Origin: a virus
Taxonomy: Duplodnaviria; Caudoviricetes
Reading direction: 5' to 3' (one strand)
Virus record (IMG/VR): IMGVR_UViG_3300017774_002380
Coordinates: 1 to 61,462 of that record
DNA length: 61,462 bases
The stretch's first letter is position 1, and the number at the start of each line of letters is the position of its first letter. This document shows, piece after piece, positions 1 to 61,462 of the stretch. Position numbers and translations under genes: made by a program. The notes under the pieces are model-generated. The model was not told the origin of the DNA, did not search any database, and saw only the letters and a list, made by a program, of their open reading frames with translations.

Positions 1-123
1 AAAAATTTGTAGGACTAGTTGTAGCTCCGTTTGAATTGACAGTGACAACCAAATTTGTTGTGAAGAAATTTGTCGGCTTGTACAAAACACCGTTTGTCTC
101 AACCATTACGGCTTTGTAATTGG
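1..123. repeat. Terminal direct repeat (left copy); circular-assembly overlap
   Basis: Bases 1-123 are identical to 61340-61462, and an ORF reads in frame across the junction. Confidence 0.97.
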
Positions 124-187
124 TTGTTTGAGCGTGTACAGTAACTGCAAACAGCACTGCCACTAATAGTGAAACGATTTTTTTCAT
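1..187 (-). CDS. 5' part of a 298-aa Thr/Asn-rich protein with a Sec signal peptide (continues at 61339 down to 60630)
   Basis: ATG at 187 gives MKKIVSLLVAVLFAVTVHA-QTTNYKAV, in frame with MVETNG... of ORF 60630..61445. Missed by the ORF track. Confidence 0.9.
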   Translation of the reverse strand, partial: MKKIVSLLVAVLFAVTVHAQTTNYKAVMVETNGVLYKPTNFFTTNLVVTVNSNGATTSPTNF

Positions 188-207
188 TGTTTTATTATTT
201 AGATAAA

Positions 208-3200
208 TCATGGCGCAAATCCGCCAAATTTTTCAACGGTTATCTCTCCGTCATCTTCAATTCCAAGCAGCCATTGCGCTTTGTCAGAAGAAATATGCCG
301 TTGTCTTACTTTAATTTCTTGGCTGCCGGGTGTTGCAATTGTGCCGCGAAGTTGTCCCATAAACGGCCCCATTACTTGAGGGTATGAGCCAGCGTTACCA
401 TAATTGTCCAATCCAAATACTACATTGTTTTCGACAACACATCTCCACCCTGAAGCAGGAGCGCCATTGTTCCAATTGATAAACCTTGTCGGAGTAGGAA
501 CATTTGATTGGTTATAGCATACGCAAGTATTTCCAGTGATAACATGATTATCTCCAGTAATGAACAGCGAATAGACCGTATCTTGTGATTTAGAAATCTG
601 GATCGTGTTGTTTGAGAAGTTGCAGCTATTTGTGTTAAGCTGTGCAACAACAAATCCAGAGCCTGTTTGATCTGGTTCGTCCGAATAATTTACAAAATAG
701 TTTCCAGTTATTGTAGATCCTCTTGTCGGCCCCCAATTGTATTGGTCTTTGACAAAAATGGCTACATCATATCCGTAAAACACATTGCCAGTGATAGTGC
801 CGGGGCAATAGCCAGCAATGCAGGGAGATCCTCCACGCCAAAACGCCTGAACAGTTCCAGAACTAACATTTGAAGTCAGGTTAAACAGAGGCCCATTAAA
901 TGATTCTGAAACTTGGAATGCCGGGCTTGTTGCGGTCTTGTTAATTACGTAATAGGTTTTTCCTGCGCTAAGATTTCCTCCAGTTACATTAAATCGAACC
1001 TTCACGCCATTACCAATGAGCGGGGCTGTGTACGTTGTGTGAACGCCGCTTCCAGCAGTCGTTGTATTAACTCTGGTTCCAAGGCTTCCAATAGGAGACA
1101 GTGTAAACGTGTTTTGTGTAACGTCTCGGACAATGTAAACAGTGCTCGCGACTATCCCTGAAGGAAGAGCGCCAGTGGTTGTAAAGTAAACTCTAGATCC
1201 TTCAAGAAGACCGTGATTGTTTTTTGTAATAACAGCAGGACTTGCCTGACTGATTGTGCAAGTTCCGCTAAGAGGCCCACTTGCAGTAAACGTATCTGTC
1301 GCGGCATTTCCAACGACATCGTATGGATGTCCAAGCATGGATTTCTCGTAAACAAATCGGCATCCCTGAACAACAAGAGATCTTTGCGCTGCTGTATCGG
1401 CCTCAAAAACACGTATTCCGTAACCCGCATCGTTTACGGTTAGACCAGTAGCAACATCTTGTGCGTAGGGCCAAATTTCAGCTTTAGATAAGGCATACCT
1501 CCTGAATGTAACAGTGCCGGGAAACGCTCCAGCATATGATCCAGTAAAAGATTCAGGAATATATACTCCAACAGGCCCGATATCTGTTTGATTGATCAAC
1601 GGATCAGACGGGGCAGGCCCACCCATGTCCATCATGTACACTTTGCCAAGCGTAAGAGCGTTTCCAAATGCATTAGCTGTTACAGAAACTGAAACCGTTG
1701 ATCCTACTGCAGGCTGAACAAACGGGCCGAAATTAATGGCATTAAATACCGATCCAGCACCTGATGGAATAATTGTTTCAATTGGATTTCCTGTAAAAAA
1801 GCAATTGCTGTAATTCTCATGCGTTGCTCCAACATATGAAAATCCATCAACGGGTTGATCTACATCAAACGGAAGAACATTATTTTCAGGCATACCGCTG
1901 AAATAGACATTTTCACAATAGAAGTTTTTGATCCATCTAGACAAATTCACCGTTTGATTGCCACCAGTACTGCTCATGCTATGTGCCGAACCACGATTGT
2001 GCAGCATTTGGGTGTCAATAATTTCTAGATTTTCCAACTTGTCTACAAACAGGAAATTGTTGAACGGAAAAACAATAAACGGCATTCTGCAGTTCTCAAA
2101 TTGGCATCCTTTTATGCTGAACAATTTGCTGTAAGTAACCGTTGTAGTAAAAGGACTCATTCGGATGCCGCCAGCGGGAGCGCCACCGTAAATAACAATG
2201 TGAGGCTGCTGCTCAAAATAAAGGTTTTCTACCCTGATGGTGTCAAAACGGGTGCAGATATATAGAATGTCTGTTCCATTAGATCCTGCCGCTGTCGCTG
2301 GATTCGCCCCGTTACCGTATAAACGCGCACCCCGCCCATCAATACACAGCTTCATTTGTGTATTTCCTCCGTAAATATTGAGATAATTGCTAACGCTCGT
2401 TTGACCGATTGTATTCAGTTGGCGCGTGACAAGCCGATAGCTTCTGCCGGGTGTAAAGACAACGCGAGCCTCTCCGCCACGGGAATTGGTGTACGCAATC
2501 GCGGCATTGATACAGGCTTGAATGGCTGCAGAATCGTCAGTTCCAGTTGTTCCGTTCCAATCTCCAACAGCGCCATAATCTTCAACACAGAATACTTCCG
2601 CAAATCGATCATCAACAAATCTAGGCGTTATACTTCCCGTAGCGACAATCGGGCCGATTGAGAGCGCTGGCAAGTCCTGCCATGAAAGAGGCGTTCCCGT
2701 TGTTGGGGGAGCTACAAGAACTTTTGGATTCGGCCCTGAAACATATGCGGGGAGTTCTGATGGAAAATTGCCCCAAAATGGGGTTCCTCCACCACCGGGA
2801 GCGATGAGCGATTTTTGTCCTGCGGCAGCAGGATAAGGCGGAAGCTCGCGGAAACTTGATACAGATGCAAATAAAGAAGCAATGTCTTGTAGAATGTAAG
2901 CAAGCCAAGCCCCAACGGTCTGTGTCTGACTGCTCCCTGTGGGTGTAGCGTCACTTTGAGTAACATCGATAACACTAGGAGGTTGGTAGCCAAGATTTAC
3001 AATTGTAATAGCCGCTCCATTTGCAGGAGCAGTTGTAAACACAATATTAACGGGTACTGTGTTAGAAATGGTGTAAACCGTAGGAGGCTGGACTACTCCG
3101 TTTAGGTATACTAGATAGCTTGATCTAAGAGTGTTTGTGCTAGGTGAAAGCGCAAAGGTGGTTGTGCTGTTGTTTCCAGTATAAGACCAATACTGAAACG

Positions 3201-3477
3201 GTGAATACTGGCCGACAGTGTTCTGAAAAACTCGCATGAGATAGCATAGGAGTCCTTCTCCTGTTTCTCGCGGGATTGTAGGAACTTCAGCAGAAAAACT
3301 AGGATCACAAGGAATATCCCAAACAACCCTGCCTCCTGAAACTGTCTTGGTGATTTCGCCATAAAGCGCGTCCACCAAATTATCGATCAAAGACGGAACG
3401 CTTTCATGCTGAACCGTTGGATAAGGCGTGTCAGGGCAGCAGGAGTTTTTGTAAATGTTATTGTCGGAGCATGACAT
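208..3477 (-). CDS. Tailspike / receptor-binding protein with a pectate-lyase-like beta-helix
   Basis: 1089 aa. VEDYGAVGD...DDSAAIQACINAA is a typical start of phage beta-helix domains. C-terminal xxxGNxF rungs and a Cys-rich N-terminal attachment region. Confidence 0.85.
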   Translation of the reverse strand: MSCSDNNIYKNSCCPDTPYPTVQHESVPSLIDNLVDALYGEITKTVSGGRVVWDIPCDPSFSAEVPTIPRETGEGLLCYLMRVFQNTVGQYSPFQYWSYTGNNSTTTFALSPSTNTLRSSYLVYLNGVVQPPTVYTISNTVPVNIVFTTAPANGAAITIVNLGYQPPSVIDVTQSDATPTGSSQTQTVGAWLAYILQDIASLFASVSSFRELPPYPAAAGQKSLIAPGGGGTPFWGNFPSELPAYVSGPNPKVLVAPPTTGTPLSWQDLPALSIGPIVATGSITPRFVDDRFAEVFCVEDYGAVGDWNGTTGTDDSAAIQACINAAIAYTNSRGGEARVVFTPGRSYRLVTRQLNTIGQTSVSNYLNIYGGNTQMKLCIDGRGARLYGNGANPATAAGSNGTDILYICTRFDTIRVENLYFEQQPHIVIYGGAPAGGIRMSPFTTTVTYSKLFSIKGCQFENCRMPFIVFPFNNFLFVDKLENLEIIDTQMLHNRGSAHSMSSTGGNQTVNLSRWIKNFYCENVYFSGMPENNVLPFDVDQPVDGFSYVGATHENYSNCFFTGNPIETIIPSGAGSVFNAINFGPFVQPAVGSTVSVSVTANAFGNALTLGKVYMMDMGGPAPSDPLINQTDIGPVGVYIPESFTGSYAGAFPGTVTFRRYALSKAEIWPYAQDVATGLTVNDAGYGIRVFEADTAAQRSLVVQGCRFVYEKSMLGHPYDVVGNAATDTFTASGPLSGTCTISQASPAVITKNNHGLLEGSRVYFTTTGALPSGIVASTVYIVRDVTQNTFTLSPIGSLGTRVNTTTAGSGVHTTYTAPLIGNGVKVRFNVTGGNLSAGKTYYVINKTATSPAFQVSESFNGPLFNLTSNVSSGTVQAFWRGGSPCIAGYCPGTITGNVFYGYDVAIFVKDQYNWGPTRGSTITGNYFVNYSDEPDQTGSGFVVAQLNTNSCNFSNNTIQISKSQDTVYSLFITGDNHVITGNTCVCYNQSNVPTPTRFINWNNGAPASGWRCVVENNVVFGLDNYGNAGSYPQVMGPFMGQLRGTIATPGSQEIKVRQRHISSDKAQWLLGIEDDGEITVEKFGGFAP

Positions 3478-3546
3478 ATGTTTGATCCTCGTTAAGCGTT
3501 TTCTTCAGGCAAGTATGGTTTGGTTTTTTGTCCGTGCAAACATTTT

Positions 3547-4386
3547 TCAATAGAACGGGAAAAATTCTGCTCGTTGGCGAGAGCATCCATCTCCCATTCC
3601 AATTTCTAGAATCCATCCTCCAACCATAGCCGAAAGACCTTTGGTCAGCATAAAAGGTGTCTGTCTTTGGAAGCAACCTACCTGTAATACAGATACGTTT
3701 CGATAGCTCGGAAGCCAATCGGACTTGTGATAGTTCCCAATAGCTAAAACGTCTGGTTTAGTTCCGCCCTCAATCTGCTCGACAATTTTCTGAGCGCGAT
3801 AAGAAAGCGCATACGAAGAGCCTCCACCGGGGTGCAATAACCCGAATTTAATGCTTTTGCCATTTTTCATGGAGAAACTGATCTCTCCATGATCCTCGCC
3901 AAGGAAGATCCAATCTGACCGTAGCTGCTCTAGCCCTCCGCCGACATTGATTCCAGCGGCCCGTTTCAGGCTGACATCATGGTTACCAGTGATGAAGTGG
4001 ACAGGGACGCCAAAGTCAGGCGCTACCTCGGCAAAGTGCTTGCTCTGAGCTTCCCATCCATGCTTGTGAGTCTCGTACTCTTGACCGCGAAACAGCCTGT
4101 GGCCCTCCAAGACATCCCCTGCGTGTATCATGGCCTGAACCCCGCGCTTGCGGCAGGCGTCAGCGTAGGCATTCAGCGCTTCCAGATCCTCGTATAACGA
4201 GCCGAAATGCGTGTCTCCAAAGATCCCAACCCTGACGGTATCATCAGGAATCTTGATGGCTGTTGACCTCTTTGTATTTTTGAGGTGCTCCAGAACGCGA
4301 CTCATGCCGCTGATGCGTTCCTGACCAGCAGGAGATGCAATAAACTCTCCCTCAAACTCTTGTATGCTTTTTGGTTTCTTTTTCAT
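3547..4386 (-). CDS. Calcineurin-like metallophosphoesterase
   Basis: Motifs GDTH, AGDVLEG, GNHD, LLHP and GNYH. Likely start is the ATG at 4386 (MKKKPKS). Confidence 0.85.
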   Translation of the reverse strand: MKKKPKSIQEFEGEFIASPAGQERISGMSRVLEHLKNTKRSTAIKIPDDTVRVGIFGDTHFGSLYEDLEALNAYADACRKRGVQAMIHAGDVLEGHRLFRGQEYETHKHGWEAQSKHFAEVAPDFGVPVHFITGNHDVSLKRAAGINVGGGLEQLRSDWIFLGEDHGEISFSMKNGKSIKFGLLHPGGGSSYALSYRAQKIVEQIEGGTKPDVLAIGNYHKSDWLPSYRNVSVLQVGCFQRQTPFMLTKGLSAMVGGWILEIGMGDGCSRQRAEFFPFY

Positions 4387-4388
4387 GG

Positions 4389-4823
4389 TCAGATTCCAAC
4401 TATTTCCTTCATCTGCTTGATGGTTTCTTTGGAAGCCCAATAAGAAACATCACGCAGCTTAAAGTGATTGTCCCGAAATTCAGGAAGATCGGCAAAACGC
4501 CTGAAATAGTTCGGAGGAACCCCGCAAACCAACTTAAACTCGTTCTCCGTCAAGTATCCGTCTCCCAAGTCATCGATAGCTTTTTCGATCTTGAGGCCAA
4601 AGTCATTTTCAACGCGAAAATGATCCAAAGAATGCTTCTTGATGCGTATCTTGGTTTTCGGTGTGTTCTGATAGCTTTTCTCTTCTGATTTAACGCCAAG
4701 AACGCTTCTAATAATAGCTGTTGGTATTGGCCGCTCGCTCTTGCTGAAGAACTTGCGGATGCGCTCAGGATCTTTGCAGCCTGTACGTTTGATATATGCT
4801 AGGACTTTATTTTGTGGATTCAT
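4389..4823 (-). CDS. Hypothetical basic protein
   Basis: 144-aa ORF tightly packed between its neighbours. Confidence 0.7.
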   Translation of the reverse strand: MNPQNKVLAYIKRTGCKDPERIRKFFSKSERPIPTAIIRSVLGVKSEEKSYQNTPKTKIRIKKHSLDHFRVENDFGLKIEKAIDDLGDGYLTENEFKLVCGVPPNYFRRFADLPEFRDNHFKLRDVSYWASKETIKQMKEIVGI

Positions 4824-4824
4824 A

Positions 4825-5382
4825 TTAATATTCTGCTAAAAGATATGGAATGGTTTTTTGTCCATAACGGTTCATCTCTCCGTAGACCAGATTAATAAAT
4901 GCGTCCCATTGGGACGGATATACGGTTTGACACCCGGCTGATGACGTAGATGTATAAGATCCTTTATGGATGTTAATCGCGGTTCCAACGCCATCGTAGT
5001 AGCTATCGGTTTTGGCGTTGTATCGCTTCACTGGTAAAGTTTCGCCCTGCGTAGCAGGGCGCAGGGCAGGATATCCAGCCCCTCTGGATATTCCGTGCCT
5101 GCCCTTTTTATAACGGTAAACTCCCGCTTTCAGCGTAGCAACGGCGGGTTTTAACCGTGATGGGTCGGTATTGGCATTGAATGATGCATACGCCTGTGGC
5201 GACAGGATGAAAATCCCGTCATCATATATGCCAATATCGTTGCGATTTCTCTCCCCCATCGAATTTTTGTAATAGCCCCTGATCCCCACCAAAGCCACCT
5301 GATCGGTAATGCCAGCCTTTTTCAGAAGCCTTTCGGTTTCCTTGCGGCTTTGCAGCGGCTTTGATGGGGGAACTATCTTCAT
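4825..5382 (-). CDS. Putative endolysin, L,D-transpeptidase (YkuD)-like fold
   Basis: INIHKG...SAGCQ His/Cys motif, directly downstream of small membrane-protein genes. Confidence 0.65.
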   Translation of the reverse strand: MKIVPPSKPLQSRKETERLLKKAGITDQVALVGIRGYYKNSMGERNRNDIGIYDDGIFILSPQAYASFNANTDPSRLKPAVATLKAGVYRYKKGRHGISRGAGYPALRPATQGETLPVKRYNAKTDSYYDGVGTAINIHKGSYTSTSSAGCQTVYPSQWDAFINLVYGEMNRYGQKTIPYLLAEY

Positions 5383-5558
5383 TTGCTGCCTTTGCGGACT
5401 ACGTTGATCAGGCCGACGAGCGACAGGCCAACGGCAATAATTTGACCCTGCAATTCAGGCTCAAGACGGACTCCAGCGGCTGTTGCAAGCATGATGAGTC
5501 CTCTCCAAGTCGAATTTTCGGTCAGTCGTTCCAGAACGGTTTGAATGAGTTTATTCAT
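5379..5558 (-). CDS. Putative holin
   Basis: 59 aa from the ATG at 5558 (MNKLIQ...STWRGLIMLATAAG...IIAVGLSLVGLINVVRK). Two hydrophobic segments, a basic C-terminus, and overlap with the endolysin start. Confidence 0.65.
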   Translation of the reverse strand: MNKLIQTVLERLTENSTWRGLIMLATAAGVRLEPELQGQIIAVGLSLVGLINVVRKGSK

Positions 5559-5776
5559 TTTGATGATGTAGGTTTGGGTTGTTGTTTGCTCCAGAGATAA
5601 TCTATTGTTCCAGAGACGTTTGGCATAAAAACAAATTTCAGTTGAAGTCTTCCAAGTTTGCCAGAGTTTTCTCCTATAGGTGGAATCGGAATACTCGCAC
5701 AAGAAGATAATGTAATAGCTGTAATAATTGCCAGAATGACAAAAAGAAGCACTGTAGCTGTCGTTTTTGGTTTCAT
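5555..5776 (-). CDS. Small lipoprotein (spanin-like)
   Basis: Hydrophobic signal with lipobox LSSC, then a Pro-rich segment, within the lysis cluster. Confidence 0.55.
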   Translation of the reverse strand: MKPKTTATVLLFVILAIITAITLSSCASIPIPPIGENSGKLGRLQLKFVFMPNVSGTIDYLWSKQQPKPTSSK

Positions 5777-6069
5777 CCTCCTGCGGTTAAGCGCCTTTCT
5801 ACTCGCTCCATCATAGCCGTGTTCAGGCTGATGGTCTTGTGTGCCGTGCCAATAACTTCAAGCATATCCTTATTGGCAACTTTAAGATGATCTATGAAGT
5901 CTGAAGATTGATCGTCCATACGCTTTTGAAGCGTATCAAGCCTTCCCGTGAAGTATTTGAACAGCATAAAGGCCGAAAATAGGCCGATTACAATCAGGGC
6001 CACAAAAAGCCACCTGTCGCTTTGCGTCGAGGCTGTGTTTGCTACGTCTATGATGGCTTGAGGATTCAT
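5773..6069 (-). CDS. Single-TM membrane protein with coiled-coil tail (lysis-associated)
   Basis: TM segment WLFVALIVIGLFSAFMLF followed by a helical region. Confidence 0.55.
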   Translation of the reverse strand: MNPQAIIDVANTASTQSDRWLFVALIVIGLFSAFMLFKYFTGRLDTLQKRMDDQSSDFIDHLKVANKDMLEVIGTAHKTISLNTAMMERVERRLTAGG

Positions 6070-6079
6070 AACTTAAATT

Positions 6080-6247
6080 CTATGCTGGATTATTAGTATC
6101 TGCATCAGGCGTCAACTGAGACTGTATAGATGCCGCAATTGGCAAAAGAACTACTGCTGAATTCAGTCCTCCTGTACGGACGGCTGAGTCTAGCGCCTGC
6201 ATAACTGACTTTGCTTGTTCTTCTGTGAGTGTAATTGATTTATTCAT
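6080..6247 (-). CDS. Small hypothetical protein (55 aa), possibly tail-fibre associated
   Basis: Read by hand: MNKSITLTEEQAKSVMQALDSAVRTGGLNSAVVLLPIAASIQSQLTPDADTNNPA. Fills the gap and overlaps the upstream stop. Confidence 0.7.
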   Translation of the reverse strand: MNKSITLTEEQAKSVMQALDSAVRTGGLNSAVVLLPIAASIQSQLTPDADTNNPA

Positions 6248-6548
6248 TGTTTGATGTTTGTTGAGATTCCAACCATGTCAGAGTTGCTGGTATGGCTGCA
6301 AGCACAGCTTGGAAAGCATAAGCCAATTCTGGAACTTCATTTATTGCGGGATAAAGCGGCACACTAATTCTTTGTACAAGAGATCCATTGGCAAGTTCTC
6401 CTGCCTCCGTACATGGCAACAATTCAACTGTAATGCTTCCGCTGCCTTGCGTGTCTGGCTGTATAGCTGACAAGCTGTAAACGTGCAGCTTGTCGTAGAC
6501 TTTCGACGGAACGGGTTCCGTCACAATGGGTATTGGGTTGGTTAACAT
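6240..6548 (-). CDS. Hypothetical protein, possible tail-fibre chaperone
   Basis: 102 aa, immediately downstream of the fibre gene. Confidence 0.6.
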   Translation of the reverse strand: MLTNPIPIVTEPVPSKVYDKLHVYSLSAIQPDTQGSGSITVELLPCTEAGELANGSLVQRISVPLYPAINEVPELAYAFQAVLAAIPATLTWLESQQTSNNE

Positions 6549-6551
6549 AAA

Positions 6552-8300
6552 TTAGGCTGCAACGCACGGCACTTTGTAAGCCGTGCCAGCGGCGTCAAAT
6601 AAAGTCAGCGTGTGGGTCGCAACGATCATCTCAGAGACGGCATTCTGGTGAATGCGGAGTTGGCCTTGGAGCGGAGCAAAGTCACTATCGTCCGCGAGGC
6701 GCGATTGAAGAACAGTGCTGTTGCGCTTCAGCGCGGGGAAACTTGTTGTGCTTCCTCCAAACTGAAGCCGATCAAATCCATTTGACCCTGCGTTTAGAAG
6801 TCGAATAACCCCGGACCCTATGTTGCCGAGCATAGATGAATTGCCTTGAAAAGTAACGCTGGTGACTACGCTTAATCCAGCCGAACAAACAACGGCTCCA
6901 GTTGTTGCGCCAATTGTCATTCGCGTAGTTCCATCCGTCTGAAACTCCAGCGCCCTCGCCGTGCCAGTACCAAGTTTCTCCGTGCCGATGCGGAGAATAT
7001 TAGATTCCCACGCAAACTTGCCGCGCTCGTAGTTGCTGGCGTCCGTGTAGGTATTGTAGTTGCTAAACGATGCCGCCTCAAGCGGAGCAAAGGCACTATC
7101 GTCCGCGAGACGCGATTGAAGAACGGTGCTGCTACGTTTCAGCGCGGGGAAGCTGCTGGTTGTGCCGCCGAATTGTAGTCGATTAAAGCCGTCCAGCGCG
7201 GCATTCAGCAATGTTAGCACACCAGCCGATGCGTTAATTGGGCGCATGAAACAGTTGCCGCTCCATCCGATCAATGCCGTGGATTGCCCTGTCTGCTGCC
7301 CGAAGCCAACGGTTCCTCCAGTGCTAATGCCCATCCTCACCACCCCATCGGTCTGAAACTCCAGCGCCCTCGCCGTCCCGCCGCCCGATCCCTTCTCCGT
7401 GCCGATCTGAAACACGCTGGCGTTCCACTTGAGGAAGCCGCGCTCGTGGTTCGTGGCGGAGGTGTAGGTGTTGTAGATGTTGAAAGTTTGGGCGCTGGTG
7501 GTTCGGCGTTGGGCGAGAGTGTCGGCGGCATCGCGGAACAAAGATAAATCAGTTGATCCTGTTAAGTCAGTGTTAAGCGCCCACGACAAAGAATCGGCAG
7601 AAGCTATTCGTGGCCCGCTGCTGGAAACCTCAAATCTACTTGTGCCGTTTGTCACAAACGTCATGGTGTTGACTCCCCGACGAAAAAAGCCCGTGTCTGT
7701 ATCGTCTGCAAAGAAAAACGATGGCAGCAATCGAGTGCCGTCAGCAAGGGTCAGCGTGGTGAAGGCTCCGGTGGCTGGCGTGACATTACCGATGGGCTGG
7801 CCTTCGACTTGGATGCGGCCAGACGCATTAGGGACGGATAGGGTTCTTGTGGCCCCTGAGGTTACCCCGCTGACATCCAGAGCGACTTCTTTAGTTGGGT
7901 CAGTTTCATTGTATACGCGCCAGCGCGAGTCTGACTGAACCTCAGGAAATGTTCCTAGATATTCCCAATCGTTTAAATTTCCAAAATTGGTTATACGAAT
8001 ATACAGCCCTGCCGGGTGTCGGTTGATCAGCCATACCCCTGTGGAAAATCGCACAAGATAAACCGTATTGATTGCAGGCGTTCCTACCGTTACAGGCAAG
8101 TCATTATAAGTATCGACCACTCCATTAATATACCCCCCACCGCCCCCTCCTCCTTGGCTGATTGCATACAAAGCAGAAAGCATTAAATGCCTCCATGTTG
8201 CCGTATCTAATATGGATGGAATAACAGACGGATCTACTCCCGCTGCAATAAGCGCCAACTTGCGGTATTCCGCTGTGTCCAAAATACTAGGGCTGCTCAT
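6552..8300 (-). CDS. Tail (or head) fibre protein with an internal duplication
   Basis: 582 aa, Gly/Thr/Ser-rich. Fibre-like motifs (PSFFFADDTDTGFFR, MTFVTNGTSR) and two copies of a ~137-aa module. Confidence 0.75.
   Translation of the reverse strand: MSSPSILDTAEYRKLALIAAGVDPSVIPSILDTATWRHLMLSALYAISQGGGGGGGYINGVVDTYNDLPVTVGTPAINTVYLVRFSTGVWLINRHPAGLYIRITNFGNLNDWEYLGTFPEVQSDSRWRVYNETDPTKEVALDVSGVTSGATRTLSVPNASGRIQVEGQPIGNVTPATGAFTTLTLADGTRLLPSFFFADDTDTGFFRRGVNTMTFVTNGTSRFEVSSSGPRIASADSLSWALNTDLTGSTDLSLFRDAADTLAQRRTTSAQTFNIYNTYTSATNHERGFLKWNASVFQIGTEKGSGGGTARALEFQTDGVVRMGISTGGTVGFGQQTGQSTALIGWSGNCFMRPINASAGVLTLLNAALDGFNRLQFGGTTSSFPALKRSSTVLQSRLADDSAFAPLEAASFSNYNTYTDASNYERGKFAWESNILRIGTEKLGTGTARALEFQTDGTTRMTIGATTGAVVCSAGLSVVTSVTFQGNSSMLGNIGSGVIRLLNAGSNGFDRLQFGGSTTSFPALKRNSTVLQSRLADDSDFAPLQGQLRIHQNAVSEMIVATHTLTLFDAAGTAYKVPCVAA
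6665..7480 (-). repeat. Tandem ~411-414 bp imperfect duplication within the fibre gene
   Basis: gcggagcaaag.cactatcgtccgcgag at 6671 and 7082, and gtctgaaactccagcgccctcgccgt at 6937 and 7351. Confidence 0.9.
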
Positions 8301-8336
8301 GTATTCTTAAAGCGGGAAGCACCGTGACCTATGCAC

Positions 8337-8398
8337 GGAGTCACCTGATAGGGCGGGGGAGCGATTGCTCGCCCCCCGCCGTGATCAAGTGACTTCCG
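8337..8398 (-). other. Long GC-rich RNA hairpin after the capsid stop (processing, stability or attenuation element)
   Basis: AGTCACTTGAT..GGCGGGGGGCGA-GCAA-TCGCTCCCCCGCC..ATCAGGTGACT: about 23 bp, GNRA loop, no U-tract. Confidence 0.75.
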
Positions 8399-8400
8399 AA

Positions 8401-9609
8401 TTAGAGGCCAGTGGTGCTGGTCGAGCAGGGAAGCGGCAGTCCGTCAAACGGGCAGCGCTTGTACACGATAGCACAGACGTTCTGCGGACGAACGGGCTGA
8501 ATTGCACGGCTGATTTGGTAGATGTGCTGACCAAAATCGCCATACAGGTTACAGTCGTTGTCGCGGAAGTAAGTCCATTCCAGTTCACCCATCGCGAGTT
8601 GCGGGGCAAACTTGAAGGTTCCTTCGCCAGTGTAGCTCTCAGGGACGAGGCGCTTGAACGCATCGCCAGCAACGACGAACATGACTTCGTACGGAGCGTT
8701 AACCCAAGCCGGGTTACGGCGCTGAGCAAATCCGTTGGTCACGGCGCTGCTGATGATCGGGTTGACAAGCACAAGGTTACCGCTGCCGTCGAATCCAGTG
8801 GCGCGGAGAGGCTGTTGGTCGATACCAAAAGCGAACCCACGGTAGCCCATGAATTGATAGCCAGAGATGCTCTCCTCGCCCAAGCGGAAGGAGCCAGTAG
8901 TCAGACCGATCAGGTCTTCCTTGACATCAGCGTCATTGCGGAAGTTTTCGATCTGGTCAGCGGACGCCATCACTTGGAAGAACTCTCCATCGCGGGTAGC
9001 AAAAGGCTCAGCAAGCATCTCCTCGCGGAGGAATGTGCCGATCTTGTACAGCGACTTGAAGTTCATCGGGCCATCAGGAAGAGCAGGAGCAAATTGGGTG
9101 TTAATCTGCTGCATATCTCCCGTGAGGTTCTGCGTGAAGGTTCGGGTGCTATTAACGGTGAATTTGATACCAGACTGAATCAGGTACTGATAGCGGATAT
9201 CGGCATTGATGATCTGCAGGATGGTCTTCTCAAGGGAGACTTGGGCCTGCAAATAACTGCCTTTGAACGCAGTACGAGCCTGTTTCACGCAGACACGAGG
9301 GCCAGCGCCACGAAGGGTCTGAAGCTGGAATTGATATTCCGTGCTTCCGACTTGATCGGGGGTAGCACCAACGCCGCAAAGCGTAGTGTCATTCACGAAG
9401 GTTGGTGCAGCCAAAGAGGATGCAGGAACAGCCATTTCTTCGACAACGGAACGCACCACGTCAGAGACGTTAGGTAGCGTTCCACCATCGATTGAGTTAA
9501 TATAGGGAGATTTGCGCGCAAGAACGCGACCAATCTGCCCAATGATACGATTTACGTCCTTAGAAGCGAAATTTTGAATTGTCGCTGTAGGGATACATTC
9601 ATTAGCCAT
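8401..9609 (-). CDS. Major capsid protein
   Basis: 402 aa, downstream of portal and scaffold, strongly biased codons, and flanked by a structured leader and hairpin. Confidence 0.8.
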   Translation of the reverse strand: MANECIPTATIQNFASKDVNRIIGQIGRVLARKSPYINSIDGGTLPNVSDVVRSVVEEMAVPASSLAAPTFVNDTTLCGVGATPDQVGSTEYQFQLQTLRGAGPRVCVKQARTAFKGSYLQAQVSLEKTILQIINADIRYQYLIQSGIKFTVNSTRTFTQNLTGDMQQINTQFAPALPDGPMNFKSLYKIGTFLREEMLAEPFATRDGEFFQVMASADQIENFRNDADVKEDLIGLTTGSFRLGEESISGYQFMGYRGFAFGIDQQPLRATGFDGSGNLVLVNPIISSAVTNGFAQRRNPAWVNAPYEVMFVVAGDAFKRLVPESYTGEGTFKFAPQLAMGELEWTYFRDNDCNLYGDFGQHIYQISRAIQPVRPQNVCAIVYKRCPFDGLPLPCSTSTTGL

Positions 9610-9856
9610 AGTTTTAGGATTTTTTAGGTTTTAAGGTTTTTGCCCCTAATCCCGTCCCAAAACTCTTCGGGGCGACATTAGAAGCGGTCAAATTCCTACG
9701 GGTGCAGGAAAAATACTTTCTCTAGTCGCACCCGGCACGTTGGTGCTTTGTTTTCGGCCTGTCTTGCAACGCTGATGACCGTTGCTGGTCGCTGCTATAA
9801 CGGAAGCAGTATTCCGATCTGTCGCTACAACTAGGGATTATCTCGGCTTTTGTCAA
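9610..9856 (-). promoter_or_regulatory. Candidate promoter (-35 TTGACA at 9856-9851) plus a ~220-nt structured leader of the capsid gene
   Basis: Largest non-coding gap in the late region, with several complementary segments. The -10 box is poor (TAGTTG). Confidence 0.55.
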
Positions 9857-10571
9857 GCGTCTTTTTTATAAGAAAATCAATGGGGGCAAAATCCCCGTCG
9901 ATTGAGTAATGGGTGTCTTTATACGGCACAATAGAATCGGGAATATCAGGAGAAGTTTCTTGAACGGCAGGATGGTTCAGCGATGCAGTTATCCAGAACG
10001 GAGAAGATTGGTTTCCAATGAAAATGGCACTGCCTTCGATTAATTTTGCCAAGTCTAGAAGGTTATCCACCCACAGTGAGGCAACATGGCCGAATCGATC
10101 AATAAAATCCCCTCGCTCATCGTAGAGGCCCACAAATATGATGTCCTCTCGGTATTTCTCTACAATCTTGTGCCAAGGGAACTTGTCGTTTCTGTATTTG
10201 TGTGATCTACAGCAGATTATTTTACCATTTGTCCGCTTGTCTTCTTCAACGTCAATCCATCGATAGATGCTCGGCATCTCAATACCAAGAGTGCGCGACT
10301 GCATTTCAATAATTCCGCACTGCCCCCAATACTTTCTGAACACAGACACGTCATGGTCAATATCTGTCGGATGCATCTCATAACTGTGAGAATTTACATA
10401 TGGAATGGTGTCCAGAAGAGGCTTCAAACAGTCATATTTGAAACCCTGCATCCAGAATCCAGCCTGCCGATCAAAGTCTGTAATGACCAGATCCCCGCCG
10501 CCAAGCGCTCTAAGAGACGGTAAAAAAGCTATAATGTCTCCGATATTTCCTGAATGGAGAAATCTGCTCAT
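9831..10571 (-). CDS. Glycosyltransferase, GT-B / GT9 (heptosyltransferase)-like
   Basis: HSGNIGDII at the N-terminus and NLLDLAKLIEGSAIFIGNQSSP in the C-terminal half. Confidence 0.75.
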   Translation of the reverse strand: MSRFLHSGNIGDIIAFLPSLRALGGGDLVITDFDRQAGFWMQGFKYDCLKPLLDTIPYVNSHSYEMHPTDIDHDVSVFRKYWGQCGIIEMQSRTLGIEMPSIYRWIDVEEDKRTNGKIICCRSHKYRNDKFPWHKIVEKYREDIIFVGLYDERGDFIDRFGHVASLWVDNLLDLAKLIEGSAIFIGNQSSPFWITASLNHPAVQETSPDIPDSIVPYKDTHYSIDGDFAPIDFLIKKTLDKSRDNP

Positions 10572-10584
10572 ATTTGTTCATGGT

Positions 10585-11169
10585 CTATTTCAGAAACTCT
10601 ATCATTTCTGAAGATTTTGACCGTTCCGTTGTCTTTTTTGCATGGAATACAAGAGGCAGAATTTCATCTAGTGAAGATGGCAGGCTCAAAACGTCTGCTT
10701 CGTTCCTAGCCAATCCGTTTTCCTCTAGAGGTTCAGCAATGAATTTTGCCAGCGCTGCAGAACAGTGCTGCTGCGTTGCAAAAAACAAATATGCAGGCTC
10801 TTTAGCTACGCAAAGCAAGGTTCCCGCGCTTTCTTTGCTTTCTGCTTCTGATGCCGCAAACCTGACATTTACAACATCGTAATCTGACATCCATCCGCCG
10901 CCTGCAGCGTGAAGCGCACACCACCTTCGGTATCTTGCAGCGACTTTGGAGTAATCGTCTCCAGTATTAGCCCCAAGAATATTTGCCAACTCGACCAATT
11001 TCTTAGTCAGCTTGAAGTAAAAGTTGCTGTTTTTCGCATGAGAAGTGTTCAGCATCACAGGTTCCCATCCCTGTTGTATCCATGAAGACTTCCAAGCGTT
11101 TGCACAGGCAAACTGCTCTTCTTGGGGAAGCGCCTGCAATGACTCGTAGTAGCCGTAGATTTTTTTCAT
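10585..11169 (-). CDS. Glycosyltransferase-like protein (DxD, GT32-like)
   Basis: WKSSW...GWEP and RWCALHAAGGGWMSDYDV resemble the R...L...GG.Y.D.D signature. Confidence 0.6.
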   Translation of the reverse strand: MKKIYGYYESLQALPQEEQFACANAWKSSWIQQGWEPVMLNTSHAKNSNFYFKLTKKLVELANILGANTGDDYSKVAARYRRWCALHAAGGGWMSDYDVVNVRFAASEAESKESAGTLLCVAKEPAYLFFATQQHCSAALAKFIAEPLEENGLARNEADVLSLPSSLDEILPLVFHAKKTTERSKSSEMIEFLK

Positions 11170-12287
11170 CCGTAGATCTTATAGCCAACGTGATAAACGG
11201 GTAGGCCAAGGTCGATATGCGCTTGCTCCCCCGCTTCTTTCGCTCTTAGACAGAATGAGACATCTTCTCCCCGCTCCGCATCGAACTCCCTGAAATAATC
11301 GTAGTCATAATCAGGGGTTTTGACCTTCAAAGAGTCGCCAAACTTCTCGCGGATGGCGGAGAATACTTTCCTGTGGATTAAAAGACATCCAGTGGCAACC
11401 CAATCGACAGCAACAACGGCATCTTCGCTGTTTTGAACGCGAGGAGCCAAACTTGTGTCAGAACACATCAAAAGCCCGTTCTCCTGACGCCCGAAATAAG
11501 CGCCCCCCACAAGACTTTTGCCTGTTCCGATCAGCCTGTGTAAAACGTGCCGCTGGAGGGCCACTTCTGGCTTATTGCGGGACGGAGGAACCCAATATGT
11601 CATCCAATTCGGCCTGCCAATGCACGGGACGATATCATCATCGATCATCAGCAAATACTTGGCATCGGATTCCAAGAATTTTGCCGCCATTCGGTTCCTT
11701 GAGTGTCCGATTTTGGCGTCACCAAGGCACATTTCAAAACGCAACTTGTCTTTGCCAAAATCAAGCGCCATAGCCATGCAAGCCTGCATCGTGAGTCCGT
11801 TATGCGGCCCCTTGTAAAAGCAGCATCCAAGCATAATATCGCGTCCGACAAACTCACACCGATAAGACGGCGCTCCTTCTGCTGAGCGTGACTCTATGAT
11901 AGGGTTTGCAGGCGCAGGCTCGGCCTTAGGCTCTGGAAGAATATCAATCTCCGCCAGTGCCTTGGCTTTTTTGGGTTTTTCTGGCTGTTGAGCCTTTGTG
12001 CTTTGTTTGATTTGAACCTGTCTCACTGGCACTGCTGCAGGCGTTTCTTCAATGGGTGCTGAAACAGGCTCATCAAAGCGCGAAACATCACGATTTGACG
12101 GAGGGGTTTCTGGTTGTTTTAGCGGAACGGATGATTGCCCGGGCCGCGCAAATGGATCGAAGGAATCCAAAGCATTTAGAGTGACTTGCGTATCAGGGTC
12201 TATGCGTATTTTAGACATAATTTTATCTATTTTATTCTGAAGGAACGCTTTCGCGTCCCTAAATTTATTTATGCTTATACCGATCAT
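11166..12287 (-). CDS. GT-A glycosyltransferase with a low-complexity N-terminal extension
   Basis: SRNRMAAKFL, LLMIDDD, ATGCLLIHRKVF and GEDVSFC motifs. Alternative start at 12218. Confidence 0.8.
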   Translation of the reverse strand: MIGISINKFRDAKAFLQNKIDKIMSKIRIDPDTQVTLNALDSFDPFARPGQSSVPLKQPETPPSNRDVSRFDEPVSAPIEETPAAVPVRQVQIKQSTKAQQPEKPKKAKALAEIDILPEPKAEPAPANPIIESRSAEGAPSYRCEFVGRDIMLGCCFYKGPHNGLTMQACMAMALDFGKDKLRFEMCLGDAKIGHSRNRMAAKFLESDAKYLLMIDDDIVPCIGRPNWMTYWVPPSRNKPEVALQRHVLHRLIGTGKSLVGGAYFGRQENGLLMCSDTSLAPRVQNSEDAVVAVDWVATGCLLIHRKVFSAIREKFGDSLKVKTPDYDYDYFREFDAERGEDVSFCLRAKEAGEQAHIDLGLPVYHVGYKIYG

Positions 12288-13555
12288 GCTCCAGCCTCTT
12301 CAAGACCAAGGTCAATAGCATCACTTGCCGACATTTTTATCCTATCGTTCAGGCTGCTTCCCTTGCTTGCGTTAGATCCTGTTACTGTGCTTTTTGGCAT
12401 ACGTGATGCGCCTTTGATTTTGCTGTTTTCGTCGTTTATGCGCTTCAACTGTGCTTCAAGTTTTTGCCTTGTTTGTTGTTCGGCCTGCAATTGTTCGACA
12501 AGGACGTGAGAAAATACCGCTGCAGCAGCGACTTCTGCCCTTTCCTGAGATGTTGTAGGCCACAGCGCAGATTCAAACTTACCAGCTAAGTCTGTTACTT
12601 TTGCGTTGTGTTTTTCAATAGCCGCTCTCTCTTCAGGCGTTGCGTTGGGATTCGGCTCGTAGAACCTTGCCCAAGGAATTTCTTTAGTGACGCCATCAAT
12701 GTGCTGGTAAATCTGCTGTCTTTCGTTTTCGTACCAATTAAGATTGGCCTGACCACGCTTCACCATGAAATCTTCAACATTGTTCGCGGCAGTTTCGATT
12801 TCCGTCTGTTGAGCAGTCTTGAGCTTATTGATCTCTTTAAGACCATCCTTGAGCATTTCCGCATCAAGCATCGGAAGTCTATCGATAGCGTTGGATTTCC
12901 ACCAATTCTGGTCGATTTTGTCTGGCCCCCCCGCTTTCTCAATCGATGCGATGACATCTTCTGAGGCTCCATGTTTACGCAACAGCCCGTAAACAGACTC
13001 TTTGGCGCTGGAGATCGGCTTTTCGTAGCGAGCCTGAAACTCTGAGTCATTTTTCAAGTCAAAGATCTGCCTGAATTTTTTCAGATCTTCATAGTCAGAG
13101 GGAATCTGTTGCTGCTGTTGTCCCGATTCCATCTGCTGAACCCGTTGGCGCAATGCTTCGGCCTCTTGCGCCTGACGCTTGTAAACAGATGCTGTCTCTT
13201 GGAGCTTCTTCCAGTTGTTCCTATTGGCTTCAGAAAGATTTCTAGGCTGCTCAATCGACGCGATTTCTGGATCGATGTCAGTAGCTTGAGGCTCTTGAGG
13301 AGTAGCCTGAGGCGTTGAGGGTTGCTGTTCTAAAGCGGCTTTAACCTCTGAGGCGCTAACTGGCTCTGGTTCGGCTTCAGGCTCTCCGCCCGTTTCTTGA
13401 ATAGCCTCGTCCAGCAGCGAATCAATCGCCGCATCGGTATCGTCACCAATTTTGTCAGCATCCAGAGAAGGATTTCCAAATCCTGATGCCGCTGTTGGTT
13501 CTGGAACAATATTGTCTTGTTCTTGTGTGGGTTGTGTATCGATGTCTGTTGTCAT
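12284..13555 (-). CDS. Capsid scaffolding protein (putative)
   Basis: 423 aa with an acidic disordered N-terminus and coiled coils, located between portal and capsid. Confidence 0.65.
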   Translation of the reverse strand: MTTDIDTQPTQEQDNIVPEPTAASGFGNPSLDADKIGDDTDAAIDSLLDEAIQETGGEPEAEPEPVSASEVKAALEQQPSTPQATPQEPQATDIDPEIASIEQPRNLSEANRNNWKKLQETASVYKRQAQEAEALRQRVQQMESGQQQQQIPSDYEDLKKFRQIFDLKNDSEFQARYEKPISSAKESVYGLLRKHGASEDVIASIEKAGGPDKIDQNWWKSNAIDRLPMLDAEMLKDGLKEINKLKTAQQTEIETAANNVEDFMVKRGQANLNWYENERQQIYQHIDGVTKEIPWARFYEPNPNATPEERAAIEKHNAKVTDLAGKFESALWPTTSQERAEVAAAAVFSHVLVEQLQAEQQTRQKLEAQLKRINDENSKIKGASRMPKSTVTGSNASKGSSLNDRIKMSASDAIDLGLEEAGA

Positions 13556-13560
13556 AGAGT

Positions 13561-13854
13561 TTATTTATTTTGTATAGTCCCGTCTGGACGAATTTTGCCA
13601 TGATGTTGCTTGGCCCAAGCATCAGCTTGTTTGACAGTATTGAAAGAAGGGTATTTTTTTATGCCATACTGCATTGCTGTATCTACAGCTTGCTTTGGAG
13701 AAAGTTTTTTTCCTTCTACCATCGTTGGAATGACATATTGCTTATCATTTATTCCAAATGTTCCAAGCAATACATTACTTTGTCCACCATCCTTGTTTTT
13801 TACATAAGGATGCTTTGTCGGAAATTGTCTATATTGTGCTGTGGCTCCACCCAT
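13561..13854 (-). CDS. Hypothetical protein
   Basis: 97 aa, TAATATG coupling to the upstream gene. Confidence 0.7.
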   Translation of the reverse strand: MGGATAQYRQFPTKHPYVKNKDGGQSNVLLGTFGINDKQYVIPTMVEGKKLSPKQAVDTAMQYGIKKYPSFNTVKQADAWAKQHHGKIRPDGTIQNK

Positions 13855-13855
13855 A

Positions 13856-14113
13856 TTATTTGTTTTTCATGGATTTTGCTCCACGGCATTTCCATTTTTT
13901 CCTAGAAAGACTATTGGGCGAATTCGGATCATTTTTCCAATCGCCTTTGATTTTTAGAGAACGAGCACAATATGCATCCCCTTTCTTTGTGCCGGGACGG
14001 ATACGGTCTTTCCCGTCTTTGGCCTTTCCAGCCTGACCGTATTTCACGGTGCGGGTTCTTCCTGTGGCCTTATTGGTCACAATCTTCGTAAAACGCTTTT
14101 TGATCGTCGCCAT
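13856..14113 (-). CDS. Small basic phage protein
   Basis: 85 aa from MATIKK. RPGTKKGDAYCARS...SRKKWKC pattern typical of small basic phage proteins. Confidence 0.75.
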   Translation of the reverse strand: MATIKKRFTKIVTNKATGRTRTVKYGQAGKAKDGKDRIRPGTKKGDAYCARSLKIKGDWKNDPNSPNSLSRKKWKCRGAKSMKNK

Positions 14114-14123
14114 AGTCTGCTTG

Positions 14124-14363
14124 TTACATCTCAATAAATTTACCGCTCGACGGATCAAGATTTTGATCAGGGTCTGACAGCATTTCTTGCACGTCTTTGA
14201 CCGCTTTTTCGTAGCCTTCTTTGTATTTGGCCTCTAGCGCCACAGTCTCAATGGTTTTCCCATTGCAGAGAGGAATACGCGACTGAAGGACTTGCAGCAG
14301 CTTACCTCCAGAGCGTTTGTGATAGTCGCGCAACAGCGCAATGTCGGATTCTTCCCAATTCAT
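14124..14363 (-). CDS. Hypothetical protein (portal-adjacent)
   Basis: 79 aa, ATGA overlap. Confidence 0.7.
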   Translation of the reverse strand: MNWEESDIALLRDYHKRSGGKLLQVLQSRIPLCNGKTIETVALEAKYKEGYEKAVKDVQEMLSDPDQNLDPSSGKFIEM

Positions 14364-14971
14364 TGTATGTATTGTTTTAGTATTTCGATACGGGCTTCGT
14401 TTTCAAGGCTAGGCAAGTGCAGCGCAAAATCTCCTTTTTGCCAGTGTGCTGAATTGCTTCTCGGATATTCATAAGCATCTGGATGGTATGAATTCAGTTC
14501 ACGCTGCGGAACGTAATGGACAATACCAGCATACGGGTAAACAGATGCAAAATGCTGTATTGCTTGTTGCTCTCCATTGGGCCTATCCCCGAAAAGCGTT
14601 TTGCCATGCGTTTTGCAAGCGTAGAAGAATGCTTTTGACCAATCCGTGTTTCGGATCAGCATTACTCCCGCATTCAGTCCGTTTATGTCCGCTGTCAGAA
14701 ACACGTCTGCAGCAGGATTTTCCTCCAGAATCCAAGTTATTGGCTTTGGATTTGTTATTAGAACGTCTGCGTCCAGCCACAGGACTACGCTGTGCTTTTG
14801 GCTTAGATGTTCGCTTATTAGGTTCAGTTTTTCCCATAAACAGTTTTCTTGATCGACAATCTTGGCTTCATGGTTCCATCCGTAGGCTTCTGCAAAGTTG
14901 ACATGGCTAGGTATGGTCAAATCGGCCACAGCCTGAATATTTTCAGAATACAGGCTGATGATGGACTTCAT
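14360..14971 (-). CDS. Glycosyltransferase, GT34 (galactosyl transferase GMA12/MNN10)-like
   Basis: WEK, LWLDADVLITN, GLNAGVMLIRNTDWS, EQQA and WQKGDFALH motifs. Confidence 0.85.
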   Translation of the reverse strand: MKSIISLYSENIQAVADLTIPSHVNFAEAYGWNHEAKIVDQENCLWEKLNLISEHLSQKHSVVLWLDADVLITNPKPITWILEENPAADVFLTADINGLNAGVMLIRNTDWSKAFFYACKTHGKTLFGDRPNGEQQAIQHFASVYPYAGIVHYVPQRELNSYHPDAYEYPRSNSAHWQKGDFALHLPSLENEARIEILKQYIQ

Positions 14972-15255
14972 TTTTTCATTCCCTTGGACAGAACAGCGCG
15001 ATCAGCTTTTTCTTGCCTGACATCGCGGAAGTTGGGCTTTCCTTCACTCATTTGCTTGCGCGACTTTTTAAGGTTCGGAAGAGATTCATTGAATGCTTTT
15101 TCAAAATCGGCTTCGTAGTCAATCTTTTCAATGGGTTCCATCTTCTTCATTTTGGGCATAGCCATGATTTTCTGTTTTTTCATCAGCATATATCCTCCCT
15201 TGCCCGTACGCTTTGAAGGGGGCGCTCCTTTAGATGCTCTCATTTCATTTTTCAT
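14968..15255 (-). CDS. Small basic Lys/Met-rich hypothetical protein
   Basis: 95 aa from MKNEMR. Confidence 0.6.
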   Translation of the reverse strand: MKNEMRASKGAPPSKRTGKGGYMLMKKQKIMAMPKMKKMEPIEKIDYEADFEKAFNESLPNLKKSRKQMSEGKPNFRDVRQEKADRAVLSKGMKK

Positions 15256-15259
15256 ATAA

Positions 15260-17683
15260 TTATCCTGCTGTTGGTGGTTTCGGAGGGGTAGCAACTTCGT
15301 TTACCGCACTCCATTGTGACGGCATATCTTCAGAAGCCAGTTTCCCAACTTCTTTGACTTGTGCCGACGAAACTCGTCTCGGTGCAGGCGCTTGCCCTGT
15401 CGCTGCGGCGGCTGCTGGCTGCAACTCTGGCGGCGGAGGTACTGCCATACCCTTGGTAAGGTGATCAAACGCCTGTTTGACTGCTTGCTTCATCTGCGAA
15501 ATAAGCTGCGGGTTGGCTTGCTTGATTTCGGCCTGCTGCAAGTGCGTTGTGAAGTGCTTTAGAGCGCTCATAAACGGCGCAACCATCTCAGGCGGCAAGC
15601 TGCCGGGGGGCGCTTGCGCGATAACGGGGAAAAGTTTCTCCGCCATTGTAGTCAAGTGGATCACATCGTTGTCGCGAGGCGAAACCCCTACTTCCTGACC
15701 AGCAATCAGGCTTTGTAGCTCAATAACTTGCTGTCTAGTCGCCTCAATCGCCAACGCCTCGACCTGATCTTTCGGAAGAATGACGGAATTGGCGATAGAT
15801 TCGCCAACCTTGCGGCTCCAATCCAGCTTGATCAGTTCATCCTGATTAATTGCGGGATTGCCCATGTAGCGCTGGATCAAAAGATCCAAAATCGCCTCTT
15901 CTTGGGCCAGCGTGTCAGGCAAAAGTTCCTCTGCGGACGAGTGAGCCATGAGCAAAATATCGCTAGGCGGCAAATTGCGCTCCATCATTGACAAACAGCA
16001 TGAAATTGCCTCTTCGTCCAAGTGTTCAGGCACTTCATAAGGCACAAGGAAAGACGGAAGTTCCATCGTTGACTTCTCAAAGGCGGAAACAACTTCTTTG
16101 GTGGCCCAAACGGCATTCGGAGACTGCATTCGGGCCATGTCTAGCGCCGTTTTTAGCTCGGATGCGGCCTTTACGTGCTCAGGATGACAAATTCCGCGCT
16201 GCATACGTGCCACAGCCTTGGAATATTGCTTCACCCAACGCATCAGGATGCCCTCGCGGATCTGTCCTTCGATTGCGGCGATGCGGTTGACCTCGCTTGC
16301 GGTCTTTGGTGTGGAGCTTCGGCCCATTGCCTCGCCCGGGAGGAAAGCGCCGATCTGAATTTCGGCCAATCCTGAGACAAACTGGTCAAGTCTGATGAAA
16401 TCTTCGACATCAGACGGCAAATTTTGCGCCACAACATCGTATCCTTCGGCCACATAGGCGATAGGATGCATGACTGTAAGCGGAGGAACGCCTGCTTTTG
16501 CGTTCGGCCCCTTCTTCAACAGCAAAAGACCACGCAAATACGTGTTGTCCACCACCAAGTTGCGAGCCTTATCGATAGCAATGTGCGTGTTATAGAGATC
16601 TCGCCCCGCTCCACGGGATGACATCAGCGAACCTGAGCCAATTTCGATAGCAAACAATGCAATAGCATCGCTCATGCGATTGTATCGATCCAACTGCGTA
16701 CAAATTTCATCCCCTGACCTGTCGCTCATCAGGTATCTGGAGATTTTTCCAGTAGGCTCTTTGACCAGAACCTCGCCTAGCTCTACATACTTCGCATCAT
16801 TTTCAAAAGCAGCGCCGTACGAACCCTCGCGAATCCAATCTTCATAGCGCCGTGCGTCATCATCCGTATCAAGCGACCTTCCAATCGGCGTTGCGTTATT
16901 GATTGCCTCGACAAGATTGTCGATATGCCAGCCAGCCAGCGCTGAAAGTTCAGGATCTTCCAAGAGCGGCAGCAACTCCGACACTTGGTAACGGCGCTTC
17001 CTTGCCCAAATAGGAATACCATCTGCTTCCTGCGGGGTTTCTATGCTGAAAAACGTGAAATCTTGGCGCAAGAACTCAGGCTTCCAATCGCGCAAGTCAT
17101 CCCAACACATCGCTGTAAATCCAAAAGTGGTATTCTCATGGACAACCTGAGCGATAAGATCGTCATGGCCCCGCCATGCGCGAATACATTTTGTGATCTC
17201 TTCACGGAAAATCTTGGTCTTCTGCTCCGAATCAACGCCTTCTTTCGGATACTTTGTATAGGTAAGCGTAGGCGTTTGCTCAATGACCTGACGGAACGGC
17301 GGTTGAATGCGCGATACCATCGTAGAAAGAAATCCTGTAGGACGATTGCTTCTCCAGCTTTGTCCCATGCTTTCCAGCTTCTTTTGCTGATACGGCGGCT
17401 CATTGTTGAGCTTCTTCTGAATCAATTGGTTCTTGCGGTTACGCTCAGCATTTTGCTGCTTTAGTCTCCTGTAAGCAGCGTGAGCTTGCTGAGTATCGCG
17501 GAAAACCCTGCGAACCTTCAGGTTCTTCGGATTAACGATGTCGCTGGACGAACTTGGGCCAGCTTCAGTAATCTGCAGTCCAAGAATTTTTGGCTTGTCT
17601 GTCGCGTCAGTAATACGTGCTGCTTCGTTTGCATACGTGTCGGTAATCTCTGGCGGCAGAGGCTTAGATGTTTTAGTTGCCAT
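15260..17683 (-). CDS. Portal protein
   Basis: ~807 aa, helical, KTASEV motif typical of podoviral portals, between terL and scaffold. Confidence 0.8.
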   Translation of the reverse strand: MATKTSKPLPPEITDTYANEAARITDATDKPKILGLQITEAGPSSSSDIVNPKNLKVRRVFRDTQQAHAAYRRLKQQNAERNRKNQLIQKKLNNEPPYQQKKLESMGQSWRSNRPTGFLSTMVSRIQPPFRQVIEQTPTLTYTKYPKEGVDSEQKTKIFREEITKCIRAWRGHDDLIAQVVHENTTFGFTAMCWDDLRDWKPEFLRQDFTFFSIETPQEADGIPIWARKRRYQVSELLPLLEDPELSALAGWHIDNLVEAINNATPIGRSLDTDDDARRYEDWIREGSYGAAFENDAKYVELGEVLVKEPTGKISRYLMSDRSGDEICTQLDRYNRMSDAIALFAIEIGSGSLMSSRGAGRDLYNTHIAIDKARNLVVDNTYLRGLLLLKKGPNAKAGVPPLTVMHPIAYVAEGYDVVAQNLPSDVEDFIRLDQFVSGLAEIQIGAFLPGEAMGRSSTPKTASEVNRIAAIEGQIREGILMRWVKQYSKAVARMQRGICHPEHVKAASELKTALDMARMQSPNAVWATKEVVSAFEKSTMELPSFLVPYEVPEHLDEEAISCCLSMMERNLPPSDILLMAHSSAEELLPDTLAQEEAILDLLIQRYMGNPAINQDELIKLDWSRKVGESIANSVILPKDQVEALAIEATRQQVIELQSLIAGQEVGVSPRDNDVIHLTTMAEKLFPVIAQAPPGSLPPEMVAPFMSALKHFTTHLQQAEIKQANPQLISQMKQAVKQAFDHLTKGMAVPPPPELQPAAAAATGQAPAPRRVSSAQVKEVGKLASEDMPSQWSAVNEVATPPKPPTAG

Positions 17684-17685
17684 AT

Positions 17686-18267
17686 TTAGTATTCGTTCAG
17701 CCAACAATGCGGATGCAAGTCTGGTGGCGCTGTGAAGTGACTCTTATCGAAAAATATTGCAGTTCTATTGTCATGCCTTAACTGCCTACATCCTCCAAGA
17801 GTTTTGCTTGTTCTAGTATCACGGGCTTGTCTTAGGCCAGCCGAAAGTCTATCTGCGGCAATAATACACGATGTGCATCCTGACTTCCATGCCGCATTGT
17901 TCGGGCAAGCCTTGCAAATCTTGGCGCGTTGTTCAGCCAAATCATCCGAAACAAGCATATGCTGATTCCGTGACCCCGCCAGATTTCGCGCCCATGTTGT
18001 AATATCCTGAAGAAGTTCTGAAGATCGTGACTGAATGCTGACGCTTGTAATCGCAACCATATCGACGCCATGACAATGCGTGGGGTAATTGCTGCAAAGA
18101 AACGAGTTTACATCGCCTTCGACATCTCCAAGGGGCAAATGGTTTTCTGCCCTATAATTCGTCACTGTCTCGTAAAGTTGATCCAGCGTAATGGCGTCGA
18201 GCTTGACATCACTTTCGTAGTAATGCCAGCCGCCCGGTGGCGTGAATCCCCATATTGGTTTAGCCAT
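17686..18267 (-). CDS. Cys-rich hypothetical protein
   Basis: 193 aa from MAKPIWG. RAKICKACPNN, CTSC, GGC and HCW. Confidence 0.75.
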   Translation of the reverse strand: MAKPIWGFTPPGGWHYYESDVKLDAITLDQLYETVTNYRAENHLPLGDVEGDVNSFLCSNYPTHCHGVDMVAITSVSIQSRSSELLQDITTWARNLAGSRNQHMLVSDDLAEQRAKICKACPNNAAWKSGCTSCIIAADRLSAGLRQARDTRTSKTLGGCRQLRHDNRTAIFFDKSHFTAPPDLHPHCWLNEY

Positions 18268-18283
18268 AGAATTAAACAGGGAT

Positions 18284-18895
18284 TTATGATCTATTGAGCA
18301 GGCCAGAGATTCGTCCGCCTTTTTTTTGAATAACAAATTCAATAAACGCTTCAACACGATTTGCAAAGTTATAAGTCTGATCCTGCGTTGTGCCAATCTT
18401 ATAATCGTAGTTTTTATCCACAAGCCTGCAAATGCAGACCGTATGCTCAGAAAAGTTTTCCTCAAGCCATTCTGGCAACTTTACATGATGCGGAGCAGGA
18501 CTTCCTTTCTGCCACATACTAAACGCAGCCTTATGATCTGGATTGTATCGGCTAGGCCAGACCATGCCCTCATACAGTTCCCAACTCGGAATGGTCACAA
18601 CTAAATACCCGTTAGGCTTTAAAACCTGAAGCCAGTTCTGCACGGCAACCTTCGGATCGTGCATATGCTCCAAACACTGGCTCGCATGGACATAATCAAA
18701 CCAATTGGACTCAAAATAATGATGCAGATTGTTCGCGTCTCCATCTCCCATGTCAAAGCCCCGTACCCCATCCACCGCAATCAAATCATCCCCTGATCCG
18801 ACATCAATTCCGCTTCCGCTGAATACTGTCTTCCAAAATTCAGACTCCTTCGGATCTTCAAACCTTCGGAGCATCGCTTTGCTGGATTCGCGCAT
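18284..18895 (-). CDS. Class I SAM-dependent methyltransferase
   Basis: GIDVGSG, FDYVHASQCLEH and VLKPNGYLVVTIP motifs. Confidence 0.9.
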   Translation of the reverse strand: MRESSKAMLRRFEDPKESEFWKTVFSGSGIDVGSGDDLIAVDGVRGFDMGDGDANNLHHYFESNWFDYVHASQCLEHMHDPKVAVQNWLQVLKPNGYLVVTIPSWELYEGMVWPSRYNPDHKAAFSMWQKGSPAPHHVKLPEWLEENFSEHTVCICRLVDKNYDYKIGTTQDQTYNFANRVEAFIEFVIQKKGGRISGLLNRS

Positions 18896-18908
18896 AACCG
18901 TTTGTACC

Positions 18909-20780
18909 TCACTCGCTAAAATCTACAAACTCCAAATTGTCAACGATTGTTTCTAGTTTCTTCTCAATCGACTCAGGTTTCGGCTCAGTCATTGTCGGTA
19001 CTGCCCCTCCCCTTTGCCGCATTAAATACACCAATAAAGACAGGGAGTCCAAGGCGTCAGGGCTGCTCTGCCTTGTCCGCTTAACGTAATCGGCCTTGCT
19101 TTCCACCCTGACCAATCCCTTCCCGTGTTGCTTATAGCGCCTAGATATCGACTGCTTCACCACATCGTCGTTCTGAAAACTCGGCGCTATTTTTAGGAAT
19201 TCAAACTCCACGTACTTGGACAATCCAAAGATCAGTTCGGTCACTACTCCGCTGTATAGCTCGTTTGCCTTTTGGCTGTCGTCGCCAAGAATTCGGGTTT
19301 CCGTAGCGGCCCAACTGTAGTTGACCCCCATCACTTCCGATCCAAAAAGGCTGCATAAGGAATCGTGAATGCCAGCACCGTTACCTGTCCTGTCCACACA
19401 TAGCCAGTTCGGGCTGATCCGCATCAACTTGCAGAACTTTATAATCGCTGCCGCCTGCTCCAGTGTCGCCTTCTTCGGAAAGCTGATCTGCCCGTCCAAC
19501 TGAAGGACGATCTTCGGCTTCTTGAAGTCAATGAACTTCCCGTCCCTCGGCGTCCACCCATCGCAAAGCCCAAAGCGCCCATGCGAACACAGCACCTGAT
19601 CGTTCCCCTCCAAGGCCAAGTCAAATGCCGCCAATGGCACTACTGGCCCAATGAATCGCACGTTTCCAATGGCATTGTCCATCATGGCAGGCGTTATGAT
19701 CGCCATCGCTATGCCGTCCTGCGGGAAGAAGCCGCGAGCCATCGTGTAGTACTCCGCCGTCTTGCCCCTCGCCTCGTAGGCCATGTAGCCCTCGTAGGTC
19801 TGGAACCCGGGGAACACTACCCGCTTCTCTATCACGTTCTCACACCTAGCCGCATCCAATCGCAAGATGTGCCACCCATCCCTGCTCTCCCACTCAAAGT
19901 CCTCCTCACAGTCCGCAGTAAGCCATCCTCCTGCTGGCTCGCATCGCTTGCCAAACTCGCTCATCCGATCCTTCGGGTTCGACGCTCCGAAAATCTTAAT
20001 GCGTCCTTTTGCGCCCTCCGTGTCAGCCGCTGACAGAATGTTCTGCAAGCCTTCCCATACGCCTGCAGGAACTTCCTCAGCTTCGTCCAGCACAACATGG
20101 GTTCGGCTCATAAGCCCCCATTTCGGATGCGGTTTCCCTGCTCTCGGCGCTGGATGGAATCCCCTCAGCGTTCCCGTCCCGCTATCACCTCTCGGCACTG
20201 CCACCAGATGAATCCCGTTCTTGTCATCGTCATTCGCCTGAATCGACTTAACCAGTTCTTCGCCGCCCTCATACTCTGGCTTCACTAGCGCCGTTCTATA
20301 AAACGTCTTAATCGCTGCAAATACGTTCCGCTGTGCGTGAGCCTCAGTCAGCGAAACCACTTTAATACAGGTGTAATAAGGATCGCGCATCCAATCCAAT
20401 AGGAACCATGCCGCCGCATTGAATGTCTTGCCCATCGCGCCTGCTCCCTGAATCAACAGCTTGTCATGCTCAAACAAGCAGCGCCAAGTATCCTTCGCTG
20501 ATTGCGGACGCCAATCGTAAACCACGCTGCCCCACAAGATCGTTGCCGCTGCTTCAAACTGATCCTTATCCAACAAGTCCTGAACAAACTGCAGCACTAT
20601 CGACTTCGCCATCGCTTCATCAATCGACTTCGGCATATTGTAGCCAACCGTTGCATTCTTCAGGATATGCGCTGCTGCATATAATACGCCTTTTAATTCA
20701 TCGCGCTCCGCTTCTGCACGAATCTCCTTCGCCAACTTCAGAGCCATGTTGAGGCTCTTCCTGATCTTAGTTCTTTGCAT
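18909..20780 (-). CDS. terL: Terminase large subunit
   Basis: Walker A GAGAMGKT, Walker B VVLDEAEE, coupling motif ASNP, and RNase H-like acidic residues (AFDLALEGND, VDRTGNG, SPDALDS). Confidence 0.92.
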   Translation of the reverse strand: MQRTKIRKSLNMALKLAKEIRAEAERDELKGVLYAAAHILKNATVGYNMPKSIDEAMAKSIVLQFVQDLLDKDQFEAAATILWGSVVYDWRPQSAKDTWRCLFEHDKLLIQGAGAMGKTFNAAAWFLLDWMRDPYYTCIKVVSLTEAHAQRNVFAAIKTFYRTALVKPEYEGGEELVKSIQANDDDKNGIHLVAVPRGDSGTGTLRGFHPAPRAGKPHPKWGLMSRTHVVLDEAEEVPAGVWEGLQNILSAADTEGAKGRIKIFGASNPKDRMSEFGKRCEPAGGWLTADCEEDFEWESRDGWHILRLDAARCENVIEKRVVFPGFQTYEGYMAYEARGKTAEYYTMARGFFPQDGIAMAIITPAMMDNAIGNVRFIGPVVPLAAFDLALEGNDQVLCSHGRFGLCDGWTPRDGKFIDFKKPKIVLQLDGQISFPKKATLEQAAAIIKFCKLMRISPNWLCVDRTGNGAGIHDSLCSLFGSEVMGVNYSWAATETRILGDDSQKANELYSGVVTELIFGLSKYVEFEFLKIAPSFQNDDVVKQSISRRYKQHGKGLVRVESKADYVKRTRQSSPDALDSLSLLVYLMRQRGGAVPTMTEPKPESIEKKLETIVDNLEFVDFSE

Positions 20781-21232
20781 CAAGCATAAGCCAGATTAAT
20801 CGCAAGTTCTCCTGCAGCTACAGCCGTATTGTCTGAGTCTGCATAGTTCGCCGTCATGCGATAAGATAACCCTTCGCTCAAAAATAAAGGAATGGAAGGA
20901 ACGATAGCAGTGGTTTGGTTATTATGAACAACCAACGTCAGAATAGGAGTGTCTGAAGCTGTCGGAGTTGTTGCCTTGTTGTAGATTTTTACAAACTTAT
21001 TGTCGACGCCACCGCCACTAATATGGAAAACCGTGATCAACCCAATTGAAGCAGGCGCTGACTTCAAGACTGTGGCATTTGTAGATGCCGCAGACAGCGC
21101 GTGATGAAATAGCCCATATCCACTGGCATCAGATGCCTGCAACGTAACTGGAAAGCCATCAACAAGACATTCCAAAACAGACTGCCTGAATTTTGCTGTA
21201 GAAAGATTACTCTGAATATCGATGGTTGACAT
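20780..21232 (-). CDS. Hypothetical beta-rich protein (possibly virion)
   Basis: 150 aa from MSTIDIQ, TGATG overlap with terL. Confidence 0.65.
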   Translation of the reverse strand: MSTIDIQSNLSTAKFRQSVLECLVDGFPVTLQASDASGYGLFHHALSAASTNATVLKSAPASIGLITVFHISGGGVDNKFVKIYNKATTPTASDTPILTLVVHNNQTTAIVPSIPLFLSEGLSYRMTANYADSDNTAVAAGELAINLAYA

Positions 21233-21280
21233 AATCGAAAAACCTATCAACCGATTCGCTTAGCGCAAGACTTATCAGCT

Positions 21281-21583
21281 TTAATTTTTCCCGTTGAGCA
21301 ACACTGGCTCAAGTATCCAATCTAAATAAGCAGGCGTTTGTTCCCCTGAATAACATCCTTCAATGTTAAACTCAAAGAACTCTTCGGCCTCATCTTCGCT
21401 CATGCCCCGCTTCATAAGTATCTTTATACACTTCTCGCGATGGTAAATCGCAACGGGATTTCCGCACTGCCTTGCTATCCCAACGAAAGCCTCTTCAAAC
21501 CCGTCAGCCAACATGATCGGCTCGTCCACGTCCATCAGTTCCTTGAGCTTCTTCAGAAGCTGCTTCTTTGTCCTGCAATTCAT
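21281..21583 (-). CDS. Conserved phage hypothetical protein
   Basis: LADGFEEAFVGI...MSEDEAEEFFEFNIEGCYSGEQTP pattern familiar from environmental phages. Confidence 0.8.
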   Translation of the reverse strand: MNCRTKKQLLKKLKELMDVDEPIMLADGFEEAFVGIARQCGNPVAIYHREKCIKILMKRGMSEDEAEEFFEFNIEGCYSGEQTPAYLDWILEPVLLNGKN

Positions 21584-21656
21584 ACTGCGTTTAATACAAG
21601 TTTCGTTGTGTATACTAAAGCGTCATTCTGTTTATACAACGCTAGTACCTGATCAA

Positions 21657-21845
21657 TCAGCGCGATGATGGCACAGCTTGATCGCACAGCGGACAAAGCG
21701 AAAGGTTCGGCTCTGGCTTCTTGGCGCGATAACCATCAACCGTTCTGGCTGCAATTGCCAAAAGCGCACAGCAGGCAACCATGCCAATCAGAAACATAAT
21801 AGGCGTTATTGTCGGCCCTCTCATGTTAATTAACTTGCTTTTCAT
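21657..21845 (-). CDS. Small membrane protein with C-terminal CxxC
   Basis: TM segment IMFLIGMVACCALLAIAA and CPLC. Start uncertain. Confidence 0.55.
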   Translation of the reverse strand: MKSKLINMRGPTITPIMFLIGMVACCALLAIAARTVDGYRAKKPEPNLSLCPLCDQAVPSSR

Positions 21846-22116
21846 TGCCGTCCTCCTTGTTTGCACTGACCTTCCACCATTTGCCTGCGGGACAATACTC
21901 TGTTGCCATCGCTGCTTTGATCTCCATGTTGCAGCCGCAGACGTTGCACTTGCCCATGCCTCTGTAACCTGTCTGGTCAAAGTCCTTGCAGCCTCGGCAG
22001 AAGTCCAAGCGCTTCTCTATGTCTTCGACTGAGGCGCGAGGCATCCCTGCAGCGACGAACACAGCGGCAGACCTGAAGAAGTTCTTCGCCATCTGTGCTA
22101 TGCTTGGTGTGCTCAT
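21826..22116 (-). CDS. Cys-rich metal-binding hypothetical protein
   Basis: 96 aa from MSTPSI. RLDFCRGC, KCNVCGC and CPAGKW. Confidence 0.75.
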   Translation of the reverse strand: MSTPSIAQMAKNFFRSAAVFVAAGMPRASVEDIEKRLDFCRGCKDFDQTGYRGMGKCNVCGCNMEIKAAMATEYCPAGKWWKVSANKEDGNEKQVN

Positions 22117-22159
22117 TGTCCCTTTATCCTCAGGCAAGTGCCATCTGTGTCCAATACGC

Positions 22160-22525
22160 TCATTTGACGTAATAGGCTGACGTTGGCGGATGATAGATCG
22201 ACCTTGATCGTAGAGCTTGCTCAGCAACCTGTGTCGGATTGTTTGTGAACGCTCGCGTCCTGTAGCTGCCCCAATTATCGTAGCTCCAAAGCTGGTTTTT
22301 CCCTGACGGGTAGAGATAGACGCAGAATGCATGGCCTTGAGGCTTCGGATCATTCCACGTTGTGACCAGCACCTCGCTCCAGACGTTGTGCTTCCTCAGC
22401 CCTTCTCGGAAGGCGATAGCCGTTGGCAGGCAAGCGTTGATCTCTTTCTCCATCCAAGCCTCAGGGTTTTTCGGTGTGCTGACGCATGACGTGAGCAGCA
22501 ACATAAGCAGCAGTATGGGTTTCAT
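22160..22525 (-). CDS. Lipoprotein with a putative Cys-His-Asp (transglutaminase/papain-like) triad
   Basis: Lipobox LTSC, then NACLP, GHAFC and WSYD. Confidence 0.65.
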   Translation of the reverse strand: MKPILLLMLLLTSCVSTPKNPEAWMEKEINACLPTAIAFREGLRKHNVWSEVLVTTWNDPKPQGHAFCVYLYPSGKNQLWSYDNWGSYRTRAFTNNPTQVAEQALRSRSIYHPPTSAYYVK

Positions 22526-22794
22526 TTGACAGTCTCCTTGACCAGCAGATCCTTTGAGTTGAGCCTAGCTTCAGTCTCCTTGCGCTCCCTGATCGCTTCC
22601 GTCATGGCGTCCATAGCGCTCTGCGTCTTGCGCTTGTGCCATTCCAGCATCCGCTTGGCTTCGTTCAGTTCTCGGAACACGTCATTGCGCTGAGCTTCCA
22701 TGCGCTTTGCATGAGTAGTCAATGCAGCGAACTCAACGTCCCACTCATCGTTAAGACCCTTTATAAACGCATCTGTTTCAGGTGTATCGCTCAC
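22522..22794 (-). CDS. Coiled-coil hypothetical protein (MSDTPETDA type)
   Basis: 90 aa, ATGA overlaps. Confidence 0.75.
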   Translation of the reverse strand: MSDTPETDAFIKGLNDEWDVEFAALTTHAKRMEAQRNDVFRELNEAKRMLEWHKRKTQSAMDAMTEAIRERKETEARLNSKDLLVKETVK

Positions 22795-23111
22795 AGGCGC
22801 TCCTCCTTCTCAAGAAGCCTCTGGTACATATCTGCAGCCTTCTCAAACTGCGTCCAGCTTTCTTCGGCGCGTTTGCCAGCGACATGGAAGAACGTATGGC
22901 AGCAGGCCATCGCGTCCTTGAGCCTGAGCTTCAGATCGTAGATCTCCAGCGTCAGGGCTAGTTCTCTGTCGGCGGATCGCTCTAAGGCGTCCTGCAGCTT
23001 GGAAAGAGGTGAGCCAGCACTGGTTGGCGAACGCCTCAGTCCCCCAACCTCAGCGTTTTGTTTATTACCAGTGCTGGCTCGTTTGTGCTTGATATTCATG
23101 GATTTATCCAT
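22791..23111 (-). CDS. Hypothetical protein (start uncertain)
   Basis: Helical C-terminal half, and the stop overlaps the next start. Confidence 0.55.
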   Translation of the reverse strand: MDKSMNIKHKRASTGNKQNAEVGGLRRSPTSAGSPLSKLQDALERSADRELALTLEIYDLKLRLKDAMACCHTFFHVAGKRAEESWTQFEKAADMYQRLLEKEERL

Positions 23112-23181
23112 ATGGGGTATTAATCGATAAGTGATTATATTTGCCTATACATGACTGATCTTGTATTGTGTTATAGCGAGC

Positions 23182-23394
23182 CTATCTCCGTAAGCCCTTG
23201 GTTTTGTGCTTGTTGCAAGCCTCCATGTACGTTCTCAAGTTTATCAAATCGCGCTCAGCCTGCTCCCTGCCCTCAGGGGTATCGGGGTAGGTGCTCTCAA
23301 AGCGAGGCATGGGTAGCCCCTTAGATAGCCTAGCCCCCACGGGGCCATATGGGGTGCATATCGTCAGGCGGATGGTTAACTCAGGGCTACTCAT
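23182..23394 (-). CDS. Hypothetical protein
   Basis: 70 aa overlapping the terS stop. Confidence 0.6.
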   Translation of the reverse strand: MSSPELTIRLTICTPYGPVGARLSKGLPMPRFESTYPDTPEGREQAERDLINLRTYMEACNKHKTKGLRR

Positions 23395-23863
23395 GTTCTC
23401 TGTCCTCTAGCTGTACAAAGTCGCCATCGATGACTTCCGCCTCGACTAGCTCAGGGTGCTCGTTGCGGCTAGGCGTGTTGAACGTCAGCGTCAATTTCTG
23501 CTCGCCTGTGTGCTCATGCTCAATGCGATCACCGTAGCGCTTCGGGGCCAGCTTGCTGGATACCCATTTTAGAGCGTCTACGCGAAGCCGTCCGATCTGT
23601 GCGTCATGCGAGTTGAATGCCTCATCGATGATCATGTCGAAGTACGTGTCTGCCTGCTCGTCCCGCGCCTGCGTGTATTGGGTGCGAAACTCAGGGTACT
23701 TTTTAAGCCAACGGAGGACAGTTACCTTGTCAGGGAAGTCATCGTCACGGCAGATGGCGCGTAGTGATTCACCGAGGGAGATGCGCTCACAAATGACGTT
23801 GGCGATGTATTCGGAGTACGTAGAGGGTCTTCCGATAGGCTTTGCCAATTGTTTCTTACTCAT
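23387..23863 (-). CDS. terS: Terminase small subunit
   Basis: GRPSTYS..IANVICERISLGESLRAIC...TVLRWL...RLRVDALKW..SKLAPKRYGD, a Sf6-like terS signature. Confidence 0.9.
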   Translation of the reverse strand: MSKKQLAKPIGRPSTYSEYIANVICERISLGESLRAICRDDDFPDKVTVLRWLKKYPEFRTQYTQARDEQADTYFDMIIDEAFNSHDAQIGRLRVDALKWVSSKLAPKRYGDRIEHEHTGEQKLTLTFNTPSRNEHPELVEAEVIDGDFVQLEDREHE

Positions 23864-23881
23864 GGGGTTGTGACTACAATA

Positions 23882-23909
23882 TTGACAGGTTATGCGACGA
23901 TGGTATAAT
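23882..23909 (+). promoter_or_regulatory. Consensus sigma70-type promoter, antisense to all genes
   Basis: TTGACA (23882-87), 16 bp, then TATAAT (23904-09) with an extended -10 TG, in an intergenic gap. Confidence 0.65.
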
Positions 23910-23942
23910 CAAGCAGATGTGTGAGTGGGAGGCGATGATTTT

Positions 23943-24323
23943 TTACGAGCGGATGTCGATGATGGTTTCTTCTTCCAAGCGCGTTTTGACTTTTTCTTGT
24001 ACGAATTGGAGTTCGATGCTTTCTGGATCATCATTCGCGATGAGTTTGGCATACCTGAGTTGATCGATGAGAGGTTTGCAGCCTCCTGCAAAATTGTCCA
24101 AGTCGAGGACATGGCACGATTTCCTCGTAATGCACACGATAGCGCGAGTGCGGCCTTTTTCTTTTCTTTGAGGAGGTGGCTCCAGTGTTTCCCTAGGAGT
24201 TGGTTGAGAGATGGAGTTAGGTAGTGGGGCAGAATTATGCGGATGTGCGGCGGTAGTCGGACGGGAATACGATCCATCAGGGAGTTCGGAGTAGCCGAGT
24301 TTGCGGAGGTCATCGAATGTCAT
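23943..24323 (-). CDS. RusA-like Holliday junction resolvase (short)
   Basis: LDLDNFAGGCKPLIDQLRYAKLIANDD matches the RusA DxDN...K...D...DD pattern. Confidence 0.7.
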   Translation of the reverse strand: MTFDDLRKLGYSELPDGSYSRPTTAAHPHNSAPLPNSISQPTPRETLEPPPQRKEKGRTRAIVCITRKSCHVLDLDNFAGGCKPLIDQLRYAKLIANDDPESIELQFVQEKVKTRLEEETIIDIRS

Positions 24324-24332
24324 GTATGTGAG

Positions 24333-24758
24333 TTAGAGTGTCTTTCTGAAATATATAGATCCACCACCGCCCCACGGGGTTTCGGGGCGATACGTTTTGT
24401 AGCCGCAGGAGATGAGAGAGTTGATGGAGGGAGGATTCCACGGGACGCAGTAGGTCACTAGTTGGGTTAGGCCCATGCGTCTTGCTTGGCGTTCACGCAC
24501 GGAGATCAGGCGCTTTTGTAATCCTTTGCCGCGATGTTGTGGAATTACGCCAACGCGACATAGGAAGCCAAGGCCAGTGTTGCAGGCGTTCTGGCATGGG
24601 CGCAATCCTGCGTAGGCTACTGCTTGTTTGCCTCGCCATACGATCCACCAGATGGAGTCTGCCAGATCGATGCGATGATCTGTTGGAAAGCAGATTTCGT
24701 CTAGCGGCAGGACGGCTATGGGAGCCTTTTCCATGCGGATGTTGTACGTACAAGCCAT
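24333..24758 (-). CDS. GNAT-family acetyltransferase
   Basis: VGVIPQHRGKGLQKRLI acetyl-CoA motif A and NPPSINSLISCGY. Confidence 0.88.
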   Translation of the reverse strand: MACTYNIRMEKAPIAVLPLDEICFPTDHRIDLADSIWWIVWRGKQAVAYAGLRPCQNACNTGLGFLCRVGVIPQHRGKGLQKRLISVRERQARRMGLTQLVTYCVPWNPPSINSLISCGYKTYRPETPWGGGGSIYFRKTL

Positions 24759-24759
24759 G

Positions 24760-25635
24760 CTACTTTTGTTTTGTCAGGCGCATACCATAATCGTTCACAG
24801 CGCCAGAGCGAACATATTGTGAGTAGTGGGGTACGCGATTGAGTTTGTTTCGTTTGAATCTTTTGTAATCGACATGGTGATGCAGGCGATTGAAGCGCCA
24901 AGTAATTTCGGAGACATCAGGGTGCAGGGCTTTGAGCATTTCGGACTTCGGGCCTGTGCCTTCATGCGCGTAGAAAGCGTCCGTGTTGCCGCCCTTGAGG
25001 GTTTGGGTTGTGGCTTTCTCTTGGAGGAAGGCATTGAACTGACAAGTCACGTAACCGTCTTTGAGTGCGCGAAGGGAGAGGTCAGTGTCCTCGTTATAAC
25101 GTCCTCGCCAGCGGTACGGCAGTGCGTTGTCTATGAGCAGGCAGGAGTATATGCGTGTATTTAGGACGAATGCGGGGAGGGGTTCCTTAGCCTTGGCGAA
25201 GAAATCGTAGTTGAAGCCAGCGATGGCGAGGTTGGTGTAGCGGTCTGTGAAGTCCTCAGCGGCAGCGAAGATGGCTCCATTGGTTACCTTGACCATGAGG
25301 TTGCGGTTGAGGCGATTGAAGGAGGCGATGTTATCGTCCATTACCCAATGGCGTTGATAGCCATAGAGACAGGAGATGTCCCAAGCGAAATTCCGTGCAG
25401 GGCCGGGGCCAAGCGGTTTGGCGCGTCCATGCTCATCGCACGGCTCATACCGTTCATGGTACTGCGGCGGCAGCGTCAGGATCTTATCAGGGTGTATAAC
25501 CTTCGCGTACAAATCGTACTCATCAGGCTCCACTATGATGTGGTAAGGGACGCTGATCGACTCCAGCGCCTTGCTCGTCAGGCGAGAGTCAGCGCGTCCT
25601 TTTGATACTATATAGATAGGATAGCGCGGGTTCAT
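24760..25635 (-). CDS. TET-associated glycosyltransferase (TAGT/GREB1-like)
   Basis: PIYIVSKGR, ARNFAWD, HWVMDDNI, NTRIYSCLLI, WRGRYNEDTDLSLR and KGGNT motifs. Confidence 0.8.
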   Translation of the reverse strand: MNPRYPIYIVSKGRADSRLTSKALESISVPYHIIVEPDEYDLYAKVIHPDKILTLPPQYHERYEPCDEHGRAKPLGPGPARNFAWDISCLYGYQRHWVMDDNIASFNRLNRNLMVKVTNGAIFAAAEDFTDRYTNLAIAGFNYDFFAKAKEPLPAFVLNTRIYSCLLIDNALPYRWRGRYNEDTDLSLRALKDGYVTCQFNAFLQEKATTQTLKGGNTDAFYAHEGTGPKSEMLKALHPDVSEITWRFNRLHHHVDYKRFKRNKLNRVPHYSQYVRSGAVNDYGMRLTKQK

Positions 25636-25638
25636 GCT

Positions 25639-25818
25639 TCACTGGTCTGTTTCGTTGAGCATTTGCAGCGTGAAACAATTCCTGCAGAGCCTTTGTTTCC
25701 TGATGTAGTATCCTACTTCATATCCAAACTTGTTTGACTCGACGGTTTTGCATTTGGGGCAAGTGAACTTGTTATAGCACAGGATTTGTTTGATTAATTG
25801 ATGTATGTGTTGGCGCAT
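25639..25818 (-). CDS. Small zinc-ribbon protein
   Basis: 59 aa from MRQHIH, with CPKC...CRNC. Confidence 0.6.
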   Translation of the reverse strand: MRQHIHQLIKQILCYNKFTCPKCKTVESNKFGYEVGYYIRKQRLCRNCFTLQMLNETDQ

Positions 25819-25822
25819 ATAT

Positions 25823-26089
25823 TTATTCTTTTGAGTTTGTGTATCTGAGATGTGATGCACGGCGGTGCTCCATTGCAGGAAACCACAGTGCGCGTTGCTT
25901 GGGGGTGATGGGCTGGCCCATACGGCGCGAGAATTCCTTAACGTCTTCCTCATTGCGGAAGCGCACGTTGATCACGCGATAGGGGCGGAGATCCTCCATG
26001 ACGAATTCAGGCATATCCTGCCATTCTTCCTGCCATAGAGACGGGACATCAAGGAGTGTGGGGTTTTGCTTTGGGCTGAGCTTTTTCAT
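25823..26089 (-). CDS. Small protein, likely partner of the TAGT
   Basis: EWQDMPEF...VRFRNEEDVKEF...Q.IT...LWFP. I recall this pattern upstream of phage TAGT genes. Confidence 0.7.
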   Translation of the reverse strand: MKKLSPKQNPTLLDVPSLWQEEWQDMPEFVMEDLRPYRVINVRFRNEEDVKEFSRRMGQPITPKQRALWFPAMEHRRASHLRYTNSKE

Positions 26090-26225
26090 CGATGATGAGG
26101 GGGGTTGATTCCTTGCAGAATTCGTCATAGGCAAGTTCGGCAGCGAGGTCACAGGGATTGCAATTGCCGTAGAGCTTGCCGTGAATGCAGTACTCTGACG
26201 TTGGGATTGGTTCTTTATCACTCAT
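26049..26225 (-). CDS. Small Cys/His protein (58 aa)
   Basis: Read by hand: MSDKEPIPTSEYCIHGKLYGNCNPCDLAAELAYDEF... Confidence 0.55.
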   Translation of the reverse strand: MSDKEPIPTSEYCIHGKLYGNCNPCDLAAELAYDEFCKESTPLIIDEKAQPKAKPHTP

Positions 26226-26243
26226 TATAGTTCGATTCGGTTG

Positions 26244-26299
26244 GTATAAGCAGCAGCGCCTACGCAGTCACTTGCTGTTTCAGCGCTGCTGCTCCATAC
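26244..26299 (-). other. Intergenic stem-loop downstream of ssb
   Basis: Perfect 11-bp inverted repeat AGCAGCAGCGC / GCGCTGCTGCT (26249-59, 26283-93). Confidence 0.7.
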
Positions 26300-26314
26300 A
26301 TACCAAATTAGCTT

Positions 26315-26836
26315 CTAGAACGGAATGTCATCGTCAGCTAGTTCCTCTTCTTGCGTAGGCTTGGAGGACATGGCTTTGGCTTTCGCGTCTGCTTGCTTGC
26401 TGACAGGTGGAGCGATGGAAGTGCTCTCTCCCTTATCCTCAGCCTTCATGCGAGCGAGCAGACGGTCAGCGACTTCAGCCTTAGCCTTGTTGGTCAGGCT
26501 GTTGAGCCACTTGGCCCTGATCATCGTCTTGCCGTTGTACTCCTCTTCCTCAGTCACGATGATGACTTCAATGCCTGAGAACGTGTCGAGTTGATCCCAA
26601 TCACCGTCCCAATCGAATGCCCTGATGAGCGTTTCGACGGTGCGGGGCTTGGCCTTCTCGCTGAGGTAACCGCGCCAGACGATTTCCTTATGCTGTTGCT
26701 CGCCTGCTTCCGTGACGATGCACGGGATGCGGATGAATGGTGTGCCGCCCTGCGTTTCGTCCAGCCATCCATTGGGAGGACGTTTGACGGTGCAGAGGAA
26801 GCTGCCTACTTGATCGATGTATTTATTGTCGTTCAT
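26315..26836 (-). CDS. Single-stranded DNA-binding protein (OB-fold-like)
   Basis: Acidic C-terminal tail DDDIPF, and EEEEYNGK beta-hairpin. Confidence 0.75.
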   Translation of the reverse strand: MNDNKYIDQVGSFLCTVKRPPNGWLDETQGGTPFIRIPCIVTEAGEQQHKEIVWRGYLSEKAKPRTVETLIRAFDWDGDWDQLDTFSGIEVIIVTEEEEYNGKTMIRAKWLNSLTNKAKAEVADRLLARMKAEDKGESTSIAPPVSKQADAKAKAMSSKPTQEEELADDDIPF

Positions 26837-26844
26837 ATCGTTTG

Positions 26845-27126
26845 TTATTCTTCAATCTGATTGCTGTCTTGTGCCGCGACAGGTTCTGCAACGGCATCGG
26901 GTTTCGGAACGTGGGTTGTTGATGTGCGGAAGACGTGACCCGGGGGCCAATCGTGCGTGTTCAGCAGCGATGCGATCTTTGCCATTTCGCTTTCGATGTA
27001 CTTGTACCAAGCATGGCACTGTTCGTGTTCCATCTTGAGTTCACCTTTGAATTCTTCAGGTTTCGTCCTGCGTTTCGCAGTCTTCACCATGAAGATGAGT
27101 TTGCTAGGTTTCGGTTGCTTGGGCAT
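26845..27126 (-). CDS. Hypothetical protein
   Basis: 93 aa in the operon. Confidence 0.65.
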   Translation of the reverse strand: MPKQPKPSKLIFMVKTAKRRTKPEEFKGELKMEHEQCHAWYKYIESEMAKIASLLNTHDWPPGHVFRTSTTHVPKPDAVAEPVAAQDSNQIEE

Positions 27127-27285
27127 TTATTCTCCTTTTTTGGGCGCATACACCATCTTTTTGACGGCGAATCCACCACGTTTGTTTTTCATTTTGCTCC
27201 ACGTCTCTGGATCGATTGTCGATTTAGACTTGGAGCGGGATTTACCAGCTTTCTTTCGCTTATTGATGTTCTCGTATAGACTCAT
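27127..27285 (-). CDS. Small basic protein (52 aa)
   Basis: Read by hand: MSLYENINKRKKAGKSRSKSKSTIDPETWSKMKNKRGGF...PKKGE. Abuts both neighbours. Confidence 0.8.
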   Translation of the reverse strand: MSLYENINKRKKAGKSRSKSKSTIDPETWSKMKNKRGGFAVKKMVYAPKKGE

Positions 27286-27929
27286 ACTTTGGGTTTCTTG
27301 TTGCTGAAGTTCTCCAGCAGCGCGAAGGGCGAGCGGCCATAAGCAGCCAAATAGTCATCGGTATCGATGACAAGGCCAAGCCTGTGTGCCGTATCTTCAC
27401 TCCACACTACCTTTGCATACTTCAGGTTATGGGTTGTGATCAGGTGATCATGCTTGCCGCCACAGGATGCCTGCAGGACAAGGTTCTTGGGGATCTGGCC
27501 TAAACGATTAACCCAAAAGGTTAATGATTTAGTGAATGCCCAAAAGTGTATGTCAGGATTCTCCATGACGAAGAGCAGCCATCCGTCGAAGTATGTCTGC
27601 GAGAAGAAGTCTCCCGCAGTGTGGACGCGACAGCGTTTCATTCGCTTAGGCTTGGCGCGAGTGAGGATAGAACATACCTGATGCGGTGTCTTTCCCTTGA
27701 CGGCTTCAAAGTTCGTCCAGAGGCGTTCACGCACAGACGGGTAGCGTTCAGTCACGGCGCTGTAGCAGCGGAATTCCTGCTTCGGGCCATTCCAGACTTT
27801 ACCCGTGTTGCGGTCAGCGATGGCTAGGCACTTCTCAGCACCCGGGCACGTTGTGCCGCTAGGCAGCGACCATGAATACGCACCCTTATCGAATACGTAC
27901 TGGTTTACTTTGGTAAACGCAGGGATCAT
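27282..27929 (-). CDS. Gp88-like (radical-SAM-related) protein
   Basis: SWSLPSGTTCPGAEKC...CYS, RVHTAGDFFS..YF..W and FWAFTKS. Confidence 0.75.
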   Translation of the reverse strand: MIPAFTKVNQYVFDKGAYSWSLPSGTTCPGAEKCLAIADRNTGKVWNGPKQEFRCYSAVTERYPSVRERLWTNFEAVKGKTPHQVCSILTRAKPKRMKRCRVHTAGDFFSQTYFDGWLLFVMENPDIHFWAFTKSLTFWVNRLGQIPKNLVLQASCGGKHDHLITTHNLKYAKVVWSEDTAHRLGLVIDTDDYLAAYGRSPFALLENFSNKKPKV

Positions 27930-27944
27930 GGCGCGATCATATCC

Positions 27945-28508
27945 TTAGTTTTGGCGCTCGTCCACAGCATAAATCGTCTCCTGCAAGATGAGTTTCGGGA
28001 TTGGTTGGGTGTCAATCACGTAGGACGAATCTTCAAATACAACGCGATTAGTGGGCTGTATTGTCAGGCGTCCGTTGTCCAAAACGCACCATATGAATAT
28101 TTTGTCCTGATCAGGAGAGTCGCTCCATCCATCATTCATATGGGTAGTGCTAAACAAATAACTGCCCTTATAAATTCCTGACTTGGTTTTGGCGCTCACC
28201 GTCATGCCGTCGAGCACAGGATCTTGCAGCATGACAAAGTCATAGCTGTAGCAATTCCATGCTTGTGAGTCATCGATGTTCCAGAACTGTGCGCCATCAC
28301 GCCTGAACGAAATCGCGTGAGGCGGGATGTTTCGGTACATCATGCCGCCTACACGGAAGATGACGTTGATGCCCCAAGCGCGACCCGGTATAGACGTGAC
28401 GCCTACCCACATTGCTTCCTGCCATCCGATAGACTTCTCATGCGTGAACGCACTGTCCACGATGATGTAACGGTGGATCGGGATAGATCCTATTTTGCAA
28501 TAACGCAT
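27945..28508 (-). CDS. Conserved phage hypothetical protein
   Basis: 187 aa. SIPGRA, QAWNCYS and LDNGRLTIQPTNRV. Confidence 0.75.
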   Translation of the reverse strand: MRYCKIGSIPIHRYIIVDSAFTHEKSIGWQEAMWVGVTSIPGRAWGINVIFRVGGMMYRNIPPHAISFRRDGAQFWNIDDSQAWNCYSYDFVMLQDPVLDGMTVSAKTKSGIYKGSYLFSTTHMNDGWSDSPDQDKIFIWCVLDNGRLTIQPTNRVVFEDSSYVIDTQPIPKLILQETIYAVDERQN

Positions 28509-28831
28509 CGTTTGGGCCTTTCCATATTGATGGCATCTTGCAGCAGCCTGCAGACGATGCGGATGCGGTTGTTGTTTGGCTCATTCCCTGCAACTTCCTG
28601 AGCTTCTACCAACGCTTGTGTTACGAGCGTTTCGGTACGGCGCTTGCTTTCAGCGAGGATCTTGATCAGTCCGTCTGACGCATCACGCTCGCGCCAATCA
28701 AGCGAACAACAGACGATCTCATGCCAGTTGTTATCAACCTGTACAGACCATGACGTGCGTCTGCAGTCTGGCTCGCTGTCATCTTGTGATTTCAGGGGGA
28801 ACCCGTAGTAACTTCCATCATATGTATTCAT
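28490..28831 (-). CDS. Hypothetical protein
   Basis: 113 aa, TAATATG coupling. Confidence 0.65.
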   Translation of the reverse strand: MNTYDGSYYGFPLKSQDDSEPDCRRTSWSVQVDNNWHEIVCCSLDWRERDASDGLIKILAESKRRTETLVTQALVEAQEVAGNEPNNNRIRIVCRLLQDAINMERPKRCVIAK

Positions 28832-28832
28832 A

Positions 28833-29561
28833 TTATTTGTATTGTATTATTGTGGAGAACTGTTGGAGGCGACGAAGGATCGGCTCTCCACGATCCTCCG
28901 AAAGCATTTGCCTGAATGATTTGCCGTCCGAATTGCTCGTAGCAATGGTTGGCTTTTTGTGGGACGTTCTATATTCCAGAATATCGAATAGCTCCAACTC
29001 AGCGCGTTCTGTGAACTTCTGTTTTCCTAAATCGTCGAGCAGCAGGATGCTGCATGACTTGCACTCTTGGATCACATATTCGGCTTTATTGCGATCCTCT
29101 ACACGGGAATGCCATTGATCGGCAGCAAACTTGGCAAGCTGCGTAGCTGTCACGCCAAAGCAGCGCTTGCCTGCAAGAATATATCGTTTAATGAGCATCC
29201 AAGCAGCGCGGGACTTCCCTTTTCCAGCAGGCCCAACAAGGATCAATCCTGTTGGATTAAACTCCCAATCTTCAACGGCTCGCACGTATGGCGTATAGAT
29301 CCGCGAAGGATCGGTATCCTGATAAAGCGGAGGACAGAGGCTGGCGAATGCAGCGAGGCGCTGAGCCTGTTCGTCCCGTTTCATCTGCTCCTCGTATGCT
29401 TTCTGCTCCTTGTCAGCACACTCATCGCACGTTGAGTCGAAGCGGATCTTGCGCGTTCCTACCATGAATACGGGAACTTCGTAGGGCTTGAAGCACTCAG
29501 AGCAGGCTACGGTTTCTGTCTGCTGTTGTTCTTCACCAATCATATTTGGAGTCCTTTCCAT
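28833..29561 (-). CDS. DnaC/IstB-like AAA+ helicase loader
   Basis: N-terminal CxxC...CxxC, GPAGKGKS, LLLDDLGK, and FDILEYR...PTIATSN. Confidence 0.88.
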   Translation of the reverse strand: MERTPNMIGEEQQQTETVACSECFKPYEVPVFMVGTRKIRFDSTCDECADKEQKAYEEQMKRDEQAQRLAAFASLCPPLYQDTDPSRIYTPYVRAVEDWEFNPTGLILVGPAGKGKSRAAWMLIKRYILAGKRCFGVTATQLAKFAADQWHSRVEDRNKAEYVIQECKSCSILLLDDLGKQKFTERAELELFDILEYRTSHKKPTIATSNSDGKSFRQMLSEDRGEPILRRLQQFSTIIQYK

Positions 29562-30264
29562 CGTTGGTCTTCTTGGGCTGCTGCTTGCCGTATGCTGGCT
29601 GCATTGGGCTACCATCGGCAACCCATTTTGTCTTCACGCGATTCAGCACTGATTGCCATTTTTGGATCGGACGATGGTTCCAATCGATCCATCCTGAACC
29701 TTCATGCTCCTCAAACCAATCCTTGGCCTTCCAAGCGGCTAGGCCAATACGGTCAGCATAAGCCAGTACATCTTCCAGCGTAGGCCACTCGCGCCCTCTC
29801 TCTACTACTATACTTGTAGATGAAGATGAAGAGTTGCCTTTAGGTTCCAACCTAGATGCCAAGGGTGGTTCCAAGGGTGGTTGACCGTTGCTTGGCGTTT
29901 GCTTGGACTTACGGCGCATTTCGGCAGAAACGAGGCCACCTTGACGGCTTTTCTCCAAGAACGTCTCGCGCTCCCGCTTGAGGGCATCGAGCTTGTCATG
30001 TACCAACACGCCACCAGTTCCTGAACCAGAATCCAAGGGTGGTTGGAACATGGTTGCAACCTCTTGTGCAAGGGTGGTTGAAGCACCCTTGCCAATCAAG
30101 CGGGCCAGCTTCACTGGATCGGCAGGGATGCTCCCGTGCTGCCAGCAGTACGATAATAGCCTGATATAGGCTCCCTCCTCCTCAAGGGTCATAAGGCTGA
30201 CCCTTTGTGACCCTAGCCAATCGGCAGGGTAGAACATGAATGCGGGGGCTTTGCTCTTAGACAT
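29533..30264 (-). CDS. Replication initiator, DUF1376/YdaU-type
   Basis: PAFMFYPADWL...MTLEEEGAYIRLLSYCW...GSIP, a C-terminal PTLEDV domain, and position directly upstream of the DnaC-like gene. Confidence 0.85.
   Translation of the reverse strand: MSKSKAPAFMFYPADWLGSQRVSLMTLEEEGAYIRLLSYCWQHGSIPADPVKLARLIGKGASTTLAQEVATMFQPPLDSGSGTGGVLVHDKLDALKRERETFLEKSRQGGLVSAEMRRKSKQTPSNGQPPLEPPLASRLEPKGNSSSSSTSIVVERGREWPTLEDVLAYADRIGLAAWKAKDWFEEHEGSGWIDWNHRPIQKWQSVLNRVKTKWVADGSPMQPAYGKQQPKKTNDGKDSKYDW
29859..30092. repeat. Four 12-bp iterons (C/G)CAAGGGTGGTT; probable replication origin
   Basis: Copies at 29859, 29871, 30033 and 30068. The last is part of the palindrome GCAAGGGTG-N7-CACCCTTGC. Confidence 0.75.
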
Positions 30265-30583
30265 GGCAGACGTGGGCCTTGCCTTTGTAGACTGCGATTG
30301 TGGCCGCATGGGAGCGCTTGCGGCGGGAGTTGGTATATCCAACCTTTACTATGACGCCATGCTTACAGGCAGTCAGGAAGCGAGCGCCCATAGCGTTGTG
30401 GTGATGCGGGGGATCTCCGCAAAAGTCACGGACATCCTCCGCCGTGAATTCGGAACCGTTTGAGGCCATTGATGCGATGACGCCATCGCAAGCCATGACC
30501 CATTCGTTGCACGTATTGTCTGAAACCTTCGCAGCGCCTTCATCGCGTAGCCTGCGACCTTCTGAGTTATCGTATTTATTCAT
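30257..30583 (-). CDS. Hypothetical protein (possible winged helix)
   Basis: GRRLRDEG, FTAEDVR and NAMGARF. Confidence 0.75.
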   Translation of the reverse strand: MNKYDNSEGRRLRDEGAAKVSDNTCNEWVMACDGVIASMASNGSEFTAEDVRDFCGDPPHHHNAMGARFLTACKHGVIVKVGYTNSRRKRSHAATIAVYKGKAHVCHV

Positions 30584-30587
30584 GTAT

Positions 30588-31604
30588 TTATTTGAGGGTT
30601 TTGATCTTCGTTTCGGTCATGCGGGTTGTTCCTTGCTTGAACTTTGAGTCCAACGCAGAAGGCGCGTACCCACGTTTATCCGCCCATGCACGGAATGTTT
30701 TGCCATCTATCTCTCCGCCAAACAAGCCAATAATATCGTTTATTGACGCGCCCGTTGTCTCCGCCGCCTCAGCAATGACCTCAGCAGTGAAATACTCGCT
30801 GCCTTTGGTTGTGCTGATCTTCCAGCCAGCGACATCAACGCCTTGGCCCATCAATTCCTTGGCCTTGTCTTTGGCGAAATCCCATAGCTCTTTCTTGAAC
30901 ACGTTTGCCATCTTCAAGAACTGGCCCAAGCGCTCAGGACTGCTACTCACTTGCTCGCGCAATTGGTCGAGCGTTGTATCTACGCTCTCGACAACAGTGA
31001 GAGATTTTTCAACAGGCCCAACAATTGCGGGACAAGTGTTTCGCATAGCGCACCATCCGCAATAGTCGCATGGCGTTGGCTGTTTGTTCGGATCTTTATA
31101 AGCCGATATGATGCGGCTCACAATCTCCTTGGCCTCGTCATGCGTAAACTCATGCGTAACCTGAGTCTGGAAATCACAGAACAGCAGGATGCACGTCCAG
31201 TTGTCTACGAAGTGCGACTCCATGTTGCCCAAGGCATACGCTGCCATCTGCTCCATGTAGTTCCGCATCTGCCCCGTCTTGAGATCTAACGATATGGACT
31301 TGCTTGGGATGCGAGCATCCTCAGTGCCGATATGTTCGATGCCTGACGTTTTGACCTTCAAGCTGTCCTCATCAACGATGACCGTGTCATCCAAGGCATA
31401 GTCCAGCGTTGTTTCGATTGCCCACTGCACGGACGTTTTGTCAGCGGCAGCGAGTTGATCCAGCAACGCTATATTGCCCGATAAGGCAGCGCGATAGGCT
31501 GCATCCATGCTAGTGCCTCGCTGTGCCGCTGGAGACGTACCTCCAGACGGCTGATAGCAAGCACACGCTGACAGCTTCGGCAGCGATGAGTGACGCAGGC
31601 TCAT
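30588..31604 (-). CDS. PD-(D/E)XK exonuclease, Cas4/DUF2800-like
   Basis: RHSSL...C, RGT..D, GTEDA, DLKTG, QMAAYALG and CDYCGWC...C. Confidence 0.8.
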   Translation of the reverse strand: MSLRHSSLPKLSACACYQPSGGTSPAAQRGTSMDAAYRAALSGNIALLDQLAAADKTSVQWAIETTLDYALDDTVIVDEDSLKVKTSGIEHIGTEDARIPSKSISLDLKTGQMRNYMEQMAAYALGNMESHFVDNWTCILLFCDFQTQVTHEFTHDEAKEIVSRIISAYKDPNKQPTPCDYCGWCAMRNTCPAIVGPVEKSLTVVESVDTTLDQLREQVSSSPERLGQFLKMANVFKKELWDFAKDKAKELMGQGVDVAGWKISTTKGSEYFTAEVIAEAAETTGASINDIIGLFGGEIDGKTFRAWADKRGYAPSALDSKFKQGTTRMTETKIKTLK

Positions 31605-32380
31605 TTCGTAACGGCGGCGATGAACTTTTCAGGATGCGCCAGAATGCGCTCACGGTAGGAGCCTTCAGGAACATCTCTCCACGTCATGCCTTCGCTGATG
31701 ACGCCTTTGCTGATGAGGAATCCGTTGGCACTGCTGTCATGCTTGCCAATCAAACCCTCCACAGGAGCGTACCAAGGCTTGTCCTCGACAACCTCGACCT
31801 CGACAACCTTCACCTCTTCGACCTCAACCGTGACGGCATCTTCCTTGTCAGGAGCACTCGTCACGATCTCGCGGGGAAGCGATTTGGTTGGCGCTGAGAA
31901 GTCTGCAACCTCTTCAGGCGTATACATTCCCTGCAAGACTGCAGGGAACACGGAACGCACTCCCTCGCTGATGACGCGAGCGCGTAGCATCTGCCTTGGG
32001 TAGTTTTTCCAGTTGTCCTTGCCAGCGATGCCAGCGGATTTGGCGCGAGCCATGTCCCAATCGATGCGGAGCACTCCGCCCTGCGGGTGAGAGAATGTCG
32101 CTGCGACCTTCTCGTCGGTGTGGTCATGCCACTCAACCTTTCCGCCTGACTGCTGGAAACGAGCCAGCATAGCGTCAGAGCGCAAGGATGCCTTGCCTTG
32201 GATGATGTGGTATTCGCTTGCGATGCTGCCGGGGTGCTTCCCCTCAGCTACCGCCGTGATCATTAACGCCAGTGCCTGATCGACAGTTTTCATGCCGAAT
32301 AAACCGCTCTTGGCGAATGCGATTGCCATGCGCTCCATTTCGGAGACGGACGGCATTTGGACTGCTAGTTCTTTGCTCAT
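31601..32380 (-). CDS. Single-strand annealing recombinase (RecT/Bet-like)
   Basis: HIIQGKASL and NWKNYPRQMLRARVIS...FP...GMYTPEE, paired with the exonuclease. Confidence 0.8.
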   Translation of the reverse strand: MSKELAVQMPSVSEMERMAIAFAKSGLFGMKTVDQALALMITAVAEGKHPGSIASEYHIIQGKASLRSDAMLARFQQSGGKVEWHDHTDEKVAATFSHPQGGVLRIDWDMARAKSAGIAGKDNWKNYPRQMLRARVISEGVRSVFPAVLQGMYTPEEVADFSAPTKSLPREIVTSAPDKEDAVTVEVEEVKVVEVEVVEDKPWYAPVEGLIGKHDSSANGFLISKGVISEGMTWRDVPEGSYRERILAHPEKFIAAVTK

Positions 32381-32384
32381 GTAT

Positions 32385-32699
32385 TTATTTGCTTTCGTTT
32401 AGGTTGATGCCGTCCTGCAGCTTCGGTGCGAGAGCCTTGAGAGCCTTGCGGCTTTTCGGGTAGTACTCGCGGTTGTACTGCATGATCCAGCGGTTGGTTT
32501 TGTCATGCTGAATGATGCGGTTCATAATACTGAATCGCGTTATATCAGCGGTATTGCGTAGGGAGAATGTCTTCATCAGGCGCTGACGATGTTTCTCAAT
32601 CGTCTTCATGCTGATGTTAAGATCATCCGCCATCTCCTTGTTGGTGCGTCCAAGTGAAATCGCTGCTGCGATCTGGCGCATCCTGTTGGTCATGGTCAT
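32385..32699 (-). CDS. LuxR-type HTH transcriptional regulator
   Basis: GRTNKEMADDLNISMKTIEKHRQRLMK. Confidence 0.88.
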   Translation of the reverse strand: MTMTNRMRQIAAAISLGRTNKEMADDLNISMKTIEKHRQRLMKTFSLRNTADITRFSIMNRIIQHDKTNRWIMQYNREYYPKSRKALKALAPKLQDGINLNESK

Positions 32700-32790
32700 T
32701 GATGTATTAATGGTGCGAGCAGTGAAGCCGTCAGCTACTCCGCTGCTCGCTGTGTGTGTGTTGATTGTTATGCTGACGAAAGTCACGGGA

Positions 32791-33081
32791 CTAGATGGCC
32801 CTGAGGCTCTTGCCCTTGCACGTCTGTGCCTTCACCATAATGGCGAGCACTTCCATGCAGCGCTCCTCGTACTGGTCGAGGAACTCTTTGCGGCAGCGAC
32901 CCTTGATCCACCACTTGCCGCACTCGTCTGCGAGCTTGAGTGCGAGCTTCTTGCTGTAGGCGCGATTGGTCACGCCGCTGCTTTTCGTTGCACGGGGTTT
33001 TTTCCCGTCCGCTTTGACAGCAGGCTTGCTGCTGTTGAGTTTCCGTTGGTTGTGAATGACTGCTGAATCTCCGAATGTCAT
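32791..33081 (-). CDS. Basic hypothetical early protein (96 aa)
   Basis: Own ATG at 33081, downstream of a promoter and an ATACATAC leader motif. Confidence 0.65.
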   Translation of the reverse strand: MTFGDSAVIHNQRKLNSSKPAVKADGKKPRATKSSGVTNRAYSKKLALKLADECGKWWIKGRCRKEFLDQYEERCMEVLAIMVKAQTCKGKSLRAI

Positions 33082-33129
33082 AGGTATGTATGTATGGTTG
33101 ATGTTGATGCTCATTGACTGAGCATGGGC

Positions 33130-33158
33130 AGTATCGCCCATAGCCGATTTTTGGTCAA
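33130..33158 (-). promoter_or_regulatory. Early promoter P3
   Basis: TTGACC-17bp-GATACT with ATGGGC directly upstream of the -10. Confidence 0.7.
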
Positions 33159-33167
33159 GCATATTTT

Positions 33168-33546
33168 TTTCAGGGGGGGGAGGGATAACCCTCCAAGCCC
33201 TGCGGATGTGGGAGCCTAGGGGTGTGCGTACCGCATCGTGAATCTTGCCGTCCAGCACTGCCAAAGCATGGCCCCGTACGGTCACGTAGAACGCCCCCTG
33301 CGGGTTCTTCTTGGCAAACTTGCCTAGCGTACCGCTGCGGCACACCAAAGCGAAGCTGTGGCTTACCTCGCTGGCAACGTCCCTGACAACACGGGCAAAG
33401 GGGATGCCCTTGCGATCCTTGCGGCCTACTGCCCTCATGGCAGCATGGCAGCGTGAGTACGGCAGGCCCGTGACGGCACAGAGCGCAATCACGGTGCAGT
33501 CCTTGCGCTCCTTGAAGCCCTGTCGCTCGTTAGATATTGAATCCAT
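33168..33546 (-). CDS. Papain/C39-like domain protein; as assembled it reads through into 32791..33081
   Basis: KDCTVIAL...GHALAVLDGKIHD (Cys-His-Asp). The 3' end is ambiguous at a G8 run (33173-33180). Confidence 0.65.
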
Positions 33547-33557
33547 GCGGCGGGGTT

Positions 33558-33587
33558 CCCGTGCGGGGGCTTTCGCCCCCACACAGG
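33558..33587 (-). other. 13-bp GAAA-tetraloop hairpin
   Basis: CCTGTGTGGGGGC-GAAA-GCCCCCGCACGGG, no U-tract. Confidence 0.75.
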
Positions 33588-33594
33588 ATGCTGG

Positions 33595-34335
33595 TCAGTT
33601 GACGAAGTGCTGCGAGAGATCCCACAGCTTCTGGTTGAACTGCACGTCCGCTGCAGGCGATGAGATGCGGCGGATGCCATAACGGCGATTACCACGGGAA
33701 GCCGTCTCCTGAACGCGATTGAAGACGCTCCACAGGTCGTTGCGGCTATCTTCCTCGCGGTTGACGAGTCCAAGCGCCGTGAGTTGATGCTCAGACGGCT
33801 CGTCCCAACGCAGCTTGGCAGCTTCGATGATGAAGGTCATCTCGACCAAGGGGTGCAGCTTGACGCTACGCATGGCCTTGATGCCTTCCAGCATTTCGGG
33901 TGCGCGTTGCACGATGGTTTGCACGGCTTGGTGCGCTGCCTCGACATTGGCTTGACGATGGATCAAGCGAGTCTGGAAGGCAGACGTTCCAGCGATGATG
34001 CCGTTGCTGCAAACGAAACGGAAGAAGCCAAGCGCAATACGCAGCGAGGATTTTCCGTCATGGCTGTTGATGATGACGATCTCAGGCTGACCCTCGTCGC
34101 CTGCGCTCGGCATGATGTCGTTGTGGCGGAGACGCACAACGTGCTTTTGGAAACCGCGAGTCTCGGCGCTGTTGGCTCTGCAGATCTCGACGCTGCGAGG
34201 GACGAACCCGTGCGGCTCCAAGTGGCTGATGATGTCGCGAGTCGATACGAATCCGTACTTGTCGCTTGTTGTCGTAGCAGCGTGACTTGCCTCAAGAGGA
34301 GTCAGTGCAGTGTTGTAGTCTAGGTTGCTGATCAT
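33595..34335 (-). CDS. DUF932/DUF945-family protein
   Basis: SDKYGFVST, FQKHVVRLR, NSHDGKSS...GFFRFVCSNG and DLWSVFNRVQE. Confidence 0.88.
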   Translation of the reverse strand: MISNLDYNTALTPLEASHAATTTSDKYGFVSTRDIISHLEPHGFVPRSVEICRANSAETRGFQKHVVRLRHNDIMPSAGDEGQPEIVIINSHDGKSSLRIALGFFRFVCSNGIIAGTSAFQTRLIHRQANVEAAHQAVQTIVQRAPEMLEGIKAMRSVKLHPLVEMTFIIEAAKLRWDEPSEHQLTALGLVNREEDSRNDLWSVFNRVQETASRGNRRYGIRRISSPAADVQFNQKLWDLSQHFVN

Positions 34336-34382
34336 TTTGTATGTATGGTTTGTTGTTAGGTGCTCCTTAATGGAGCATGGGC

Positions 34383-34411
34383 AGTATTGCCCATGCCCAT
34401 GCTCCGCGCAA
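34383..34411 (-). promoter_or_regulatory. Early promoter P2
   Basis: TTGCGC-17bp-AATACT inside the palindrome GCATGGGCA-ATAC-TGCCCATGC, with upstream A-tracts. Confidence 0.7.
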
Positions 34412-34434
34412 GGATTATTTTGAAGTTTTTTTGA

Positions 34435-34653
34435 TTATTTCCATCCTCCTGTGTAAACCCGTTTCCTGCGGCCTGCCCGTCCGCACTTAGGGATTGGCTT
34501 TCCAGCAGCAAGAGCCTGCCTTGTCTTCTCAGCGGAAAGCCAAGCGGTCAGGAACTTGTGGTCTTGCTTGGTGATGGATTCGCCGTCCTTGATGCATTGA
34601 ACAAGGTAAGCGGCAGTGCCTGCTTGTTTATCGAGTATTGCCTTGATGTCCAT
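34435..34653 (-). CDS. Hypothetical early protein
   Basis: 72 aa from MDIKAI. Confidence 0.65.
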   Translation of the reverse strand: MDIKAILDKQAGTAAYLVQCIKDGESITKQDHKFLTAWLSAEKTRQALAAGKPIPKCGRAGRRKRVYTGGWK

Positions 34654-34655
34654 AT

Positions 34656-34946
34656 TTAGACGTTTGTGATTTTGCGCTTGAGCGTGAACTGTCCGCTGTT
34701 GTTGTGCCGTCCGATTCCCCGCACGATCCCGCAATTGGGGATACTCGTCAGGAAGTAGGCAAGGCTGAGCACCTCAGTCTGACGGGGCCATCCGCCAAGG
34801 CTCAGGTAGCTGAACAACGTGTCTCCAAGGTGCTCATGGCTAACGGATGCGCGGATGTGCTGCTTCTTCAGCGCCTCTTCCAAATTGGAGATGAGGATGC
34901 TGACTGCTTGGTAATAAGCCTCAGGGCTTAGGTCTGTGTTTTTCAT
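34656..34946 (-). CDS. Hypothetical early protein
   Basis: 96 aa preceded by AAATAAATACATACAT. Confidence 0.7.
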   Translation of the reverse strand: MKNTDLSPEAYYQAVSILISNLEEALKKQHIRASVSHEHLGDTLFSYLSLGGWPRQTEVLSLAYFLTSIPNCGIVRGIGRHNNSGQFTLKRKITNV

Positions 34947-35023
34947 ATGTATGTATTTATTTTTGCGGGGCGCTGTTGGCGCTCCATGCCGCCCTGCGCT
35001 TGGCAGGGCGGGAGGAACGTCAC

Positions 35024-35689
35024 TTAGTGGGCCAATTCAGCCCAATCTTCGTTGCTGTGGCCCCAATCCTTGAAGTCATCGCACCCGTCGAATCCTTCGT
35101 TGTAGGCCATTGCCTCCTTGGAGGTGAGTCTGGTGATCTCGTCGCCTTCGTAGGACGCACCAACATAGAAGTGCGGGTTCTTGCTGCGTCCGTAGTACGC
35201 ATCGGAGTGACCCCTGTCCCAAGGGCTTCCGTGCTCACGATCCAGACGCTCAGGAGTGCCGCGCTCTGCGACCATCTCGGCATCGTGCTTGTCGATAGCC
35301 TTGAGGATTTTCGCCTTCGCGGTTTCAAAGCCCACCTGTGGAGCGTCTTCACGCTTCACGTTTAGCTCCTCCTGCACGTTGATGCGGTCAGCGGGATAGG
35401 CAATCCTGCCTTCGTACTCCATTTGATTTTTTTCAAACTCCGTTTGATAGTCAGCGCTGACCTCTTCCCACTCCACGGGGAATTCTTTGTACCCAATGCT
35501 GTTGGAGCAACGTGCAGCAACAAATGCCACTGCGTCTTGGATGCGCTCCAAGCCAGTGATGATGTATTCGTGTCCGCCTTTGAACTTCCAGTAGGCGTTG
35601 CCGCTGGAGAAGCGCCCGTCTTTATCGTGCGCTCCGTAGTTCTCGATGGTTTGTGTTTTGACTAGGTATGTATTGGTGTATTTATTCAT
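35024..35689 (-). CDS. Hypothetical early protein (two-domain)
   Basis: 221 aa from MNKYTN. TQTIENYGAH...YWKFKGG and HGSPWDRG.SDAYYGR regions. Confidence 0.8.
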   Translation of the reverse strand: MNKYTNTYLVKTQTIENYGAHDKDGRFSSGNAYWKFKGGHEYIITGLERIQDAVAFVAARCSNSIGYKEFPVEWEEVSADYQTEFEKNQMEYEGRIAYPADRINVQEELNVKREDAPQVGFETAKAKILKAIDKHDAEMVAERGTPERLDREHGSPWDRGHSDAYYGRSKNPHFYVGASYEGDEITRLTSKEAMAYNEGFDGCDDFKDWGHSNEDWAELAH

Positions 35690-35699
35690 AACAGGTAGG

Positions 35700-35728
35700 A
35701 GTATTGCCCATCCCCCGCCTGCCGTCAA
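35700..35728 (-). promoter_or_regulatory. Early promoter P1
   Basis: TTGACG-17bp-AATACT with ATGGGC, just downstream of the terminator. Confidence 0.75.
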
Positions 35729-35774
35729 TACCTATCTTTAAAGAAATTTTACTCTGTTAAATGCCGATTTTGGC

Positions 35775-35810
35775 AAAAAATTGGGGGAGAGACTTTCGCC
35801 TCTCCCCCTT
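35775..35810 (-). terminator. Rho-independent terminator closing the late operon
   Basis: GGGGGAGAGGC-GAAA-GTCTCTCCCCC followed by AATTTTTT. Confidence 0.8.
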
Positions 35811-35848
35811 GTTTGCCCACAGGGCAGTTAGCCCATTGCCCGTGCTTA

Positions 35849-36127
35849 TTAAGCGTCAGGCTGCACCACTTGCAAGTCTGGATTTGCGTTCTCCTCGCTC
35901 GCCTTCTGAGCCTGCTCGTCAGGTTGCTCAGCAGTGTCTTTTGCAGTCAGTTTTTCAAGCAGCGCCACAGCGACCATCAGGCGCATGGAATGCAACTTGG
36001 TCTGCAGCAAAATGTCTTCAAAGACTGCTTCGGGAGTTACTTCGTCCATGTTGATTTGTCCCAAAACAGATTGGACAAGTTCTTCTGGAGTTTTGGGTTG
36101 TTCGTTGGTTTGGTTTTCTTCGCTCAT
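35849..36127 (-). CDS. Acidic hypothetical protein
   Basis: 92 aa, ATGA overlap. Confidence 0.7.
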   Translation of the reverse strand: MSEENQTNEQPKTPEELVQSVLGQINMDEVTPEAVFEDILLQTKLHSMRLMVAVALLEKLTAKDTAEQPDEQAQKASEENANPDLQVVQPDA

Positions 36128-36270
36128 TCTTGTTCTTTCGTTTTAAGAGACTCGGTAATTTCAATTTGCTCGCGCAAACGCGCTTCGCGCATCATGCGTA
36201 GTTGTTCTTTCAAGAAATGTTCTTCTGGAGTTAGAACAATTCCTTCTTGATTAGTGGTTTCTTCACTCAT
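36124..36270 (-). CDS. Small hypothetical protein (48 aa)
   Basis: Read by hand: MSEETTNQEGIVLTPEEHFLKEQLRMMREARLREQIEITESLKTKEQE. Confidence 0.65.
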   Translation of the reverse strand: MSEETTNQEGIVLTPEEHFLKEQLRMMREARLREQIEITESLKTKEQE

Positions 36271-36283
36271 GGGTTTAGTTTGT

Positions 36284-36547
36284 TTATTTTTCTAGGGAAT
36301 CTCGCTCAACAAGCATCGCCGTAGCCAATTCGTATGCCTTGCGGGATACGGCTTCGTCCGAATAGTTGTCCTTGAAAATGCCAGCAAGCAAACCCTGCAT
36401 TGCCATTCCCGCGAGCCAATCACGGATAGCCATGCCGCTGTTGGGCCTGATAGCTGGAATCTTCCCGTCTCCCGCGAAAGCGTTGACAGGGAATGCTGGA
36501 TGGTTGTTAAGGCGAGCCATATCTATTGATGTCGTTGATGCGTTCAT
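36284..36547 (-). CDS. Conserved phage hypothetical protein
   Basis: PAFP...GMAIRDWLAGMAMQGLL...AYELATAML..R pattern. Confidence 0.85.
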   Translation of the reverse strand: MNASTTSIDMARLNNHPAFPVNAFAGDGKIPAIRPNSGMAIRDWLAGMAMQGLLAGIFKDNYSDEAVSRKAYELATAMLVERDSLEK

Positions 36548-36601
36548 AAATTTATTTATAGGATTCGACGCTATGCCCTCGCGAGCATCAGCGCAAGAAA
36601 A

Positions 36602-36673
36602 TAGCGGGGAGAGGAATTGAACCTCTGACCTCTTGGTTATGGGCCAAGCGAGCTACCACTGCTCCACCCCGCA
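36602..36673 (-). tRNA. tRNA-Met(CAT), initiator-like
   Basis: Cloverleaf TGCGGGG-TG-GAGC AGTGGTA GCTC-G-CTTGG CCCATAA CCAAG-AGGTC-AGAGG TTCAATT CCTCT-CCCCGCT-A. Has a 1:72 mismatch and A11:U24. CCA is not encoded. Confidence 0.92.
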
Positions 36674-36692
36674 AAGTGTTATTTAGGGACTT

Positions 36693-36875
36693 TCATTCTT
36701 CTACCCCTACGGCTTCCGCCAGTTTTTCGATGTTACCGTTGTCTAGCTCGTAAGCTAGAGTGACAACATCCCCCTCGTCGGTTGTACTCGGATCGTAGTA
36801 GATCTCGCCGCCAATGTACGGGACTGCCTCCCAACCATCGGGTTGCTCGTCCCATTCTGAAAGCAGGATGTCCAT
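36693..36875 (-). CDS. Small acidic protein (60 aa)
   Basis: TAATG overlap with the stop of the giant gene. Confidence 0.7.
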   Translation of the reverse strand: MDILLSEWDEQPDGWEAVPYIGGEIYYDPSTTDEGDVVTLAYELDNGNIEKLAEAVGVEE

Positions 36876-39800
36876 TAAGGTATCTTAATCTCTGGAAGAG
36901 GGGTTTTCAACATTGAACCGACAACATCATTGTCAGTCACAGGCTTGCCTTTCTTGGCATTGGCAGCAAGTTTTTTATGCTGCTTCTCATAGTTCGGGAA
37001 GAGCTTCCTAAGATGTGTCGGAGTCTTAATCAGGAAGTTATTGCCGTTAGCAGGCCCAAGCATGACCCAAGGGTAGGAGGGGTGGATTTTGAACTTGGGA
37101 TTCTTCAGAAGTTTATCCCGCATCTTTTTCTCCGCTGGAGTCATGGCGGCTTCCTGTTTTGGATTTTTGCCAAAGTAAAGGGCGAAAGCCTGAGGATTTG
37201 CAGATAGCTGGATTATTGCCACGGCTTGCCCCGTTGTGGCATTGATCATGTCTTCGGAGTCCTGCAGGGCATTGACCACATTCGGAAGGTCAGGAATGCC
37301 AGAAACTGACTTAGTAGCCTCGCCCCTTGCCGTGAATGAGTACCCCAAAAACTCCTGCAGGAAGTTTTTGTTCGATCCCAACTTCAAGAGGCGCTTAAAC
37401 CACGGTTTGTTCTTGTGCTCATTGTAGACCCTCAGCGCTTCTTTTTTGGCGGTAGCCAGCAGTTGGGGATCATTCTTGGAAACGCGATTCTTGATCGGAG
37501 TTAACGCTCTGTTGAAGGCAATGATTGCGTCTTCTTCAGGCGTATTCACAGGGGCAGGAATCGGATCTTCGCCTTTCTCGGCGCGTATCCTGTTCTTTGC
37601 CCCACGTCTTGTGGCGGCTTTGATCTTTTGCGCTCTTAGGTTTCCAACCTCCAAAAGTACGTGAGCCAAGTCTTTTACCCAAGGTTCCAATTTCCCTGCT
37701 TTGTCAAAGGCATCAACTTCTTTGATGTAGTCCGTACCGAAAGCAATGTTGGATCGGTGAGCATCATCCGCCATGATTTGCACGATGTGGTATCCATCGT
37801 CTACGTTGGGTAGCCTATTACGCATTCCGTTCACTGGCCCAAGCCCAAGGTTGCCCCAAACTGGCTTATATAGAATGCCATCTGGCCCCATCACGGTTTC
37901 CTGATTGGACTTGAGGAATTCATGCATCGGGCCACCCATGTCCTTGCCAAGGGTGTGATGCCTGTCTGCCTGCACCATCCCAACGCGCTTGCCGCTGATG
38001 TCGCTCAGATCTTTGACAACAGGGTTAACCACGCGAGTAGGGTCTACTTTTACAAGGATCTCAGTTCCAGTATCGTCAATCAGTCCAGCGTAGAAAAATC
38101 CACGGGCTGGAACCTTCTTCGGAAGTTTGACTACACCTGTCTTTGCAATTGTGAAGTCAGCCACAGGAGGATTCTTGCGCTTCGGAAGAAAGTTCATGTC
38201 TGGATTCTGAACATCAAACCTTTGAGAAATGGGGATGACGCTTCCATCAACATCATAAGTAACGGGATCTGCTCTTTTAACCTGATAGTCGTTAAATAAA
38301 ATATATGAATCTCCCTTACCTTCAAAATCGTTTTTGTATACTAAACCGTCATATCCTTCTTTAATTGCTTTTGCGATTATTGGCCTCCAAGACCCTCCAT
38401 CTTTTACGCGCTTTATATAATTTGCTTTTGCATATAGAGGAATAATTACCCCGTTGTCTTCCTCAACTCCACGTAATTCAAGAACCGTTTTAGCTTGTTG
38501 TTCTGTTCCAATATGAATTCCTTCTGGATTCCATCCTTGACCCGGGGGAGTCATTACATATCCCGCTTGAGGGTGAGTCGATAACCACTCTCTTATTTCT
38601 GGTGATGCGTTCAAATCATCAAATACTCTGAACTGATTGTTTTTATAAGTTCCATGAAATCCTTTGATGTTATATCCAGCATCTTTTGCTGCCTTATCAA
38701 CTATCTTTTGCAACTTGTCCTGATTTGCTTCGGGATCTTCGGCTAACTTCAAATAGTTCGCATCTTGCTTAGGCGTAATTCTTTTCGGAAGGAACCTTGC
38801 ATCTGGAGTCGCTGTTTGCGGGGGGACATATATGTCCCCTTCTAGCGTCCAACCTTCGGGCATTTTTACATCAAAAGGGACTTGGTCTACTCCAAAGCGG
38901 AGGTTCTTGGAGATAGCCTCGGCTGCAACATCACTTATCCTTGGATCTCTTGATTTAGGAGAGCCTTCTACGGGCAGATTCCTTTCGGGCAGGAACCTAA
39001 CGTCAGGATTCTCGCGATTGAATCGCTGACTCAGGGGGATTAGCTTTCCTTCATTATCGTACGTAAATGGCTCGGCAGATTTGATCTGGTTTGGTTCAAA
39101 AGCAATGACGTGATACGTGTCAGGAGTCATTCCCTCCATTTGTCGGCCAAGTTTTCTCTGAGATCCAAATTTGGTGTCCACCGTGTTGTCAATGATCCCA
39201 TCGTATCCAACTTCTTGGAGGATTTGGCGAACAACTTCTCCAACAGCAGAATCTCCATTTTCATCTACAGCGTCTTGAAGGGCTTCGCTATTTTTCAATA
39301 GCTCAACCGCTTTTGAAAGCGGCATCCCATCAAGATCACCGTCTTCAAGCAAACTTCGCACTACCTTTTCCGACGAATCTCCAAAGGTAAATTGTGGAAC
39401 TACATTACGAATTGCCTCAATCATCTTGATGGCGCTTCCTGACTCTGTGTCGGTCTGCTCATCGTAATTGTATTCAAGCCTGCTTTCGTTTTCTCCACCT
39501 AAAATTGCAGGGTTCTCAAGTCGAACATAAGTTCTTAATGTTTGTTGACCTCCGCCAGAAAGCTGTTTTTGGGCAACGGCTTTTGCCAATGAATGCTTTA
39601 TTGAAGTCAAAGAATCAACGGGCAACGATCCATATGGTTCAACTTTAAGCGACCTAAAATCAATTCCGTTTTCTTCTGCAAAGTTCTGAACCTCTTCGAT
39701 TGTTTTAGATTGAACCAACCTGTTGTCAAAAATTTCTTCAGCTTTTCTTTCAATCCTAGAAGTCAAATCTGGCCCCTCGCCTGCGTAATTCTTTTCTGCG

Positions 39801-42800
39801 TCATTTAGGTTTGAAGTAAAATAAAACCCTTTTCCTAAATCATTTTCTACATTGCTGTTGACGGTATCAAATACAGTGAAGTTATGAGTTGTCCCATGAT
39901 ACAGGGTATCGTCAGATCCCCAACCAGATGTTTTGGCTTTTTCATCAATCAACTTCTGAGCTTCTTCTTTTGCCGATTCATCGCCCTTCTTATACTTGGC
40001 CTCTAGATCAGCATAGTTTGCATCCAATTTCTTAGCAGGAAGGTAGCGGATATCAGTTGTATTCTGATTGAAGCGCTGTGAAAGCGGGATGACATTGCCT
40101 TGATCATCTCGCGTTATAGGGTCGGCCAGTTTGATGAGAGATGGATCTCTGACGGATATGGTATCCATCGGCCCCGTGGAGTCCTCCTGAATCATCATTG
40201 CGTCATACTTTTTGAATACAGCGTCCGCCAAAGGTTTATCTTCCCAAATGAGGTATCCTCCCTTCTTCACCAAATCCATTGTGTCTTTTGTTATTTCAGA
40301 TTCGGAATCTACCCCAAGGCGTTTCAAAAGTGCTGGCAAAACATCTCGATAGTCTTCGGCAGGATTAAATATTTTGTCAGTCTTCAAATATGCCCTGACA
40401 AGTCTCGTTCCCATCTCGCGCTCGGCTTCAAGCCAAGTCATTCCATCTAGATTGTCCCTTTCAAATTGCCGTCCAGCTTCAAGATATTCTTGTGCAGCCG
40501 CATCCATTTCTGGAGTGTTTTCACCCCATTTTCTAACATTCGGGCCAAACCTTTCATCTTGTTCAAACAATTGATTGACCAGTTTATTAGATTCTTTCTT
40601 AACTGCTTCAATACGCTGAAGAACTTCATCGCTTGGCTTCCTATTTTTTGCCCAATTTTCAGAAAAATCACGGGACTTACTAAAGAAAATCAGTCCGTCA
40701 GCATACCTTGTGGCCTTGAATTCATTAAACGCTTTCTTAGTTCCATGCCACCAATCCATGACCGTGTAACCAGCCGCTCTTGCTGCATCGTCTACCAACT
40801 GCTGCAGCTTGGTTCGATTCTTTTCTGGTTCTTTGGATAGGTTAAGATATTCGGCATCTAGCTCAGGGGTGATTCTTTGTGGCAGGAACCTTGCATTTGG
40901 ATCGCTTGAGTCTAATCGTTTTTTTTCTTGGGCTTCCAAGGCGCTTGCCTCAAGCCTGTCATCATATCGATCCGTTGGAGTGTATTGCTTTGCCTTTTGT
41001 GCCTGAATCAAAGCATCTTCTCGGTCATAGAATTTTCCCGCCTCATCTACAAATCCATCAGTCATTCCTTCTGGAGAATTCCAACCTTCACCAGAAAAAT
41101 AGTCTGGCTCAGAACCCTTAGGAACTCCCTTAAAAGCAGATGCAGGGAGTTGCTCATATATCAAGGGATGGGCAATGCCAGTATAAATCTTGCCAGTTTT
41201 TTCGTTCCTGATTGCGGCAGAAACAATTCTAAGGGGCTTCTCATCTTCTTTTGTAGACTTCGGGATGCGTTCCATTGAGTCGCTTAACTGAACCTCCCTT
41301 GAAGAATCTTGCATCGTGTACGGAACACGCTCAAACCCGTTACGGGCATACCAATCAAACAATTGATCGGTAGATAGCCCTCCCTCGTCTTGAGGATCAA
41401 CGTCCAGAGTCATCTTGATGCCCTTAGCATCCGCTTCATCCGTGATTTCTTTCAGGACACGCGAGGCCAGCCCCTTTCCACGTTCGGCCTCAGGAGTAGT
41501 GATGAAACTGAGCCTCCACGTATTGTCTGACGATGGCCTGAACTCCAGAGTGACGTTCCCCTCAGGGTAGGTTCGGGCCATGAATCCATTTCCAAAATAG
41601 AACCATCCCTCCTTGCTGACCAAGTCCTCCCATGATTTTTTGGCATCTTCGCCAGTGGTTTCTTTTGCTGCTAACTTAATGCGCTTCGGAAGGAACTTCT
41701 GTTCAACTCCTCCCTCTTCATCCTTTGGAGGCTCAATCGGCTTAACAAGTTTGATGCCCCCTCCCATGTCAGTGACATCATTAAATTCTGGATTTAGAAG
41801 CTGACTCATGGCTTTCGCCTCGTCACGTTCTGCCTGCCTCTCCGTCTTGCCCATCGTCCTCATGTAGAGGGTGTCCATTGTCTCAGGAGAGATATCGACA
41901 AAATCAGACATGACCTGAGCAGCGTTCAGGATGTCGTTGTTCGGGCTATAGCCGGGGTTGTAGCCATCAGGGAATGTTCCTGCGGGAGGATGCACCGCCG
42001 CCATTACGTTAGACATATCCAAAAGCACCTCGTCAATCGGACGCTTCATGCCGCCATCAAAGTTACCCTTGAGCACCATGAACGGATCAACATTGTCTCC
42101 AGTGCGCTTGTCCTTTGCGCTAATATCAGGAAGCGAGGCAGCAAGATCCGAAAACAAGTCCATCATGTAGGACATTGCCGTCTTATTTAGCTCAATATTC
42201 TTCTGAAGGCTTGCCGCCCTCTCTGCCGCTTGCTCAGGAGCCATCCCTTCGACTTGTCCATTTTCAAGTTTTTCGATGAAGCGCCTGTAGAGCCTCATGT
42301 AAACGTCAGGCTCAAAGTCATCCAAAATCCTGCGAGCAATAGTTGTCAGGTGAAAAGACCTGTCAAAACCGCTCATATTAATGATGGGGTTTCCACCGAT
42401 CCGCATATTGACCAGATCCAGCGCCCCCTCCTCAAAGCGGTCTTTACGGCGCAATACATCGTCCTCTGGAAGGTCTTCGGGACGCTCAAACCTCCTAGAA
42501 GGCAGGAACCCTTGTTCTGACTGAGGGTTGTTGGCATCTGTCAGACGGTCTATGGAGTCTACCCACTCAATCCATTGCTGCTCCCCATAACGGCTTTTCA
42601 TTAGGTTCACAATGGCCTCTTTATTATAACCGTATTCAATGGCCTTTTCGCCATTGGCAAAGTTGATGATCCACCGTGTATTGAGAGCGTCATCCAACAA
42701 ATTTTTGCTAGACTCCATATCGCGGAATGACGGAGTTTTTGCATTTTCTCTGGCCTCTTGTTCGTCAAGTTGATCCTCAAGCGAAGGAATCAGGCGCTCA

Positions 42801-45800
42801 AATCCATTTGCTTTCAGGATGTTTTCCCATGCGCCTGCCTCATATCCCTTGCGGTCTGTACCTACAACAGGGGCTTCAATGGCCTCAAATTCATCTATGG
42901 GGAGATTGTTGTCCCGAAACATCTTATCTAGGTCTGCATGGGCCTGTTCAAAAGTTTTAGACGCAGGCTTTGTTAGAAGCTGTGAGTCTTTTGCAGATCC
43001 CCCGTCGAAATACAGGTCAGGAACAAATGCGCCCTTACCGTCAAGCCCCGCCACAACGCGAATCTTGGCTAAAAACTTTCCTTCTATGCCCTTATAGGTT
43101 CCATCAAATTCAACCATAGAAACTGGATCGCCCGAATACCTACTAGGCAAGTATTGCTGTTGTCCTGCAGTATAAAGTTTCTCAGGGGCTTCTTGGTCAA
43201 AAACATTCTGCCGCCCCGCATCAATCTCTCGGCGCGGAAGAAAATTCTTTTTTACCAATCCATAGGATATTGGCAATGGTTCAAATCCGCTTTCAGCCAG
43301 TTCTGCTATATGGTCGATTCGCACTGACATAATAGTGCGGTCAAAATCAAGTCCCTTCGGATCACCCTTCCTGCGGGGAGTTTGCGTTCTATCAGGATTT
43401 GCGCCTTCGGTTTCTTTGTCGAACAAGTTCAGAAAATCATTGAAGATATCTCGCTTCTTTTCGGCTACTTTAGGATCAGCATCTAGTGGCTTTGCTTGGG
43501 CGATTATATTTCCATCAGCATCTTTCTTAACTGATATATTCCCTGATTCATCGTACCCGCTTCCGCGCAAGCCTTTTGACAGGTTATCAAGAAAAGATTG
43601 CGCGAATTGCGTGTAAAACGCCTGTTTGCTCCCCTGCCAAAGTTGCAACCGCAATGGCATTCTTTCTGCCCATGCGTCCAATTTGCCAAACAGCCTTCCC
43701 GCAGAGACTGTAACGACTAACAAATTGCCTGCTTTAGACATCATCAGCCCAATCGGGACTAAATCGTAGATCTTCGGAGAGAATGCCACATATTCTCCCT
43801 TGTCGTTCATCATTGGAGCGTAGTCTATCAAGACCCTTTCTCCTTTTCCGCGACGAATAACATCATTCATCTGCAGAAAATATTCTTTCAAGCGCTTAGG
43901 AATGATTGATTCGGGCAAGTTTTTGATCGCCTCAATCTGCATATCACTCAACGTCCCGCGATATGTTTCGCCGCCTGCTTTAGTAGGATCAAATCTGTTT
44001 GGAGCACCGTAATCAGGCGTATCAAGCGCCTCGTTAATGTATCTTTTGCGTAGCTTTGCCAGCTTTCTCGCCTCAAGTGGGCCTGTCCATTTCGGGCTAC
44101 CATCAGGATTTGTAGCAACGCGCCCCCGAATAGTGATTTTAGATCCCACGGGAAGCCCCGCCGTATTAACTTCAGAGGCAATCGGCCCGTAAGTTTGTCC
44201 AATTGACGCAACGCCAGCATCAGAAACTCCCCACTCCCCTTCATACACCATCAAATCATTGATAATTTGTGGCTCGCCAATGACTTTCCCGTCTGGCCCT
44301 TGGACAACCGCAACAACTTCGCGCTTCACTACTGGCTGCATCCATCCAAATCGCTCCAGAATCCCTCGGTTCTTCGTCTTCGATAGCTCAAGTTTTGTAA
44401 TTTTTGGAGCGGCCTCTCCCTGAATGGGACTGCTTATCTGACCCTGCAAGTCTTCTAATTCTCGCAGCGCCTTATCTGCCATTGCCTGAAGTTCTGGAGA
44501 AAATGTGAGCCTGCTTCCAATGCCATAGCCAGCCAATCCGCTGCGTAGCGTCCGCACCATGTTGCGGAACTCGCCCATTTTAAAGAACGTCAAAGCGTTT
44601 TGTATAACCTGTCTGCGAATGTCTCCCTTAGAATTTCCAAAAAGCCTTGATATCGATCCCCCCGCGAGATCCGACATGATCTCGTCCTGCATATACTTCG
44701 CAACACGGGCTTCATCTAAGCCGTACTTGTTTATTCCCGGCTGCTCTGCAGCAAACCTTGTCATCATGCTTGCAACAAAGTCAGGACTTGCGCCCTCCAA
44801 ATACTTCGTCACAAACATTTCAGTAAGGTCAGCGTCTGAATAAACGCCATCTGTGCTTGCAATGACGTTTCCTTGCGCGTCCTTAAAGTCTTGTCTGAAG
44901 AGTTTCCTTCTTGCTGGTTCTGTAAGATCTCGGAACTCAGGGATGTCTCCCAAAAGGTGTCCTGCCTCATGCGCGAATTCTTCAATTGGCGTTCTTCCCA
45001 AGCTGTTTGCGCGTTTTACTACCTCATCTGCGTTGATAACAATCGACGGCTTCAAGTCATCCATTCGTACGCCAACATTCTGCCGATCTGTAGGAGTCAT
45101 GCCGGGCCTGTACTCCGTAGTTGTCGGAGCATCGTAAAATCCCGTTTGACTCGCTGCCATATCGATTGCCGCCATCACCGAAGGATCGGTCATGGCATTT
45201 GGATATTTTTTAAGCAGATGATTGCGGATTTGCTGTGATGTTAGAATGCGGAGGTTGACGTTATTTTGCCCCTTGGAAGCTCCCCCGTTTGCCAATTCAT
45301 TGAATCTGGCAACTGTTGACATGAATTGTCTTCCGTATTCGTTCTGCGTCTGGACTCCTGCTCGACGCATTCTGTTCGCTGCAACTTCATTTGCTTGAGC
45401 GGCCAATGATGCATCCTTCATCTCTTCTTTCAGGCGCGTCCGTTTTTGCGCTTTTGTCTCAGGGCCAAAATCGCGCCTCAAATATTTTTTGCCATCAGGG
45501 CCAACAAACTCTTGAACCTTAAACTCAGCTTTTGCGGCAGGAGTAGTCTCAGCAGGCTCTTTATCCAGAGCCTCCAATTCTGCTTTTTTCTCGGCATACC
45601 TACGCTTTGCTGCTTCGGCGCTTTGCCTTTGTGCGGCTATGGCCGTTTCCCAACTAGTAAGTTTGCCGTCTAGGGTAGCCCTGTCTTCCGCAGGAAGCGT
45701 TTGCCTGAATTTAAGAATATCAACGTCTTGTTCCCGCCTACGGCGAGACTCTAAAACTGGATCGCTAGTGCCTAAAATTTTATTTTTAACCCTGTTTTGA

Positions 45801-48097
45801 CCTAGTCCAAAAGCCGTCCAAAGAAGACCTTCTCCAATCACCTGAGCCATCTGCTCTCCATCTTGCGAGTCAATGATTCCAGTAGCTAGTCCAACAAGCG
45901 TTGGCTCGACTCCAGCTTTTATAAGTTCTCCAGTATTGTTGATGATGTTGTCTGCTTTGCGTCCTCCAAATTGCAGAATCCTTTCAGCAACACTCCCCTT
46001 GGCGATATTTGCTGCCGCTGTAGCTTCACCAGCAGCGCCTGCCTTTGCTGCAGAAGCCTCACGCGCCATCTTTGACATCGTTTCAAAGCGCCCAACGCGC
46101 CCTCCTGCAGATGCGCGGCCAGCTTCCAAGTACGCTCTCAAAGAGCCGGGCGCTGACTTTACAGCCCTGCCTCCCAAAGCCCCTAATACAATGCCTGTAA
46201 GACCTTGATTCTCGCTTGAGGCCATGTACCCCACTCCCGCTCCTGCAGCATACGGGGCAACTCCCTGAAGCGCCTTGATGAACTTGCTCTCTTTATAGGC
46301 AGCTTCAGCTTGCTTGAGTGTCTCATCAACGTAGGTTGCCACTTTCTCTGTTCGCGAAACCTTTTGTTTTGCTTCAAGCGCTGCTCTTGCTTTTTTGCTT
46401 TGAGCCATACGCTCGGCCCTTTGCAGAACGGCAAGCTGTTTTTCTGTCAGTCCTGCAGTCCGCATTGCGCGAATAACTTTAGGAGTAAGCTGCGCTCCAG
46501 CGCTTACCAAGGCGCTGCCATAACCAAATGGCCCCATAGCCATAGATTGCGGAAGCGTCAGATCTCCAGCAGCAACAATGTTCGGATTAAGCTCCCACAG
46601 TTCCTGTTTTTGCTCATCGATTAGCTCGCGAGCGCCCTCTTTTCTTGATTCGATATCACGATTGCGGACATTTGTAGCTTCTTCTTTGGAATACCCGTAG
46701 TCCTCCATGTATTGCTCAACACTTGGAATATCGTATTGAGCGAGAGACTCAATAACGGGAGTTAGAGCGTCCAAATATCTAGCATATGGGGTGGGATTTT
46801 TGTTCTCGTAGAACAGCCTTGCTCCATTAAATAAACTTCTGGCTCGGAAGTTCTGAAAACTTTTTTCTCTGCTGCCCCACGGCATAGCTTCATTCAATAG
46901 ATCAAATGCTTCAATTCCCCCCGCATTGACTTTTTGCCCAACCGCTGCGACTTGATACGGCTGATCTACAGCGGAAGACACATATGCTGGAAGGATGGCT
47001 TTTGCCGTTTGTACGATGTTTTCTTTTTTCTTTAAGATCTCTTCTCTTTGCTCTGGAGAATATTCCTGAAGAACTATTTCTAATAGTTTTTGCTCAGAGT
47101 AAGTTGGATCAAGTTCTGCCGCTCTGATTTTTTCCTGAACTACTTTTTTACGGTCTTCAGGAAGCTGAAAAATAAGCTGGTTTGCCAAGCCCTGATCAGT
47201 TCCAGACGCAAAAGCGTTCATGTAACCTACTGTTGCTTCTACCCCGCCCGTTGCAGCGCTTAGTCCAAAATCTGCCACTGAAGAGGCCGCTGTTCCTGCT
47301 AATCCAGCAGCAGCAGGGAAAATATTCAGCCAGCTTGCCTCATCTCTCGGAACAGTGGCCTTTGTGGGGCGACGATATTCAAAAACTTTGCGGTCTAAAT
47401 CTTCGCTGAAGATGATGTCTTCTCGTTGATTTTTAACCTGAGATAATTCCTCTGGATTCAAAGAGTTAAGCATCTCCTGTTCTTGTGGAGACAGGTCAAA
47501 CCCCTGCTTCTCTCTGACCAGATACAGGAAAATGTCTGGTTGTTTGGTTGGCAATTTTTCTGAAGGCGCTGGCTCTTCTTTTGGAGCCTCTCCAATAATC
47601 TTAGGGGATTTAAGAGGCGCTTTCTCCTCTCCAAGCAGCCATGCCATTACTCCCTGATCAGGTGCGCGGAATTCAGCGCCCTTAAACATTTCATCAGCAG
47701 TTACCTTGGGCTTTTGGGGGGCCATTCCAGCGTATTCCATGTACGCCGCATCTTGATTAGCTGCCTCTTCTGGCTTTTGTGGTTCAGGTTTTGGAGCGGG
47801 AGCATATGACTTTGGCGGAACATATGCTCCAGTTACTCCTCCAAGCTGAGCCATAGGCTTTGCAGCCTTATCAATATTAGGAAGAGGAGGAGGGGTTACT
47901 CCTTTAGCTGCCTCGGTGAGGGGTATCGCAACAGTTCTTTTTTCAGCAACAACTGGAGGAAGCGCCATCCGTTCTCGCTCCAAAACGTCTTCCGCCTCAG
48001 CAAGGATTTGCTCTGCAGAATTTAACGTAGGAGACGGCTTTTTCTCTTTTTCAAGAGCCTCCTCTGCCTCCCGCAAGATCTCTTCGGCTGTTACCAT
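36875..48097 (-). CDS. Giant polyvalent internal virion/ejection protein (HExxH zincin, GNAT, three ADP-ribosyltransferase-like modules)
   Basis: 3740 aa. AHEAGH; ERGKGLAS...LFDWYARNGF; WWHGT, LYHGT and GFHGT modules each ending in IP[LI]SQRF. Last large gene of the ejection cluster. Confidence 0.8.
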   Translation of the reverse strand: MVTAEEILREAEEALEKEKKPSPTLNSAEQILAEAEDVLERERMALPPVVAEKRTVAIPLTEAAKGVTPPPLPNIDKAAKPMAQLGGVTGAYVPPKSYAPAPKPEPQKPEEAANQDAAYMEYAGMAPQKPKVTADEMFKGAEFRAPDQGVMAWLLGEEKAPLKSPKIIGEAPKEEPAPSEKLPTKQPDIFLYLVREKQGFDLSPQEQEMLNSLNPEELSQVKNQREDIIFSEDLDRKVFEYRRPTKATVPRDEASWLNIFPAAAGLAGTAASSVADFGLSAATGGVEATVGYMNAFASGTDQGLANQLIFQLPEDRKKVVQEKIRAAELDPTYSEQKLLEIVLQEYSPEQREEILKKKENIVQTAKAILPAYVSSAVDQPYQVAAVGQKVNAGGIEAFDLLNEAMPWGSREKSFQNFRARSLFNGARLFYENKNPTPYARYLDALTPVIESLAQYDIPSVEQYMEDYGYSKEEATNVRNRDIESRKEGARELIDEQKQELWELNPNIVAAGDLTLPQSMAMGPFGYGSALVSAGAQLTPKVIRAMRTAGLTEKQLAVLQRAERMAQSKKARAALEAKQKVSRTEKVATYVDETLKQAEAAYKESKFIKALQGVAPYAAGAGVGYMASSENQGLTGIVLGALGGRAVKSAPGSLRAYLEAGRASAGGRVGRFETMSKMAREASAAKAGAAGEATAAANIAKGSVAERILQFGGRKADNIINNTGELIKAGVEPTLVGLATGIIDSQDGEQMAQVIGEGLLWTAFGLGQNRVKNKILGTSDPVLESRRRREQDVDILKFRQTLPAEDRATLDGKLTSWETAIAAQRQSAEAAKRRYAEKKAELEALDKEPAETTPAAKAEFKVQEFVGPDGKKYLRRDFGPETKAQKRTRLKEEMKDASLAAQANEVAANRMRRAGVQTQNEYGRQFMSTVARFNELANGGASKGQNNVNLRILTSQQIRNHLLKKYPNAMTDPSVMAAIDMAASQTGFYDAPTTTEYRPGMTPTDRQNVGVRMDDLKPSIVINADEVVKRANSLGRTPIEEFAHEAGHLLGDIPEFRDLTEPARRKLFRQDFKDAQGNVIASTDGVYSDADLTEMFVTKYLEGASPDFVASMMTRFAAEQPGINKYGLDEARVAKYMQDEIMSDLAGGSISRLFGNSKGDIRRQVIQNALTFFKMGEFRNMVRTLRSGLAGYGIGSRLTFSPELQAMADKALRELEDLQGQISSPIQGEAAPKITKLELSKTKNRGILERFGWMQPVVKREVVAVVQGPDGKVIGEPQIINDLMVYEGEWGVSDAGVASIGQTYGPIASEVNTAGLPVGSKITIRGRVATNPDGSPKWTGPLEARKLAKLRKRYINEALDTPDYGAPNRFDPTKAGGETYRGTLSDMQIEAIKNLPESIIPKRLKEYFLQMNDVIRRGKGERVLIDYAPMMNDKGEYVAFSPKIYDLVPIGLMMSKAGNLLVVTVSAGRLFGKLDAWAERMPLRLQLWQGSKQAFYTQFAQSFLDNLSKGLRGSGYDESGNISVKKDADGNIIAQAKPLDADPKVAEKKRDIFNDFLNLFDKETEGANPDRTQTPRRKGDPKGLDFDRTIMSVRIDHIAELAESGFEPLPISYGLVKKNFLPRREIDAGRQNVFDQEAPEKLYTAGQQQYLPSRYSGDPVSMVEFDGTYKGIEGKFLAKIRVVAGLDGKGAFVPDLYFDGGSAKDSQLLTKPASKTFEQAHADLDKMFRDNNLPIDEFEAIEAPVVGTDRKGYEAGAWENILKANGFERLIPSLEDQLDEQEARENAKTPSFRDMESSKNLLDDALNTRWIINFANGEKAIEYGYNKEAIVNLMKSRYGEQQWIEWVDSIDRLTDANNPQSEQGFLPSRRFERPEDLPEDDVLRRKDRFEEGALDLVNMRIGGNPIINMSGFDRSFHLTTIARRILDDFEPDVYMRLYRRFIEKLENGQVEGMAPEQAAERAASLQKNIELNKTAMSYMMDLFSDLAASLPDISAKDKRTGDNVDPFMVLKGNFDGGMKRPIDEVLLDMSNVMAAVHPPAGTFPDGYNPGYSPNNDILNAAQVMSDFVDISPETMDTLYMRTMGKTERQAERDEAKAMSQLLNPEFNDVTDMGGGIKLVKPIEPPKDEEGGVEQKFLPKRIKLAAKETTGEDAKKSWEDLVSKEGWFYFGNGFMARTYPEGNVTLEFRPSSDNTWRLSFITTPEAERGKGLASRVLKEITDEADAKGIKMTLDVDPQDEGGLSTDQLFDWYARNGFERVPYTMQDSSREVQLSDSMERIPKSTKEDEKPLRIVSAAIRNEKTGKIYTGIAHPLIYEQLPASAFKGVPKGSEPDYFSGEGWNSPEGMTDGFVDEAGKFYDREDALIQAQKAKQYTPTDRYDDRLEASALEAQEKKRLDSSDPNARFLPQRITPELDAEYLNLSKEPEKNRTKLQQLVDDAARAAGYTVMDWWHGTKKAFNEFKATRYADGLIFFSKSRDFSENWAKNRKPSDEVLQRIEAVKKESNKLVNQLFEQDERFGPNVRKWGENTPEMDAAAQEYLEAGRQFERDNLDGMTWLEAEREMGTRLVRAYLKTDKIFNPAEDYRDVLPALLKRLGVDSESEITKDTMDLVKKGGYLIWEDKPLADAVFKKYDAMMIQEDSTGPMDTISVRDPSLIKLADPITRDDQGNVIPLSQRFNQNTTDIRYLPAKKLDANYADLEAKYKKGDESAKEEAQKLIDEKAKTSGWGSDDTLYHGTTHNFTVFDTVNSNVENDLGKGFYFTSNLNDAEKNYAGEGPDLTSRIERKAEEIFDNRLVQSKTIEEVQNFAEENGIDFRSLKVEPYGSLPVDSLTSIKHSLAKAVAQKQLSGGGQQTLRTYVRLENPAILGGENESRLEYNYDEQTDTESGSAIKMIEAIRNVVPQFTFGDSSEKVVRSLLEDGDLDGMPLSKAVELLKNSEALQDAVDENGDSAVGEVVRQILQEVGYDGIIDNTVDTKFGSQRKLGRQMEGMTPDTYHVIAFEPNQIKSAEPFTYDNEGKLIPLSQRFNRENPDVRFLPERNLPVEGSPKSRDPRISDVAAEAISKNLRFGVDQVPFDVKMPEGWTLEGDIYVPPQTATPDARFLPKRITPKQDANYLKLAEDPEANQDKLQKIVDKAAKDAGYNIKGFHGTYKNNQFRVFDDLNASPEIREWLSTHPQAGYVMTPPGQGWNPEGIHIGTEQQAKTVLELRGVEEDNGVIIPLYAKANYIKRVKDGGSWRPIIAKAIKEGYDGLVYKNDFEGKGDSYILFNDYQVKRADPVTYDVDGSVIPISQRFDVQNPDMNFLPKRKNPPVADFTIAKTGVVKLPKKVPARGFFYAGLIDDTGTEILVKVDPTRVVNPVVKDLSDISGKRVGMVQADRHHTLGKDMGGPMHEFLKSNQETVMGPDGILYKPVWGNLGLGPVNGMRNRLPNVDDGYHIVQIMADDAHRSNIAFGTDYIKEVDAFDKAGKLEPWVKDLAHVLLEVGNLRAQKIKAATRRGAKNRIRAEKGEDPIPAPVNTPEEDAIIAFNRALTPIKNRVSKNDPQLLATAKKEALRVYNEHKNKPWFKRLLKLGSNKNFLQEFLGYSFTARGEATKSVSGIPDLPNVVNALQDSEDMINATTGQAVAIIQLSANPQAFALYFGKNPKQEAAMTPAEKKMRDKLLKNPKFKIHPSYPWVMLGPANGNNFLIKTPTHLRKLFPNYEKQHKKLAANAKKGKPVTDNDVVGSMLKTPLPEIKIP

Positions 48098-48098
48098 G

Positions 48099-49880
48099 TT
48101 AGTCTACGGCGATTGCTTGTTCTTCTTCTGCTTGCAGGGTTTTTTTCTGATCTATTAATCTTTTTAGTTCTTCAAATTTTGAATCATATTCTTCTGTTCC
48201 CTTTTGAAGGCTCGTCATTTCAGCAAGTTTTGCCTTGATTTTTGATTCAGCCTGTCCAAGAGGATCAGAAGTCTCATAGTCTGTAATGACCAGTTCTGGA
48301 CGCGCATTGCTTGCATTTGCTAGGCGCGTGTACTCTGAAGCTAATTGGGCCTGCGTCTTTTTCCTTTGCACAAATAAAGACTTTCCTTGCGCTACAAAGC
48401 TATTTCTTTGATCTGGCGCGAGTCTTCCGCCATTTTTAATTCGATTGTATTCGGCCCTAATTCTATCAGGAATGCCTGCTGCGTTCTGAGCATTGGCAAA
48501 TTCTTGCTCTCGGACAACGCTGCCCGGGTCAAGTAACTTCATAAAACTAAAAATTAAAGCCAAGTCTGCAGAGCCTTGGTATGCGGGATTTTCTGCCATG
48601 CGAGCGGCGGATTGAATATTTCCCCAAGCGTCTCTTACTATTCTAAAATCTTTAGACAGATCTCTAAACTCTGAGCGTAATTTAGTTTCTTGATCTGTAT
48701 CAGGGGCAGTTGATGTTCCTTCTGCCTCTGCTTTGGTTTTTTCAAGATCCAACTTAGCTTTTTCAAGAGACAACCGCTCAGCTTCCGTTTGCGGAGCTAT
48801 TAGCTTCGGCGGCATGACCTCAAAATAAGTTTCGCCAGTTTGTTCATCAACTCTAGGAACGACTTCTGGACGCTCGTAATTCTCAGGCATTGGCATTTCG
48901 GATACTTGTCTTGCCTGATTGTAATCAGGGTACGGCCCCGGCCTAAATTCATCGGGAAACCCTGCTTTCGGAGGGGCCATCTGTGCCAATGGCGCTCCCG
49001 CCGTGCTAGGAACAAGATCACGAACCCCCTGCTGCAATTCCTGCATTTGGCGAGCGGTTTCAGAAGGGATATAAGCGACAGTAATCGGCGCTGTTCCATC
49101 TTGCCTAAGCGCTAAATTTGTAAGCGGCAGTCCCATTGCGCTTGCGGGAAGAGGCTGAGGAACTCCGCCAGCCTGAGCAGTGGCAAACTGTGCAGCCTGT
49201 TCAGGGTCAATCAGCGTGGCTCCAGCGGGTAGAACATCGCTTCCTACTGGCAATACGGGTGGAGGCGTCAGATTAAAAAGTGATCCCTCCCCTTGAACAG
49301 CAGGCAGATCCTCTTCGTCTTTTGTTGGAAGATCTGGCTCAACGGGGGGGATATCTCGTAGGTCTTCATTAAAATTTGGTTCAAGTGGATCGGTTCCGTC
49401 AAAACTTTCTTCGTCCTCAGCGTCTCCTCCCCCGCGAGAAGGCGTTGTAGGAGGTTCGCCAATCATGCGGCGGGGAGGCTTTTTATTTGCACCAACTTCC
49501 TGAAGCCGTTGTGCTGCAGATTCGCGCAAATACTGAATGCGTTTTTGCACGGCATCTGAAGAACGGGCAGACTTAATCTGTTCAATATCCAGCGCCCTGC
49601 TGTGCTTTCTTTCTTCGGCAGCTAAAGCCTGCTCCTGTTCAACATTGCTCGCAAAACCCTGCAATGCTGATGCGCCAAGATTTTTAAGAGCGCCATATGC
49701 GGCAGTGGCAGCGGCCTCTGGATTCTCGTCTCCAATCGCATAAGCCCCTGCCACGTCTCGCGAAAAATCATTTTGACCAACTACAGGCTTAAATGGAGAA
49801 AGACCCTCCAAAGCAGAGACTATTTTTGACTGCTTAGGAGTAAATGAATATCCCGCCGTTTCTGACATTAGCGCTGCCAT
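48099..49880 (-). CDS. Internal virion / ejection protein
   Basis: 593 aa. C-terminal DLALIFSFMKLLDPGSVVREQEF motif recalled from podoviral injection proteins, with an acidic Pro-rich centre. Confidence 0.7.
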   Translation of the reverse strand: MAALMSETAGYSFTPKQSKIVSALEGLSPFKPVVGQNDFSRDVAGAYAIGDENPEAAATAAYGALKNLGASALQGFASNVEQEQALAAEERKHSRALDIEQIKSARSSDAVQKRIQYLRESAAQRLQEVGANKKPPRRMIGEPPTTPSRGGGDAEDEESFDGTDPLEPNFNEDLRDIPPVEPDLPTKDEEDLPAVQGEGSLFNLTPPPVLPVGSDVLPAGATLIDPEQAAQFATAQAGGVPQPLPASAMGLPLTNLALRQDGTAPITVAYIPSETARQMQELQQGVRDLVPSTAGAPLAQMAPPKAGFPDEFRPGPYPDYNQARQVSEMPMPENYERPEVVPRVDEQTGETYFEVMPPKLIAPQTEAERLSLEKAKLDLEKTKAEAEGTSTAPDTDQETKLRSEFRDLSKDFRIVRDAWGNIQSAARMAENPAYQGSADLALIFSFMKLLDPGSVVREQEFANAQNAAGIPDRIRAEYNRIKNGGRLAPDQRNSFVAQGKSLFVQRKKTQAQLASEYTRLANASNARPELVITDYETSDPLGQAESKIKAKLAEMTSLQKGTEEYDSKFEELKRLIDQKKTLQAEEEQAIAVD

Positions 49881-49883
49881 ATT

Positions 49884-50615
49884 TTATCCTCCACCGTAAG
49901 TTAGATTTTGAGACGTAATGTTGAACCGATTGCTTCTAGCGTTTCTTCCACCAGATTCTTGATTGATGGCTGCAGCGGCGATAGCAGGGGCAACACTGCT
50001 TGGAGCCACATAAGGCATGGCAGATGACATTGCGCCACCACCAGCACCACCGACATTAGAAAGCGCCTGAAGTCGGGAAGCATTAATGTCAAACCCTCCG
50101 CCAACATTACCAATCGACGTATTTGCTAAAGCATATTTCTGACCAGCATCGGCATCTGCAGCCATTTGAGCGGCATTCATTTCGCGCAATCGACCACTTG
50201 CTTTATTAACAGAGGCATTTTGCGCTGCTGTTGCCGATTGGTTTTCAGCAGCAATCGCGGCATCTCTTTGACGCTTGGCCTCTGCATCAGCAGCCGCTTT
50301 TTTTTCTGCATCGAGTTTTGCTTGAAGAGCCTTTAGAGCTTGGTCATTGGCTGCTTGCTGCTCAGGAGATGTTCCTCCAATTATGCTAACTGTTGGTTGC
50401 CTAGGATTTACAATACTATTAATCGCTCTTCCAGCGCCCCCAAATGCATTGCCAACTGCTCTTCCTGCAGAACTAACCGCTCCTGTAACGCCTTTCCAAG
50501 CGTTACTAACTGCGCGACCAAGACTCCATCCACCTAAAAGCAAAAGCCATTCGGGACGTTCTGGAGAAAACGCAAGACAAACAGTATTGATGATAAAATC
50601 AAAAATACTGTCCAT
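49884..50615 (-). CDS. Ala/Gln/Gly-rich virion protein, paralog 3
   Basis: GGGFDINASRLQALSN and C-terminal QNLTYGGG. Confidence 0.75.
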   Translation of the reverse strand: MDSIFDFIINTVCLAFSPERPEWLLLLGGWSLGRAVSNAWKGVTGAVSSAGRAVGNAFGGAGRAINSIVNPRQPTVSIIGGTSPEQQAANDQALKALQAKLDAEKKAAADAEAKRQRDAAIAAENQSATAAQNASVNKASGRLREMNAAQMAADADAGQKYALANTSIGNVGGGFDINASRLQALSNVGGAGGGAMSSAMPYVAPSSVAPAIAAAAINQESGGRNARSNRFNITSQNLTYGGG

Positions 50616-50616
50616 T

Positions 50617-51144
50617 TTATGCTCCTCCGAATGTCAAGTTTTGCGCTTGTGGCAATCCAAAACGATTTTGCGGAGCATTTGTTCCGCCTGCTTGTGCGTT
50701 GGCAGCGATCATCCCCTGAGGGACTCCCATCGGGGCAGCACCACCTGAAGCTGCAGGGCCAGATGCATACGGCAAGCCAGCCGCAGCGCCTGCACCAGCA
50801 ACATTGCCAAGCGCCTGCATCTTAGCAGCGTTGATGTCGAATCCACCTCCGCCGCCCAATCCAGACGTTGCCATGCTTTGGCGTTGTGCCGATTGCGCGT
50901 CTTGCAATTGTTGTGAAGTCTGCAGTCCGCTCAGCGAGCGTTGTGCCTGTTGAACAGAATTAAGCTGCTGCCCTCGCGCCTGATCGTCTTCGGCTTGAAT
51001 TTTGATTTGCCGTTGACGCTCTGCTTCAGCCCTTGCCGCCGCCGCTGCCGCAGCAGCTTGTTGGGCCTGCATTTGTTGAAGCATTGCGTTCGTATTAGAA
51101 GCGCCTCCGCCTCCGCCTCCTCTTTGTCTTCCTCCGCCTCCCAT
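50617..51144 (-). CDS. Ala/Gln/Gly-rich virion protein, paralog 2
   Basis: Starts MGGGG. GGGFDINAAKMQALGN and C-terminal QNLTFGGA. Confidence 0.75.
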   Translation of the reverse strand: MGGGGRQRGGGGGGASNTNAMLQQMQAQQAAAAAAAARAEAERQRQIKIQAEDDQARGQQLNSVQQAQRSLSGLQTSQQLQDAQSAQRQSMATSGLGGGGGFDINAAKMQALGNVAGAGAAAGLPYASGPAASGGAAPMGVPQGMIAANAQAGGTNAPQNRFGLPQAQNLTFGGA

Positions 51145-51145
51145 A

Positions 51146-51682
51146 TTATGCTCCTCCAAAGGTTAGTTTTTGTGCGTTTGGCAGGGTAAAAACATTCGTT
51201 TTTTGATTGCTTCCACCAGCGCCAGTATTAAGCGAAGCAGCAGTAGTAAGCGCTGGATTAATGAGCGCTGGATTTGCCGCAAGATTTGCTGCCGTTGAGG
51301 GGAGCGTAGTTGAAGCAGCGCCCAAGTTAGCCAAAGCGGCATTCCTAGAAGCGTTGATATCAAATCCTCCGCCAGTTGCCGCCATTCCAGCGGCTTCTTG
51401 CTCTTGTTTATACCTATTGAGCGCTGCAGAATCAGCCAAACCCTGTGTGGATTCCATTCTGCTGAGCGTATCAGCAGCGTTTTGCGTCGATTGTTGCATA
51501 CGTTGTTCTGCGCTGCGATTTTCCGCAGTAATTGCAGCTTCACGCTGTGCTTTTTCAGCAGCAGCAGCGGCCTCTTTTGCTGCGGCAATTTGCTGCTGCA
51601 TCATCTGCTGCATCATAGCTGCCGAATTGTCAGCAGGCATACTATATGTAATGTTGCCGCCTCCTCCGAATAGTCCTCCCAT
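51146..51682 (-). CDS. Ala/Gln/Gly-rich virion protein, paralog 1
   Basis: Starts MGGLFGG. GGGFDINASRNAALAN and C-terminal QKLTFGGA. Confidence 0.75.
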   Translation of the reverse strand: MGGLFGGGGNITYSMPADNSAAMMQQMMQQQIAAAKEAAAAAEKAQREAAITAENRSAEQRMQQSTQNAADTLSRMESTQGLADSAALNRYKQEQEAAGMAATGGGFDINASRNAALANLGAASTTLPSTAANLAANPALINPALTTAASLNTGAGGSNQKTNVFTLPNAQKLTFGGA

Positions 51683-51747
51683 AATTTTATCCTCCGTTTT
51701 GTTAGTTGTTATGCTTTCTTGAAAGTTTTCCCAAGAAAAATGTTAGG

Positions 51748-52662
51748 TTATGCTGTCATTTGTGTAATTCCTGACATTGTTTGATCAAATCCTTTGCCAA
51801 AACCTGAGCTTCCTCCTGTTTTGGCTTTATAAATCGGCCCATCAACCGCGCCATCAAGCCCTCCAAAAATCGATCCGAATAAAGCGCCATATGCAGATCC
51901 TTTCGGCCCGGCGAGAGATCCGCCCGTCCATCCCTCAGATCCGCCAATGCTTATACCCTTGAGCGCCCGATCTATCCAAGGGGTTCCTGTTTTTACTCCG
52001 CCAAGGCTTTTCAATGCCATCGGAACAACCGCGCCCATAGCGCCAGAAGCTATGTTCCCGCCACCCCCGCCAATGCTATTCATAGCCCCCGTCATTCCTC
52101 CGCCTGCAGCCGCTCCAGACGCAGCTTTTGCCGTTCCAGCACCACTGGTAACTCCTTTTCCTCCGCCTAATAGCCCACCAAGTCCTCCAGATCCCCCTCC
52201 TGATCCACCCATCATTGACATTGCTGCAGGAATCGCCGCCGACAGGATGTCTGTTCCTGCCCCCATCGCGGCACTTCCAGCGGCATCACCATTGTCTGCT
52301 GCCACTTGATAGTTTTCGGGATTGTCAGGAGAGAAATTAAATCCGTTTTGCTCGCGCTCGCTCTGACTTTGCATGGAATTCCACTGTGATGCAGCAGAAG
52401 ATTGGCGCTGAGACGTAATTGCACGGGAAAATCTATCCGTAGAGGATGTTCCAAGAGCCTGTTGTGCGAGTCTCATCAGGGATTCTGAACGCTTGTCTGC
52501 TTCAGGTTGTCCGTAAAACTGTCCTTCAGACATCAAATTGGCAGCATAATTTTGACGTGCTGCTCTTTCAGATCCGACAGAAGGCGCTGCCATACGGTTG
52601 GACTTATAATCAGCCGCCGTTGGCAGAGTTGCCTTTTGAACCTGTTGATTTGATCCGCCCAT
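51748..52662 (-). CDS. Gly-rich ejection/pilot-type protein
   Basis: 304 aa from MGGSNQ, with glycine-zipper-like segments (GALFGSIFGGLDG). Confidence 0.7.
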   Translation of the reverse strand: MGGSNQQVQKATLPTAADYKSNRMAAPSVGSERAARQNYAANLMSEGQFYGQPEADKRSESLMRLAQQALGTSSTDRFSRAITSQRQSSAASQWNSMQSQSEREQNGFNFSPDNPENYQVAADNGDAAGSAAMGAGTDILSAAIPAAMSMMGGSGGGSGGLGGLLGGGKGVTSGAGTAKAASGAAAGGGMTGAMNSIGGGGGNIASGAMGAVVPMALKSLGGVKTGTPWIDRALKGISIGGSEGWTGGSLAGPKGSAYGALFGSIFGGLDGAVDGPIYKAKTGGSSGFGKGFDQTMSGITQMTA

Positions 52663-52666
52663 AATT

Positions 52667-53518
52667 TTATTTGAATTTACCTCCGCCGAAATACATGGCC
52701 CCTGCTTGCGTTGCCATTCCTCCCAAATTGCCAAGAGCATCAGTCATTGCTGCCTGTTGGGCATTTCGCGCTGCGGCATTCTGAGCAGCGCCTTGGTAAA
52801 GCATTTGTTGATAGGCTTGTTGATTTGCTCTGTTGGCTTGTGAAAGACTAAGCAAATCTCCGATTCCAGTGTTGCCAAATCCTGCAGCGGATTCTCCAAG
52901 ACCTTGTGCAGCGCCAAGAAGCCCCGCCTGATAGCGTCCGATAGCTTCCTTGTTGGCGACTTCGGCAGCTTGTTTTCCAGCTATCAAAGCGCCCGGGTCA
53001 AGTCCACCCACAGGAGCGCCAAAAGCACTAGCATAGCCCTGCTGAGCAGCGATGTTCCCCAATTCAAAATCTCTTCCTGCCTGAGTTGCCATGTCAAACA
53101 AAGCAGAACGCGAAACGGTGCTGTCTGGATCAATTCCAGTAGCTGAAAGCGCGGGGATTCCTTTTGTTTTGGCCCATTCCTCCATTTGCTTTTTCCAAGC
53201 ATCTTTTGACGTTGCTTCTTGAAGTCGCTTCGGAATGTCTCGGCGCATTTGCGCTGCTTCAGGGCTTGCAAGTTCTTCGTATTTGCGGGATCTGGCAAGG
53301 TTTGCCACGCCAAGTTCTCCAGCTTCGCGGGATACTTGTTCAGGGCTAAACTCCTGCATCTGTGGCGTAATATTTGAGGCCAGCTTCAGCATATCAGCCT
53401 GATTTTTCAAAAACATCAGACCCATCTGGTTTTTCTGACCCAACAAAGCCGCTTCCATTTCCATAGAAGGACGACTGATGTAGTCTCCCGGGTTTACTGT
53501 AGCTGGTGATCCGCCCAT
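52667..53518 (-). CDS. Ejection/pilot-type protein
   Basis: 283 aa, starts MGGSP, Ala/Gln-rich with a Gly-rich hydrophobic C-terminus. Confidence 0.7.
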   Translation of the reverse strand: MGGSPATVNPGDYISRPSMEMEAALLGQKNQMGLMFLKNQADMLKLASNITPQMQEFSPEQVSREAGELGVANLARSRKYEELASPEAAQMRRDIPKRLQEATSKDAWKKQMEEWAKTKGIPALSATGIDPDSTVSRSALFDMATQAGRDFELGNIAAQQGYASAFGAPVGGLDPGALIAGKQAAEVANKEAIGRYQAGLLGAAQGLGESAAGFGNTGIGDLLSLSQANRANQQAYQQMLYQGAAQNAAARNAQQAAMTDALGNLGGMATQAGAMYFGGGKFK

Positions 53519-53522
53519 ATAA

Positions 53523-53915
53523 TTACTCCTTCGGTTCTTTGATTTCGTAGATTTCTCGGTTCAATGGGGTAAGACCTATTTTTGTCATTACCTCATTTGG
53601 AAAGTTTGGGCGCTTATCTGCTGTAGGAACTCCAATATAGGCAAGCAAGCCAGACATTTGAACGTGACTAACAAAATCATTTATCACGGAATAAACGTCT
53701 TTGGGCTTTGTATGTTCAGGATGAAATGCTGGATAAATTGTCGGAATATAAACCCAATCCGAATATCCAACAAGCCGTCCGTCCCTGTAATGACCAAGGA
53801 CATTGATATTCGGATGCTCAACAATGGTATGATCGAATTCTTGGGCAAAATCTACAGCCTCAAGGAATTCGTTGGTTCCATGTCTCAAAACTTTGTAATT
53901 TATGCGTCTATTCAT
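53523..53915 (-). CDS. Possible GNAT-fold assembly protein (T7 gp13 position)
   Basis: 130 aa. DGRLVGY and MTKIGL, located between the nozzle and ejection genes. Confidence 0.5.
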   Translation of the reverse strand: MNRRINYKVLRHGTNEFLEAVDFAQEFDHTIVEHPNINVLGHYRDGRLVGYSDWVYIPTIYPAFHPEHTKPKDVYSVINDFVSHVQMSGLLAYIGVPTADKRPNFPNEVMTKIGLTPLNREIYEIKEPKE

Positions 53916-53916
53916 G

Positions 53917-54162
53917 TTATGCTCTACCAACAAAAACCTCATTTTGGTTAGTATATCCAGCGAATTTTGCAGCCTGCTCCTGAATAACTTTAATCCTATC
54001 TGTAAAGCTGCCGCAAACAGCGCACGGAAGGCAGTCAGGATCTTTGTATGCCGTGAAAGGGATTGATGAATACAGCGGAACTACGCTTGTATCCGAAAAC
54101 GGACTGATGAACTTATTCGGAAAGTTCGTCACTGGAATAGCAGCCTGTGAAATATTGGGCAT
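53917..54162 (-). CDS. Small Cys-containing hypothetical protein (81 aa)
   Basis: Starts MPNISQ with TAATATG coupling. CLPCAVC. Confidence 0.7.
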   Translation of the reverse strand: MPNISQAAIPVTNFPNKFISPFSDTSVVPLYSSIPFTAYKDPDCLPCAVCGSFTDRIKVIQEQAAKFAGYTNQNEVFVGRA

Positions 54163-54163
54163 A

Positions 54164-56290
54164 TTAGCAGGGATTAGAGATTTTATACTGCACAGCCGCC
54201 GTATTCGCGGCCTGAAGCGCCAAAACGCCAGCCTGTTCCTCGGCATGGGCAAAAGAAATGAAGGAAAGATATGATGCAGAGGCTGTTGCCGATATTGATG
54301 GATAGCCAACGCATGGCAGCGTGACCGTTTTGAAGACCTTGGCGAAAAATGTCTTGTTTTCACCAAGAGGACTGTCCTGCGGACTCGGAAGTATATCGAT
54401 CTTTATTGAATCTCCGCTCTCCCCAACAACGCAAGTCAAGGTTTCGCTTGTGTTGGGATTGCCAACAGATTTCTCGCTCCAAGGATCTTGAAATACCCTG
54501 ACAACTTCTACTCCTAGCTCTCCACACCATTCGATTAGCATAGAAAAGGCTTTGTCTATGTCTGCGGTCAGGGGGCTTTCGCACGTTTCATAACGCGCAC
54601 TTCGCGTAGCGCTTTCCGTAATCAAGCGCCTATATTGGGTATTTAGAAAGCCCAATTTATTGATTTCTTCTTCAAAAGGTGTGTTCCTGTATTGATGAGG
54701 CTCGGTAATTGCCAAAATTCTGCGATCTAGAACATTCGTATACGATCCCTTACTACCCCTGAAGCTGGCTCGCACATCAACAGTTCCACCGATCTCCTTG
54801 CACTCAATCTCGGCATACACAAATTGCTTTAGATCCATGCCATCACCAAGCTGAGCGGTTTCAATTTGGCAATAAATGCGGTTATAGAACTCTGTTGTGC
54901 TGCCGTCTTGGTTGATCCGCAAATATGAGTCCGTACGCTCTGGCATGAAAGACTCCCAAAGATGGTTGTAAGACCCATCGTTTGTGGCTGTGTAATCCAA
55001 AGAGAAATGGAAGCATCTTGGCTGACCATCAACCACTCCACCCGTCCACTCAACGGGCCTTGTGCCTTCCCAAACGCCGCACCAAGCGGGGTTTCTGGCC
55101 TGACCCCATTCAGATGCTGCCGCATAGTCAAGCACCATTGTAGCCGAATTTACGGGTTCTAGGTAAGGAACAGAGTAAAGAAGGTAATTCTCAAAAGAGG
55201 CAGCGCAAATTTGCTTCTGATCTCCAGCCAGATAGCGCTTTGTACGCGCCATCTCGACATCTTTGTACAAAACTTGAGATGACAAATATGAAGCGGCAGC
55301 AACGTCAGCAGCAACCAATCCGCCCTGAGAATACCACCACATTTGTCCAGCCTGAAACGCTATGCTTTTGCCAGCAACGCATCCGACAGTCGGATACAGG
55401 GTATTTTGGAAGTTTGGCGTAGATGCCCATGCCGATCTGTCCAAAATTCCTGACGCCAGCGAGAATGTTGACCTGTCAGTAAAAACAATCAGTCGCGTGT
55501 CGGTGTTTTGACCGACATAGGATACAAGTCCAGTTACGGGCCTTGAAAAACTGAAATCCCCTCTTCCTGATCCTGAAGTTCTTTCAAGCCAGCTTGTGGG
55601 ATCTCCCAAATCTGATGCCAGAACGAGGTTGTTGTCTGCAATCCAAAGTCTATTTCCAGAAAATGCCATCCATGTTCCAACAGGAATCTTGTCGCTTTGG
55701 ACGCCTGTGCGGTTTGATCCGTCCCAATAGGCTGGAGAAGAAATTCCATCCTGAATCATCACAATACGATGCGATGGGGTAACTGTTGTATCTCCTCCAG
55801 TGGATGTAGTGGCTGATCTGGTTGCCAGCGTGAAGACACATTGTGATACATTTTCATCTAGCTTGATGCCACGCAGTCGATAATCGTCCCAATTCTTGGG
55901 CTGCACTAACGGGAACGGAGCAAAATAGACGTTTCCGCTGACAGCAAATAAGATGTATGGAATTTCATCTTTTGCCACTCCTTTGCCATCAACGTCAAAA
56001 ATTTGTCTAGGAATGGTAATTGTCTGCCCATTGACAGTCCTTTTCTCGGCAGCTTGAGATTGTTTGTTAGCCGCGAAAAAAACGCCTCCCTGTATGTTCC
56101 CGGGGGGCAAGGACAGACGCATAGCGTAGCCCGGGCGCGTTTGGGCAATGCCGCCCCTGACGGTAACATTAACGCCCCACTTTAGTTGGTTTTCGGGAAG
56201 CGCCCAACCGTTCCTGACGCTATTGACTCCCTGCGTCCAACCAGCAGTGCTTTTTACAAGCCTTCCAGCGTTGATTTGATCGGACTTCAT
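54164..56290 (-). CDS. Tail nozzle / tail tubular protein B-like (beta-propeller)
   Basis: 708 aa, beta-rich (NRLWIA, ASDLGDP, VGCVAGKSI), in the podoviral position after the adaptor. Confidence 0.72.
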   Translation of the reverse strand: MKSDQINAGRLVKSTAGWTQGVNSVRNGWALPENQLKWGVNVTVRGGIAQTRPGYAMRLSLPPGNIQGGVFFAANKQSQAAEKRTVNGQTITIPRQIFDVDGKGVAKDEIPYILFAVSGNVYFAPFPLVQPKNWDDYRLRGIKLDENVSQCVFTLATRSATTSTGGDTTVTPSHRIVMIQDGISSPAYWDGSNRTGVQSDKIPVGTWMAFSGNRLWIADNNLVLASDLGDPTSWLERTSGSGRGDFSFSRPVTGLVSYVGQNTDTRLIVFTDRSTFSLASGILDRSAWASTPNFQNTLYPTVGCVAGKSIAFQAGQMWWYSQGGLVAADVAAASYLSSQVLYKDVEMARTKRYLAGDQKQICAASFENYLLYSVPYLEPVNSATMVLDYAAASEWGQARNPAWCGVWEGTRPVEWTGGVVDGQPRCFHFSLDYTATNDGSYNHLWESFMPERTDSYLRINQDGSTTEFYNRIYCQIETAQLGDGMDLKQFVYAEIECKEIGGTVDVRASFRGSKGSYTNVLDRRILAITEPHQYRNTPFEEEINKLGFLNTQYRRLITESATRSARYETCESPLTADIDKAFSMLIEWCGELGVEVVRVFQDPWSEKSVGNPNTSETLTCVVGESGDSIKIDILPSPQDSPLGENKTFFAKVFKTVTLPCVGYPSISATASASYLSFISFAHAEEQAGVLALQAANTAAVQYKISNPC

Positions 56291-59200
56291 TGCATAACCA
56301 CATCTGTGCCATCCCCGTAAGTAATATTATTGATCTGAGGGGTAGCCATTGCGTGTCCTTCAAGGCTTTCTTGCTGATTCTTCAAGTACGCTATGGCGAT
56401 TGTCCAATAGCGTTGCGCCTGATCGGCAAAATCTTTGTCTTCCAAGTCAACCGCATGAAGCGCTGCAAGAATTGCCCGTTCATTCTCCAAAGGAATGAAG
56501 TCAAACATAGACTCAACCGTTGGATGCTTAATGCGATACACAATCCTCGCCCAAGAACATGGCTGACCAAGTCGGATTCTTCTGTATTGGGGATTAATAT
56601 CCGCAGGATGGTATTGCCCGATCAGGGTCATGTCATTACTGCGCCCATAATCGTAGGCGTACAAAGACACAAATCCGTCCGTCTTTGGTTTTTCAATCTG
56701 TTGGATTGATTTCACCAAAGTCGGAGGCTCAATTGAGTCTATAATAAAAGTGCTGTCGGCGCTGTCTCCTGCTGTCAGATAGGAAACGCGCCCAACAGTT
56801 GAAGCTAGGTTTCTTGCCTGAGCTTCGGTGCTATACAGTTCAAACTCATCAGAATCCAACTTCCTGACGTAGTTGTTCGCCCCCGCAACCAGAGGATTAG
56901 GAAGAGAATCCCCGTCTCTAGGACGCGCCGTAACGGCTTGTCCTGTCGAGTAAAGCGATGCCGTCTCTATAATGCTTGTAGATGGAACCGCTGTTACCGT
57001 CCTGTCCAAGTCAAGGCTGAGTTGCCCTGTACCCGGCGTAGTGAGCGTTACCAAAACATTGTTGGAATATGCTTTGATATCGTCACCGAAAATTTTGATT
57101 GTGTAATTAGTTCCTGCAACAAGCGGGGCAGGCAGCGTTCCAGAAGAAGAAAACCGCACAACTTCATTGTCCTGCAAAAATTGAATGCTATCAGGATTGA
57201 TGCGATTTTCATAAGGCAGCGGAGATGCCGAAACTCGCAAAGCATAGTATGCCTGTCCCGTCCCGAAAGCCGTTACAGTAATTAATCCCGTAGTTCCTCC
57301 AGAGTTTGCGTTTCCAAAAGTATTATAAATGCGAGCCGTCAGATTTCCCGCATCAACATTAAGGAAAAACTGAGTCGCACCTTTATCAATTGCAGGACTT
57401 GTGCTCGGAAGATTGTAATCAGAAGCAAAATAAACTGCCTGTCCAGTGCTCAATCCATCAAAGTCTCCAACCCATCGATTGGTGAATCCAACAGCAAATG
57501 ATCTGGAAATCAGTACAAAAAACTGCCCTGTTCCAACGCTAGTAATATTGACAGGACTGTAATCGACATTGGTGATTGTGAAGCTAGACGATGAAAACGG
57601 TTGCTCGGCGCGATACGATGCGCCCTGCGTAATAGGACTTGGAAATGTTCCAGTAGTGGTGAACGAAACAAATACGCCCGTTGAAGGGGTGAACGTAATT
57701 GTTGGGTTTCCCGTGTATCCAGTTCCTTTGGTTACTACGTTGACCCTGACAAGCAGTCCTCCAGATACAGTGGCAGTAGCCGTAGCTCCAGTTCCGCCTC
57801 CGCCACTAATCGTTACTGCAGGAGCCTGCGTATAACCAGATCCTCCGTTTGTGACTTCAATGTATTCAAGGAATGACGTTGTAATTGTACACGTTCCCGC
57901 AGCATTTGTTCCTCCGCCTCCAGTAAATGAAAGCCTCGGAGGGATCACATACCCTTCGCCGGGGCTGTTGATGATCAGGCCATTTACTACGTTAGACGTA
58001 TTATTGATAGTAGCAGTTATGATGGCTCCAGAACCAACAGCCTGTAGGGTAATTCCTGTAATTCCACCGTTAATATCTAACCCATTGATTGTGGCCCTTG
58101 CACCCTTTCCAGCTTTGGCGATGCTTAAATCGGTAATCGTTACAGTAGCATTTGGCTGATATCCAGTGCCAGCACCGACAACGGCAATTGATGCAACGCG
58201 ACCACCTGTAACGGTAATATTAAATGTAGCTTGTGTTGTAAATGTACTATCGATCTCAATGCCAACCTGATTTTGCACGTATCCTGCACCGCCAGTATCA
58301 TCAACAGTAACTGTTGGAACGGTAGTATAGCCGCTTCCTCCTGCAGTTACTTGAACTCCAGTAATAATACCAGAAGGAACGCCTTTGGCTTGAGCGCCAG
58401 ATCCTGAAGGGTTCGGAAGATTCAAGCCTTCAGCGAGAATGTTGCTTTGCGTCCCAATGGCAACGGTTGCAGGAATCAACTTAACCAAAGAGTTTGTGCC
58501 ACTTCCAGAAGTTAACAAACTGATTGGATTAGTGTCGTTTACGGCATCAGAGGATGTCGGATGGATTGTGACCGTTGTGGAGTTTACTGCTCGCACATAA
58601 TAGTTTGTTCCAGCGACCAACGGCTGAGGCAAAATTCCACCGTTGGTAGTGGCCTGAACTTGATCTCCTGTGGAAAATCCGTGCGGGACGGCGAACGTCA
58701 TCTTCGTTTGCGGCGAAATCGGCTTTTGAAGATCTACGTTGATAGCCGTAGTCGCTCCCGTGGTGTAAACGGGATTGGTGTTATTCGTAGCATCTACAAT
58801 TGATTCAAAAATCTGCAGATGTGTCGGACTGATCAAATTGGCAAAATAAGTAGCCTTAGAAATTAAGGGAGACGGCAAGATGTTGCCGGGAAAATTGATC
58901 GGATTAGCAGTGTCCAGAGCAATTGCGGGAGTGCTCGACAACGAAAGAGCCGTGACCACCCTGCTTGGTTTTTTGTCCAACAGCCTTAGCGACGAAACCC
59001 CCACAATGCTCTGGAGATTGATAGGATAATTGCCAGCCTGAGCGTTCAAAGGATCAGCATAAAGCTGCAGAACCGTAGGACTGACAACCCCCACGTAATA
59101 AATTTGTCCCTCTCGGAGGGGAGACGGAACCACCCCCCCAATTGGGGTAATGACTACTGCTTGACCAGAGTCCAAGGTATGCGGCGTTGTCGTTTGGAAG

Positions 59201-59772
59201 AGTCCAAGCGGGGATATGGCCGCATCTCTTGTCCTGACGGTCACGTCAGGAGGGAGGATAGTTCCTAGGGGGAAATCCTCTGGACTGTAAATCGGTATGT
59301 ATAGACCGTCCACACCCTGCCCGTCAGGGGTTTGGCTTCTGAGCGTAGCGTTCCATTGGTTTGTCCCAAGAACCCTAAGCTGTTTCCCGGCATCATTTGA
59401 TACCTCAGCGATGGCAATAAGCTGAGACGGCTGGATAATATCCATCATCGTCGCGGTATATCCGCGATCATCCCAAGCCCAAGGAACAGAGCTATAAGCG
59501 CCACCCTTATTTACGTGATATTGAAAAAGTCTGTTTCGGAAATACAGAGGGCTACCGTCCGTATTTACAGCCAAAGGCACTTCAATGCCTCTCGGCAGCG
59601 CAACACTGCAACGATCCCATCCTGTGCAAACATCCACTTCTGCTATCGAATGCGTCCAGTGACCAGACTCCATCAGAGTCTGGATCGATTGAGTCAGTTT
59701 CCGAAAAACCTTGGACTTGTCTGTTGTCCCAAGGATTTCTGCTGCCTCGTCAAAGATTTGCGAGACAAACAT
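56287..59772 (-). CDS. Head-tail adaptor (tail tubular A-like) with a large repeat insertion
   Basis: 1161 aa. Helical termini flank ~850 aa of PxPLxxGxxYYV and GSGY repeats. Confidence 0.6.
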   Translation of the reverse strand: MFVSQIFDEAAEILGTTDKSKVFRKLTQSIQTLMESGHWTHSIAEVDVCTGWDRCSVALPRGIEVPLAVNTDGSPLYFRNRLFQYHVNKGGAYSSVPWAWDDRGYTATMMDIIQPSQLIAIAEVSNDAGKQLRVLGTNQWNATLRSQTPDGQGVDGLYIPIYSPEDFPLGTILPPDVTVRTRDAAISPLGLFQTTTPHTLDSGQAVVITPIGGVVPSPLREGQIYYVGVVSPTVLQLYADPLNAQAGNYPINLQSIVGVSSLRLLDKKPSRVVTALSLSSTPAIALDTANPINFPGNILPSPLISKATYFANLISPTHLQIFESIVDATNNTNPVYTTGATTAINVDLQKPISPQTKMTFAVPHGFSTGDQVQATTNGGILPQPLVAGTNYYVRAVNSTTVTIHPTSSDAVNDTNPISLLTSGSGTNSLVKLIPATVAIGTQSNILAEGLNLPNPSGSGAQAKGVPSGIITGVQVTAGGSGYTTVPTVTVDDTGGAGYVQNQVGIEIDSTFTTQATFNITVTGGRVASIAVVGAGTGYQPNATVTITDLSIAKAGKGARATINGLDINGGITGITLQAVGSGAIITATINNTSNVVNGLIINSPGEGYVIPPRLSFTGGGGTNAAGTCTITTSFLEYIEVTNGGSGYTQAPAVTISGGGGTGATATATVSGGLLVRVNVVTKGTGYTGNPTITFTPSTGVFVSFTTTGTFPSPITQGASYRAEQPFSSSSFTITNVDYSPVNITSVGTGQFFVLISRSFAVGFTNRWVGDFDGLSTGQAVYFASDYNLPSTSPAIDKGATQFFLNVDAGNLTARIYNTFGNANSGGTTGLITVTAFGTGQAYYALRVSASPLPYENRINPDSIQFLQDNEVVRFSSSGTLPAPLVAGTNYTIKIFGDDIKAYSNNVLVTLTTPGTGQLSLDLDRTVTAVPSTSIIETASLYSTGQAVTARPRDGDSLPNPLVAGANNYVRKLDSDEFELYSTEAQARNLASTVGRVSYLTAGDSADSTFIIDSIEPPTLVKSIQQIEKPKTDGFVSLYAYDYGRSNDMTLIGQYHPADINPQYRRIRLGQPCSWARIVYRIKHPTVESMFDFIPLENERAILAALHAVDLEDKDFADQAQRYWTIAIAYLKNQQESLEGHAMATPQINNITYGDGTDVVMQ

Positions 59773-59777
59773 GGCAA

Positions 59778-60104
59778 CTACATGGCTCCTCGTTGGCTTA
59801 GCTCGGCAGCAAAGGCTTCCAGATCAGCATCGGAGGGCGCTCCAGCGGGAGCAGAAGCCTCTCCAGCGGCCATTTCGGGGGCCATTGGCCCTGCTCCGCC
59901 AGAAGCCGCATCAACCTCTAGGGCGAGCGCGTCAAGGGCGGTAGCAAGCTGGATTACGATGTTGTGCATCTCCATGAAAGCGTTTTTAGGGATGCTCACC
60001 ATGACGGTTCCAGCATCAGCAGGAGCGGCAGGCATCGGCGCTCCTTCGGGCATGGGCGGCATGGGCGGCATGGGAGCCATATCGGGTGTGTTTGGTTTAG
60101 CCAT
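59778..60104 (-). CDS. Pro/Ala/Met-rich hypothetical protein
   Basis: 108 aa from MAKPNT, TAATATG coupling. Confidence 0.7.
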   Translation of the reverse strand: MAKPNTPDMAPMPPMPPMPEGAPMPAAPADAGTVMVSIPKNAFMEMHNIVIQLATALDALALEVDAASGGAGPMAPEMAAGEASAPAGAPSDADLEAFAAELSQRGAM

Positions 60105-60105
60105 A

Positions 60106-60522
60106 TTAATCTTTTTCCTCTTCTTCAGACTCTTCGTCCTCAGGTTCGTTTTCTGCTTCGGCAAGGCCGCTTTCAATCGCGTCCTCGTCATCCACGTCTT
60201 CTTCGGATTCTTCTGAAATGCTTTCTTCGGGCTTAATTCCGCAAATGCAAAGTTCTACGGAATAACGCTTATCCGTTCCATCCTCAGTTTTCACTGATTC
60301 AGTTTTTTCCATGACTTTCTTATAGCGAATCATGGCAGTGCCTTCAGACGGCATATCTTTCAATTCCTTCACGTTTTCAAAATACAGCGAAGGATAGTAA
60401 ACCTTGTCTTCTCCCTCTTTGTTTGAGAATGAAGACATGGCCTCGTCCATTTTCTTGGAAAGATTTTCCCCAAGGCTAACAAAGCCTTCGGGCAATGAAA
60501 TTTCTGATTTTTCGTATGGCAT
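60106..60522 (-). CDS. Acidic hypothetical protein
   Basis: 138 aa with an Asp/Glu tail. Confidence 0.75.
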   Translation of the reverse strand: MPYEKSEISLPEGFVSLGENLSKKMDEAMSSFSNKEGEDKVYYPSLYFENVKELKDMPSEGTAMIRYKKVMEKTESVKTEDGTDKRYSVELCICGIKPEESISEESEEDVDDEDAIESGLAEAENEPEDEESEEEEKD

Positions 60523-60523
60523 A

Positions 60524-60613
60524 TTAGTTTGTTATTTCTACAAATGTTGAATAAATGCTTGCATTTATGTTTGCTGGATTTGTTCCAGTAGTTTGAAAAA
60601 TCCCAAAGTCATG
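60524..60613 (-). pseudogene. Startless relic 3' gene end
   Basis: 29 open codons (HDFGIFQTTGTNPANINASIYSTFVEITN*) whose TAA forms TAATATG with the next gene. Confidence 0.55.
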
Positions 60614-60629
60614 TTAGTCAGTAAATGGG

Positions 60630-61462
60630 CTATTCAGTTGCACGAAGAAGCGCGTCAAAAATATACATAGAACGGCTCAAGGCATTCGTGTTGGTCGCAA
60701 TGATGCCAGCATAAAAAGCGGCACTGCTTGAGCCAACCACAGTTGTTGGCCCATTGGTAATTGATATATTCGTGACCAATGCGATTGGAAGCGAGTCTCT
60801 TGATTGATAAAGCGTCACGTTCCCAACAGCAGAAACAACTCCGACATTAAGTCGCCCAAGAGTCGTTGCGGCATCAATCCAAGAGGACTCAATATTGGTT
60901 GCGCCATTGTGTGCGATCAACCGTATTTGGTTCGTCCCGTTGTTGTTTCGTATTTCTGTGCCGACACCATTGGTCGTGAATGCTCCAATAAAGTTTGTTG
61001 AAAGAACGGCGCTTTTTCCAAGCATGATTCTGACAATATCGCCGTTGGTAGAAAGAGTTGTGGTCAGCCTAACCCAAAAACTATTGGTTACAGTCCACCT
61101 GATTCCCGAACCAGATGGGGGACTCCAGTTTGGAAAACGGCTCATTCGCAATGCGGCTACGCCAGACGAGTTAGTGCCCGGTATTGACATTTCGATGACG
61201 GAACCAAGCTGCGAAATGGTGGAATTGTTTGTTTCTCTTTCGGAATCTGTTACCGAAATCCAGTCGATAGACGCAAAATTTTGAACCACCCAATCTTCGT
61301 TGCCCACGATGGAGTTGATGGAGTTTGAATTTGCAGTCCAAAAATTTGTAGGACTAGTTGTAGCTCCGTTTGAATTGACAGTGACAACCAAATTTGTTGT
61401 GAAGAAATTTGTCGGCTTGTACAAAACACCGTTTGTCTCAACCATTACGGCTTTGTAATTGG
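60630..61462 (-). CDS. 3' part of the 298-aa signal-peptide Thr/Asn-rich protein (possible lectin-like beta-sandwich)
   Basis: Open frame through the junction. PTNFFTTN/PTNFWTAN repeat and a beta-rich C-domain. Confidence 0.88.
   Translation of the reverse strand, partial: NYKAVMVETNGVLYKPTNFFTTNLVVTVNSNGATTSPTNFWTANSNSINSIVGNEDWVVQNFASIDWISVTDSERETNNSTISQLGSVIEMSIPGTNSSGVAALRMSRFPNWSPPSGSGIRWTVTNSFWVRLTTTLSTNGDIVRIMLGKSAVLSTNFIGAFTTNGVGTEIRNNNGTNQIRLIAHNGATNIESSWIDAATTLGRLNVGVVSAVGNVTLYQSRDSLPIALVTNISITNGPTTVVGSSSAAFYAGIIATNTNALSRSMYIFDALLRATE
61340..61462. repeat. Terminal direct repeat (right copy)
   Basis: Identical to 1-123. Confidence 0.97.

Follow-up and report, generated by a model that had tools for sequence, protein, structure and literature searches.

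The window, the whole 61,462-nucleotide stretch of Caudoviricetes DNA analysed here (IMG/VR record IMGVR_UViG_3300017774_002380), carries one giant open reading frame, P0001. A sequence-only reading of the same DNA had picked out nine [FY]LPx[RK] motifs in its product, and all nine were found where it had placed them, within this single ORF and beyond residue 1618; residues 1-1618 hold none of them. Shuffling the protein 2000 times gave a mean of 0.157 copies and a maximum of 3, and the Poisson probability of at least nine copies is ~1e-13. When the looser pattern [FYM][LM]Px[RK] was scanned through all six frames of the genome, only one other long ORF (708 aa, 54164-56290) was hit, with a single FMPER copy.

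The protein is of the phage-type polyvalent kind, with an N-terminal chassis, exchangeable effector cassettes and a conserved C-terminal module (Table 1). It is probably a virion protein. Besides two modules that match no known family, the array is predicted to comprise a GNAT-like module and three cassettes of ART type.

Table 1. Modules, junctions and motifs of the giant protein, in protein order
Feature	Residues (aa)	Position	Strand	Remarks
Giant ORF P0001		36875..48097	minus	3740 aa + stop; chassis, then cassette array, then conserved C-terminal module
Module A, chassis	1-1618	43244..48097	minus	kept in all relatives; zincin-like region ~aa 900-1300
HEAGH	1043-1047	44957..44971	minus	with P1053-E1054 forms HExxHx5PE
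Junction 1, FLPRR	1619	43229-43243	minus	chassis end; orthologous site NF[LM]P in relatives
Spacer I remainder	1624-1648	43154..43228	minus	module I = 30 aa, junction 1 to junction 2
Junction 2, YLPSR	1649	43139-43153	minus	
Module B	1649-1863	42509..43153	minus	matches no known family; in 8/8 proteins compared
Junction 3, FLPSR	1864	42494-42508	minus	
Module C	1864-2134	41696..42508	minus	matches no known family
Junction 4, FLPKR	2135	41681-41695	minus	
Module J	2135-2403	40889..41695	minus	marginal GNAT match plus phrog_839-like part
Junction 5, FLPQR	2404	40874-40888	minus	
Module K	2404-2684	40046..40888	minus	paralogue of ART-PolyVal module L
Junction 6, YLPAK	2685	40031-40045	minus	Tyr is last residue of module K tail IPLSQRFNQNTTDIRY
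Module L	2685-3034	38996..40045	minus	ART-PolyVal, 52.4 bits on module
Junction 7, FLPER	3035	38981-38995	minus	
Spacer M remainder	3040-3101	38795..38980	minus	module M = 67 aa, junction 7 to junction 8
Junction 8, FLPKR	3102	38780-38794	minus	
Module N	3102-3302	38192..38794	minus	short ART-like paralogue, 28% identical to L
Junction 9, FLPKR	3303	38177-38191	minus	
Module D	3303-3740	36878..38191	minus	conserved C-terminal module; matches give no function

Zincin, GNAT and ART domains had been brought up in the earlier reading as domains that such proteins carry. The ART part holds: Pfam's ART-PolyVal family matches the giant protein at 63.6 bits (cut-off 31.2), and module L, which is modelled confidently, has ARTs as its fold neighbours. 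Module K reaches 25.3 bits, under the Pfam cut-off, with 29% identity to L; module N has no Pfam match and retains an HGT motif and an IPISQRF tail. The GNAT part is marginal: searched alone, module J matches Acetyltransf_1 at 21.8 bits (cut-off 20.7). The zincin fold was not confirmed. Module D is C-terminal in all 16 chassis-type proteins that matched it. Fifteen of these carry the motif, and in all 15 a copy lies at a distance of 0-42 aa from the point where D is projected to start.

The joint peptide across the family

The repeat stands, but its first definition was too narrow. The conserved core is [FY][LM]P, FMP is its most frequent form across the family, and the x[RK] that follows is restricted to some lineages. 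[FYM][LM]P is present in the giant ORF of all 23 viral loci with the same chassis. Across 87 representative giant proteins (50%-identity clusters of proteins of at least 1800 aa), [FY][LM]P occurs 349 times against 80.6 expected, and 51 representatives have at least three copies and at least four times the expectation. Phe is paired with Met and Tyr with Leu far above chance (199 FM, 47 YL, 42 FL and 18 YM; odds ratio 12). Single proteins can mix Leu and Met forms, so a 'private code' co-evolving with its reader is a bias at most. In the flanks downstream of the motif, Glu (1.57x) and Pro (1.43x) are enriched, and Leu, Met, Phe and Trp are depleted. The Leu codons at the nine joints differ between copies (CTT five times, CTG three times, TTG once), which indicates that the repeat is maintained at the protein level.

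At sites 2685, 3035 and 3303, three of the nine, the aromatic residue closes the ART-module tail IPLSQRF-x5-D-x-[RN]-[FY]. This tail is widely conserved and also occurs, without LP, in other polyvalent proteins. Among 88 ART-sharing homologues, those that have this chassis show [LM]P directly after the tail in 14 of 18 cases (11 of 13 proteins), whereas those without it do so in none of 69 (46 proteins), Ser coming next in 53 (Fisher p = 2.8e-10, kinship not corrected for). By these counts, the joint goes with the chassis and not with the cassette. A second chassis family, unrelated in sequence and likewise bearing HExxH, has R[FY]MP at its joints: each long protein holds 3-6 copies of [FY][LM]P, most of them R[FY]MP, where ~0.5 would be expected. 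No equivalent junction peptide was found in the published literature.

A short linear binding motif that is never cut would share several of these properties. The uncut giant protein would then bind many copies of one partner. During packaging, this could be a protein of the capsid interior, the portal or the pre-ejectosome; alternatively, a host chaperone or translocation factor could take up each module as it emerges unfolded from the tail. A short conserved peptide amid variable Glu/Pro-rich flanks, present once per module and tied to the chassis family rather than the cassette, fits such a role. Binding would not, however, require exact placement at every border. The aromatic residue also seems to be part of the upstream fold and not of a free linker (see below), and motif pairs 14-67 aa apart resemble the spacer peptides of polyproteins; the module I position, for example, is 14 aa long in both P0002 and P0005, and the FMP lineage has 67 aa there. 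We regard a pure binding motif as unlikely.

Module borders and cassette exchange

Module cutting, homology breakpoints and an AlphaFold model agree that the motifs lie at module borders, as the sequence-only reading had proposed. Homologues compared for module gain and loss show whole cassettes coming and going exactly at the motif. Eight relatives cut at the motif give the orders A-I-B-C-J-K-L-M-N-D, A-o-E-F-B-C-H-D and A-G-E-F-B-C-D, and in P0003 and L011 module D comes directly at the junction 4 equivalent. Of the internal BLAST segment ends in 34 non-redundant proteins, 2651 in all, 39.0% fall within 10 aa of a motif, against a mean of 4.8% and a maximum of 9.2% for randomly placed motifs (500 trials). 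The idea that the motif is a recombination joint was borne out at nucleotide resolution: 89% nucleotide identity to a related genome starts at 38188, so that a breakpoint on the genome scale falls on the second codon of junction 9.

The structural prediction covers aa 2640-3125 (60-row alignment, mean pLDDT 81.6), and here too the borders of the ART fold coincide with the motifs. The first helix of module L begins at Leu2686, and its confident fold stops at Phe3035, with pLDDT <50 from Leu3036 on; module M is mainly low-confidence. A stand-alone ART protein, P0090, has the C-terminus ...DIRY and thus ends at the Tyr equivalent to the joint aromatic. At the joint between K and L, the model leaves almost no free linker, the helix starting one residue past the Tyr; the folded protein might therefore resist cutting there.

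The joint could also be a passive structural seam, in which the aromatic residue caps one domain and Leu/Met-Pro caps the next helix or linker. It would look conserved because only recombinants with a neutral seam fold, and it would be neither read nor cut. The modelled aromatic at the end of the upstream fold, Leu-Pro at a helix N-terminus, the end point of P0090 and recombination breakpoints within one codon of the seam are all in keeping with this. Two FLPKR copies (41682-41695 and 38178-38191) also share 13 of 14 bases, which could favour deletion or insertion between joints. Yet modules A, B, C, E, F, J, D and ART share this tripeptide although their folds are unrelated. Other chassis families have Ser after the same ART cassette, and Met/Leu-Pro follows it only here, so [LM]P is not required for the ART fold. 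The variable joint codons argue against maintenance by DNA homology, and the Phe-Met and Tyr-Leu pairing suggests that the peptide is constrained as a whole. A purely passive seam strikes us as improbable.

The zincin-like region of the chassis

The HEAGH sequence reported earlier upstream of the motifs is present, and the extended HExxHx5PE is unchanged in every one of 19 aligned chassis sequences, whose identities range over 29-85%. A model of the zincin-like region, of middling quality (pLDDT 61.3), places HEAGH on a helix after a beta strand and the Glu on the next helix. Its best core matches are YbeY-type hydrolases, at Z 5.8-5.9 within the noise range, and Foldseek returned no neighbour at E <= 0.001. 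Pfam peptidase families matched the HEAGH domain in 0 of 19 chassis sequences and 0 of 17 distant representatives, and a profile search of PDB sequences with the region gave a best E of 0.44. The candidate peptidase assignment of the chassis rests on a short motif. The residues just ahead of HEAGH are EF in the FLP lineage and AL in 16-17 of 17 FMP-lineage sequences, a difference drawn from one FLP lineage alone.

With the zincin fold unconfirmed, the joints might instead be cut by another enzyme, an unrecognised head-maturation protease of the phage or a host protease acting after ejection. The structural genes of this genome mostly lack a family assignment, and a protease could hide among them. 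Giant-phage head and ejection proteins are, in the passages describing them, cut at a motif by a separate prohead protease (PMC10052503, PMC5694885). Against such an enzyme, Pfam recognises no other protease family in 47 ORFs of the genome, the joint type follows the chassis, and the second, unrelated HExxH chassis family also has R[FY]MP joints. We consider this very unlikely.

Proposed processing at the joints and known systems

The joint peptide recurs, sits at module borders, marks where cassettes are exchanged and is linked to a chassis family. We tentatively favour, at somewhat less than even confidence, the reading that it marks a site of processing, which the zincin-like domain of the chassis probably recognises. 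All joints have [FY]-[LM]-P; its aromatic residue appears to be the final residue of the upstream module, and Leu/Met-Pro begins either the module that follows or a short linker that is acidic and Pro-rich. A protease, most plausibly the chassis's own zincin-like domain, would cut the joints once the protein has been made or, with greater likelihood, once it has been ejected into the host, freeing the cassettes as separate proteins. The scissile bond would most plausibly lie between the aromatic residue and Leu/Met. Some points weigh against processing. N-terminal Leu is a bacterial N-degron, which is relevant if the cut follows the aromatic residue. In addition, 18 loci have the 3' end complete, and the gene is not split at a joint in any of them.

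The idea that polyvalent proteins are processed by zincin-like peptidases was put forward by Iyer, Burroughs, Anand, de Souza and Aravind (2017, J Bacteriol; PMC5512222), and the relevant main-text passages name no cleavage site or junction motif. As described there, polyvalent proteins resemble P0001 in being giant phage-derived polypeptides that join unrelated effector domains (ART-PolyVal, GNAT) with an HExxH domain. Unlike their zincin-like hubs, the present chassis matches no Pfam peptidase model; the conserved C-terminal module and the defined joint peptide for cassette swaps go beyond those passages. The same source describes N4 virion RNA polymerase, a protein with a peptidase domain of this kind, as packaged unprocessed (PMC5512222), which speaks against processing and for a binding motif. 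It also likens polyvalent proteins to polyproteins of RNA viruses that infect eukaryotes (PMC5512222). An embedded peptidase, recurring junction sites at which separate enzymes are released, and short spacer peptides would be common to both, the cutting being presumed here. The two differ in that there is no homology and in that the present array probably arrives as protein together with the DNA and is not translated in the host.

At the SPN3US prohead protease site, P1 is reportedly Glu. The SPN3US gp245 system, as far as these sources describe it, shares with the present one head-packed, ejected proteins and a short recurring motif (PMC10052503, PMC5694885). There, a separate head-maturation enzyme acts on many separate substrates and cleavage was shown experimentally; here, a single cassette array would be cut.

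Among solved structures, the nearest neighbour of the ART module belongs to the cyanophage A4 pre-ejectosome (PDB 9k3a chain B, probably gp27 to judge from residue numbering; Z 9.4, rmsd 3.5 over 177 residues, 15% identity). The large outer-layer ejection protein of A4 is a large internal podophage protein, packed on the portal and ejected. It is described as one subunit in the virion, from Ser114 to Cys1715, and the passages concerned report no processing (PMC12002296). Relatives of such proteins thus appear there as ordered, apparently intact pre-ejectosome parts, which counts against the processing reading and is compatible with a binding motif.

Under the processing reading, every functional cassette would need the same seam, and recombinants would therefore survive at the seam. 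If this is true, the array would be a plug-in platform.

The joint and the modules of P0001

Direct terminal repeats flank the complete 61462-bp viral record, and its largest gene encodes the giant protein P0001. This gene stands downstream of a block in which one ORF, of 1161 aa, has matches of baseplate or tail-fibre type; for most of its neighbours no family assignment was found. P0001 carries at least two unrelated effector-type domains on one large polypeptide and is phage-encoded among late or virion genes, as polyvalent proteins are. Its modules run A-I-B-C-J-K-L-M-N-D, where A is the N-terminal chassis and D the C-terminal module, and short peptides of the form [FY][LM]P, here called joints or seams, separate them. 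Megablast of the whole gene and tblastn of the chassis, of module D and of modules B-C-J found no cultured relative.

The nine [FY]LPx[RK] peptides and the HEAGH zincin motif described in the sequence-only reading are all present where that reading had put them. Over 2000 shuffles of P0001, the mean number of such motifs was 0.157 and the maximum 3, and the Poisson probability of at least nine is about 1e-13. Joint codons differ between copies, with Leu encoded by CTT at five of the nine, so the repeat is kept at the protein level. A DNA-level repeat, or a recombination site kept by homology, was ruled out on the same grounds: codons vary, and no more than two copies agree at 13 of 14 bases. 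Internal translation starts were rejected as a shared function of the joints, since the residue here is Leu and CTT is no start codon. Mean Shine-Dalgarno pairing energies were uninformative (-3.34 at 64 ATGs of junctions, -2.47 at 1369 internal ATGs elsewhere and -1.99 where the ATG is the first of a giant ORF, in 22 such ORFs).

Coordinates of P0001, its parts and other features of the genome (nucleotide positions are those of the window; aa, residues of the protein)
Feature	Position	Strand	Remarks
Giant gene, P0001	36875-48097	-	3740 residues
Chassis, module A	aa 1-1618		zincin-like region at ~aa 900-1300
HEAGH	aa 1043
[FY]LPx[RK] joints	aa 1619, 1649, 1864, 2135, 2404, 2685, 3035, 3102, 3303		nine copies
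ART tails	aa 2665-2685, 3015-3035, 3283-3303		GNVIPLSQRF-x(4-6)-DIR[FY]; 103 pattern matches in 88 homologues
Module D	aa 3303-3740; 36878-38191	-
Stretch shared with L011	27936-38188		L011:11471-22702
TET-associated glycosyltransferase	24333-25635	-	Pfam TAGT, E 1.5e-37; phrog_842
708-aa ORF	54164-56290	-	FMPER at ~aa 447

Elsewhere in the genome, a six-frame scan with the looser pattern found one other match in a long ORF, the FMPER of a 708-aa ORF. This ORF lies upstream of capsid-like genes, and its match to a PHROG annotated as 'internal virion protein' is weak (E 2e-4). Separately, the TET-associated glycosyltransferase gene adjoins a small GNAT gene, a hint of DNA-base hypermodification by the phage.

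The ADP-ribosyltransferase (ART) content of P0001 is well supported. The protein matches ART-PolyVal at 63.6 bits against a Pfam cut-off of 31.2 and has two further ART paralogues. Module L on its own scores 52.4 bits for this family (Pfam PF18760, H-Y-D type ADP-ribosyltransferase), and the fold neighbours of its model are PARP/tankyrase, cholix/exotoxin A, ParT and MbcT (Z 5-6.5). With a profile score above cut-off and a predicted ART fold, module L belongs to ART-PolyVal. K, L and N form a set of paralogous ART-type modules that keep an HGT motif and have a common N-terminal helix and C-terminal tail; K scores 25.3 bits, under the Pfam cut-off, and N has no Pfam match. The GNAT match of P0001 is marginal. 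Module J alone matches Acetyltransf (PF00583) at 21.8 bits against a cut-off of 20.7 (E = 2.5e-4), and the whole protein falls below it at 16.8 bits. Modules B, C and D and the N-terminal 1618 residues have no family match in Pfam, NCBIfam or PHROGs. ESM Atlas scores for module D reach just 0.81-0.82, to His-Me (finger) nuclease-like clusters, so that kinship to these nucleases is a lead only. Many relatives end in a similar short C-terminal tail (...MLKTPLPEIKIP, ...MKKSKIPLIINTKK). In four proteins that share the chassis (P0268, P0248, P0244 and P0250), cassettes carry Zeta-toxin kinase, ADP-ribosyltransferase exoenzyme-type and PcfJ-like domains, which suggests that the array recruits from a broad range of conflict-system enzymes.

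The exact border can be read from an AlphaFold model of residues 2640-3125, built on a 60-row alignment with a mean pLDDT of 81.6. The confident ART fold stops at Phe3035, pLDDT drops below 50 from Leu3036 on, and the first helix of module L starts at Leu2686, one residue past Tyr2685. For this ART module, the predicted structure thus agrees with the earlier claim that motifs fall at domain borders. Joint 3102 carries little weight here, lying in a low-confidence stretch with its downstream module cut off in the model. A stand-alone ART protein, P0090, encoded on a 37.8-kb contig, terminates exactly at ...SQRFNLQSKDIRY. Taken together, these three borders indicate that the upstream unit closes with the aromatic residue and that [LM]P opens the next. 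The genome contigs searched yielded no genomic context for P0090, and cultured phages gave only distant matches to it.

ART cassettes of 88 homologues share a strongly conserved tail, and at three of the nine P0001 joints this tail ends with the aromatic residue of the joint. In P0001 and in most of the pattern matches, the tail is better conserved than the catalytic core, and many database matches at 56-71% identity span just the tail, 8-13% of the query. Stand-alone ARTs of ~300 aa lack both the tail and the N-terminal D-A-E-Y-L helix, and so tail and helix may work as a pair.

Cassette exchange at the joints

Eight related giant proteins were cut at the motif and the pieces clustered. P0002 and P0005 read A-o-E-F-B-C-H-D, and P0003, P0004 and three viral loci read A-G-E-F-B-C-D. 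Set beside the P0001 string, whole cassettes are present or absent between joints while chassis A and module D stay, which is the gain and loss at the motif that the sequence-only reading had suggested looking for. In a set of 34 non-redundant proteins with 2651 internal ends of BLAST segments, which are not independent events, 39.0% of the ends lie within 10 residues of a motif; randomly placed motifs gave a mean of 4.8% and a maximum of 9.2% in 500 trials.

A 61-kb relative, L011, resolves one exchange to the codon. Across a stretch longer than 10 kb that holds early and DNA-metabolism genes, the two genomes share ~89% nucleotide identity. This identity begins at position 38188, the second codon of the last FLPKR, and the body of the giant gene upstream of it shows 65-67% identity or no alignment. 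The suggestion that the joint marks a site of recombination is thereby upheld. Such exchanges are what a passive structural and recombination seam would produce. The joint also recurs at the borders of independently folding units, as a polyprotein cleavage site does. We consider a purely passive seam unlikely.

Joint grammar across the chassis family

The motif as first defined, [FY]LPx[RK], is real yet too narrow, as the joints of relatives are mostly FMP. A further 23 viral loci encode the same chassis, with 29-85% identity in the HExxH region, and all have the motif. Searching 1.84 billion representatives with a profile of the HExxH region yielded 123 clusters, nearly all of them giant proteins with this region at ~residues 650-1250. 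Of these, the 87 representatives with 1800 residues or more contain 349 copies of [FY][LM]P, where 80.6 are expected, and enrichment is clear in 51 of them.

In a logo built from 130 distinct joints, I stands at -2 (57), the core is F (117) or Y (13), M (95) or L (35), then P, and R (63) occupies +4; the sequence that follows is Glu/Pro-rich. Phe combines with Met, and Tyr with Leu, far beyond chance (199 FM, 47 YL, 42 FL and 18 YM; odds ratio 12, counted on 306 distinct joint 15-mers from the 87 representatives). These proteins contain 363 FM dipeptides in total, and 199 of them precede a Pro. Some lineages replace the usual joint by FAP/FSP or FTP, and FMP and YLP joints can occur in one protein; the lineage preference is therefore a bias and not a rule. 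A strict 'private code', in which all joints switch with their reader, was softened on account of this coexistence. Smaller departures include one YMP among the FLP joints of P0002 and FLP/MLP at the final joint in the FMP lineage. In a tree-based count of switches on a quick-search tree, the internal ART motif F[DE]PxQIKS contaminated the crude joint labels, and the count carries no weight here.

The joint is tied to the chassis. Where this chassis is present, [LM]P follows 14 of 18 ART tails (11 of 13 proteins). Where it is not, [LM]P follows none of 69 tails (46 proteins), and Ser stands there instead in 53 (Fisher p = 2.8e-10, shared descent ignored). Four apparent separate genes begin at a joint's Met-Pro (P0143, P0135, P0145 and P0133). 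P0143 proved to be a truncated-contig artefact, the full ORF in L031 being 1645 aa.

A second chassis family, found on viral contigs of ~40 kb (loci L030-L054), comprises proteins of 1600-2235 aa with HELFHALEK or HEILHA. It has no detectable similarity to the P0001 chassis; it too has an HExxH, and it joins cassettes by R[FY]MP. Its long proteins have 3-6 [FY][LM]P each, mostly R[FY]MP, against ~0.5 expected, and two of its cassettes align to cultured-phage genes solely over the stretch between joints.

The candidate chassis protease and the reading of the joint

The chassis contains a candidate metalloprotease. HExxHx5PE is invariant in all 19 aligned chassis sequences. In a model of residues 900-1300, whose pLDDT of 61.3 is mediocre, HEAGH lies on helix 138-151 after a beta strand, and the invariant Glu, seven residues past the second His, starts the next helix. 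This spacing is shorter than in gluzincins. Pfam gave no peptidase match at E <= 0.001 in the 19 chassis sequences (best peptidase E 0.11-0.2) and none in 17 distant representatives, NCBIfam has no peptidase family for the chassis, and a profile search of PDB sequences with the zincin-like region returned nothing below E = 0.44. By sequence profile, the chassis appears to fall outside the described peptidase families. Foldseek with the modelled region found no match at E <= 0.001. VIA-align reached YbeY-type hydrolases at Z 5.8-5.9 only, and its top rows are helical hairpins over low-confidence model residues 256-326. No short or stand-alone version of the region occurs among proteins of 220-702 aa. 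Just before HEAGH, the FLP lineage has EF and 16-17 of 17 FMP-lineage sequences have AL, a possible lead from a single lineage.

A polyprotein processing signal fits the joint best, given its repetition, its exact placement at borders of unrelated folds, the short spacers between paired sites, flanks rich in Glu and Pro, and its link to a single chassis. That the putative zincin-like domain of the chassis cuts the joints has, in our judgement, somewhat less than an even chance; cutting, if any, more likely follows ejection. Processing of polyvalent proteins by peptidases has been proposed in general terms in the accessible part of Iyer et al. 2017 (PMC5512222). Cutting by some other protease would explain the same borders, and Pfam found no other protease family in the 47 ORFs of the genome; we regard this alternative as quite improbable.

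Several observations count against processing. The joint between K and L has almost no linker in the model, and the gene is split at a joint in none of 18 loci. As described in the portion of PMC5512222 available, N4 virion RNA polymerase, a relative of the class, can stay whole. The nearest solved structure to the ART module belongs to the cyanophage A4 pre-ejectosome (PDB 9k3a chain B, residues 944-1600), with Z 9.4, rmsd 3.5 and 15% identity over 177 aligned residues for the model of aa 2640-3125. The A4 ejection protein, another relative that can stay whole, is described in PMC12002296 as a single subunit spanning residues 114-1715 inside the virion, and the accessible text does not name the ART-like part an ART. 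The modelled resemblance of P0001's ART module to a part of a pre-ejectosome is in keeping with a polyvalent class that is packaged and delivered with DNA. A joint that serves as a binding motif would be compatible with an uncut protein and with the tie to the chassis, but processing better fits the exact borders and short spacers, and binding seems an unlikely primary role.

Processing by the chassis could be part of a larger scheme. The unfolded protein would first be ejected into the host, where the putative chassis metalloprotease would cut after the aromatic residue of each seam and release every cassette as an independent effector. The seam would then be the only place where recombinants work, so that any seam-flanked domain could be plugged in. 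More than 100 uncultured-phage lineages, together with the R[FY]MP second chassis family, would share one grammar for injected effector arrays. The full proposal, in which the seam would act as the address code for a self-sufficient cut-and-release platform with a putative chassis metalloprotease of an undescribed family and one grammar family-wide, is doubtful as a whole. No junction or cleavage motif for polyvalent proteins was found in the literature searched or in the text of PMC5512222.

Polyvalent proteins rank with the largest and most frequent proteins of phages. That their built-in peptidases split them into separate effectors, as proposed in 2017, is still untested, partly for want of a known cut position. 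The three-residue seam, present at each module border, shared by over 100 sequence clusters and linked to a single chassis family, gives exact residues for mutation and exact termini for mass spectrometry. It is also a simple rule for splitting giant ORFs into functional units, many of them without a known family, and it offers an explanation for how phages shuffle anti-host effectors. In laboratory work with phages and their hosts, it might also supply a natural scaffold by which selected proteins are delivered together with phage DNA. Should nothing read the seam, it would still be a useful marker of domain borders and recombination in these genes.
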